Shown: positions 1-64,000 of the stretch, piece by piece
Layout: each line of letters begins with the position of its first letter
Numbering within the stretch: position 1 is the stretch's first letter
From: Ascidiella aspersa
Lineage: Eukaryota
DNA: 64,000 nucleotides
Reading direction: 5' to 3'
Assembly (NCBI GenBank): GCA_963924565.1
Contig: OZ004610.1
Span: forward strand, 9,920,001-9,984,000
Notes under the pieces: model-generated
What the model was told of the DNA's origin: nothing
The model's database searches: none
What the model saw: the letters and a program-made list of their open reading frames with translations, nothing else
Position numbers and translations under genes: made by a program

Positions 1-679
1 CCCTAAAGCTGCTTTCGGCGCACGCCTTTGTCAAGCACCAAGGTCAGTGGTGGTTGCTCACGAAATACCTGGTTTTGCGCTTACTTTAAACACTTTAGTT
101 AAGGCGTTTTTTCGGTTGTTCATAAATAGGGTGTATCTTTATGGTATTCGAAACCATTGACAGCAGTTTATGCTTGCTGATGAGTGATGACTGATGACCA
201 GAAAAGCTGTTTTGATTTTCATACTATGCCTGATAGCAACGGTATATAGGGCAATCTCAGATTCTCAAGTTTAAAAACCTGAGTAAAATACAGTATCATA
301 CGTTTTTACTTGACTATTAAGGGCGTTACGACCGTTCCGTGTTCAGATTCATTTCAGTATTTTTCGCTATAGCTAAACTGTAATTGAGACTTTTTGTGAT
401 GTTCGTATCGGATCTAATCCGATACCCGATGCTAAGTATTAGTATCGCAACTTGTCCAACATAACTATAAGGCTGTTACCTAACTAAACTTTTTAAAGCA
501 AATTCTGACCATATACCTTTTTTAAAAATACCTTTGAAGGATTTTCCTTGTTTGAGCATAGTAATGACGTAATTTGATATCGGCTCGGATCGTATTTTTT
601 GTCCAAATAAAATCAACTATCGGCCATCCCTAGTTGTGTTAAATGACACGCAAATCAGAACGTTAGCGTTTGTCGACAG

Positions 680-3556
680 ATATTTTCACGGAGAACCAGA
701 TGGACCTTTACGAGCAAAAGGAGCGGAACAAGGCTAACGTGCTGGCAAGCGTGGCCGGTAAGGACGTGACTGAAGGTGACGTGGCAGCCTTTGACGTCGA
801 CAAGTACCTCGAAGACGTCAGGTATAGAAAACTTAAAGTACATTTTTTGCGTGTGTTGTTCCCGTTTTAGAAACTGTAATCGAAATGTTTCTGTTAATGT
901 TATTGGAAGCACTGCAAGCAAATAGAAATTGTTGTTGTCAAATATTAACGAATGATTTTTAATATGCTTGTAATTGGCCGTCTTTGTCGCAATTTTGTAA
1001 GTAACCTTTGATGAGGCGTATGTTTTTGTTTACACTATACCGACCATGCTTTATTGTCCATCCCCCTACTCCCACAATAGTCGACATCAAGAAGTCTAAG
1101 GGTGACTGAGAAGTTTTTGCCTTATTGGCAGATTAAAGTATTGCCCTATCTGAGATTCCTAAACTTTACGTTTTTCGCTCCCATTTCATTTTAAAACCTG
1201 GCAAAAAATGGTGGCACAATTTTGGCAGTAACTAACATAATATTTTTCGTTTTTTGTTGCTTCGGTTACGGCAATGTGCAACTCATTTGTGAATATTGTG
1301 TGCATTAGTTTTACATTTGCATATCGAAATTTAGAATGCTTCAATTTCTATAGATGTAACGCTTTCTGTGAAATTGGTGCAGCCCTACTCGATACCCAGA
1401 TTGGCAAACTTTGGCCTATACAAATCGAACTTCCATGGAATGAGTTTCGGGAACACGAGACTTTAACGTCCCACGCATATATAAATTTTACAGATTAAAT
1501 TTAATTCACACCTAAGTCCCGTACTTAAATTGCCTCCAACCCGCATCAACAGGAACGGCATCTACCCCTTAACCGCGTTCGCCCTGCCCAAGCCGGCGCG
1601 TTCCCAGGCTCGACCCCAGTCCCCGTCGGAGGGTGAGAACCAGTCCAAGCAGCGACGGGGAAACTCCCCCCAGCACGACCCCGACCCACCTGAGACGCGC
1701 AAGATCACCCAGGCGCAGTGCTGCTATTTGCCGCACGACGACGACGCGGAAGGATATCACGTGAGTGCATCCGCCAATCACGCTTGTGAGATGGTTTGTG
1801 AGAGGCGCGTGATTTGTGAGATGATTCCAGTCTAATCTGAAGAATATCTCTCTTAACCAGTCTGTTAAACATTACCCTTGTTTCCAGGAAATATATTGTA
1901 ACCCGACACTTACTCTAACGGTCTAACCCAGGGGTCACAACCCACGGCCGCCAGTGTAATTCATCTAGCCCACAGCCTCTTTGACAGACCAGACACAAGT
2001 ATATTTTTGCCTACGCAAAACTTTCCGTCGCATTGATGTTGTCAGTTTTTGTAAAAACATAAAAATCGGTTTTATTTATTTTTGCTTTGTATTGCGGTCC
2101 GCGAAAAAACAGATTCACAAATAGTGGTCCGTGGCCCAAAAAAGTTTGGGAAACCCTGCCATATAGTATGCGTTTCTGTCGACCACAGGTGATCATCCAC
2201 GTTCGCTTCGAGGACTCGTCGGACTCGAAGGCCAACCGCCAGTTGCGCTGCGACACCACAGAGGAAGACACACCGCTCGTGCTCGCCACCGAACTCGCAA
2301 ACCTCTACTTTATCAGAAAGGTATTGTGGGGGCCGGCGTAGTTTAAGGCTTGTCTCGACTTGTCTGTTGGTTGGTTGGTATCGAGAAAAGCCACGGCACT
2401 TAATGTGCGATCGTTTTGACTTCATCACGTAGAACAAAATTCCTAGGGTCGGGCTAAAATATTCGTTTCTTTGTAATTTATTCCGATACCGATAACCGAT
2501 ATTTTTAGAAAACATTACGACCGTCTTCTACTGAATTGCGTTTCTGTATGCGAACTCAAAAATAGACCCGATAACAATTTAATAAGACATGCCCTATCTC
2601 CACTGATTTATTTAAAACAACCCATTTCATGGGCCAACTTTAGCTCTCTATAACAGATTGCCTAAATTTCGCAGGATGACATCGAACTGGTGGCGAACCT
2701 TCTCGAAGACCAGAGCCAGTTTTTGCGGCGCGGCTCCGAGACAAAAAGCGCCGATGTCGCCGAGCTGGAGAGCATCGCCGAAATGGACGGCGTCGACCGA
2801 CCTGATCCACAGCTAAAACAACAGCAGCAGCAACAGCAACAACAGTTGCAGCAGCAGCAACAACAGCAGCCACAACAACTGCTGCAACAACAGCAGCAAC
2901 AGTTGCAGCAGCAACAACAACAGCCACAGCAGCAACAGCAACAAATGCTGCAACAACAGCAGCAACAGTTGCAACAGCCACAACAACAACAACAACAACA
3001 GCCACAACAGCCACAACAGCAACAACTGCTGCAACAACAGCAGCAACAGTTGAAGCAGCAACAACAACAGCCACAACAGCAACAGCCACAACAGCAACAG
3101 CAACAACTGCTGCAACAACAGCAGCAACAGTTGCAGCAGCAACAGCAACAACTGCTGCAACAACAGCAACAACTGCTGCAACAACAACAACAACAGTTGC
3201 AGCAGCAGCAACAACAACAGCCACAACAACAGCCACAACAGCAACAGCAACAGCAACAACTGCTGCAACAACAGCAGCAGCAACAGTTGCAGCAGCAACA
3301 GCAACAACAACAACCACAACAGCAACAACTGCTGCAACAACAGCAGCAACAACAACAACAGCAGCAGCAAAGGCAGGTGAACAACAACAACAGCAATTTC
3401 GCGCCAGAGAGCGTCACCAGCCCGTCTTACGTCGTTCCTGGCGAATTGCTGAGTCCAACCGGCCAGTTCGAGCCCGCCAGCCGATTTCCATTGACCCACC
3501 AGGGCTCGGATGCTTCCGAACCACAGCTGTACAATCACGTGGAACAGACCGCGTGA
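680..3556 (+). CDS. NRBP1: Nuclear receptor-binding protein (NRBP/MADM pseudokinase adaptor), 3' part with polyQ extension; 5' exons lie outside the window
   Basis: Phase-consistent GT-AG exons 680-821, 1553-1760, 2189-2320 and 2675-3556 (TGA). The spliced product ...DVDKYLEDVRNGIYPLTAFALPKP...PETRKITQAQC...NRQLRCD...LATELANLYFIRKDDIELVANLLED matches the NRBP1/2 C-terminus as I recall it (LDKFLEDVRNGIYPLTAFGLPRP...VETRKV...LNRHLSCD...LAAELVQLGFISE). The NRBP1 versus NRBP2 assignment cannot be resolved. Confidence 0.9.
1929..2158. mobile_element. Degenerate or composite hAT-type MITE in an NRBP intron
   Basis: CAGGGGTCACAACC left end and GTTTGGGAAACCCTG right end, but no matching TSD. Confidence 0.5.
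2819..3370 (+). repeat. Coding CAA/CAG trinucleotide repeat (~185-codon interrupted polyglutamine)
   Basis: Continuous CAA/CAG codons interrupted by recurring CTGCTG, TTG and CCA codons, in frame in the last NRBP exon. Confidence 0.97.
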
Positions 3557-5228
3557 AAATTGTTTAAGGGCGATCGTACAAGTCGCTGTTCGCTGTGGTG
3601 TTGCGTGGTGGTGAAACGATTGTCGTGTGGTGCTACATCGTTGTACAAATGGCGTGAAGTCGCGTTTACATGACCAAAAACCGTTTTGTCGCAGCAGTGT
3701 ATTTCTGGCTGAAAGTGCGGTCTAATCAAGTCACTAACGCTAATTTGATATTGCATTTTAGATGTACAAACGCCGTGAAGCTTTATCTAAATCTAGTACT
3801 TAAAAAGTTTAGCCAGGCCCCCCTAGGTCGGACTCACGCCCTATTTTAAAAACCACTGCGCTAGACGACAGTCAGATTTCATGTTTTCTTGTTTCTTACG
3901 ACGAAAGAGAAGAACAAATTATTTTACGCTGCTTTCGCTATAGTACTTGTAGCATTCGACATGAGATAGCATACATGGGATTTCGGATTCTTTTTCACAT
4001 ACATTATGTATACTAAAAGGTGGACGCACTGTTGCAAATCAAATGAATTATACGATGCTATTTAATGACCTTTTGTTCACTTCTTACCGTTGTAGCACAA
4101 TTATGTGTTTCGTTGATATATTTTCTTTGTTATTACTTCCGATTGTACGTTGTTATTCTTAGTAGCAATATGTTAATGCTATCTAAAAATATATATATCT
4201 TATTGTTAGTTGATTTACATCCTCACTCTGTCCGGTTGCAAGCCAATAAATCCGAAATGCTAATTTGTTGGTGCCTAGACTTCCAAAAGTGTTACCTGTT
4301 CGTAATTTCATCGAAAGATATGGACTGTATTTCTCTCAGCATGGTATTATCGAAAGGCCGGACAAATTCATTAGGACATGCCGTCGGGAGCTTTGAAACT
4401 TGATCTACTTACGGGCAAAGCTCACAGACCTAGTGGTGGCGGTATCACTTACCGGTGGCGTGATTTGGCGAACCCCAAGAATACGTTGAGTGGTCGACGC
4501 TGTCTCTTTGCGACGAATCCACCATATTCACTGAAAATATTTATTTACAAAATGCTTTCGACGGTAACTTATTTTAAAGGTATGTAAAATCGGTAGGTAA
4601 AATTCTATTTTAGAGCGAGGTAGCATACCCCATTGGTTAAACTATTTAATGTTATAATAATACTGTGTTACACGCAGCTAAGATTCGTACACACCAAGAT
4701 GAAACAATTGTAAAGAATGTTGGAAACAAAATTAAACTATTTATGCATAATTAGCTTGGTATAAATCAGATTTATACCAAAACAGTCCTTGCTTTCCATT
4801 TATTTTTTATTTATAGACATGTAAAGTAAAAGTAGAGATCCCCTGAAAATCTGGTCCGTTTCATAGAAAACCGCGAGAGCGTATCTTGGTAAGCAATCTG
4901 ACACGCTGTGTATTGAATAACAAGGCACGCAGCGTCTTCACCCGTGTTTAAATGCCCAGACGCATCATTGTTTTGATTTGGACAGTCAGTTTGCTTTTGG
5001 ATCACAGCGACATATCAATCTTATTGTTTTTCGACGTGGTCAGTTACTTGAAAGAGGTGCACCTTTGCTTGATTCGAGTTACTTTTTGTGTCATTTATTA
5101 AAGGAGGTGGTGAATTAGTACCAGCTATGTTGTGTAGCAATTGTAAGTTCCTCTGTCATGAAATGTGAAAAGACGATGAGATTCCCGTGATACTATTTGA
5201 CTTATCGCCGACGACTGTAACTTAACAG

Positions 5229-5857
5229 GAATGGTAAGCGACCACAGATTGTGTGGATATAATATAAGCTTCCCGCTAAAAAATATTAAACTTGCTTTGT
5301 TATAAGTTACCAATAACGTTTAAGACATGGTAGGACATAGGCCTACATTGGCATTACTTTTTTTATTGAGAACAACCGCAACCTACTTTCTTTAACTTGC
5401 GTCAAGAAACACTTCTGTTTGCGTGTGACACATTGAAAGTACACTGTAAACACTAGTACACTGTAAACACTAATGCTTTGAATTTGTGAAATTTCAACAA
5501 GAATATTATGTCGTTGAAAATTGTAGTGTGCCGATTCCTTTTTTGAAGCTTGCTTTAAAACCTCGATGCTGTTTTAATGTAACGATTTGGCTTAGGGAAT
5601 TTTTTGAGGGCTTGTATATTAGTAAACATACATCCATTTTTATTTTTATTTATTAATTACAAAACTGTGAAAATCAATATTTTTTTTGGGTTAGTTGCTA
5701 AAATGTTTCGAATTGTTGTTAGGATGAAACATCAACCCAGTCTGTGCCAGAAGAGGGCGTCCAGGAGTTTGTCTGGGACGAGCTAGCCGCGAGATTTGGG
5801 GACGAATACGAGAGAAAAACCTGGACGCAGTTCTACAACGAATACAAGAATGAAATC
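5229..5857 (+). CDS. Putative orphan coding exons: 5-nt micro-exon GAATG (5229-5233) plus a 135-nt exon (5723-5857); 3' continuation uncertain
   Basis: ttaacag|GAATG|gtaagc and ttgttgttag|GATGAAACA...AATGAAATC|gtaaga join in phase 0 to give MDETSTQSVPEEGVQEFVWDELAARFGDEYERKTWTQFYNEYKNEI. The exon is GC-richer than its flanks. I recognise no homolog. Confidence 0.45.
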
Positions 5858-5979
5858 GTAAGAGCGCCTATATATATTTCACAGTATATCAGCGGGTCAC
5901 CTTACCTTATTACCTTAGCAATGTACAGGTTACAATTATACTTTTTTTGAAGTTTGTACAATCCATGCATAAGTGGGTA

Positions 5980-6037
5980 TGTATGGGCTTTGATATTCTT
6001 ATTACGTCTTACTATAACCTCCAACCATTATGCTCCA
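5980..6037. repeat. Dispersed ~58-bp repeat, second copy at 27759-27816
   Basis: TGTATGGGCTTTGATATTCTTATTACG...ACCTCCAACCATTATGCTCCA is near-identical at both sites. Confidence 0.8.
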
Positions 6038-9000
6038 AAGTTGTACAGCCCCTTTTCGATTTAAACTTACAACCTGCGATCTAGACATTATCTAACAACC
6101 GTGTCCTATACCGTTTCGGTATAGCCTTTACGACCAACCGTAAAACTCCGAATCACGCCATTTTCAGCAGCAGAACAGTCGAATGTGGTGTCTGTCTAGA
6201 CCCCCGCCAAGGTTGATTTATGTTTCCCGGGTTTATTGCCAGTGATAGCCGCATTAATAATAATTACCCGCCTAGTCGTAGACTTTCTGCGAACTTGGTT
6301 ATTGCCCTTGCTTAAATGGAACGAGTGAGCAAATATTGCCCAAGCAATTTAGCTGTGCCGTGTCTTGTGTGTCGAACATCATCTTTACAGTTTACGGCAA
6401 GAAAGCGTTGCGTGAAAAGGGGGTCAAAAGCAAGCAGAGAAAAGCCTGACCTTTTGGTTCTTTAAACGAAACCTCTTGTGCTCTAAATAAGTGAAAACTA
6501 AGTAACGCTAATTTTAGATTATGATGACATGTATAGAGTTAAAATCGACACTCGTTTGCAGGCAATTCAGCATAAACTTGGTGACGCTTTCAGAACATTG
6601 CGCAATTTATAGGGTTCATCCTTATGGTGTAATGTAAAGGTTAAGGTATGCAGTAATCCAACAAAGAATCCAAATAGATATGGAAACGACATGCGTAAAA
6701 CTGGTATTCCTTGACGGAATCCTAAATTGTCCAACCTATTTGAATATTCCAAACACCTTTGTCTAGCAAAGGTTTTAAAGCGTTCGATCAGGATTGCTAA
6801 CATAAAACGGAAAAGCGAATTCCAATTTCTGCGCGAAAGCCTGAAGAATAGCTGCTGCTCTAACAAATCCACGGATTGACTCGAGTGTCCTTTCGCCTGT
6901 TTCTTGCAGCGTCGATACCATTATGCTCGCTTAGGGGCGGATAGCCACAGAGATTAGTGTTTAATAGTCGGTAGATCCTTGACTGGGACGAGCGTGTGCC
7001 CGCATGTCGGGGCAATGGCTCCCCCGCAAAGCAGAAAAAAGGTCGACCAGCCGTCAATCGTTGGCATAGATGTTGGCGAGTTGGCGAAAGTTGAGGCACG
7101 ACCTAGGTTCGCTGTCATGGAATCCGAGTGTTAGGTATAAAGGGTACAACTGTTGTTGGATGATGTATTAGTGCGGTAAATTACGAAAACGCCACAGAAA
7201 AATGTGTATTTTATATGATTAATTTGCGTATTTCGCGATAGCATGTTTAGCCCGGAAGTTCCAACGCAAGTAAATTATAGCAGTCAATTAAAAACATATT
7301 CGTGCTTTGCTATAGCAAACGATTTTCTTACCTTTCATTATTTCTTGCCTCGAGTAAACCCCAATATATAATATTGTGAAGTGAAAAGCAAATACAACGT
7401 TGTCAACGTGCTTTAAGTTTTATCGTGACTTTACTTGGATCAACTAAGTCGAGATGGCAAGTGACTATAAGCAGCAGCCCTGAGCAGCCGGTAGCAATGT
7501 GACAGCAGCACAGTTTACGATACTCGAGTCTTGTTTTATCAGTGCGTAAACAAGCTAGACATCCGACGGGCGTTTATCGCACGCGTTGATATTGGGTTGT
7601 ACTATTGATCCTTAAATCGCTTTCACCTTAGAGACACTCGAGGTCGATAGTTTAATTTAACTGGGTTCATAAATGCAGTTAGATGTTAAAGGTGAGCAGA
7701 ATAATTTTGAAAGAAATAGTGAAAACTTTAATTTGACGAGGGGTTTACGACAGGTGATGTTTATGATTGACTTGTAGTTAAGCAGAATCACTTTTTCTCA
7801 AACCTGTTCGCGGCCGGTTCTAATATGTTTGTGGTTAAAGGCGAAGACGTCAGAAACTTTTATTGTTGTCGAGTAAAAATATTTAGCCTTTAAATTGACG
7901 CAAAAATTAGGTTGGTAGGTCCAAATTTTAAACTGAAACCATAAAATGGTTTACATATATGGTTTAACATCTCTTTATATTGCACACCAGCACATGATGT
8001 AAATATTTTAATTGTGTTCACGACGAAAACCATCGGCAAACGCGATGGATTCGACAGGCTTCAAATGACTTGCGTATTTGCATTCGCTGTTTTTTCGCAA
8101 TCTTTGATATCGATTCTTGGCCGCTAAAAAAACGCTCTCGTGCTTTCGTCCGCACCGTTTTGTTCCGGTGGTAAAAAGGTTACATTGGCTTGCTCTTCTT
8201 CGGGCGAGCCGAGGAGTACGTTACAGTCGACGGCCAACGCGAAGCCGGCGCTTTCCAAAACTGGCGCGGGAGTGCATTATGTCACCTCCCTGTGTACAGA
8301 ATGTGCGGCTCAATGGTCGAAGGCAAATAGACCGACCGGGCAATATTGACTGGCAAACATGGCCGCCAGCTTGGAAAAGCCTCTCGCGTGTTGTTCGCTG
8401 TTTGCCGAAAGAGGCTTGAATTGTTTTTGTTTCAAAAAATGGCAACGGAACCGATGGCGATTTCGCGTAGAAAAATTCGCCCCAGTTTCATATCAGGAGT
8501 GTCTCATGTGAACATCTGTTTACCTGTCATCTCAAAATACAGCTCATGGGGTTAAACGCCAAATTGTCGCAGATGACCAAGTCGATAGAGTTGTGCCTAG
8601 TTGGCGTTCGAGTGAAATCGAGATAAGGTCAGATAATAGTGAAGTTACCTCTCTTGATAGTTTCTAATAATCGCTAGCAAACACCTGTCTTCTTCATCGC
8701 TCTATGCTGAAGGAAGAGGGCATAAACAGGACCCCCTTCATATTATATAAAAATAAACCCATAAATAATGGGGCGTCAAGAGCATCGAAATGGATTATAT
8801 CGACAACAAATGCTTCGCAAATCGCAGAACTTAGAAACGATTTTATACGGCAGGCAAGAGAGACAGATACACCAAGTCATTCAATTTCTATTTGCACTGA
8901 AGACAATTCCCGGTTACAGCATATGGCAACACAAATGCGCGATGTTTGTAGACCTTGATTTCAGTTGTCCACCACGCACGTAGCACGCGATTGAGCCACT

Positions 9001-10737
9001 TGTTAAGGTAGCACATCAATCGCTCAGCTCGGGACACGTTTTCGCGTTTGCTCTTTTCCATTTTGCTCCGCCATTGACGAAAGGAAAGTGGTGAGTTTGC
9101 GTGCTGTTCGACCCTGGCCTTACCGTGACTGATGATTTCGCCGCGTGATCACGCTACAATAGAATATACGGTGGCGTATGGATGGATGTTGTATGGCGCC
9201 AAGGTGTGCCTTTGAAATCGCGGAATCGCTTTTAAGTGCGCACGCATTATCAAATTGGCAGCCGTTGCGGTCAAGTTTTTTAGGAAAGAGGAAAATGCGA
9301 CATGGGGTCAGACGTGCAGTATTCGGTATTTAGCATTCGCCGTTAAAGAAAACATTAGCCATAAATGTTAAATACTAGAAGGTTTAGGCGAGAAAATAAA
9401 GATCTGTGCGTTTTTTCATTCGTTTTTGAAACGATTGTAAGTTTAGCGACCACAAAAGCATTCCGCAAATAACATCGCCTCTTTGTGCCGTCGGGTTTCA
9501 AGGTTGATACCAGCTACCCGAAAAAACGCGACTTCTATGTACTTAAGCAGGCGGTTCTGAATTCACCTCAGGGTTCGGGTCTCCGTCAAAAGTGCCGAGA
9601 AAGTCAAATAGAATCCGTCCGGTTCGCTTACCGACTGTGCTGCTGGGCTGATCGGATTAATGTGCCTTTGAATGTGATGACGGAATAGTTCGACACGCGA
9701 TTTGGAATGATGCTGAGCGTTTTGACAAATATCGTCTCGTGGCCCTGATTAATGCGCTTTGCTAAGTTTGTCAAGCTCTGTGGCCTGTCAATGCAAAGAC
9801 GGAGAAACTGTTTGTGGCCGGTAACGGTCCAATCTCCAAGTTAGTTCGGGCTAACCGCTTCTTCAATGCTGACGTATAAAGCTGTTTGTCGCTAAGCTGC
9901 GCAAATATCGGGAAAAAAGGTACAGGCGCAATGAGTGATTGCAGTGGTCATCACATAATCTACTAATGTATGGAAACGTTCAGCGCATTTTAGTTCATTT
10001 AGTAGTGTAGCTATGGTGCAATCAAATAACCTTAGTTTAGAAAAAAAATGCTTAGTTGACTGTGACGGAGCATTGTGAGAGACAACTCTCGGAATTCGAA
10101 ACGCGTTTCGTCCGTCTATTACAAGTGTCCTACTGTCGGCAAGTACTCGCGAACGCCCGATAAAAGTAGCATTTCTAAGTTATCGTAAGTTCGGACGCGT
10201 TTGGCCTCCGTAGCGACAAAAGCAACTCGCCCAACCAGCAGCCTCGTCTCGTATCCGGCCAATCAAAGCCGAATCGCCGCAACATCAAGTTTGCGTGTCG
10301 TTTCAAGCGATCGGGAGATGCTTTCAAACAGGATCGGGCGCGACTGTTTGTTGGTACAGTCGCGATTGTGCTGGAAGTGGGACCACGGGTTGCGACTCAC
10401 GATCGCTTTCGCGTCGCGATGCCACCGGCCGATTGTGACGTATCGCCGCCGCGATTGAGTGACATACGGGCAACGAACTGTATACTAGACCCCCCGTGAT
10501 CCCGTCGTAAAGCGAGTTTTGTACACCCCACAAGTCTACACGTCAGATATGTTGGGGTTAATTAGAAAGTGTTTTCCCTTTTTCGCAAAATGTTTGTGAA
10601 GTTTACTTTAACCAACAGGACGAATAGAGGTGTAGTAATACGGTATATTTATGTTATTCACCAAATTCGAACGAGCTTTGCGTGCTGCGCAATTGGAAGT
10701 GAACCGAAACATGTGAGTTTATGAAGTTTTGAAGACA

Positions 10738-13700
10738 ATGGATAGCAAGGGAGTGGGCAACCCGACAAAAGAGGAAAATGCCACCACAAGTTCGCAAACA
10801 AAACGGCAGAGTACGTCCGCGTCAAGCGCAGAACAGAATGCTGCAAACACAGCTGGGAAACCGCCAACGGCAAAAAGCGCCAAGCCGAAGATCGCTGATA
10901 GACGTGGGACTCGAGAACGGCTTTCCAGCACCGACTCTTCCTCCTCAGGAGGAAAGAAGAGGAAGGATTCAGTGGGAGTTCAGAATCGGCGCGACGTCAA
11001 ATCCGAGCTATCTTCCATTTCGGAGAAGGCGGAGTCACAAACAGGGACTCCGAGCCCGGAATTGCAAAAAGACGTGGCTCGATCGTCCGTCAAGTCATCC
11101 GACAACCATGAAGACGTGCCGGCGTCCACTTCACGTGACAGCGACGTGACGACTACGCAAACTTCGCAAGGCAAACCTGCCGCCGCCAAGCTCTCCAGAC
11201 GCAGCTCTTCGGTGTCCGTCTTCACGACGTCCGAAAGCGAGTCGGGAAGGACCGGCTCTTCCAGCGGGAGCACGACGTCCTACTACACGTCGGGGTCCTC
11301 TTATTCCACCGTGTCCGGGCCCACTAAGAGCACGCGCACGGAAGGCAGCACGGTTACTTCCAGCCAGCAGCATCCACCCAACCTGTCTAGGTCGAGCACG
11401 GCTGGTAATGTTGTGGTGGGCGACGCCAACAGTCGCTTGCTTCGCATGTCGCTCATGCGCGAATGGACGCAAGTCGAGATAACACTGCGTTACATGGCAA
11501 GGGCTGACCCGGGCCTGTTTGTTGTTGATGATGTAAGTATGACCTACACATGGCTATAGGAAGTCAATACGTGTTGTCCGGAGTCATGACTTACGTGAAA
11601 TTTACGGAGTTACGTCACAGAAAATTTAGTCAACTCCGAATGTTTACCTATTATTTTGAGAAAAATATATTTTTCCGAGTGGAACAAGTTGTGTTGCTGT
11701 TAATAGTACAACATAGATAAATGTGTAAAAAATGTAAAAAACAAAATAGTTTAAACAGAGTTTTTGCTAATTTTTTCTTGACTATGGTACGCAGTAACAC
11801 GCATTATAATACAGCTTCAAACTATATGTGATTTTTATCGTTACTTTAGAAAACCGGAATGAATCCTCTCATGCTTGCATCACGTGACAATCGCATCGTG
11901 GTGGCCGAACGTTTGCTTGATATGGGAGTCAACGTTAACGACAGGGCCAGGGTAAGTTTTACATTTGTTTTGTTTGTGTTGTATAAATTGTTGTTTCTTT
12001 CCTAATGCAGCATGAGGTTAAAAACCGTCGATTTAGAGAATTATACAAATTTAATTATTATGAGAATTATATCTTGTAAATGTAGGTGACCGGAAAAAGC
12101 TATAAAGTGATGAACTAACTTTATCAACACGTATATAAATAGGCAACGAAAGCCAATTTATAAATACTAGCCTACCTTCGACAAGAATACTCAATTCACA
12201 TTTATTTTTTATTATCCGTTATACCTTCATGCTCATATTAAAGAGAACGGCATTTTAACAGTAATGTTTGTTTTACATAAAAATGTTGGCATACAATAAC
12301 GCAGTAAATCAGGTGGTAATACTGAATAGTGAGCAGGATACACCCTGCCTTCGGAAATGCTTATTGATAACATTATATGCGCACATGCGTATATATTTTT
12401 ATTTGAAACGTGTAATTTGGGTTTATCCATTTCTTTAACTTGCATAAATTCTCACAGGAACTGTAAGACCTAAACATGTCAAACGTTTTCTGGTATGTCT
12501 TATTATTTTGTATACGGGTTTCTATATAGCACACGCTTTCTGGTAGCGTTTTACTTAGTCACGCATATCGTGGTATAGAATGCACAATTTACCTGTCAAA
12601 TTGTAATGGACGTTCAAATATTGGCTTTGTAAAAAACAGGGGCATTTCAAAGATTAAGCAAATATTTTCTTTCTACTTAATCATTCGTTCCAGAATTTCC
12701 GGGTGATGGTGCAATTTCGCAATGACCCAAATACATAAAAAATGTCTGTTTGGTATCACTAATGAAACGTCAATATTTTTGACTTCTCATTATGTTCCTT
12801 ATCGTTAACAAATGTACTCTACATTGCTTAAAATACGTTATATGCCTTGAAATAACCCCCTTAACTTTATGTTTTATTGTCTCTTAACCGATATTTAGTC
12901 CGAGTACTGTGCGACTATTTTTCTTACCAAAATGCTAGCGCTTCCCAATGACAACACAAATTATTATTGGACCGAATGTGAGTATAGAGTGGCAATTGTA
13001 TCACAAACCCGTTTAAAATGCTCCGCACAAAATTATAAAACAAACTTTTATTTTGATGTATTTATCCAGGACGGCCAAGCCGCCATTCACTTTGCCGTCG
13101 CATCTGGAAGAGAGGACATCGTCAATCTCCTTATTAAGAAAAAGGCTGACCTAACCCTTAAGGGCGGGGTGAGAACACTGTGCAATGTACATGTTTATTT
13201 TCCGATTTAAAATACTCTCGTTAAACTGTTTTTGCTAATAAAGGAGAAGCAACAGTTGCCACTGCACATTGCTTGCGCTCGGACCGGCAACAATTCGGCC
13301 GCCATTACCCAAACACTTTTACGAAGTACGCCAAAAGTGAAAAGGCTCGAGCCAGATGAGGTAAGGAGTGTATATATTTAGTTTTAAATCTATATTATGT
13401 TTATATTTGGACCTGATCAAAAAAGGCCAAAGTCACAATATTCGACTAAATTGACATATTTCGCTGTTTAAAAACATTTCTGGAATAGCTCACACCATCG
13501 ACAGCGAATAAGTCAACCGATGGTGGCGTAAACTATTGCTTGGACGTTTGTAACAGAGATTGATGTCGATTTAATCAAATAAATGGATTTAGTATTGTAG
13601 TTTCTAAAAACTAGTATTGTTTTCCATTTTTTATACCTGTCTTAATGATCTTATCGAATAACTTTTATCGAAAAATAAATGCAATTTGATAAGCTCCCTT

Positions 13701-28700: not shown

Positions 28701-31700
28701 TGCCGTCTAAATTATTAACTAGGCCTTGTATTAACCCTTGGAGGTGTCGCAACAAACAGCACATAAGGTGTCGTGTTTCTATCAAAACAAATTCAGTGAA
28801 GAGACTGATTGCTCCTTTAATCGTTCATGCGTGGAATTTTGCACAGTCCGCGCGTAGTTTAAATAAAATGTTAAGGATTAAGGTATTGTAATTAAATCAA
28901 AACAGGAAACCTATGACATGCGTGGATTGTTAGTATGCAAAAGGCGCCATAGTTAGAATGCCTTCAACTTAACAAATAAAAGACAAATCTATTTTAACCT
29001 TTAGGTTGCCTTCACAATGATGCTTGCTGCCGTATATCAACCTGTGTTCAGTTACACAACCAACACGACAGCCATTGTCGGTAAGAAATAAGAATATAAA
29101 ATGACATAAAACTCAAAGTTTAAATATCCGAGTAAAACTGGAATCAAACATTTTTAGGAATATATCTTTCGCCTAAACTGTCATCGTCAGTTCCTACAAG
29201 TAAAGTAAAATACATATAACAAAGTAATAATATATACAGATTAAAGTAATAATACATAAGTGCATAACTTTTGTATGTGTTTAGGCCTACTTTACTTCTA
29301 GGAACTGACGATTGCAGTATACACAAAATACATAATCCTTTAGATAGCAAATGTCTGATCGTGGTTTTAGTCGGGTTTTTAAACTTTGAGTTTTATTATG
29401 CGTTAGCGGAACAGTGATCGACTAGCCGAAACTTGCTGCCGATGGTTTTAAATTTCAGATACACCGTTTTCTGTAATATGAAATGAAGTACGGTATATAT
29501 ATGTATATACTTTTCGCTCTGAGACTTTACTTTACAAAACCCTTAATAAAGAGCATGCAGTCTAATACAAACTAATCGAGGTGTGTTATGGTTATCTTTT
29601 TAAGTGTGTGCGTCAATCAATTACTCGAGTAGTAATCTTTATCCGGGAATGACGCCATGTTACTGTGTACATAAAAAATTAAAATTTTATAACTACAGAA
29701 GAGTAATGTAATTTATTCTAATATTTGGACTTTATTAATCTAAAGCTTTTTGAAGCGGGTAGGGAAGGCAAAGTTTTCCACATTAGCATTCACAAAAACT
29801 TTGTTTTCAGGCGAAGTTACTGGTGAGGCGCGGCTACTGAACCCTCTGGACACCTTTCAAATTTTGTTCTTCGCCTTGTTCGGTCTAATCGAGCCGGACA
29901 ACTTGCCACCCATAAACCGAAGTCCAACCTTTACCATTTACTTGGTGCAAATTGTGTTTGGGATTTATCACGTAATAACACTCATCGTTCTTATTAACCT
30001 GCTCATCGCTATGATGTCCGACACCTATCAACGCATTCAGGTGTGATCACACATGGATATATATTTGCTATACATTTAAACTTTGTATTGGTATAGTAAT
30101 ATTTTAACTTCTCGTATATCAACAAAATATTATACTTATTTTGAAAGTTTTTTTTACGTTTGTTACTTTATCATCCTTTTTAAGCTCTAAACACAAAATC
30201 GATTTTTATTTTAAAAGGGGACTTATTTATGTTTTAGAATTTTCCTGGATTTATTTAAACACCATTTTGTTTAGCAAACAAGATTAAACCCTGCTATCAT
30301 CAGAAATGTAAAGTTATTATGAAATAGACTAATATTGCATTTTAATTCAGGCGCAATCGGACACGGAGTGGAAATTTGGACGGGCAAAGCTGATTCGAAA
30401 CATGAAGAAAAGCAGCCTTTCGCCGGCTCCTGTCAACATATTTATAACCGCCTTCCATTACCTTAAATTATGTGTCAAACATAAAGGTTAGCATCGGCAA
30501 AATGGGTTTAACCTAATCTATATAGTTTACGTTAAAACGGGGTTCAGCAAACTTTTTCTTGTTGCGGGACAAACCCATAACTCAGAAAGGCAAAATGTTT
30601 AGTTATTAAGTATTTTATAATAACAACTGTTAACCAAGAGATGACCTAAGAGGGCGATCATTCACAATGAAAAGCTTTAATTAAAATACACGATAAATTT
30701 ATTCACTAATCTAGTTTATAAAGCAATAGGGCCGTTAATCTATCGATGTTCAGATATTTTAAAAACACAATGTAGTGCGAAGCGCAATAAAATGCATTTA
30801 GATGCATTAAGTAGTGAAACTTTCCTTGTTGATAATTTCAAGATGTGTAGGCTACTGCACGATTGGCGCCTTTGATCTGAAAATATTTCGTAAATAACAA
30901 ACCTACTATGAATACATAACATAAAAAGAATTTGCGACAAGCGCAAAACTGTTTCACATATACGTATAGTTAAAATAGCCCAAAAAATATGAAATACGCA
31001 GAAGATTGTAATATGAGGTGGCAAGCCGGATGATTTTCATTGGGAGGCCGGATCAGGCCGCATGGCGTATAGGTTGCTGACCTCTGTTTTAAACCTGACA
31101 GGACTAATAAATATGCTATCTTACCAAATAAGATTTTTGTGTATGTAGCTAGTAAAACTAAACCAAGACTTGATCTTAAAAAGGTTGATCTTAAATTTTT
31201 CGTCAAAGACCTAATTTTTTTCATTGCAAACCTAGTAAACTTTTTGCTACTCCACTTCAAAGTTAACAAAATTAAATTAAAGTAATTATGGCATATGTGC
31301 CGAGTCATAGACAAGTCTGGTAAAATCAAAACTATAAAAATAATGAAAACCTCTATTCTTTCCGAAAAACAAAAAGTTTGCATCTTTTTTATCCAACTTG
31401 CAGGGTGATAAACTTCTCTTGTTTAGTTGTTTTTGCATCCACATTGCTTCGACCTAGACTGAACAAGGCTAGATCCACTAATGGAAACCATTACACAAAA
31501 GAATAGATTTATCATTAAAACCATTAAGCAAACAGAATAACTTTTGTGTAATAAGGTCGTGCGTGTGACGCGGGTCTCGACCACACGGAAGAGGATGATG
31601 ACGCAACGCGACGCTATGACGACACGTATGGCGTCATCGCCAACCACAACAACTGGAAGGGAGCCAACCATGTAATGCTGAACTAAGTTTGTGTTTGACC

Positions 31701-33086
31701 AGACAAATAAAACTGTTTCTGTCTGACGCTCTTAAACAAACATTGGAAATCAGTCTATACCAGTGCTTGTCAACCTTTTTCGGAACAGTAAACACTTCTA
31801 CCTTTACTGTAGAACTTGTACACCTCAGTTCACGTAATGCACTGAACTTAGAAAAATACAACCTGTTGTACTGCAAAAAGAACTATTAACCGTTATGAAG
31901 AACTTACCCCAACAATAATGATTTATCAAGAGACATATTTGGTTAGGATGTTACAAATAGAATATAGTATCGTACAAGCTACGTACGTTTAAATACATAG
32001 TGCCATGTATTATGTACACTCCAGTCAGTTTGGTAATAAATCTGTTTATTTATTATGATACCTGATCATAACTTTATTGTAATGGGGTATCTTGTACATC
32101 CCACCAATGTGGTACCACCTTAAAGAATTCTGCTACACCCTGGGGTGTATAATACACCCGGTTGAAAAGCACTGGTCTATACTTCCTTATTCATAGCGTA
32201 TACGGATATCAATGCTTTAACACTTGTGGTATAGCCTTTTACTGCCTTGTTTTAATCTTACAAATAATGAAAAGGACCTTTCTTCGATGGGCACACTGGA
32301 CACCCGAGAATCGGACGACATGGGTCGAAACAAGACCTACCCGGTCGAGCTGGGTTCGCGAAACACCACTTTGGAACAGGTTGTCGACTGGCCAAAGATC
32401 AGACAGAAGTACTGGACCCGAAAGGTTTGTAAAGTTACTGTTTTCCTAACTAACAACTCGAGAAATGCGAGAAATGTGTTTTGTGCATTATCTATTAAAA
32501 CATTGTTGTTTTATACTTTGAAAACGTAAATGTTTAAAACAACAGTTTTAAGTTATATTGTGTTTAAGTTGTTTTGTCGTTTGTAGTGGTTGTGTGACGG
32601 ACAGGCATCGTACCTTTAACCCTAAATCTGCCTAAACCCTCTTTAGGCCTACACTATATTCAGTCATGATTCATATGCCTTATTCACAAGACGTGAAAAA
32701 AAATAAGAAGCGGAGGCGTCGCCTTGCGAAATCTATATTGGTTCGATCATCGAATTAGGACTGCCGTTCGACGCCAGTCGTGTCATATCCGTTCCCTTTA
32801 TAGATCTGCGAAGAGGCAAGGATGTCTTAACGATTATTCCATATGGGTTTGAATTATGCAGGGCAAGACGAAAAGCAGCGGCGACATATTCTCGTCGCTT
32901 CGACGCGACGCCGAGTTCAACGTGGAAGAGGGCGGAGGGGGTTCGAGCAAGCAGAGCAAGTACGCAGGGAGAAACGGGGTGAGCGGTCGCGGTCACCCAC
33001 AGCAATCTGTCGAGACGGCGCTAAGCCCGCACAACGGGCCGCATAACGCAACCTACGACGACGACAAAGGCTCTATCGCCAGGTGA
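10738..33086 (+). CDS. TRPN1: TRPN1/NompC mechanosensitive TRP channel, ~1950 aa, 36 coding exons, 29 ankyrin repeats + 6 TM + TRP box
   Basis: Exons: 10738-11532, 11850-11951, 13070-13168, 13244-13360, 15400-15603, 16145-16283, 17066-17130, 17223-17325, 17672-17766, 17951-18095, 18533-18690, 19404-19532, 19915-20049, 20198-20314, 20461-20559, 20818-21030, 21226-21324, 21814-22020, 22367-22468, 22791-22970, 23407-23505, 23661-23768, 24035-24232, 24448-24594, 24952-25310, 25853-25988, 26692-26853, 27312-27470, 27892-28055, 28338-28428, 29005-29080, 29811-30040, 30351-30486, 31556-31671, 32275-32424, 32862-33086 (sum 5859 nt, in frame). NompC hallmark motifs: DGSTLMHIASECGHP..LAFLKRGVPLHMPNK, ARVDVFDE, APIDAAAKLS, SFHYLFGPW, LFFALFGL, LINLLIAMMSDTYQRIQAQSDTEWKFGRAKLIR. 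The last three exons are less certain. Confidence 0.95.
16510..16913. mobile_element. hAT-type MITE (TRPN1 intron 6)
   Basis: TIRs CAGGGGTCGGCAAC...GTTGCCGACCCCTG; 8-bp TSD tactaaag/tgctaaag; internal duplicated cgatcacaatgaaa unit. Relatives at 30538-31086 and ~41671-41770. Confidence 0.85.
18691..19403 (+). other. GC-AG intron of TRPN1
   Basis: Exon 11 ends ...CAGTCAAAG|gcaagc and must join ttttcag|GCAGGCGAGAAC in phase 0 to keep the ankyrin register (RTQSK-AGENALHLA). There is no suitable GT donor before the in-frame TAA at 18700-18702. Confidence 0.8.
18944..19270. mobile_element. hAT-type MITE (TRPN1 intron 11)
   Basis: CAGTGGTTCGCAACC...GGTTGAGAACCACT; TSD gcctaact/gcctaacc; shares internal sequence with 26348-26637. 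Confidence 0.8.
21590..21774. mobile_element. MITE right-end fragment, same family as 50442-50913
   Basis: Shares tgcccaactgttta..agtaggctaca and ttttgtcgtaattacattttggg with 50650-50850; ends TTGAGAACCACTG. Confidence 0.65.
23012..23334. mobile_element. hAT-type MITE (TRPN1 intron 20)
   Basis: CAGGGGTGCTTAAACT...AGTTTAAGAACCCCTG; TSD tgttgaac/cgttaaac; subterminal GGACCCC motifs. Confidence 0.8.
26348..26637. mobile_element. hAT-type MITE (TRPN1 intron 26)
   Basis: CAGTGGTTCTCAACC...GGTTGAGAACCACTG; degenerate TSD ctatagtc/gtagagtc; same family as 18944-19270. Confidence 0.82.
30538..31086. mobile_element. Degenerate hAT-type MITE (TRPN1 intron 33)
   Basis: CGGGGTTCAGCAAAC...GGTTGCTGACCTCTG; internal similarity to the 16510 element (gcggg, cacaatgaaaag, gccggat). 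Confidence 0.6.
31761..32174. mobile_element. hAT-type MITE (TRPN1 intron 34)
   Basis: CAGTGCTTGTCAACC...GGTTGAAAAGCACTG with perfect 8-bp TSD gtctatac. Confidence 0.88.
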
Positions 33087-33139
33087 CGTCGAAAGACGTT
33101 CGTTGCTGATACGCGACTGCTGTGCGCACCTTAGAGCGC

Positions 33140-33145
33140 AATAAA
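33140..33145 (+). promoter_or_regulatory. Candidate polyadenylation signal of TRPN1
   Basis: AATAAA 54 nt after the predicted stop; further AATAAA copies occur downstream (e.g. ~33330). Confidence 0.35.
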
Positions 33146-34566
33146 CAAGGCGACTGGGCGCGACGGATGTTAGGCTGTTTCCGGGACGTGTGCAAATTGG
33201 CTCTTTAACGGTGTATTGTTGTTATGCGTTTGGAGGGATTTAAGGCACCCGAGAATACCTTAAGATTTGGGCGTTGTCCAAGAACCCTTTTAATTCACCC
33301 AATTCAAAAATTCACATATTACCAGTTTAAATAAAATTTATGTATTACAGATATAAACAAAATCCAAGCATTACAGATTCAACATTATTCGTTTTTGTTA
33401 CGTCAACAGATATCAGTCTGATTTTTTTATTGTTTCGCGTTTCTTCATTTTGCAGCAACTGCTATTTGAGTGTCACATGAAATTGACAAAGGTGCCCAAT
33501 ATGGTTTACGCTGCCGTTCTTCAATTACTACAAACAAGGACTTCTTGGAAATATTTTATTTAATGCACCCCGGCAGCGTTTAGTGCGTTCTTGCCATTTA
33601 CATGTGTTCCATTTATGCATCATGTCGTCGGGACATTATAAATATATTATAGTACATACACACATATATATATATAAAGCGGTGGCGCTGTGTCTATCTG
33701 AAAACATCGCTTCAGTAATAAACGTGATATGCAGATTAAAGGCGAAAGAGGCCTGTTCATTGTCTGTTGTCGTTTTATTGATATAAAGTTAAGGTTTAAG
33801 GCCAAAGCGTCCGAACAGTTTAGGAACTTCCGTGTCATCAGATAGTATAGTCATAGTGCGTGCGGTAATGAACGCTTTATCAGCATGCGAAATTGCGCAG
33901 TTTAAGTGTGAGCCGTTTGTTTCTTCTATTATAACGAGGTGGCGCCGTTGGTTTTCAATTACACATCATATTTTATTAATGCACTGCTTTCCATTTTTTC
34001 GATAATAGCTAGTTGAAAATGAGTTTAATATGCAGACTTCTATCAATAAAGCAGGAACAAAATCGCATTAGTTGGGAAAACTGTGAAATGCACTCCGGGA
34101 AAGCTTCAGCCTAACTCGTCAGGAAGGAATTGCGCTATCGCCAAAAACAATAGACTATTTGCATTACGTCGAAAGCTTGCTTCCTATACTCTTGGAAACA
34201 TATGGACATAGTGGTTATAGTGTCACATGCTGTCTGCTGGTAGTCAGATCAGGATTGCTGTCGGTTGAGCTATAAGTGTAACAGCGCTGTCATTCAGCCA
34301 ACTCAATTATTTGTCAATAACAAATAGAGGCAAATAAAAGCTCGCGTATATAGATAAATATAGAGTATGAAGGCAAAATCGATTCTCTGCTGAACAGAAC
34401 AAACTTACGACTAAATTTCAACTTTTGCTAAGCGTTTTGTCATGTTAATATAGCTTTATGTCTCGCACGTACGTTTGAAATTTTTGTTGAGAGCAAACTT
34501 TATTCCATTTCATCGACTATATTTAGCTACAGGTGAGGTTAGCTTGTCTAAGTACTTCAGTGCACG

Positions 34567-37500
34567 ATGAGGTATTTCACGTACATTCTTGTTTTGGCTG
34601 CCACTATATCGATAGCTGTGGGATACGAGCCAGTTTTTGGTGATTACCTGGAACGGGACCGGGACTACTTCGACAGCGAGGTTTCGGATTTTTTCGAAAG
34701 TGTGATTGACGGTGAACAGCTGGGCGACGAAAGCTACCTGTATGCGAATGACGACGTGGAGGAAAATATTTTGACAAGCGACAGCGACCGGTTAGACGAG
34801 GCACCAGGTTTAAAGGATGAGGACTATTTTATGTTCGAAGGTAAGGGATTATCTGAGGATTTGATTTTTGATAATATTGTGCATAGTTTTTGAATATTTC
34901 TCTCAGGTAAAGAATACAGCGCTATTAAACATAAATATTTGTTAAATTTATTGCAATCGAAACTGATGCCTTCTGGCCACTTATACTTTTCATTTTACTA
35001 AGAATGGGAATGCCATATTGTTGGTCTGTTGTCAATTTTGTGTTTTCTCTAAAAAATGGTATGCTATCGTTTCTAAAATGCCACGTAAATCTTGATGTGG
35101 CAAAATGAATTACGCTTCTAGCCAGTCGTAACTCATGTTAAGTTTAAACACTTGGATGCGGTTGTCAAGCTACAATTTTATAGGTTTAAAGAAAATAAGG
35201 AATTGTTGAGCCACTATAGGATAAAAAGTGAGTTCCATTTATAAGATATTGTCCCTTAATTACTTTACAAGACATGAAAGTTTGTTATATTTAAAAATTA
35301 TATTATTTGTGCTAAATTATTGCGCTTGGCATAAATTTTATTTCCCAAAGATTTGCCGAATGTTGAAGACGAAATGGAAGTGACTCTCTATGATGATGAT
35401 AATGATGGTTTTCAAAACGATTTTGACACAGATGAGAGGGAGAAGGAAAACTCAGAAGATGACACAAAAATGTAGTTTTTTACCAAAATATTTTTAAGTT
35501 ACAGAAAGCTCGCCAAAATTAGGGCGTGGGTAAAGTGCCACTTTTCGCAATTTTAAGAAATACGGTACGCAAAACAATAGTTGACGGTTTTAAAATTACC
35601 AACAAATTTCTATAGTAAGATAAATAGCCAACTACGTTTCTATAGTAAAATGTACTTTACGCCAGGACTGTAACAGTTTGCAGGGAAGAGAAAAAGACAA
35701 AGTAACTTTAGTTGAGATTTAATTGAAAACTAAAAGTTTTTATAACGTTGCAGTTCGACCGACCAGTTGTCGATGAGCGACTCAATTAACATCACCCTAA
35801 AGATGCCTGACGTGACAATCAGCTCGGTGAGAAGTTGCAGTAGGCCTAGGCCCTCGGCCAGTGATTCCCAAACTGTGTGCCGCGGCACACTAGTGTACCT
35901 CAAGAGATTGTCAAGTGTGCCGCGAAACTTTTTGTAATATCGGAAAAGAGAGTATTTGCATTACCAATAGGCATACACGCAAGCATTTTAGACTTAAATA
36001 CGCACTATTCGTTAACATTGTACAGTGCAAAGAGATTTAGAAGGCATTCATAAAAGGTCGAATAATATAAAAGCAAAAGCAAACACTCATCTATGTTTAA
36101 ACGCCCACGCATGAGCCATATCTTTGATATGAAAAACAAATTTAGCCTATATCGTTTATAGTTAATGGCAACGCCATATGTTGTAACTTCGAGATGGGCA
36201 TTTGAATCTCTGCAGCATGTTAGGATTTTTTACTGGTTTTGTTGGTAATATTATGTTACCTTTGTTAATAGGATGACACATATCTTTGTACAACGGTGAA
36301 AATTGATAACTACAACCCGACGAAGACACTGTACATAAGTAAGTTTAAAATATACCCTGATAAATTGCATCAAGTTATCAACATTAACATGCAGCAGTGA
36401 TTTAAATAGAGTATACAAATCCCAAGTAAACGCCATCTTCACATACGGAGTAATTAAAACAAATACAACGTAGTAAGTCAAACAAACAACATAACAGGAA
36501 TTTGTAAAAAAAAATAATAATAATAATTTTAATGTTATTTCAGCTGGTTACACACCACATGCGATACAGAGCGTTGCACATCACATGTTGTTGTTTGGTT
36601 GCACTGAGCCGGGAAGCAAGGAGGCTAAAGCGTGGTAAGTCGTGATCTCTTTTACACCATATTCCTCAAGAGTTTACACGATATTCCTCAACCTCGTTTC
36701 GCGGCGACCCGAATTTAAGCGTATACCAGCGAAGCATCGGAAACCTAATTCTCTGTACTCGATCTTAAATAAAATAAGACATTGGCCTAAAAAGATATTT
36801 GGTCTAAAATCTAAATGATTCAAAAATAAGTTCAAACAAGACATGCCTTCGCGTTGCTTTCGGGAATTTTTTCTAATTTACCAGAAATATTTGCTCTAAA
36901 CAATATCATACCATCATATTATGATTGGTTTCTTAATTTTTTTCCGTTTTCTTCAACCTTTCTACAAATTTCTGCTTTCCATTCACCGAAACAGTAAATA
37001 CATAAAACTGAAGCGGGCCACATAACCCTAATGTACCCGGCATAGAACAAAAATATTACGGATGACAGTTTAATACCAAATGACGTCATTAGTACGTCCA
37101 AATGTATCGTTTTCCAGATAAATAAGCCAAAATTTGCTTCTGCGTCAGGAACCTTAGTTTTTTTTGATTGCCAGTTTATGCTATATTTTCCTAATAATTT
37201 CTGCTATATTTCCTAAACCCTATAATAGGGATGCGCTTATAGTATAAGTATAAGCGGCCTCAAGGCAAATTTACATACCCTAACACACGCCCGAAATTAT
37301 TAGAAGCAAGCAAACTGACGAAACTTCGAAGTTGGTCGCCATTTTTTGATTTACGATATTGCCAAATGCTTGAATGCCGTCGCTATGCCTTCCTCGAAAA
37401 ACAGTTAACCCACAGTAAACCGTTGCGCAGGAACTGTGGAGGTACGATGCACGGAAAGAACTCAGAAGGCTTTGTTGCCGCTCCGGTGTGCGCCAAGGGT

Positions 37501-40500
37501 AGCAGCATCTTATGGGCCTGGGCAAAGGACGCCCCATCGTTTCAACTACCTGAGGGTGTCGGATTCCAGGTGGGCCATGGCTCCAGAATCCACTACCTGA
37601 CACTTCAGGCCCATTTCAAGTCGAAGGTGGCGGCAAACCGTAAGTAAACTGCTGGAGGTCCACTGGATACATACTGACGAAGGCGAAAAGTAAGACTTAA
37701 TATCAAAGTTAATTTACACAGTAAGACGTAGTCTTCCAATGGGGAATTTGCGTTTAATTATAACCTAACCGTGATAACGTGACGTCATTAACATGGTGGC
37801 GGCGATAAACAAACTGTGATTGTTATGAGGTGTAAGTTTTCTTTGTAAGCAAGGTTACAGTTTTATAGATAAATAATACCAACGATCAAGTTTATTGTGA
37901 CGATATTTTGGCTAATCCAATATTTTATGGACAAGACAATTTTATAAGTTATTTTTATATTCGGCGGTGATGGTAAATTTTCTCCCCTTACTTTTAATCC
38001 ACTGCTTAAACGTACAGTTAACGTGTTTGTTCATAAGGTTACCTGACCAATGACCATACATCGATATCTCGAGGTACACGCGAGTCATTTAAAGCAAATA
38101 TAAAAAAAAAGTACGAAAAAAATTAGGGTTTTACATGTTCAACGTTAACAACGCCTGGGCGCGATCAAAGCTATGCCTGTCTAAAAACAATTTTCGCCTG
38201 ATGACAACTTCAGGACATAATTTGTACCTTTTGAACAGCACATTCATTTGGGGCCAGTCACTCAAAATAAAACTAAAGTTTTTTAGAAGATATGAAAGCA
38301 CTCAGGAAAAGTAGTAAATTATACTAATAAAAAGTAAATATCTGCAAAAAATAAATAAGTATTTATTCGGACTGTTCATGAGAATATATAAAAATTATAA
38401 TTCCAATTAGGACTAAATAAACATATATCGTTTTGTATTTTTTTTACAACAGACCACATCCTTTTTTTAATTTTTAAAAATGTTTTAGGACAATTAAAAA
38501 TATATATATTAGAATTGTTTTCGGCGCTTTCCGAATTGAATATTTTTGCGATTGGGTCTATTCGTATTGTACTATAAAAAAATTTGAGAAAAAATTCACA
38601 AAAAAAATAATAAAAGCTGTCATGTTCCAACTATATAACAAATATTTATGTCCAAGTTAGGCGCGAGGGCACAATTTAATTTTATCATTTTGAATTTTGA
38701 GATATAGGCCTACATTAAGTTGTGGCCAATTCTATAATATTTTTTTACAAATTGTTTGCAGAAATCTCCTTGTTTTTTTTGTATGAAAAATGGCTAATAA
38801 AAAAGTTATATTATTTTAGATAGTTTTTTTGTTTTACCTAGTTTGGTTACCATCGTATAAATTGTATTATGCTAATATACAAAGCTCCTCTGTATATTTG
38901 ATTTTCGTTACGATGAATCCGAACAAACAAGGCCTCGTCAAAAGCAAATTAATTTGTGTGCGCAGAATACGGCATCGATAGAATTGGAGTAACTGCGTCA
39001 GCAACAACGGTTGTGAAACCCAAGGTTGCAGCAATATATCTTCTGGCAACATCTTCAGGTTCAGTCCCACCGAATTCCAGACAAGAAATGGACATTATTT
39101 GCAAGTAGGTTACGCCGACACTGCAATAGATACAACGCACCCAACGGCGACCCGTGATCAATTACATTGCATCTATGCAATCACGACAGATCCATAATTT
39201 TTGTTCGGGAGGGAAAGGCATAACAACTTTGATGGTATCATAACGCTACTTTACATCATAAAACAAGTATAACGTCAGGACACTTGTCCTTTATAATTAA
39301 GGGAACGCGTTGCGTCCATTTGCGCGAAATATTTTCGATTTATTTTATTTACCTGGAAATAGTTTGTATTTAGGAAACCTAGCGCATTGAGAACACAATA
39401 AAGATTCGCATAGCCTACTATACATGTATATATTCCTTTTTATTAATAGTTGTTTGTCTATACAGAGATACCACGTACAACATCGCGCGAAGCGCAAAAA
39501 GCCGACATTGCCTTTATTTTAGTAAATTTGTAGGCTGTTCGGTGTTAGTCAATTTTTAGGCTGTTCGGACTACTTTTGTTATAGAAGGGCCGTCTTACTC
39601 TTGGTGTTATCTATATAATAAAAAAATGCATTTGTATGATAACGTTCGCAAAACTTTTTTTTATTATACAATTTTACGCACGGAGCAATCGGAGCATGTT
39701 ACCAAAACACACAACACGGCAGTTAAAAAGATGTAGCAAATAATTACGAAGTTATGTAGTTCAAATTGGCATTAAACATACATAAGATATAGTGTGCCGC
39801 CCCTGAGTGCAATATAATATGTTATTGGAAATAAAACCGAGATAAAAAAAAAATTACTTCTGTTTGTAGATACAAGGGAAACATCGTCATGCATCCGTTT
39901 GCCTTTCGCACCCACACTCATGCCCTCGGTAAGGAGGTGTATGGATACATGGTGAAGAATGATAAATGGTCCCTTGTAGGGAAAAAGGATCCACAACTGC
40001 CACAAGCCTTCTACCCGGTTAAAAATAAGAGTATGGAAATCAAGAAAGGAGACTGGCTGGTGAGTGCACTTTTGCGAAATTCCTTTTTATTTCAGAAGTC
40101 CTGAAATAGATATATGAAGGTTGTAAATAAAATAGCAGTTTTTTAGTTATGGTGCCAATTTTGCAAAGAAGGGTTCAAAATGTTTGCACAAAAGAAAAAC
40201 ATTAGAGCGTTTGTTAACCCAGAGCTTTGAACATTTGTTTTAGCTGTTCGTGAAAAACATAAAAATCGACCAAGACAATATTATTTAAGTTGTAATAAAA
40301 ATTAACGGGCAGCTGTAATATCCACAAGATTTTAAAACTTATAGCCTACGTCTTAAAGGAAACATTAACTATACTTTTTACTTAAACAAATTAAAAATAT
40401 TCTCCTACTTTCGCGACTGTAAATTTGTGAACAATATCATGCTGGCATAGATTCTTTCGGGATGAGTTTTATGTTACCGTGAGGTTTGATCACAAGAAAA

Positions 40501-40875
40501 GCGGTTTGTTGTCTATTGTAAACTGCGTTTTAATACAATAATATTCTAGTAAATATCCGTAGTCAGCTTCCCAAGTTTCTAACAAAATACATGGGCCAAA
40601 CCCAAATCTGCGGTTCTTGGTCTTAACTCATAACCCAGCATTGAGCTAAAATACCCTATACCTTTAAGGCTGCACGTTGCGTTATGGTGAGCCACCGGAG
40701 TCGTACAACGTACATCGGGGACAAACACACGGACGAGATGTGCAACTTTTACTTCATGTACTGGACCCCGCGTTCTAAAGCTCCCAATGGCTTGCGGCAA
40801 ACTGTCTGTTCAAACGGTTATCCGTCCGTGCACTGGAACAGTAGCTTTACGAACGTTCCTCACACTCTAAAATAA
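34567..40875 (+). CDS. PHM: Peptidylglycine alpha-hydroxylating monooxygenase, monofunctional and secreted, ~456 aa, 9 exons
   Basis: Exons 34567-34840, 35351-35471, 35754-35826, 36272-36338, 36544-36634, 37431-37639, 38966-39104, 39870-40059, 40669-40875 (1371 nt, in frame). Signal peptide MRYFTYILVLAATISIAVG. CuH ligands AHHMLLFGC and LQAHF; CuM ligands FRTHTH and DEMCNFYFMY; also DTYLC, WAWAKDAP and DPQLPQAFYPV. TAA follows the PHM core, and no PAL/NHL or TM exon is seen. Confidence 0.93.
35859..35930. mobile_element. hAT-type element left end (PHM intron 3); right end not found
   Basis: CAGTGATTCCCAAACTGTGTGCCGCGGCACAC...GTGTGCCGCG, a TIR plus subterminal repeats typical of hAT elements. 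Confidence 0.6.
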
Positions 40876-41098
40876 GTTTTCTAACTATCAGTATCTTGCT
40901 GTGCCATTATTTGTCGTCGGGTATTCGCCCCCAGGGAAAACTACTTGAGTTAGCAATAAACATAATATGCTGTTTTGTGTAACACAATGTTATATGATGT
41001 ACAACGTTCGTTGTATGCGCCCCGGTCTAAGCGCAGAACGCCATATGAGAGGCTAAATTCTTGTATCGCAAACGCGTCTCCTACTTCAGCCTCTAAAC

Positions 41099-41360
41099 CA
41101 GAGGTTCTTAAACTTTTTGAGACACTCCCCACAATTTTAACAAAACTCGCGCCCAGTATGTTTCAAAATCAAAAAACATAAAGCAGAACATCAATTTATT
41201 TCCAGGTAAGTTGCATTAATGCGAAGGGTGTAACTGTTTTTTGGATACCAAATGTTTAATTCGAGTATTAGTAGCAGGGAAATATCACTTCGCCTTCATG
41301 TTTAGTCATAATTTGTACAAAGTTTGTCAAATTCTCGCGCCCCCAGTTTAAGATCCACTG
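41099..41360. mobile_element. hAT-type MITE downstream of PHM
   Basis: CAGAGGTTCTTAAACT...AGTTTAAGATCCACTG with perfect TSD ctctaaac. Confidence 0.85.
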
Positions 41361-44212
41361 CTCTAAACAATTACACACAGTTTGAAATTTGAAGCTTATA
41401 GTTGAAATGGAGATAGAGTCAAAGAAGCTGGCACAGTACAGGAAGAAGATGGTTTCTACACAATCGGCAATATGTCAAATACAATTATGCCTAACTCGTG
41501 GTACGATTCAAAATATTATGCTCACCAATTCTTTGGGGAACCGGGAGAATGTGAAGCAATCAGTGTTATGACAGTTACAAATACCAAGATTGAACAAGCT
41601 GAAATATAAGAGATTTTGGCGGACTTGGTGGTGTGCAATGCATCCATCCATGTGTAACGAACCTCTAACACAGGGTTCGGCAACCTTTTTCTAGTTGCAT
41701 GTCAATACCAAACTGAGAAAGACCTCGGCGGGCCACACAAAATGTTAACTGAGAATTGTGTTATTGAAATGTTAGAACAACTGTGAATCAGGCGGGCCTC
41801 GGATTTTTTTGCACTTAAAGACGAGTTTGACTACATTTAAGGAGGCAGTAAATTGTTTGCGCGTTTGCTTTTTTCGAGTCCACACGTCGTCATCCGTACT
41901 ACTAATGAAAAGTCTAGTAAAACTACTTTAAAAAAACGCGATAACTTTAATGGTGAATCTAATTTAGTGCTGTTAACTTTTGAAGTCCGGACGCACCTTG
42001 CGAGCGAAGCGCGATTTTTTTTGGTATACCGGTGCCGGTATTTTTTTAATTTGTTGAAGTTTTTATTACATTGCCAAAAATACTAAAATGTTAAAAAATA
42101 TATGTATAATATTCTTGAATACGTTTTCCTTTTGTCTTTTGGAATTATATAGCGGTGTTGCAATGACTTAAACTCAAAGATTAGATTTAAGCTACTGTTT
42201 TCAAACGACCGTATTTTGGGCAAAATGACTTGACTTTGACGTAAGGTATTGCATCAAATGACTTCGGTTAAAATCAAGGGAGTTAATTTAACATTTTATT
42301 ATAGAATTATTATTTGAGCTATTTATCTCATTTTTTGCACGTAAAACGATCAGATTGCTGCTTGTTTTTTTTTACTTGAATCGGACGACCTTGCAAATTT
42401 TAATAATTTATCGTTTTATTTTTATATTGGCAAAAAATAATTTGTTCGGCCTTGATTTATTATTTTTTGAAAAAAATTCACTCGGCTGGGACCCGGGTCA
42501 TTTTGAAATTACTCGCTAACGACACTGTTCATTGTATGGCGGTCATCGAAATGTTCTCATATTTATTTGAGTGTAAAAAAATGTCTGCCGAAAGGTCCTT
42601 TGCAAACACCAAACTTCAAACTTTTGGCTGCATATTAGCAACAACAACATAAAAATACTTTTAAGGAGCCTACGAATTTTCGAAAAGCCATTAAAACTAC
42701 AAAATACACAGTAGAAAAACTTTAAATCGTTGCACGGTATATGTTTGTACGCGTGGCTCGAAATTCTCAAATCTTGTTAGTGCGATTTAAGTGAAAAAGC
42801 TTGCGGGGAACTGACGTTACGTGCTGGCATACAATCGTTTTTTTTAAGTTTATGGCTATAATATGTTGTATAATACAATTGACAACTAGTGTTTACTTTT
42901 ATTTGATTTTGCCACTTGCGTTTTATTGTGGCTGTAACGGCAACAACATTCGCCGAAATCAGCGATTTGCCGGCCCGACGAATTTAAATCGCTTCTATAG
43001 TGAGGGTAAAATCTTGCCTCTTCGGCATTCAAGCCGAGAATAATGGTGTTATATTCATTTTATGTCAAAGAATAGAGCCGTTATTATTTCTTTTAGACTA
43101 TCAGTAACAAGCAGATTTCCCAACACGCTCTTAACGTTGTTCATTTAAAAACAAAAAACATAACAAAAAGGGTAATTTGACTTACAATATAAAACAGCAA
43201 CAAGAAAGAAGTATTGCATTTGAAATTGTGAACAGCAAAGCTCTTGAAAAGTACTCGTGCTAAAATGGCCAAACTAATGTTGACAATATTCGATACATTA
43301 TAAACAATCACACACCTATACAGGGGTAACCGCGAAAATAGGCAGCAACAATGACGCACACAATTACAATGCTATTCCGGGTGGGATCTTTGGAATGTGC
43401 TAAATGTATTTCGAACTAATTTGTTGCAGCCAGGGTTTTCAATTTATTTTGGACTATTGACAAATGGATGGGCCCACTCTCTGTAAAAACAGTTACTAAG
43501 TACTTGGCGGTATTGTGTAGTTACGATGCAACTTCGTTCACTTTGGCTAAGATTACTGGCGACTTTGACTGTAATTGTATAGGATGCCGCAAACGTTATT
43601 AATATGCAAACAAAAACTGTTATATACTTTGATTAGAAGTAAAATTGAATTGGTGGCGATTTACGGGTATAACGTCTTCGGAGGTATATAGAAAGAAAAA
43701 ACACGATTAAAAGAAAAAAACAACAACAAATCAAAGTGGTTTAATTTCACAATGGCGTATTTTATACACTTTAATCGGTGAAAACTTGCAACATCTAAAG
43801 CCACTCGTGACTGTGAGTTCTGTGTAAAACGAATAACATGCATCAAAATATCAAAATTTCTGACTTGGTAATGCGAAGACGCAGTTCTTTTACGTGTATA
43901 ATGCCGACTCATTGTTAGTCTAAAATCTAAATACCAATACAGCCTTAAAATTGTGCAAACAAATAAAAACGAAGACCGGCTTCATAACGCAGCAGCGCGG
44001 TAGTGCCAAGGCACATATCAAGGCTAAGGCTGTCGGTGGGTACGCGAATATTACAGGGCCAGCACGATTATACCTTTATATTACCACGAATTCCATTTAC
44101 CATCATTCCGGCCGCTATCGACAACCTAAAAACACAGAGAAAAAGCTTGAAGACGCATAAAAGGAAACGGTAGGTGGTTGGTCTTCACTGGCGACAAGGA
44201 AAGAAGCCTTTG

Positions 44213-46971
44213 TCAAGTTGCCGTGTGGTGCTTACGCTTATGCTTGAGCATGTTGCTGCGCAGTGCAAAGCGTTTGTCGCAGATCAGGCAGTGGAAGGGT
44301 TTCTCGCCGGTGTGGACGCGCACGTGACGCGTAACGTCGGTGCGGTTGCTCGTGTAGCCGCAAATCTCGCACTTGTGGCTGGTGTGCTTCGAGCTGGACG
44401 GGTTGGTGGTGGCCACGACCAGCGGCGACGCCTTGACCGCTTGCTTCTTGGCCGACCGGTCCGCCTTAAGCGACAGGTAGGTCTGCGAAGGCGCGATCGG
44501 TCGTTATTGATTTGTAAACATTAGACTATATTTTAAAGAACGTGTCGTTTACACCAGTGCTTTTCAAACTTTTTAAAGATTTGTGGATAATATTGCCCTA
44601 CCAAAACAGCATTGATTATCACAAGTACAACTTTAGATATTTTAAGCTTTTGCATGACAACTCAACAATAATAAATATATCCATGACTTTTCAGTCTCAC
44701 ACTAGTAGACCAACAAGACGCCAACACTGCTAGTTAGGGATGACTGACACTTGGCATTTTATTCTGATACCAATGTCCAATATTTTTGACAAAAAGTAAT
44801 TAGATCGAAACTGAAACCAAATGACGCAAATATAAGCAACCCTGAAACCGTTCTAAGGTGTTTTTACCATGTTATTCAACCCAAATTTGGTTTGTCGTTA
44901 AAAATTAAGTTACCATCATTTTTTTTACATACTATTTTTTGATAAATTTACATTTAAAGGTAGAAATCGATGTGCTAATTTGCAAATTCATTACATTATT
45001 TTTTTATTTGGTATTGAATTGGCACTAGTACTACACTAGTGTCTGACACATTCTGATACCATCATTCAGCATTAGGTAGCGGCTCCCGTCAATATTATTT
45101 TTTATAAAGAAATTTATGGTTACATACATCCACAATAAAATGCTGATAAATATATAATAAATTGATTTTCTCACATGTGTTAAGGATGGGGTATTTTGTT
45201 GCAGTTTTTGCACTTGCATGTTGCTGCTGTATTGTGGCTCCATTTGTTGTAACTATAAATCGCAAATTGAATTGAAATATGTTTACATACTTAATGGTGT
45301 AAAAGCATCAGAAAAGTTTGGATAATTATATTGGAACATTTTACACATTTTAGAATTTAGTAAATAACTTCCTGTCATCACTAGCGAATAAAAAACAACA
45401 AGCAATAACAGGAAGCAAATAAATTAAAGTCAAGTGAACAAAGGTTGGACTGCTTCTGCTTTATGATACTTATGACAGCAAAAAAAGTATATTTATACTC
45501 ACAATAAGAGGACTTTTATTTTGCAATGTGGAATTCTGATCCAAAACAGCTAAAACATTGTAGGGTTTTGTAAAAGTTGTGTGAAAATGTCTGAAGCTAA
45601 TACTCTATTCCAGATTTAAAAAGTTGTAACATATGAGCTTGGTACATAAGTTTCTAAAACTTTAAATCAATATATAGCTATTAACAGAACACACTAAAAA
45701 CCTTTGATAAAAAATTTCTACTTAATTAAACCGTCTATACAATATATTTTAACCTGTAATAAATTACTAACTTTTAATAAATGTGTACCCAATCGGTGTT
45801 TACCTTGATGGGTGGCTTTAATTAGAACTTCTACAGAGTTTGTATCTGCTTCCAATTGTCCATCATTTGAGTTATTATCCACTAGTTCATCAGCTAAATA
45901 TAGTTATTTTTAGTCTTAGCTAGTGATACTAGTTGAGTGATTTCATATCAAATCACCCAACCCATAAGCATGAAATTGTCCGATTACTTTTCGAAATTGT
46001 CCGATTACTTTTTTGAAATTGTCTGATTACTTTTCGAGATAACACACTTTTAAGTTAACGCATCATTGCCACTAGAATACATATAATAGAATAGCTAATA
46101 TAACAACAAGTAAAATATTGCAACCTTCATTATCAGGCACAACTTCTTCAGTATTCTCATTGGTATAAATTGGTCTTCGGTAGGCTACTAGGGAATTTTC
46201 TGATTGACAACATGGTTCACTGGCAAGAACCTCCATTTGGTGTAATGCAGAATTTGAGGTAGAACTCATATTTATTGGCTCCACTGAAAGTAAATAAAAT
46301 AGCAATTAGTACAATAAAATCTGCATCCCTATAATTTTAGTATAAAATAAAAATCCAGTTGAAGATGTTTTTAATATTATACCAGTAAGGTTTTCCGCCA
46401 CTAATTCAGATGAGGAATTTAGATCTTGGCTCGTTGTGTCTTCCTGTTGGTCCTGGTGGAGTGTACTGTTAAGTTTCAGTGAAAAAATATCACTTTTTAT
46501 TGAGAACATCTCAGTGTACAGTTGCGTGTGCATTTCTTTGACCATATGCTTTAGTTCTTGCATTTCATCTAAAAGGGAAGACATACAGAGCACATCTCTG
46601 TATGCATTAAATCTTGGTATGTGTCGACCAGATGAAACAATTTGTGGAAGAGAAGGCATTTCTTTTTTAAGCAAAAATAAAATGTCATCTAGTGCTTGTT
46701 CATCTTTGGAAAAGTGTTCATCGCCCACAGGTACGTCACTTCTTTTCTCCATGGATGACAGGAGTTCTTTCAGCATCTTTATTGCCATGGCAATATCGAG
46801 AGAGGAATATGTTTCCAAGCACAGTCGGCGTATACTGGGTGGGCTCATGGTTAACATATGGTTATAAATGAAACATAGCAAATCATTTACAATCACTTTA
46901 CTTGCTGAGTGCTTACCCATACCAGAACTACTGGTTGAGGTATAGCCGTTTTCAACCATTTTTTCCAACAT
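44213..46971 (-). CDS. C2H2 zinc-finger protein (~410 aa) with an N-terminal helical/coiled-coil domain resembling non-LTR retrotransposon ORF1 proteins
   Basis: Phase-consistent GT-AG exons (minus strand): 46971-46383, 46283-46125, 45893-45804, 45549-45503, 45252-45175, 44482-44213 (1233 nt). Two fingers CEICGYTSNRTDVTRHVRVH-TGEKPF-HCLICDKRFALRSNMLKHKRKH. A splice acceptor sits at 46986-46987, just upstream of the ATG. Confidence 0.8.
45972..46035. repeat. Intronic tandem repeat, 3 x ~21 bp (GAAATTGTCCGATTACTTTTC)
   Basis: Three consecutive near-identical units read directly from the sequence. Confidence 0.85.
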
Positions 46972-47112
46972 ATTATAGTACTACCCTGTAAAACAAAAAT
47001 CGGTGATGGTCTAGAATCACTAACAAATTTTCATTTGGGGGTTTATATTGCTATTTGCTAGCATTATTTGGGTTAGGGTGCAAGTTAAAGTTGGGTTTGG
47101 GTGAGTCAAGAG

Positions 47113-47863
47113 TAGGGTTGGCAAGCCTGTCAATTGACTGGTCAAATTACTGGACAATTGACTGCACTTTATTTAACCGGTCAAATACTTATATTGGATT
47201 CAAATGTTGTAAATTTGAGTTTTTAATAATCTTGATTGTAACTTTTTTAAAGAATTCAAATATGAAATGGTAGCGTTTACCTGATGCAAACACATGTTCT
47301 GTGGTAATAACAAAGTGTTTGTAATAGCAAAGTAGATTTATTTTGTTTAGAACAACTGCACATATATGATGAATCGCGCTTGTCATAAAAGGAAACACTA
47401 ATTGGGGTATACCACAATCTGAGGCAACTTAGAAATTTAGAAGAACCAAATGCCTTATCTCCAGTGGACCCTGGTGATGATTTAGAAAATTCAAAGTGAC
47501 AAAGGGTGTGACGAGGAGTAAAAATATTTTTTTACTGATGCATTTACTTGTTGTCAAATTCAGGGAATAAACTTGTTGGCTTAACTCTGTGGTTGTAGTA
47601 AAGGTAAAAATTACTACAATACTGCTATAGTATTACTTGCAAGATGGGCATGGTTTTGCAAAAATTCTTATTGATAGTCAAAAAATAATTGTTTTTGTTT
47701 TACAAACCATTGTACTTGAGCCAAAACGTTCATATATTTATTTAACGGTGAAATCAAGGTTTATTTTTAACTTCAATTGCATTATGATAGTGTGTATAGT
47801 ATTTGACATATTTGACCGGTAAATTGACCGGATTTTATTTGACTGGTCAAATGCCCAACCCTA
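47113..47863. mobile_element. hAT (Ac-like) non-autonomous element upstream of the zinc-finger CDS
   Basis: TIRs TAGGGTTGGCA...TGCCCAACCCTA; perfect TSD gtcaagag; repeated subterminal TTGAC(C/T)GGTCAA-like palindromes at both ends. Confidence 0.88.
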
Positions 47864-50032
47864 GTCAAGAGTTATTATTATATTTATTCTCCTATATTTC
47901 TTTCTTTATTTCTTGCAATTTAGGTTTTGACCACTGGTTTCGTTACTGTAAAAAAGAGGTAGGATTCTAGACCAGCTCCCACAAATCTAACACGAAAATG
48001 ATTTGAATATTTTGCAATGTTAATTAAAAACATATTGTCTATGAGTGAGTCACCGCAAAAATTTAGGAACTAAAATACATAATAACTGCCTACTACGATA
48101 AATTTTACAGCAGCAGTTACTATTAAAAAAATTATCGCAATGACACAAACCGCAGTCGAGTAGAAATATGAAATAACACTAGCATCCAAGCTGAATTCGC
48201 GTTTGAACGTTTATACACTAGAAAATTACTACCACCCTTGTCCACAGAAGGCAACAAGGATAACCTAAACGTACTGCGCCTATCTCGTACCCATATCTGG
48301 AAAAGCAGTCGAGTCATGAGTGTTTCGTGAGAGTGACTTGACTCGTGATTCGTGACTCGCTCAAATTTCGTGACGTCATTCGATTTCGAGTAGGATTTAC
48401 GAATCCATTTGACCGTTAACTTAGACTGGTTGCGGGTCCCTTTATGGTGAATAACATATTTTAAAAAAGTTTTTTTCATTTGTGTTTTTTTAACTTTCTA
48501 ATGCACACACGGAACCAATTTTACTGTCTATGTACGATTGTACGTTTATTAAATTTTGTATTTGCGAATCAATTTGGGTAAATACCCCCATTTGTTACAA
48601 TCTGTACTGATCTGCATAACTTGAACATTGATAAATTGTGTTTCTAGCAAATTCAATAATTTTCAAATACGAAAATAATAAGAAATACCTCAGCGGTTCA
48701 ATTAGAATTACAGCACAAACCATGTGTACGTAATTTCCTATATTTTGGCAAATAACTATTAATTGAACAAAGAAAAAGTCAATTGCTATAGGCCTACATA
48801 TATGGGCTACATACTACGTAACTACGGTACATCAAAACGATTTTTTTTCCAAAAAACGAAATCAGCCTTATTTAAAATAAGCCTACCCGAATGGAGAATT
48901 TGGCCCCAAAAAACTAAAAGTACAATGCAAATTGGGTTTTACGTTTTACCTATGAACACAACCAGGGGCAAAACTATAAAATTGGCGCGCTTCATCCATG
49001 TTGAGTTATATTTTTTATTGCATTAACATAATATACCTTACTTTATACGGAAAAATAAATCAAATTTATTAGAATATTTGTATTTAAAGAAGAAGCAGTC
49101 TCAGTTTGGCATTTGCAAGCCACATTTTTGCGCCCCTGTACTTTGGCGCCCGGGGACATGTGTACCCCACCGCCCCCTCCCTTAGTAGCTACGCCTCTGT
49201 CTATGAAGAATATATCACCTCTTTGCATTAAACTTCATCTTCATTAAGGAATTTTGCCACGGGCCGAATTGATTGACCCGGCGGAACGGATCTGGAACGC
49301 TGGCAATAGTTTTATAACCTATAGCCATCGCTAGAGTTTAAAATTATAGGTAAACCCTGAAAAAATCTTCATAAAATTCCGAATTAAAGAGACGAAATAC
49401 AATATTGCCTTGATGAATCGGATATGAGTCTCCCGGCTCATGGGTATTTTGTTATGTAGTAAGCTAAGCAAAACAGTTCAATTTTAGCAGTGTTTTTATT
49501 CTTGTTTAGCCTGGCATTTCATTTTAATATGAAAATGAAATGGCGGTAAAACATATTTGTCAGTTTTTTGTAGAACCGTTTATCGGGAAGACCGTGTACG
49601 CTAGGCGTAAGGTGCAGACAGACAATTTCGCTATGTCTATCAACATGAAATTTTAACGATGGACTTAGGGCTGTACAATAAAGGTTTACGGCACACGTTG
49701 CGCTATAAACTGTTTTTTAATTTGTGCCACGGAATATAAAAACGTTTTCATGGAGCTTTTTTCTTTGGGTCTGGCTGAAAATTTTCTACTTAGGCTATTA
49801 ACGGCATCAGCACCCGTACAAACTACCTACTGCAGTGTTTCTCAACCTTTTTGTTCACGCGACCCCTTTTAAGTTTTCGATAACTTGCGCGACCCCCAAT
49901 TATAGTGTATCATACCTAAACCTGAGTAAATAAAAAACACATTTTAAAAGGGAAAAAATCCAGTCTAGGATTGTATCAAAATTTGGCTAAAATGCGCTAT
50001 GCACAACAATAAGCTAAAGTTACGGTTTGAGC

Positions 50033-51197
50033 CAGGGTTGCCAGATGCTTGGTTTAAGATTAGGACATTGTTGGTATGATATTCGGACATTTTAGGTCAA
50101 ATAATAATTTAGCATGTACGACTGTACGTAGTGCAAAACTAAAGAGAATCAATTGAGGTAAATGTTCTTGGTGAACAGCCAAAATCCTTACAAATTTGCA
50201 AAATTGTTAGTCCTTAACAACAGTGTAATAATAAAGCTTTCTGGAAATTCTGTTTCCTTTTGCCAAAACTGCAACATCTAAATTTTATTACCGAAATTCT
50301 GCGGATGTTTTAGAAAAGGCTATGTAAAAAGTTATAATACCGCTGAAAAGTAGAAATACTTTGCCTGTAACCTATTGTAAACCTAGCACAAATTTTATTG
50401 TAAGCTGGCCTAAATTTCAATTGAACTAAATCGCCCTAGAGCAGTGGTTCTCAACCGCCGGTCCGCGTCAACTTTTCTGCCGGTTCCCCAAATATATTAC
50501 AATTTTATATCTCAATTGCAAGATGTTAAAAGCTTGCTTCACCAAATAAGAACTTCGCCAGTTCCGTAATTTGTAGCATTGTCACGTAACATAAAGTTAA
50601 TTGTCTACTTTGGACTTATAAGTAAGTTACAATGCGCAGTGTTGTGCTTGTGCCCAACTGTTTAGAAGTAGGCTACACGTCGTTGAAGTCTTCTACTTTA
50701 AGATTGCTGTGTGTGAAAAACTTTCGTATACCACGTATGATATAAGAAAGACAGCAGAAAATTGCCAATTTAATTGAAGTTTCCAGTCTTTGCTTTTAAG
50801 TTGAATAGTTTTGTCGTAATTACATTTTGGGTTGATTTTGATTTTTAAAGGTCCACCGGTCCGCAAAATTTGTTTTGAAATTTCACCGGTCCGTAAGCTA
50901 AAAAAGGTTGAGAGAGCACACCTGACGCTTTTGTGCTGCACAGAATTACTGTAAAAATACGCACAAAAATCGCGCAAAGCGCGAAAAATTTTTGGACTTC
51001 CGTTGGTAAAAATGATATAAACAACTTTTGAGGCCTCGTAAGCCCGTGGTTTTACTTCATCCGATGTTTCAAATGAATTCGGTAAAATTGGGACAGAAAG
51101 CTTAATGTCCTAATGATTTACAAACCGTCGGACACAGCAGTTGAAATTAGGACATTTATCGTTTTTGGTTCGAAATTTAGGCCATCTGGCAACCCTG
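50033..51197. mobile_element. Middle hAT-type element nested in 49833-51473
   Basis: CAGGGTTGCCAGATG...CATCTGGCAACCCTG; perfect TSD gtttgagc; GGACA subterminal repeats. Confidence 0.9.
50442..50913. mobile_element. Innermost hAT-type MITE with a partly deleted right TIR
   Basis: Left end ccctagag|CAGTGGTTCTCAACC; CCGGTCCG repeats; the right end GGTTGAG-AGAG is consistent with deletion of aaccactgccct. Confidence 0.75.
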
Positions 51198-51713
51198 GTT
51201 TGAGCGTTCATTCATTTTTATTAGACATTGGTTGACTGAAGCTACGCTTGATTCATTAATTGAAAAGTGCAATAGTGACGTCATAAACGCGACAGGTTCA
51301 CTGCAGCAAAAGCCGCACAAAGACAAATGTTAGACTGGCGATTGCTTTTGCTTCTCCTATACTGCTGAACTTTTAGTTCATGTTGCCTAATTCTTATGAT
51401 TATTTTCTTTTTGAAATTCTACACGGCGACCCCCCCAGACAACCCCTTGCGACCCCCAGGTTGAGAACCACTGACCTACTGAGCACTATCTGTCTACGGG
51501 TTTATCTTCGCAAAAATGAGTGCCGATTTTAGGCTTGTGTATAGTGATCAGCCAAAATAATATTGCGTAGACTCCTTGAAACTTCACACGGACTTTCAAC
51601 ATCCAAACTCAGTTTAATAAAACTGTGTTAAGATTTTACTTGTTTAGTTGTTTACTAATCCAGAACCTGTTTAGGGATACACGAATGAGTTTATTATCAC
51701 ATGATACCCTTAA

Positions 51714-52313
51714 TTACGATGGCGGAAGCGGAATGTTAAGCAAGGTTTGCTGGCAAGCTTGCGTTTGTGCATACTTTCCGTTGCCACAATAATCGTGGAG
51801 AAAAACCAATGCGAGATTTTTAACGCGCTGGCTGTCGGACTGCGCAAAACGCTTCATGCAGTTAATCACAGATTGCGTTACAACCCTAGAGCGAGATTCG
51901 GGGACGATGAGTTGCATAAGTAAGGTGATGGACGAGGTAAGCGTTTCCTCATTATCGCTCGTCAAGCAACGGACGGCGTACTCCACAGCCATGCTGCAAT
52001 CCAAAATCAGTCGTCGATTTTCGGCGTCAGCGGCCAAATTACAAAGGCCTCCGACAGCGAACTGCGCAAGCTTGCTGTTGACATCTTCCTCGAAATCGAT
52101 ACAGTCAACAAACAAGTCAATTACGTGCAGGTCGCGCAAGTAACCGAAGTTGATGGGGTCGTACGAGAAGTTGGCGAGATTTGCGAGGACTTGCAGTTTC
52201 GCGTCGAAATCGCAGCTCTCTTGAAATTCGCTGACGAGCGCTTGCAAGTAGTCGGGGCGGTTCAGGTCCTTGGCAGTGGTGCGCCGACGCAAGCGCTTGT
52301 TTGTCGTAAACAT
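51714..52313 (-). CDS. ARMC7: Armadillo repeat-containing protein 7 (minor-spliceosome-associated), intronless, 199 aa
   Basis: [56 protein letters not shown] matches the ARMC7 signature ([37 protein letters not shown]). Confidence 0.92.
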   Translation of the reverse strand: [199 protein letters not shown]

Positions 52314-52377
52314 GATTTTTTGAAAATGACGCGGAAATCACACACAAAATGTCTTATATACAGATCGGCGACTCTGG

Positions 52378-54490
52378 CTAATCGTTCTTTACGTCACTGG
52401 AGCGCATGTTGACAAGACAACGGCAAACCATTCCAACACTGCGGAAGGAAAAGAAGGCTAGAAATAAGTATTATTGTGAAATAATTTGATTACTATCTAC
52501 ACGAAACGAACTATTGACACTAAATGTAAAAATGGGAACATTGGGTGTACCTTAGAAGAGCTACAAGACCCGCTGGCATAAACTTCTTGGTGGCAACAAA
52601 TCGATATCCCATCAATCCACCAAGTGATAGTGAAACACCTTAAAAATACAATAATATGAGGCTATGAGCAATATGTAGACCGAAATGCACGTGGTTAAGT
52701 ATTTATCAACCAATTTTATAGAAAAAGTTTTAACTATTTGAAGTGTGTGATGACTTGACTTAAGTAACTCTTTTCAAATGGAGTGACAAGATCTTAGCCT
52801 TGGAAAAGGAAAACGACTTGACTAGAAATCAATTGAATAAATGAATTCACTTGAGACTTTCTCGCAGAAGTGTGATTTAATTCAGGGGTCGGCAACCTTT
52901 TTGGCCCTGCGGACCGGTTTGAAACTTGAAATTTTCCGCGGACCGGCTTTAAAAAAAAACAAATGTTCAGTAAAGGTAGTTTATTAAAACATTTTTTCAA
53001 TGAACTAATTGAAATGCATACGCTTGTGTAACACTTTCCTGCCTGAACATCAAAATAATAAATCGTTTTTCAATGCATCTCATATGGTCACAGCACACTG
53101 GTTTGTTTTGAACCTCACGAGTGATTAATACTAATTGCGATTTTTTATCAAACTATCAACCATGGAGTATGTTGAAACGAAAGTTAATGTGTTTTGATAG
53201 AAAACTACATTTAATTGATTTTGAATTATTTCTTAGTTTTTAGCATTTTATGTACGGTTTGGGTTTGAATTAAAATTTTAATCTGGCAACCCTGCTACGG
53301 ACCGGTAACAAACTCCTCGCGGATTGGCACCGGTCCGCGGACCGGTGGTTGCCGACCACTGATTTAGCTGACTACATTTCGGTTACTTTCGTCAATTATT
53401 AAATGTAAAAATCCTAGCTTGCTATTTTGGTTATGTTTTTCATGTGTGTTTTGAAAAATATTGCTCAAAATAGAGCGTGTTCCTGTTTTCTAGATATAAC
53501 ATTTATTGAAACTTGTTATGTCAACCACTTGGAATTGGGTAACTAAAGAATTTGACTTAAACTTGACTTGCGATTTGTTGACCACGACTTGACTAACACC
53601 CAAGTTGTTTTACGAAATGAAATCCAAACCACTTAGCTTAGTACAGTGCTTTTTAACCCGTGGGATGGTATGCATTTGTGCTGATGAAAAAAAATTGTAA
53701 TGAAGATGACTAAAGTCGTGCGGATGAATGCGTGGATAAAAATGGTGCATGTTATTATTTTTTATTATGTGTAATACAGTAATCCAATAAACTGGTGCGC
53801 CCACTTATTCATCACAGTGCAGTATTATAGTGTCGTATAGTGGTTCATTGCAGCTTAAGCTATCTATTTTATATCGGTCAAGGCTTTCGCACACGATTTT
53901 AATACACAAACCCTTTCATGGTTATTTCACAAATAAAACTAAAGGTTGTAAACTTACTGAGCTTGTTTCGTGCGGATGAAAATTTTCCGAAATAAAAAAG
54001 TGCGAAGGATGAAAAGCACCGGTTTAGTACAATTCACACATAATATTTTTTTATTACAAACCCAAACTGAGCCACAAGTCCGACGAATCAGCTGAAGTTC
54101 TGTAAGCTCCAAGTCCTGCTAGTCCTCCAAACAAAATTCCAGCACCAAGTGAGGCAGTGCTACCTAAAAAGATCTCATGATTTTACCGAATTGCTGTCCC
54201 TATTTTTTCATACAGTACTTAAAGATGAAATTGATACACCAAAAATCAAATGTAAAATACCCTCTCCAACATTTTAGTGACCTGTACTGTGTACAAGTCC
54301 CCTTCTTTAGCATGAAACGTGTTTGTAATACTAATAGAAGTAACAGTTTATATACAACACAAATGTTCAATGTGCTGTATATATATATTACTGGTAACAC
54401 ATACCCAATCTTACCTGCTTTAAGATAGCCTGTTATTCCACCTGCAGCCACAGTTGCTGCATAAGCAAAAGAAATCCAATCAATTCCCAT
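52378..54490 (-). CDS. TMEM14C: TMEM14-family small membrane protein (TMEM14C-like), 108 aa, 4 exons
   Basis: Exons 54490-54415, 54163-54062, 52638-52551, 52438-52378 give [46 protein letters not shown]...[41 protein letters not shown], with the family motifs GG..GY.KAGS..SL.AG..FG and RF....KFMPAGL. The paralog assignment is approximate. Confidence 0.9.
52883..53361. mobile_element. hAT-type MITE (TMEM14 intron 2)
   Basis: CAGGGGTCGGCAACC...GGTTGCCGACCACTG; GCGGACCGG subterminal repeats; TSD atttaatt/atttagct; contains a captured ATCTGGCAACCCTG end of the 50033 family at ~53281-53294. Confidence 0.85.
53644..54021. mobile_element. hAT-type MITE (TMEM14 intron 2)
   Basis: CAGTGCTTTT...AAAAGCACCG; TSD gcttagta/gtttagta; repeated GTGCGGATGAA motifs. 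Confidence 0.7.
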
Positions 54491-54667
54491 TACAAACTAT
54501 TTTCTTAAAGGTTTATATCCACAGTTTTGCTGAATAGAAAAAAAGATAAAATAAATATAAATATTACACTATACAAAATGACAATATTCGAACAAAGTAA
54601 TAAAAGAAGTCATTCTGCAAACACATATATATTATATATCATAATAAATACAGAGCACCTCTTAGTA

Positions 54668-55082
54668 CAGTAGTTCCCAAGTATGGGTCACAAAGGGTGA
54701 TAAAATGGATTGTGACGATACAAAGATAGGACTGATATAAATTTATCAATTATCATTTTTTTATTCAAACTTATCCCAACATAAATTGATTTGTTGCACC
54801 ACAAGCCTTTATTTAGGGTCAGATCACAGTTTTGGCAGCATTCATGTTACTTTGACATATACCAAGTTAAGATTAGTGGATTACAAAACTGTATTGAAGC
54901 TGAATGATTTAGTAAATGGGCAAGTGAAAAAAAACAATAAAAAATCCTTAAACTGCTTGTCATGAATTGACTAAATTTACTAAAAACTATCACATTACAT
55001 ACAAGTTTGCTGTGACTTGGTACAGGAGATGTTCACAAAAGTCAGAATCGGGTTGCATTTGAAAAAAGTTTGGGAACCACTG
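54668..55082. mobile_element. hAT-type MITE between VPS13B and TMEM14
   Basis: CAGTAGTTCCCAA...TTTGGGAACCACTG; TSD tcttagta/tcttagca. Confidence 0.8.
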
Positions 55083-55739
55083 TCTTAGCAAATTCTGTCA
55101 TATCCTAACTTAGCCTGAATAGACAAATCAGCAAATTGTTTTGAGTTAAATATCAGTAGCAATTGTTACAAAGCTAAAATTGCAAAAATATAATTCATAT
55201 TGTTAATATGTTTACATAAAAATCAAACCAGACTTGTAAGCCTTAGAATCTTATCAAAACAATTTGCTGAACAGCGCAATATTGCATTAAGGAACCATAC
55301 ACAATCATTTATAAGTTGTGCTAAACATACAAAGCATTGCACAGGAAAAAGAAACAAATATATTAATTTAAAATGGCACCCACAATACAGTAACAGGGAA
55401 TCCAATCAAAAATAAATGTAAAACATCTCCCAAATATTCAACATGGTACAGTATAAGCCTTTTTTAGACCAAGTGCATTCCAAAACTTCTGACCTTTTTT
55501 ACTTAACATGATCAGTAAATTTCTTTGCTCTTTACATCAAAAAATAACTTATTTATTTTCAAATTTAGTAAATGGCTACATAAATATGTTAGACAAGTGG
55601 CTAAAAGTATTCCGGTTATTACTTAGTGCCTTAACAACAAACCTGAAATACACTTTTGAGTACCACCAGTTTACAATAAATAATCATCATTTGACTTCAA
55701 AGTACTGGTTTATAATGCATTTAAAAACAAGATTCTTTG

Positions 55740-58700
55740 CTACCAAAGAAACCTGTTGCTTTTAGGTTTCACTTTATCAAAAATAGCACAAAAGAGTGCC
55801 GCTTCTGTCAATAGAATAGCACTTGCAGTATATTTAACAATGTCCTTCGTCTGTTGAGCTGAATCTTTCTTCAAGTGATCCTCTACACCCAGATACTCAG
55901 CAACTTTCTCCTTGTAAACAGAAACTTTTTCTGTTGACACTGACAAAACATGCTGTATTGTCAAAACACCGGCCATTACTTCCTGGTCATCAGCTTCAGT
56001 GAAAAGTTCAATGTCTTTAACTGGAAACGTGTTTTCCAGCCTGTCATCATCAGAACGTAAAATGTATAGATTTTCACTGGTCAAAAACAGTTCAGCTTTG
56101 AAGTCTACACCAACTGAACTGAACATTTGGACATCCAATGTGGCCAATACAGGGAGATTTCTCTTGCCTTGTTCTTTGCAAATAATCTTGTGGTAGTACT
56201 TGCTTGCAGAATTTAAAAATTCCTTCAAAGGCTTTTCTTTTGTTTTATACCGAACAGTCTTGTGTACCTCAAGACCAGCCTTGAGAAGAATACTTTCTCC
56301 AACCTTTGACAAAAGGCCCGCTGCACCTCCAATTGGTTTGGTCACAACTTTGACAAGTGCTTTTCCAACTACCTTGGTATATCCCTGTTTTTCTTTCTCT
56401 TCAGATTCATTTTTGAGGCTATGTTTAAAACTTGCAGTGACTGCACTGTGTTGCAGTGACTGATTGGCAGGTTCTAGATTTCTAGAAATTCCACTTGCAA
56501 TGTTGGTTATTGATCTTAAAGTTCCTGATGAGAAATGCTTCAGCAGAGAAGACACTCCATGAGCAAAACCACCAATGAAAGCTGTGGGGCCTCTCGAAAG
56601 CCCTTGGTATGGCATGACTATAAGATCTGTCACACCCTGTGCAAAACTTCTCAGTGTAGTAGCAGGATTTCCAAGAATGTCCAGTGAACCTAAAACCCAG
56701 CCAGCTCCAAACACAGCATCAGCAAAATAGTGCCTTGACAACTCTTGGACAAGTTCGTTTACAGTGGTATCGACATCACAGCAAACAAACTTCGAAAATG
56801 ATATGGCCCCTCTGTCAACTGACACATACACTTTTACGTCAGCTCTGAGACTAAGGAGCACAACAAAAGGGTGAACTGTCAGGGAGGAAAACCGAATCGG
56901 ATGGGTTACAGTAAAAATTTCACTTTTGAGAGAAGGTGAAATGAGATTTTCATCATGTGGTAACTGAGGCATAAAACTTTGAACTGATTCCAAGTACGAC
57001 TGCAGAAGAAGTGACAAGGTTCCAGCAAATGAGCCTTCTAACTTAAGCTGTATTGCACCTAATGCTATATCAACTGAGTCAAGCAGAAAGCACTCTGTTA
57101 AAGTTACATTAAATAGCAATGCTTTGTTGAGATTGTTTGTGGAATAAGTCGGACAGGACCACAGAAATACAGGAAAATCAGGAGCAAGAAACAGTTTGTT
57201 GTCAAGTTGAAATTCAGATAACGAAAGAACAACATACCATGATTTCGATAAAGGGTCACTTAAAGCAGAAAATGCAAGTTCAGAGAGGCAGATGTGCACC
57301 ACATCTGTGGGAAGTGATGCATTACTTGCATCATCCACCATTACCAATTTGACTTCTTTCAAATCAAGGCTTAGGTTTAAAGACATGCGGTCCATTTGGT
57401 CTACTTCGGAAACAGGATGCTTTTCTTCATCTTCATGTATTTTTATGGAAATGCAGCTGGCTTGTTTTGATACTGTAACATGCTTAAATCCCAGACCAGG
57501 TATTACAAATTTGTCAGTATAATTGAAGTCTGATACTAAAAAGTCAACCCAGTTGTTCTCTCCTTCAAGTGCAAACTGGAGTTTTATGGATTTGTTAACC
57601 CTTCTACACCTAGGAAAGCTCTCAGCATCCATATAGCTTTCAAAAGCAACATATTGGCCTGGAGATATACTGTGTATTGCAGAGGAAGTCACTTCGTCAG
57701 TCACTTCTCGAAAACACAAATGACATACTGTATCATTATGAATCTTGTACCGATAGCAGGTAATATCACTGAGAACCAGATACAAATGGTCATCTTCTGA
57801 GTGCTGTGTAAAAAGAAACTTTGTTACTTGAGCATCGTCACTGCTTCCTTGAAAATTTACTATACGTTTCACAAAGCTGTCTTTGACAGAAACAGCTGCA
57901 GAGGATTCATTTACATAGCAATACACGGAGCGGTCAGTAAAGTAGGATGACAAACTGGAACTATTGCCTGCATTTTCTACACAAATAAAAGAAGATGATG
58001 ATTCATCTGCTGATGATACAACGTTTTCACCTGCTTCTTCCAGAACTTCTTGAGCAATTAATGTTTGTTGGCTTTCAATCTGCCACGCTAATAGTGGTAT
58101 TGGGGACTTATTGTTGACTTCCAAGGCTGATCCCAAGTCGCAAATTAATTCTTCGTTTTGATTTACACAACCCTTTACTCTGAGATGAGAAACTGTTTCA
58201 GTGTTGTTTAAAAACCACCAAGTAGGAGAAATTGTTAAAATAAGTATGCCATGCCGTACACAAGAACTCAGGGTTAAATCTAGTATAGTTTTCTGCTTCC
58301 TTATTAGGACATTGTGAATGCTGTTAGGAAGAATTTCACCATGCTTCAAACTTTTCATTCTGGCAGGATGATCTGAAATGGAATTGCCAATCAGGTACAA
58401 CTTTTCACTACAGCAGCTGTTGCTAACCTGCAACCGAAAAGAACTATTGAAATGATGGGGCACCTCAATGTTACCAGGCTGAATGATGGTGATGGCATTT
58501 CCGGCAGAAATTAGACAAAGCACTTCACTTGTTTCATTTGCAATAAGGCACCAAGGTGTTATTTCCACCAACAGGGAATTGTTGAAAAGTGACAAATTTG
58601 CATGGATGTTACCATCACCGGCAGACCATACATCAGATGAAGAATCATTGTAGGACCTGTCATTGTATGGAAAATTGTTTTCCAATTTGCGGATTGGTTG

Positions 58701-61700
58701 GGATAAGTCGTGAGTCTCGTCCATTGAATACACCAGCGAACCGTGAATTGGAATTTTTGAATCGAAAGGGGACTGATTTTGATTGACTTGAATGGTAAGG
58801 TGGTGTGTTATGTAGGGAGATAACTGCAAGAGAGGCAGTTCTGTCCCTCTTCCAAGAATGTTTACAATGTAGGACTCACCTTTACTACGAGTTTCAACGT
58901 GAAGATAGGATGGTTTTGGTAAATGTGACCTTACACAAAAATGTGGCACTAATGTAATCCTACTTGTTAGTCCATCTCGATAATAACAAGCCTGACAGTA
59001 GATAGTATCTTTTACCTCATTCGGAAATTTAATTGAAACTGTATTGCCATTTGTTTTTACCAAATTAGAGATAGACAGTTTTTTCGGGTCATAATTGGTG
59101 CCAAGCACCTTAAAAGAAACGGTTGACACACTTGCTAGTTCCCAAAGAAAATCAAACGATTCATTTGATTGCAAGGCATACTCTTCTCTTGAGTCATCCA
59201 AGAACATTATCTGGCATTGTATATTTAATGGCAACTGATTAGTAACCCTTGTCTGCCCATTAAACACAAGAAAGTTCTTTGTTGGTCCAGAAAACTTTTT
59301 CTCAATTACTAGTCCATTAACCTGGTCTACAGTGCACAGCAACACTTCTTCGCCAATTGCAGAAAATGAATCTGACCAAATCCAATCAGGAACACCTTCG
59401 AGTGATACATGCAGTTTGGTATCAACTTTATGCGACCTCCAAGTGTAGGGCACAGTTTCACCTGGATCCAAACTTAAACATTCATCAGTCAGTGCTTGAC
59501 CAAACAGGATAGCTTTTACGGTGTTGTTTTTCACCTCTAAGCAGGTTGTGCCCTGGTTTGGCACATCTTCGGTAAGATTTGACAGTAGATAGGATAGTGT
59601 ATGAATAATCTTTTGGCTAACACGGATTTCCACTACATTGCTTTTGCTAGTACATGTCATGTCAATGGACTCTGTGTCTTTTTTAGCATGCATGCTGTAA
59701 AATTGCAGAGGAAATACTGGCAAGCAAGTCAGATTGCTGATGTCAACCACATTAATTGAAAGGGAAAGAGTAGAATCTATCACCCCGAGTACATCTTGTC
59801 CATGATTCCAAATGCGAATGGCAGCATTGATATCATTGACTTGAAACCAAATGCATTCCAAACCAGAATCAATGTATGCTGCATCTAATCCATCAAGGTT
59901 AAACTGCACTGTAAAGTTTGGTACAAATCTTGTGTTAAATATACTTTCTACTTGCATTGCAGCAGCCAGAGTCATGATGGATATCTTGCAGGAATCTGTG
60001 TTTTCAATTGCAACCCTCCACTTTGAAGAGCTGATTACTTTGTGGAATGGAGTAAAGTCATCAAACAGATTAAATTCAACTTCATCCGATTCTGACAATT
60101 CAAACTTTTTAATTTGGACATACGACTGGGTTGCATGATCAAAATATTCCAGGCCACACAGGAGTGTATTACCTAAGTGAGAGCTGGTAAAAGGCACTGG
60201 AGTGATGTGCACATGTCTAATGGCATTTGGTTTGCTGTAACACCAAGACATGTAGCTTTTCTCTTCATTATCTGAAAAGACAATTTGGTTTGATGTTGGT
60301 TCTTGTTTATTTGACACTATGTAAGTGTAGCTGCCTGTGCGAAGCTCGTCACTGTTGGAAACAGAAACATCTTGAGCAAACGAACTGGAAGACGAAGTAA
60401 CTTGGAAATGTGTGGATTTATTTTTCTGGGCAACCATGCCGGACCATTTTAACAAGTCTTGGTATATGCTTAACACAGCTTCAATTACACTTTTACTAAC
60501 AGAAGTTTTTAATTTGGTAATGTGAAAATCTGTTTTGTATAGTAGATGAAAATCATTTGACAATTTCTGAAGATGGCAACTTGCAATCAGCGTAACTGGA
60601 TAAACCAATGGAGTAAAGTCACTCTTTTTGCTTAACTGCATTTGTATTGCCAAATTTTGTACCTCACCATGAGCATTAATATTGTTCAATGAGCAGTGAG
60701 CATTAACTGTAAGACCATCTAAAGAGCAGCGCAGTGAGTTTAAAGCACAATTTACTTCTGCTACAACTTGGTTAGTTTCCAGTGAGATACTGGAAAACAG
60801 CTTTAAAGTTGATGGCCCATTGCCTGTTGAAACATAGGTTTGGTGGACTTCTGTCTTCGGAATAAAGTCATCTGTGATATTATGCAGAACATTTGCAAGG
60901 TTTTCACTTAGGTTTACTTTAACTGGGCGGCCAACCATAGCTTTTATGATGGCTTTGTTTGACAAAAAATGTTGTAAAGTCACAGTAGCAAATGAAGAGG
61001 GAACACCAGTTCTTCTGTCTGAGTCACCAGGTAAAGTTTGAAAAACATTTCTAGAAAAACAGGATTTCTCATGCACTAAACTTGCTTTAATTGTTTCATC
61101 ATTAGCCAAGTATATTGACAAGTCATGCAATTGTACTTCAAGACGTTGTTGAGTCCTTGAAATATGGATAACTACTGAAGGTTCACAAAAGAGAATGCAA
61201 AAAAGTGGCTTTACCTCTCGATCGTTGCTTCCAGGAACATATTTGTATACCACAATCTTTATATTATGTGCTGCTATTAATCCGTCCCCAATCAAGCTGG
61301 TTGAAACTGAAACCACTGGTTTTTCCCTGGTCACTGAAGATTCAGCCATACTTAAACCACTATCATTATGAGACAACTTTGGTGTCTTATAAACTTCCTT
61401 GCTTTTTGATAAACTACTGGTGCAGTCCTGCATCCAGTTTTCAGTAAGAGATTGCAGAACTTCAAGTTGAATTTTCGTAAAATGAAGCGTTACATCACTG
61501 GAGAAACTTGCTTCAAACGAAGGTCCACAAACAATTATCCATTTCTTCAATTTGTTTTGATACCATATGGATGGTGCAACTGTTGTTTGGAAATCAAAAT
61601 CCTGTACAATGGGATGAAATACAGGTTCATCGACAACATCACTTTTGCCTGTTAAATTCCACAATAGAGCTGGGTTATCATGGGGTATAGGTTTCGTCAT

Positions 61701-63998
61701 ATGAGAATAGATGTCAATTTTTTTAGCAGTGCCCACACTTAAATCTTGCAAAGTTATTTCCAACTGCTTGTCTTCAAGTGGACTCCCGATAGTATGGAGC
61801 AGCCCTGCCATGTTTGCTTTATGGTATATTGATGGAGCAAGGACCAGTCTTGGTAGTGCATTAAGTGGATATGGATTCACTTCAAGTTTATTTAAAAACA
61901 GAAGTAGCATGTTGTCACAGCCAGCATTTGAAGCATTGTCTAAGCAGGGAAAAAACAGCCTCACACCTTCGAGTTTAAAGTATAGAACAGGAAAATCAAT
62001 AGATTTAGGAGACTGTGTTGCTGATTTGCTCACTCCACTTTCTGCGAAGATTTTTATAAAAGGAGAAAATACTGGAAGCAGTTCATATATGATTCCAGGT
62101 TCAACAAGAAAGTCAAATGCTTGTACTGAGAAAATAATTTCACTAACACAGTTTTTTAGGTTCGTTGGTAGCGGTTCACCTTTCGCTGAATTAGGCAGGT
62201 CAACACTTTCATCATCATTTAAATGTCGCTGATAATCAGTGGTTAAGGCTTTGGTGTAGGTTACTTCTAAAAACTTTCTGTGCTTAGGTGTTTCACTCTG
62301 CTCTTTTGAAGCATTAGATTCTTTGATGGGATAGTTGTGGACAAACATGGGATATTTCGAATACATTTGAGTAAGGGAGACCCCTAAAGCATGGGCATCT
62401 TGCCACTCACCAGATACCTTGTGGAAATGCAAAATTTCAGAATTGGAGCAACATGACATAAGTTTAAGATAAATATTTGTGTAATCCAAAGACAAACTTA
62501 CGTCCTCCACAGTTAAAGTAGTTTTGCCCTTGTTCACATTGTAAATTGAAAATGAAAAACGAGACAAAGTGCACTGCAGCCAAACAGTGCACTTTACTTG
62601 AGTGGGGTTGTTCTTTACAACTAAAGCACTCAAGTTAGACTTGGAGTCATCTTTCAATTGGGTATTTCCTTGGGTGTCAGATTGATTTGAAACATCAACT
62701 TCAGGGTTGACCTGGTTTTGAAAAATGAAAGGCAACATGCAGTTGGACTGAATGGATACTAGAGTTTGAAAAACCTTGTGGGCAATTTCAACTAAAAGTT
62801 CAATTTGAGGCTTTGAAATCTTGATTTCTATTGGTTCTACATCAAGATGAATTGCAATACTTGAGCTGGCATGTTCTGTTTTGGGTGGTGAAACTACAAG
62901 CCTGCAAGTAGCAGAATATGCATTAGCGATATGATGAAGTGTTTCACCATGCTTTCTTTGAAGTACCGTAAACAACTCTGCCTTTTCCATTGCTACATTA
63001 AAAGTACCAAATTCTGTGTATGTGTTAACAGCCATGCCATTGGTTATTAGTTCGGGTGTGATTCGCACTCTCTTCTGTCCAGATGTAAACAAAGTTGTTT
63101 TTGGTAAACAGATGTGAAGGCCATGCTGTGAAGTTTGCACTAGTTTGACTGTGCTTTGTATGCAAGGTATATGGACTTTAATTCCTTCGCAATGAAGCTG
63201 AACCACATATCTAAACTTACTACTGCTTGTCAACAAGGAAGTTTCAGCATTGACATTTACATCAGTCAAGTATGGGGACATAAAAACAGGCAGAAGTTGC
63301 TTTGGAGAAAGTGATGGCAAGTCGGCCAGAATATCCCAAACTAAATTGTCAAGAGTAACAATTAGACAATGTGAGTGGATAAGAATACAGCCATTTTGTT
63401 GGCTACTTTCAGGAATTTGAAGATACACAGTGAACCAGTTTGATACTTCGTGACATTTGTCTTCCGCTTCGTCAATAGATCCTAATTGTCCTATAGCTGG
63501 ACTTGTGCCTTTAACAAGTGCAACTTTTGAAGAACCGTGAATTTGCCAGAAAACATGCACAGATTTTAGAGAACTTAAAACAGACGTGCTAGCAAAGCTC
63601 TGGTTACATTCAACAATAACATGGCCAAACTGTGCAGACAATATGTTGTTTTCTGTAGCAGTAAAAATGTTATCCAAACAACAGACATCCATAACTTCAT
63701 TCCCTTCTTTATTGGATTGTATAAGTTGACTCCAGGAGTCGGTAATGTGTAAAATGATTTGTAACTGCCCTGGAGTGGCATTGATGGTCAACTTTTGCAA
63801 TTTAAATTTGGTCTGTTTGTTCAGCATGGACAGTCTTTCTTTCCAATATTCATTTCCTTGTAAAACATAAGATTCTACTACAACCTGGGAGGTTTTGCAA
63901 ATGGTGCTGGAAAGAGAGTTAAAATTCACTTCCTCCAATGGCTGAGCAACAATGGAACCCAAACAAATCTCAAGTGCATTAATTTCGATAGCATAGCA
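55740..63998 (-). CDS. VPS13B: Vacuolar protein sorting 13B (COH1-like) lipid-transfer protein, 5'-partial, single exon within the window
   Basis: >2750 open codons, and the frame stays open to the window edge. VPS13B-type motifs: FGQALTDECLSL..YTWRSHK, P..VRSHLP, GWVLGSLDILGNP..GVTDLIVMPYQGLSRGPTAFIGG..SGTLRSITNIA, TKPIGGAA. Confidence 0.92.
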   Translation of the reverse strand, partial: CYAIEINALEICLGSIVAQPLEEVNFNSLSSTICKTSQVVVESYVLQGNEYWKERLSMLNKQTKFKLQKLTINATPGQLQIILHITDSWSQLIQSNKEGNEVMDVCCLDNIFTATENNILSAQFGHVIVECNQSFASTSVLSSLKSVHVFWQIHGSSKVALVKGTSPAIGQLGSIDEAEDKCHEVSNWFTVYLQIPESSQQNGCILIHSHCLIVTLDNLVWDILADLPSLSPKQLLPVFMSPYLTDVNVNAETSLLTSSSKFRYVVQLHCEGIKVHIPCIQSTVKLVQTSQHGLHICLPKTTLFTSGQKRVRITPELITNGMAVNTYTEFGTFNVAMEKAELFTVLQRKHGETLHHIANAYSATCRLVVSPPKTEHASSSIAIHLDVEPIEIKISKPQIELLVEIAHKVFQTLVSIQSNCMLPFIFQNQVNPEVDVSNQSDTQGNTQLKDDSKSNLSALVVKNNPTQVKCTVWLQCTLSRFSFSIYNVNKGKTTLTVEDVSLSLDYTNIYLKLMSCCSNSEILHFHKVSGEWQDAHALGVSLTQMYSKYPMFVHNYPIKESNASKEQSETPKHRKFLEVTYTKALTTDYQRHLNDDESVDLPNSAKGEPLPTNLKNCVSEIIFSVQAFDFLVEPGIIYELLPVFSPFIKIFAESGVSKSATQSPKSIDFPVLYFKLEGVRLFFPCLDNASNAGCDNMLLLFLNKLEVNPYPLNALPRLVLAPSIYHKANMAGLLHTIGSPLEDKQLEITLQDLSVGTAKKIDIYSHMTKPIPHDNPALLWNLTGKSDVVDEPVFHPIVQDFDFQTTVAPSIWYQNKLKKWIIVCGPSFEASFSSDVTLHFTKIQLEVLQSLTENWMQDCTSSLSKSKEVYKTPKLSHNDSGLSMAESSVTREKPVVSVSTSLIGDGLIAAHNIKIVVYKYVPGSNDREVKPLFCILFCEPSVVIHISRTQQRLEVQLHDLSIYLANDETIKASLVHEKSCFSRNVFQTLPGDSDRRTGVPSSFATVTLQHFLSNKAIIKAMVGRPVKVNLSENLANVLHNITDDFIPKTEVHQTYVSTGNGPSTLKLFSSISLETNQVVAEVNCALNSLRCSLDGLTVNAHCSLNNINAHGEVQNLAIQMQLSKKSDFTPLVYPVTLIASCHLQKLSNDFHLLYKTDFHITKLKTSVSKSVIEAVLSIYQDLLKWSGMVAQKNKSTHFQVTSSSSSFAQDVSVSNSDELRTGSYTYIVSNKQEPTSNQIVFSDNEEKSYMSWCYSKPNAIRHVHITPVPFTSSHLGNTLLCGLEYFDHATQSYVQIKKFELSESDEVEFNLFDDFTPFHKVISSSKWRVAIENTDSCKISIMTLAAAMQVESIFNTRFVPNFTVQFNLDGLDAAYIDSGLECIWFQVNDINAAIRIWNHGQDVLGVIDSTLSLSINVVDISNLTCLPVFPLQFYSMHAKKDTESIDMTCTSKSNVVEIRVSQKIIHTLSYLLSNLTEDVPNQGTTCLEVKNNTVKAILFGQALTDECLSLDPGETVPYTWRSHKVDTKLHVSLEGVPDWIWSDSFSAIGEEVLLCTVDQVNGLVIEKKFSGPTKNFLVFNGQTRVTNQLPLNIQCQIMFLDDSREEYALQSNESFDFLWELASVSTVSFKVLGTNYDPKKLSISNLVKTNGNTVSIKFPNEVKDTIYCQACYYRDGLTSRITLVPHFCVRSHLPKPSYLHVETRSKGESYIVNILGRGTELPLLQLSPYITHHLTIQVNQNQSPFDSKIPIHGSLVYSMDETHDLSQPIRKLENNFPYNDRSYNDSSSDVWSAGDGNIHANLSLFNNSLLVEITPWCLIANETSEVLCLISAGNAITIIQPGNIEVPHHFNSSFRLQVSNSCCSEKLYLIGNSISDHPARMKSLKHGEILPNSIHNVLIRKQKTILDLTLSSCVRHGILILTISPTWWFLNNTETVSHLRVKGCVNQNEELICDLGSALEVNNKSPIPLLAWQIESQQTLIAQEVLEEAGENVVSSADESSSSFICVENAGNSSSLSSYFTDRSVYCYVNESSAAVSVKDSFVKRIVNFQGSSDDAQVTKFLFTQHSEDDHLYLVLSDITCYRYKIHNDTVCHLCFREVTDEVTSSAIHSISPGQYVAFESYMDAESFPRCRRVNKSIKLQFALEGENNWVDFLVSDFNYTDKFVIPGLGFKHVTVSKQASCISIKIHEDEEKHPVSEVDQMDRMSLNLSLDLKEVKLVMVDDASNASLPTDVVHICLSELAFSALSDPLSKSWYVVLSLSEFQLDNKLFLAPDFPVFLWSCPTYSTNNLNKALLFNVTLTECFLLDSVDIALGAIQLKLEGSFAGTLSLLLQSYLESVQSFMPQLPHDENLISPSLKSEIFTVTHPIRFSSLTVHPFVVLLSLRADVKVYVSVDRGAISFSKFVCCDVDTTVNELVQELSRHYFADAVFGAGWVLGSLDILGNPATTLRSFAQGVTDLIVMPYQGLSRGPTAFIGGFAHGVSSLLKHFSSGTLRSITNIASGISRNLEPANQSLQHSAVTASFKHSLKNESEEKEKQGYTKVVGKALVKVVTKPIGGAAGLLSKVGESILLKAGLEVHKTVRYKTKEKPLKEFLNSASKYYHKIICKEQGKRNLPVLATLDVQMFSSVGVDFKAELFLTSENLYILRSDDDRLENTFPVKDIELFTEADDQEVMAGVLTIQHVLSVSTEKVSVYKEKVAEYLGVEDHLKKDSAQQTKDIVKYTASAILLTEAALFCAIFDKVKPKSNRFLW

Positions 63999-64000
63999 TG

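What the first reader, a model, noticed from the sequence alone, without database searches (positions are those of the whole stretch)
44213..46971. Possible domesticated retrotransposon ORF1-like domain fused to C2H2 zinc fingers
Seen: one large 589-nt exon encodes VIVNDLLCFIYNHM...IRRLCLETYSSLDIAMAIKMLKELL...ALDDILFLL...LPQIV...IPRF...MSSLLDEMQELKHMVKEM (a coiled coil). It is joined through four small low-complexity exons to a two-finger exon. From recall, the pattern 'V.NELLCF...FYS.EEI..AK..L...D.I..L....LP.FV....LP....D.SSLL.E+..LK' is typical of the N-terminus of ORF1 proteins of CR1/L2-like LINEs in invertebrates. No ORF2 (endonuclease/RT) is adjacent and the gene has normal introns. Inference: a host transcription factor built by capturing a TE-derived oligomerisation domain, analogous to SCAN-zinc-finger proteins, possibly an undescribed lineage-specific family and conceivably involved in TE control. 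This is my top candidate for a new system in the window.
Basis: inference. Interest (0 to 1): 0.75.

Follow-up and report, generated by a model that had tools for sequence, protein, structure and literature searches.

The report
Tamed LINE ORF1 zinc-finger gene
A six-exon, likely tunicate gene joins two C2H2 zinc fingers to an unnamed domain whose relatives begin the ORF1 proteins of LINE retrotransposons; the domain was likely taken from such an element long ago and is predicted to bundle the protein into oligomers, which would make this a transcription factor built from a LINE part.

Summary
The core claim holds. The minus-strand model (six exons, 410 aa, five GT-AG introns) reproduces all 12 internal contig ends of an RNA-like run. 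Three other full-length proteins have the same N-terminal domain and the same odd finger pair, one being Phallusia 'ZF(C2H2)-5'. The domain is homologous to the start of LINE ORF1: HHalign 98.4%, E 5e-15. One direct hit sits right upstream of an endonuclease/RT ORF2. The host copy lacks ORF2, the ORF1 RRM and the ORF1 basic loop, is single-copy by depth, and forms one clade (100/100, unrooted). Models give a four-helix head with no known fold match plus a coiled coil predicted to self-associate (0.42 vs best control 0.01). Corrections: the donor RT motifs look RTE-group (Proto2-like, from recall), not CR1/L2, and conserved finger contact residues argue against an anti-TE arms race. Most likely a conserved oligomeric transcription factor. 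Direction of capture is inferred, function untested. No description was found in 10 literature searches.

The parts
46383..46971 (-). Coding exon 1 (ATG at 46971); holds the whole LINE-ORF1-like domain
   Evidence: X3 contig ends at 46383
46615..46899 (-). ORF1-like head, protein residues 25-119: four helices closed by two short strands; no Pfam family and no significant fold match
   Evidence: AF2 mean pLDDT 90.6; HHalign to LINE ORF1
46468..46611 (-). Long amphipathic helix, residues 121-168, predicted parallel coiled coil
46125..46283 (-). Exon 2, low-complexity linker
45804..45893 (-). Exon 3, acidic linker
   Evidence: 250-nt X3 contig equals 1+159+90 nt
45503..45549 (-). Exon 4, linker
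45175..45252 (-). Exon 5, Gln-rich linker
44213..44482 (-). Coding part of exon 6, with stop TGA at 44215-44213
   Evidence: X3 contig ends at 44482
44312..44371 (-). C2H2 finger 1, one residue shorter than canonical (C-X2-C-X11-H); contact positions -1/2/3/6 = N T D R
44228..44290 (-). C2H2 finger 2, canonical spacing; contact positions L S N K
43163..44212 (-). 3' UTR, at least this long; the X3 contig runs on to 42883; AATAAA at 43448, 42927, 42903
47080..47976 (.). High-copy repeat (likely MITE) between the ATG exon and a promoter-like stretch; not part of the protein
   Evidence: X1 depth 8,000-20,000 against about 62
48200..48450 (-). CpG-rich promoter-like stretch (TGACGTCA at 48378, four TCACGA); link to this gene inferred
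   Evidence: low-depth X3 contig 47931-48284

Best explanation
This is a host gene whose N-terminal domain is homologous to the start of LINE ORF1 and was likely captured from such an element in a tunicate ancestor, and whose product is predicted to act as an oligomeric, sequence-specific transcription factor. Shown: gene structure, homology, and the same architecture in three other proteins. Inferred history: the 5' part of an ORF1 (head plus coiled coil, with its start codon, in one exon) became spliced to a two-finger exon, while the RRM and ORF2 were left behind. Inferred mechanism: the coiled coil assembles two or three chains, so four to six fingers on flexible linkers read repeated short sites with avidity, since two fingers alone read only about 6 bp. 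The head has lost the basic residues conserved in the retrotransposon versions and fixed its own surface residues, so it likely docks a host cofactor rather than RNA. Targets are likely stable host regulatory sites.
For: Homology: host-only vs LINE-only profiles, HHalign 98.4%, E 5.4e-15, 130 columns. LINE-only HMM on the spliced model E 1e-9 at library size 1.84e9. Host-only HMM hits 13 of 32 ORF1s at E<=1e-3, best 58 bits, against 8.4 bits for the best reversed control. LINE identity: P0017, a direct phmmer hit (E 1.3e-4), is encoded exactly in L004/L005 upstream of EEP+RVT_1. Of 32 loci, 25 had a downstream ORF and 20 of these 25 carry EEP and/or RVT_1 (11 both); several loci are near-copies. 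The ORF1 C-terminus models as an RRM (Z 8.8, rmsd 2.1, 71 aligned, Prp24). Domestication: no RRM or ORF2 in the window; single-copy depth, 65 vs 58-62; few differences in the exon-1 contig (X3 1 in 760 vs 60 in 1374 for three intron contigs); 14 host domains lie on one side of a 100/100 branch against 29 LINE-type rows. Loop K+R 1.1 (14 host) vs 4.1 (29 LINE); LINE-conserved K40, R58, G64, K67, D72 (27, 27, 27, 22, 28 of 29) are not the host consensus. Fusion conserved in P0004, P0033, P0029, with the short finger 1 and contact residues N/T-T-D-R/K and L-S-N-K/R in 4 of 4. Self-association: three copies scored 0.42, best of 3 controls 0.01, contact agreement at least 50%, partner pLDDT at least 72, interface at residues 106-145 of the domain; the mark was reached by 21 of 30 solved pairs and 0 of 23 single chains, and for eukaryotes by 17 of 29 pairs and 0 of 30 single chains.
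Against: The tree is unrooted and the branch between the groups is long (about 2.0), so it does not show direction. P0004 and P0029 score only 26 bits against the LINE profile (E 0.5-0.8). Only one host homolog has a named organism, so 'tunicate-wide' is inferred. Fingers are seen in 4 proteins only; the other host-type hits end soon after the domain. The complex job was run for three copies only, unlike its two-copy calibration, and coiled coils can pass by likeness to solved ones. The low variant count in exon 1 could be haplotype sharing. No DNA binding, localisation or phenotype was tested.
Confidence: 0.7

Rival explanations
1. Anti-LINE factor: the retained head and coiled coil co-assemble with ORF1p of the donor LINE family and poison its RNP, or the fingers bind LINE promoters.
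For: Precedents in print: SCAN was speculated to target capsids (PMC4592553, passages); L1TD1 associates with L1 ORF1p (PMC11925450, listing only). The assembly part of ORF1 is what was kept.
Against: Only two fingers, with nearly fixed contact residues in 4 of 4 proteins; single-copy depth; the host clade is far from all 29 LINE-type domains and has lost their conserved basic loop.
Confidence: 0.13
2. Reverse or shared origin: the domain is an old host oligomerisation module that a LINE lineage captured, as with PHD domains in ORF1s, and tunicates kept the host form.
For: ORF1s shuffle domains (PMC4120745, abstract and parts 1-2 of 6). The unrooted tree puts host and LINE rows on two sides of one long branch.
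Against: Among 20 phmmer hits, 10 are the host type, 9 are LINE-type and 1 is a low-complexity artefact; none is a named non-tunicate host gene. LINE-type forms span amphioxus and a moth. The domain sits whole in the first coding exon, as expected of a retrotransposon ORF. The search used a single query and is not exhaustive.
Confidence: 0.12
3. Artefact: a dead LINE fragment lies upstream of an unrelated zinc-finger exon and the two are not one gene.
For: Exon 6 differs sharply in composition (GC3 0.84 vs 0.36; CpG o/e 1.19 vs 0.45). The exon5-exon6 joined contig was not displayed.
Against: 12 of 12 internal contig ends fit the six-exon graph; three independent full-length proteins carry both parts; the domain is 52-62% identical to its two closest homologs.
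Confidence: 0.02

Closest known systems
Phallusia mammillata ZF(C2H2)-5 (CAB3267995.1, P0004)
   Same: Same architecture and similar length (395 vs 410 aa), 52% identity in the N-terminal domain, identical finger contact residues. Likely ortholog.
   Different: Named only for its fingers; the N-terminal domain has no Pfam family. Synteny could not be checked.
SCAN-domain C2H2 zinc-finger proteins
   Same: A retrotransposon-derived multimerising domain placed N-terminal to C2H2 fingers (PMC4592553, passages).
   Different: SCAN comes from the capsid of Gmr1-like Gypsy LTR elements and is found in mammals and lizards. Here the donor is a non-LTR ORF1, assembly is predicted to be by coiled coil, and there are two conserved fingers, not long arrays.
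L1TD1
   Same: A host gene domesticated from a LINE ORF1 (PMC11014241, passages).
   Different: [quoted passage not shown] This gene drops the RRM, keeps an N-terminal head and adds C2H2 fingers.
ORF1 of APE-type LINEs found here (L001-L032; 'Mutant cadherin'-labelled moth protein P0047)
   Same: Homologous head and coiled coil with the same predicted secondary structure.
   Different: These keep a basic loop, a C-terminal RRM and an adjacent ORF2. Clade not determined; Proto2/RTE group suspected from recall.
BTB-ZF and ZAD-ZF factors such as GAGA factor (recalled, no call)
   Same: An oligomerising N-terminal domain gives avidity to few fingers.
   Different: No BTB or ZAD match; different origin.

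Membership tests
Derivative of non-LTR (LINE) ORF1 | Sequence homology to proteins encoded as ORF1 upstream of an endonuclease/RT ORF2 | tested here: met
   HHalign 98.4%; P0017 lies upstream of EEP+RVT_1; 20 of 25 downstream ORFs carry EEP and/or RVT_1
Intact or recent LINE copy | Adjacent ORF2 | tested here: not met
   tblastn with 12 ORF2s and an ORF2 HMM find nothing in the 64 kb
Intact or recent LINE copy | C-terminal RRM of ORF1 | tested here: not met
   The ORF1 profile matches only the N-terminal part of the model and of the three full-length homologs
Intact or recent LINE copy | Multi-copy, intronless | tested here: not met
   Depth 65 vs 58-62 in X1 at 90% likeness; five introns
CR1/L2 (Jockey superfamily) as donor | RT phylogeny places ORF2 in the CR1 or L2 lineage | not testable with these tools
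   No reference RT set is held; RT motif G[VT]RQG[GS].LSP.LF in 11 of 11 RT-containing ORF2s differs from the CR1/L2 motif as I recall it
CR1/L2 (Jockey superfamily) as donor | ORF1 type with RRM, with or without PHD (PMC4120745) | tested here: inconclusive
   RRM fold found, but RRMs occur in ORF1s of many clades; Cys-rich N-termini in P0013 and P0017 were not tested as PHD
Proto2 / RTE group as donor | RT phylogeny places ORF2 with Proto2 references | not testable with these tools
   Motif resemblance is recalled only. Proto2 is listed under RTE with a Proto2-1_BF reference in PMC10294476 supplements (names only; 12 of 33 files searched)
SCAN-zinc-finger family | SCAN domain by sequence | tested here: not met
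   No SCAN match in Pfam at E<=1 or among the 20 homologs at E<=0.01
SCAN-zinc-finger family | Capsid C-terminal fold | tested here: inconclusive
   No significant match, but the coiled coil filled the lists and the head was not modelled alone
L1TD1-type domesticated ORF1 | L1-type coiled coil + RRM + CTD (Transposase_22) retained | tested here: not met
   No such Pfam match; RRM absent
KRAB-ZFP-like TE repressors | Long finger arrays with diversifying contact residues | tested here: not met
   Two fingers with nearly fixed contact residues in 4 of 4 proteins
KRAB-ZFP-like TE repressors | Binds and silences TEs | not testable with these tools
   Needs ChIP and knockout
Phallusia ZF(C2H2)-5 orthogroup | Same domain order and finger signature | tested here: met
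   groups with P0004 and P0003 at 93/90, unstarred
Phallusia ZF(C2H2)-5 orthogroup | Conserved synteny | not testable with these tools
   No genome held; the metagenome scan found no ortholog locus

The most novel reading that the evidence does not exclude
Tunicates carry a zinc-finger effector module made from a LINE ORF1 that still co-assembles with ORF1p of active elements of the donor family, coupling retrotransposon protein sensing to sequence-specific gene control: a LINE counterpart of SCAN with a working link to the element.
Probability: 0.13. Interest if true: 0.88.

Novelty: new variant of a known kind. Interest (0 to 1): 0.68.

Why it matters
Transcription factors built from TE parts are known from Gypsy capsids (SCAN) and, from recall, from DNA transposases. 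L1TD1 is described as the only protein-coding gene domesticated from L1 and it is an RNA-binding protein. A LINE ORF1 domain serving as the N-terminal module of a conserved zinc-finger factor would add non-LTR elements to the sources of transcription-factor domains, in the sister group of vertebrates. It also defines a domain with no Pfam family or solved fold match that is shared by LINE ORF1s in distant animals, some misnamed 'Mutant cadherin', and gives a stable host version to solve. If an ortholog exists in Ciona, as the Phallusia name suggests, knockout, domain deletion and ChIP are routine.

Tried and rejected
A lola/mod(mdg4)-type alternative finger exon was considered because of the composition jump; rejected, since it is the only two-finger ORF in the window and the homologs are fused. 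No window genome is held, so paralogs were not counted. Word-index searches for longer proteins found nothing and one search did not return P0004, so they are insensitive. The ortholog locus scan of metagenome contigs found none (the alignment form was not accepted); the viral contig scan found none. No RNA holder was listed by the index. Pfam gave only a sub-threshold RIO1 match for exon 1 (E 0.005), treated as chance. PDB sequence search, Foldseek PDB and viral and VIA searches gave only coiled-coil helix matches (Z up to 6.2) and weak head matches (ICEBERG Z 3.3, rmsd 3.4, 71 aligned); this does not show that the fold is new. ESM Atlas features stayed under 0.9; its structural rows 1-3 (TM 0.60-0.65, unnamed arthropod and chordate clusters) are leads only. 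P0010 was dropped as a low-complexity artefact. Left out of the tree: P0009, P0010, P0016, P0035, P0038 and 11 of 32 loci (duplicates, near-duplicates or short). Earlier-findings look-ups were empty. Literature: 10 searches showed no paper on this domain or fusion; the gene name with parentheses could not be searched, and the classic Ciona zinc-finger surveys (recalled) did not appear in the listings. The supplement search of PMC11203168 had no Proto2 rows.

Full report
Observation. The minus-strand gene is as described. Exons 46971-46383, 46283-46125, 45893-45804, 45549-45503, 45252-45175 and 44482-44213 join to 1233 nt, 410 aa, without stops, and all five introns are GT..AG. The last exon has two C2H2 fingers and no other two-finger ORF lies in the window. 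It is much richer in GC and CpG than the others (GC3 0.84 vs 0.36; CpG o/e 1.19 vs 0.45), so I tested whether it belongs to the same gene.

Transcript evidence. Run X3 has no recorded type, but it lacks depth at 42500-42720 and 48467-48908, where X1 and X2 are evenly covered, so I take it as RNA. Seven listed contigs cover the gene. A k=31 graph of the spliced model plus pre-mRNA reproduces all 12 internal contig ends, including the 250-nt exon2+exon3 contig and an offset of 2 nt at 45522 that depends on exon 3 joining exon 4. The outer ends were inputs, and intron 2 was omitted from the unspliced path because no such contig was listed. Raw stranded run X4 (about 6% read) gives mainly + first mates over the gene at depth about 1-10, consistent with minus-strand RNA. 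Against: no junction row for this gene was among the 15 of 80 shown, the exon5-exon6 contig was not displayed, X4 has a zero bin at 46699-46919, and X3 belongs to the same study as the likely source run. Independent support comes from homologs.

Homologs. phmmer of the 145-aa domain against 1.84 billion representatives gave 20 hits: 10 host-type, 9 LINE-type and 1 artefact. P0004 (52%) is Phallusia mammillata 'ZF(C2H2)-5'. An alignment search added six host-type proteins. Three full-length proteins, P0004, P0033 and P0029, carry the domain and the same finger pair. In 4 of 4, finger 1 is one residue short and the contact positions are N/T-T-D-R/K and L-S-N-K/R. The remaining host-type hits stop soon after the domain; where cluster mates allow comparison they diverge after the coiled coil into Phe/Ile/Leu-rich tails, as expected of gene calls running into an intron, which suggests that the domain lies in one exon there too. 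Only Phallusia is named, so 'tunicate' for the window and the others is inferred.

The LINE link. A scan with three LINE-type hits fetched 32 loci. Twenty-five had a downstream ORF of 80 aa or more; 20 of these carry an EEP endonuclease and/or RVT_1, 11 both; L007, L008, L021, L027 and L028 did not. Several loci are near-copies. P0017, a direct hit of the window domain, is encoded letter for letter in L004/L005 upstream of such an ORF2. Host-only and LINE-only profiles align at 98.4%, E 5.4e-15. A host-only HMM hits 13 of 32 ORF1s at E<=1e-3 (best 58 bits; best reversed control 8.4). The LINE-only HMM hits the model at E 1e-9 but P0004 and P0029 only at 0.5-0.8. The ORF1s end in an RRM (PDB sequence hits, best E 4.6e-4; Z 8.8, rmsd 2.1, 71 aligned). 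Named LINE-type records come from Branchiostoma floridae and the moth Loxostege, the latter labelled 'Mutant cadherin'. The donor clade is open: the 11 RTs read G[VT]RQG[GS].LSP.LF, which I recall as RTE-group, Proto2-like, not CR1/L2. Proto2 is listed under RTE with amphioxus- and Capitella-type reference names in PMC10294476 (passages; 12 of 33 supplements searched, names only). Unsearched supplements could bear on the clade.

Domestication. The window has no ORF2 or RRM remnant. The exon-1 region is single-copy by depth and shows few differences between runs: 1 in 760 against 60 in 1374 for three intron contigs in X3, and 4 in 1199 against 85 in 3464 in X2; linkage could contribute. In a 43-row tree the 14 host domains lie on one side of a 100/100 branch, nearest to the amphioxus ORF1, but the tree is unrooted. 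The basic loop between helices 3 and 4 is lost in hosts (K+R 1.1 vs 4.1), as are K40, R58, G64, K67 and D72, while hosts fix R25, E29, T30, E67, S89, H93, E112, L116 and K117 in 12-14 of 14. LINE-to-host direction rests on parsimony: wide LINE distribution, one host clade, and one intronless first coding exon.

Structure. AF2 gives pLDDT 90.6: four helices closed by two short strands, then a 48-residue helix; the LINE ORF1 model has the same elements. No significant fold match was found, but the head was not searched alone. Three copies are predicted to form a parallel coiled coil over residues 106-145 of the domain: 0.42 against a best control of 0.01, contact agreement at least 50%, partner pLDDT at least 72; the mark was reached by 21 of 30 solved pairs and 0 of 23 single chains (eukaryotes 17 of 29 and 0 of 30). 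Only three copies were tried, so the stoichiometry is open, and coiled coils can pass by likeness to solved ones.

Mechanism. Most likely (0.70) an oligomeric transcription factor: the ORF1-derived coiled coil gathers four to six fingers on flexible linkers to read repeated short sites, and the remodelled head docks a host cofactor. Shown: architecture, homology, conservation. Predicted: self-association. Inferred: direction of capture, DNA binding, cofactor docking. Rivals: an anti-LINE factor (0.13), a host domain captured by LINEs (0.12), or a gene-model artefact (0.02).

Comparison and novelty. It works like SCAN-zinc-finger proteins in design (PMC4592553, passages) but is not a member: different donor and no SCAN match. 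It shares a LINE ORF1 origin with L1TD1 (PMC11014241, passages; PMC4161310, listing only), which keeps the RRM and binds RNA. A fungal effector family from a LINE ORF1 is also in print (PMC4641428, listing only). The ORF1 classification in PMC4120745 (abstract and parts 1-2 of 6) lists PHD, RRM, CCHC, esterase, Tnp22, coiled-coil and zf/lz domains; I saw no entry matching this head. The Styela TF survey divides C2H2 proteins only into ZBTB and plain zf-C2H2 (PMC8122590, passages). PMC11203168 (passages and supplement search) added nothing. Ten searches showed no description of this fusion; subscription papers are not covered. Verdict: a real, conserved gene and a new variant of TE-domain capture by a transcription factor. 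Interest 0.68.

Noticed in passing
P0021 / P0032: A 310-aa host-type protein with a long N-terminal extension, the domain at 166-289, a shortened coiled coil and no fingers; two near-identical members (308 of 310). Possibly a finger-less paralog, as SCAND1 is for SCAN (recalled).
   Followed up: partly
window 44213-44482 vs 46125-46971: CpG o/e is 1.19 in the finger exon and 1.14 in the 3' UTR but 0.45 and 0.17 in exons 1-2; may mark the end of a methylated gene body.
   Followed up: partly
window 46986-47142: An acceptor-like site lies 14 nt upstream of the ATG, yet the X3 contig runs through it unbroken to the repeat: either SL trans-splicing with the tip clipped, or a 5' UTR reaching into the repeat.
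   Followed up: no
window 47080-47976: Very high-copy repeat, likely a MITE (X1 depth 8,000-20,000 vs about 62); further short repeats at about 44730-45060 and above 48900.
   Followed up: no
window 45971-46040: Three copies of a 21-22 nt unit in intron 2, with raised depth in X1 and X2.
   Followed up: no
window 55743-63998 (-): Uninterrupted ORF of at least 2752 aa; VPS13B-like by recall, no Pfam match at 1e-3. An intronless copy of so large a gene is unusual.
   Followed up: partly
window 51717-52313 (-): Single-exon armadillo-repeat ORF (weak ARM_ARMC5 match; ARMC7-like by recall) closely downstream of TMEM14-like exons (recall); possible operon.
   Followed up: partly
window 34552-37644 and on (+): Copper monooxygenase (PHM/PAM-like) gene, Cu2_monooxygen E 1.4e-9, convergent with the finding.
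   Followed up: partly
window 10717-25341 (+): Ankyrin-like exons resembling a NOMPC/TRPN channel (recall).
   Followed up: no
window 2817-3396: Long CAA/CAG-type repeat open in several frames (poly-Gln or Ala/Thr-rich).
   Followed up: no
P0047; P0042: The label 'Mutant cadherin' sits on a moth protein of the LINE ORF1 type with no cadherin match; an amphioxus model in the cluster of an ORF1-type protein carries an amidase domain, probably a gene-model artefact.
   Followed up: partly
L027:5345-5767: DDE_Tnp_1_7 transposase ORF downstream of a truncated ORF1, likely a nested insertion.
   Followed up: no
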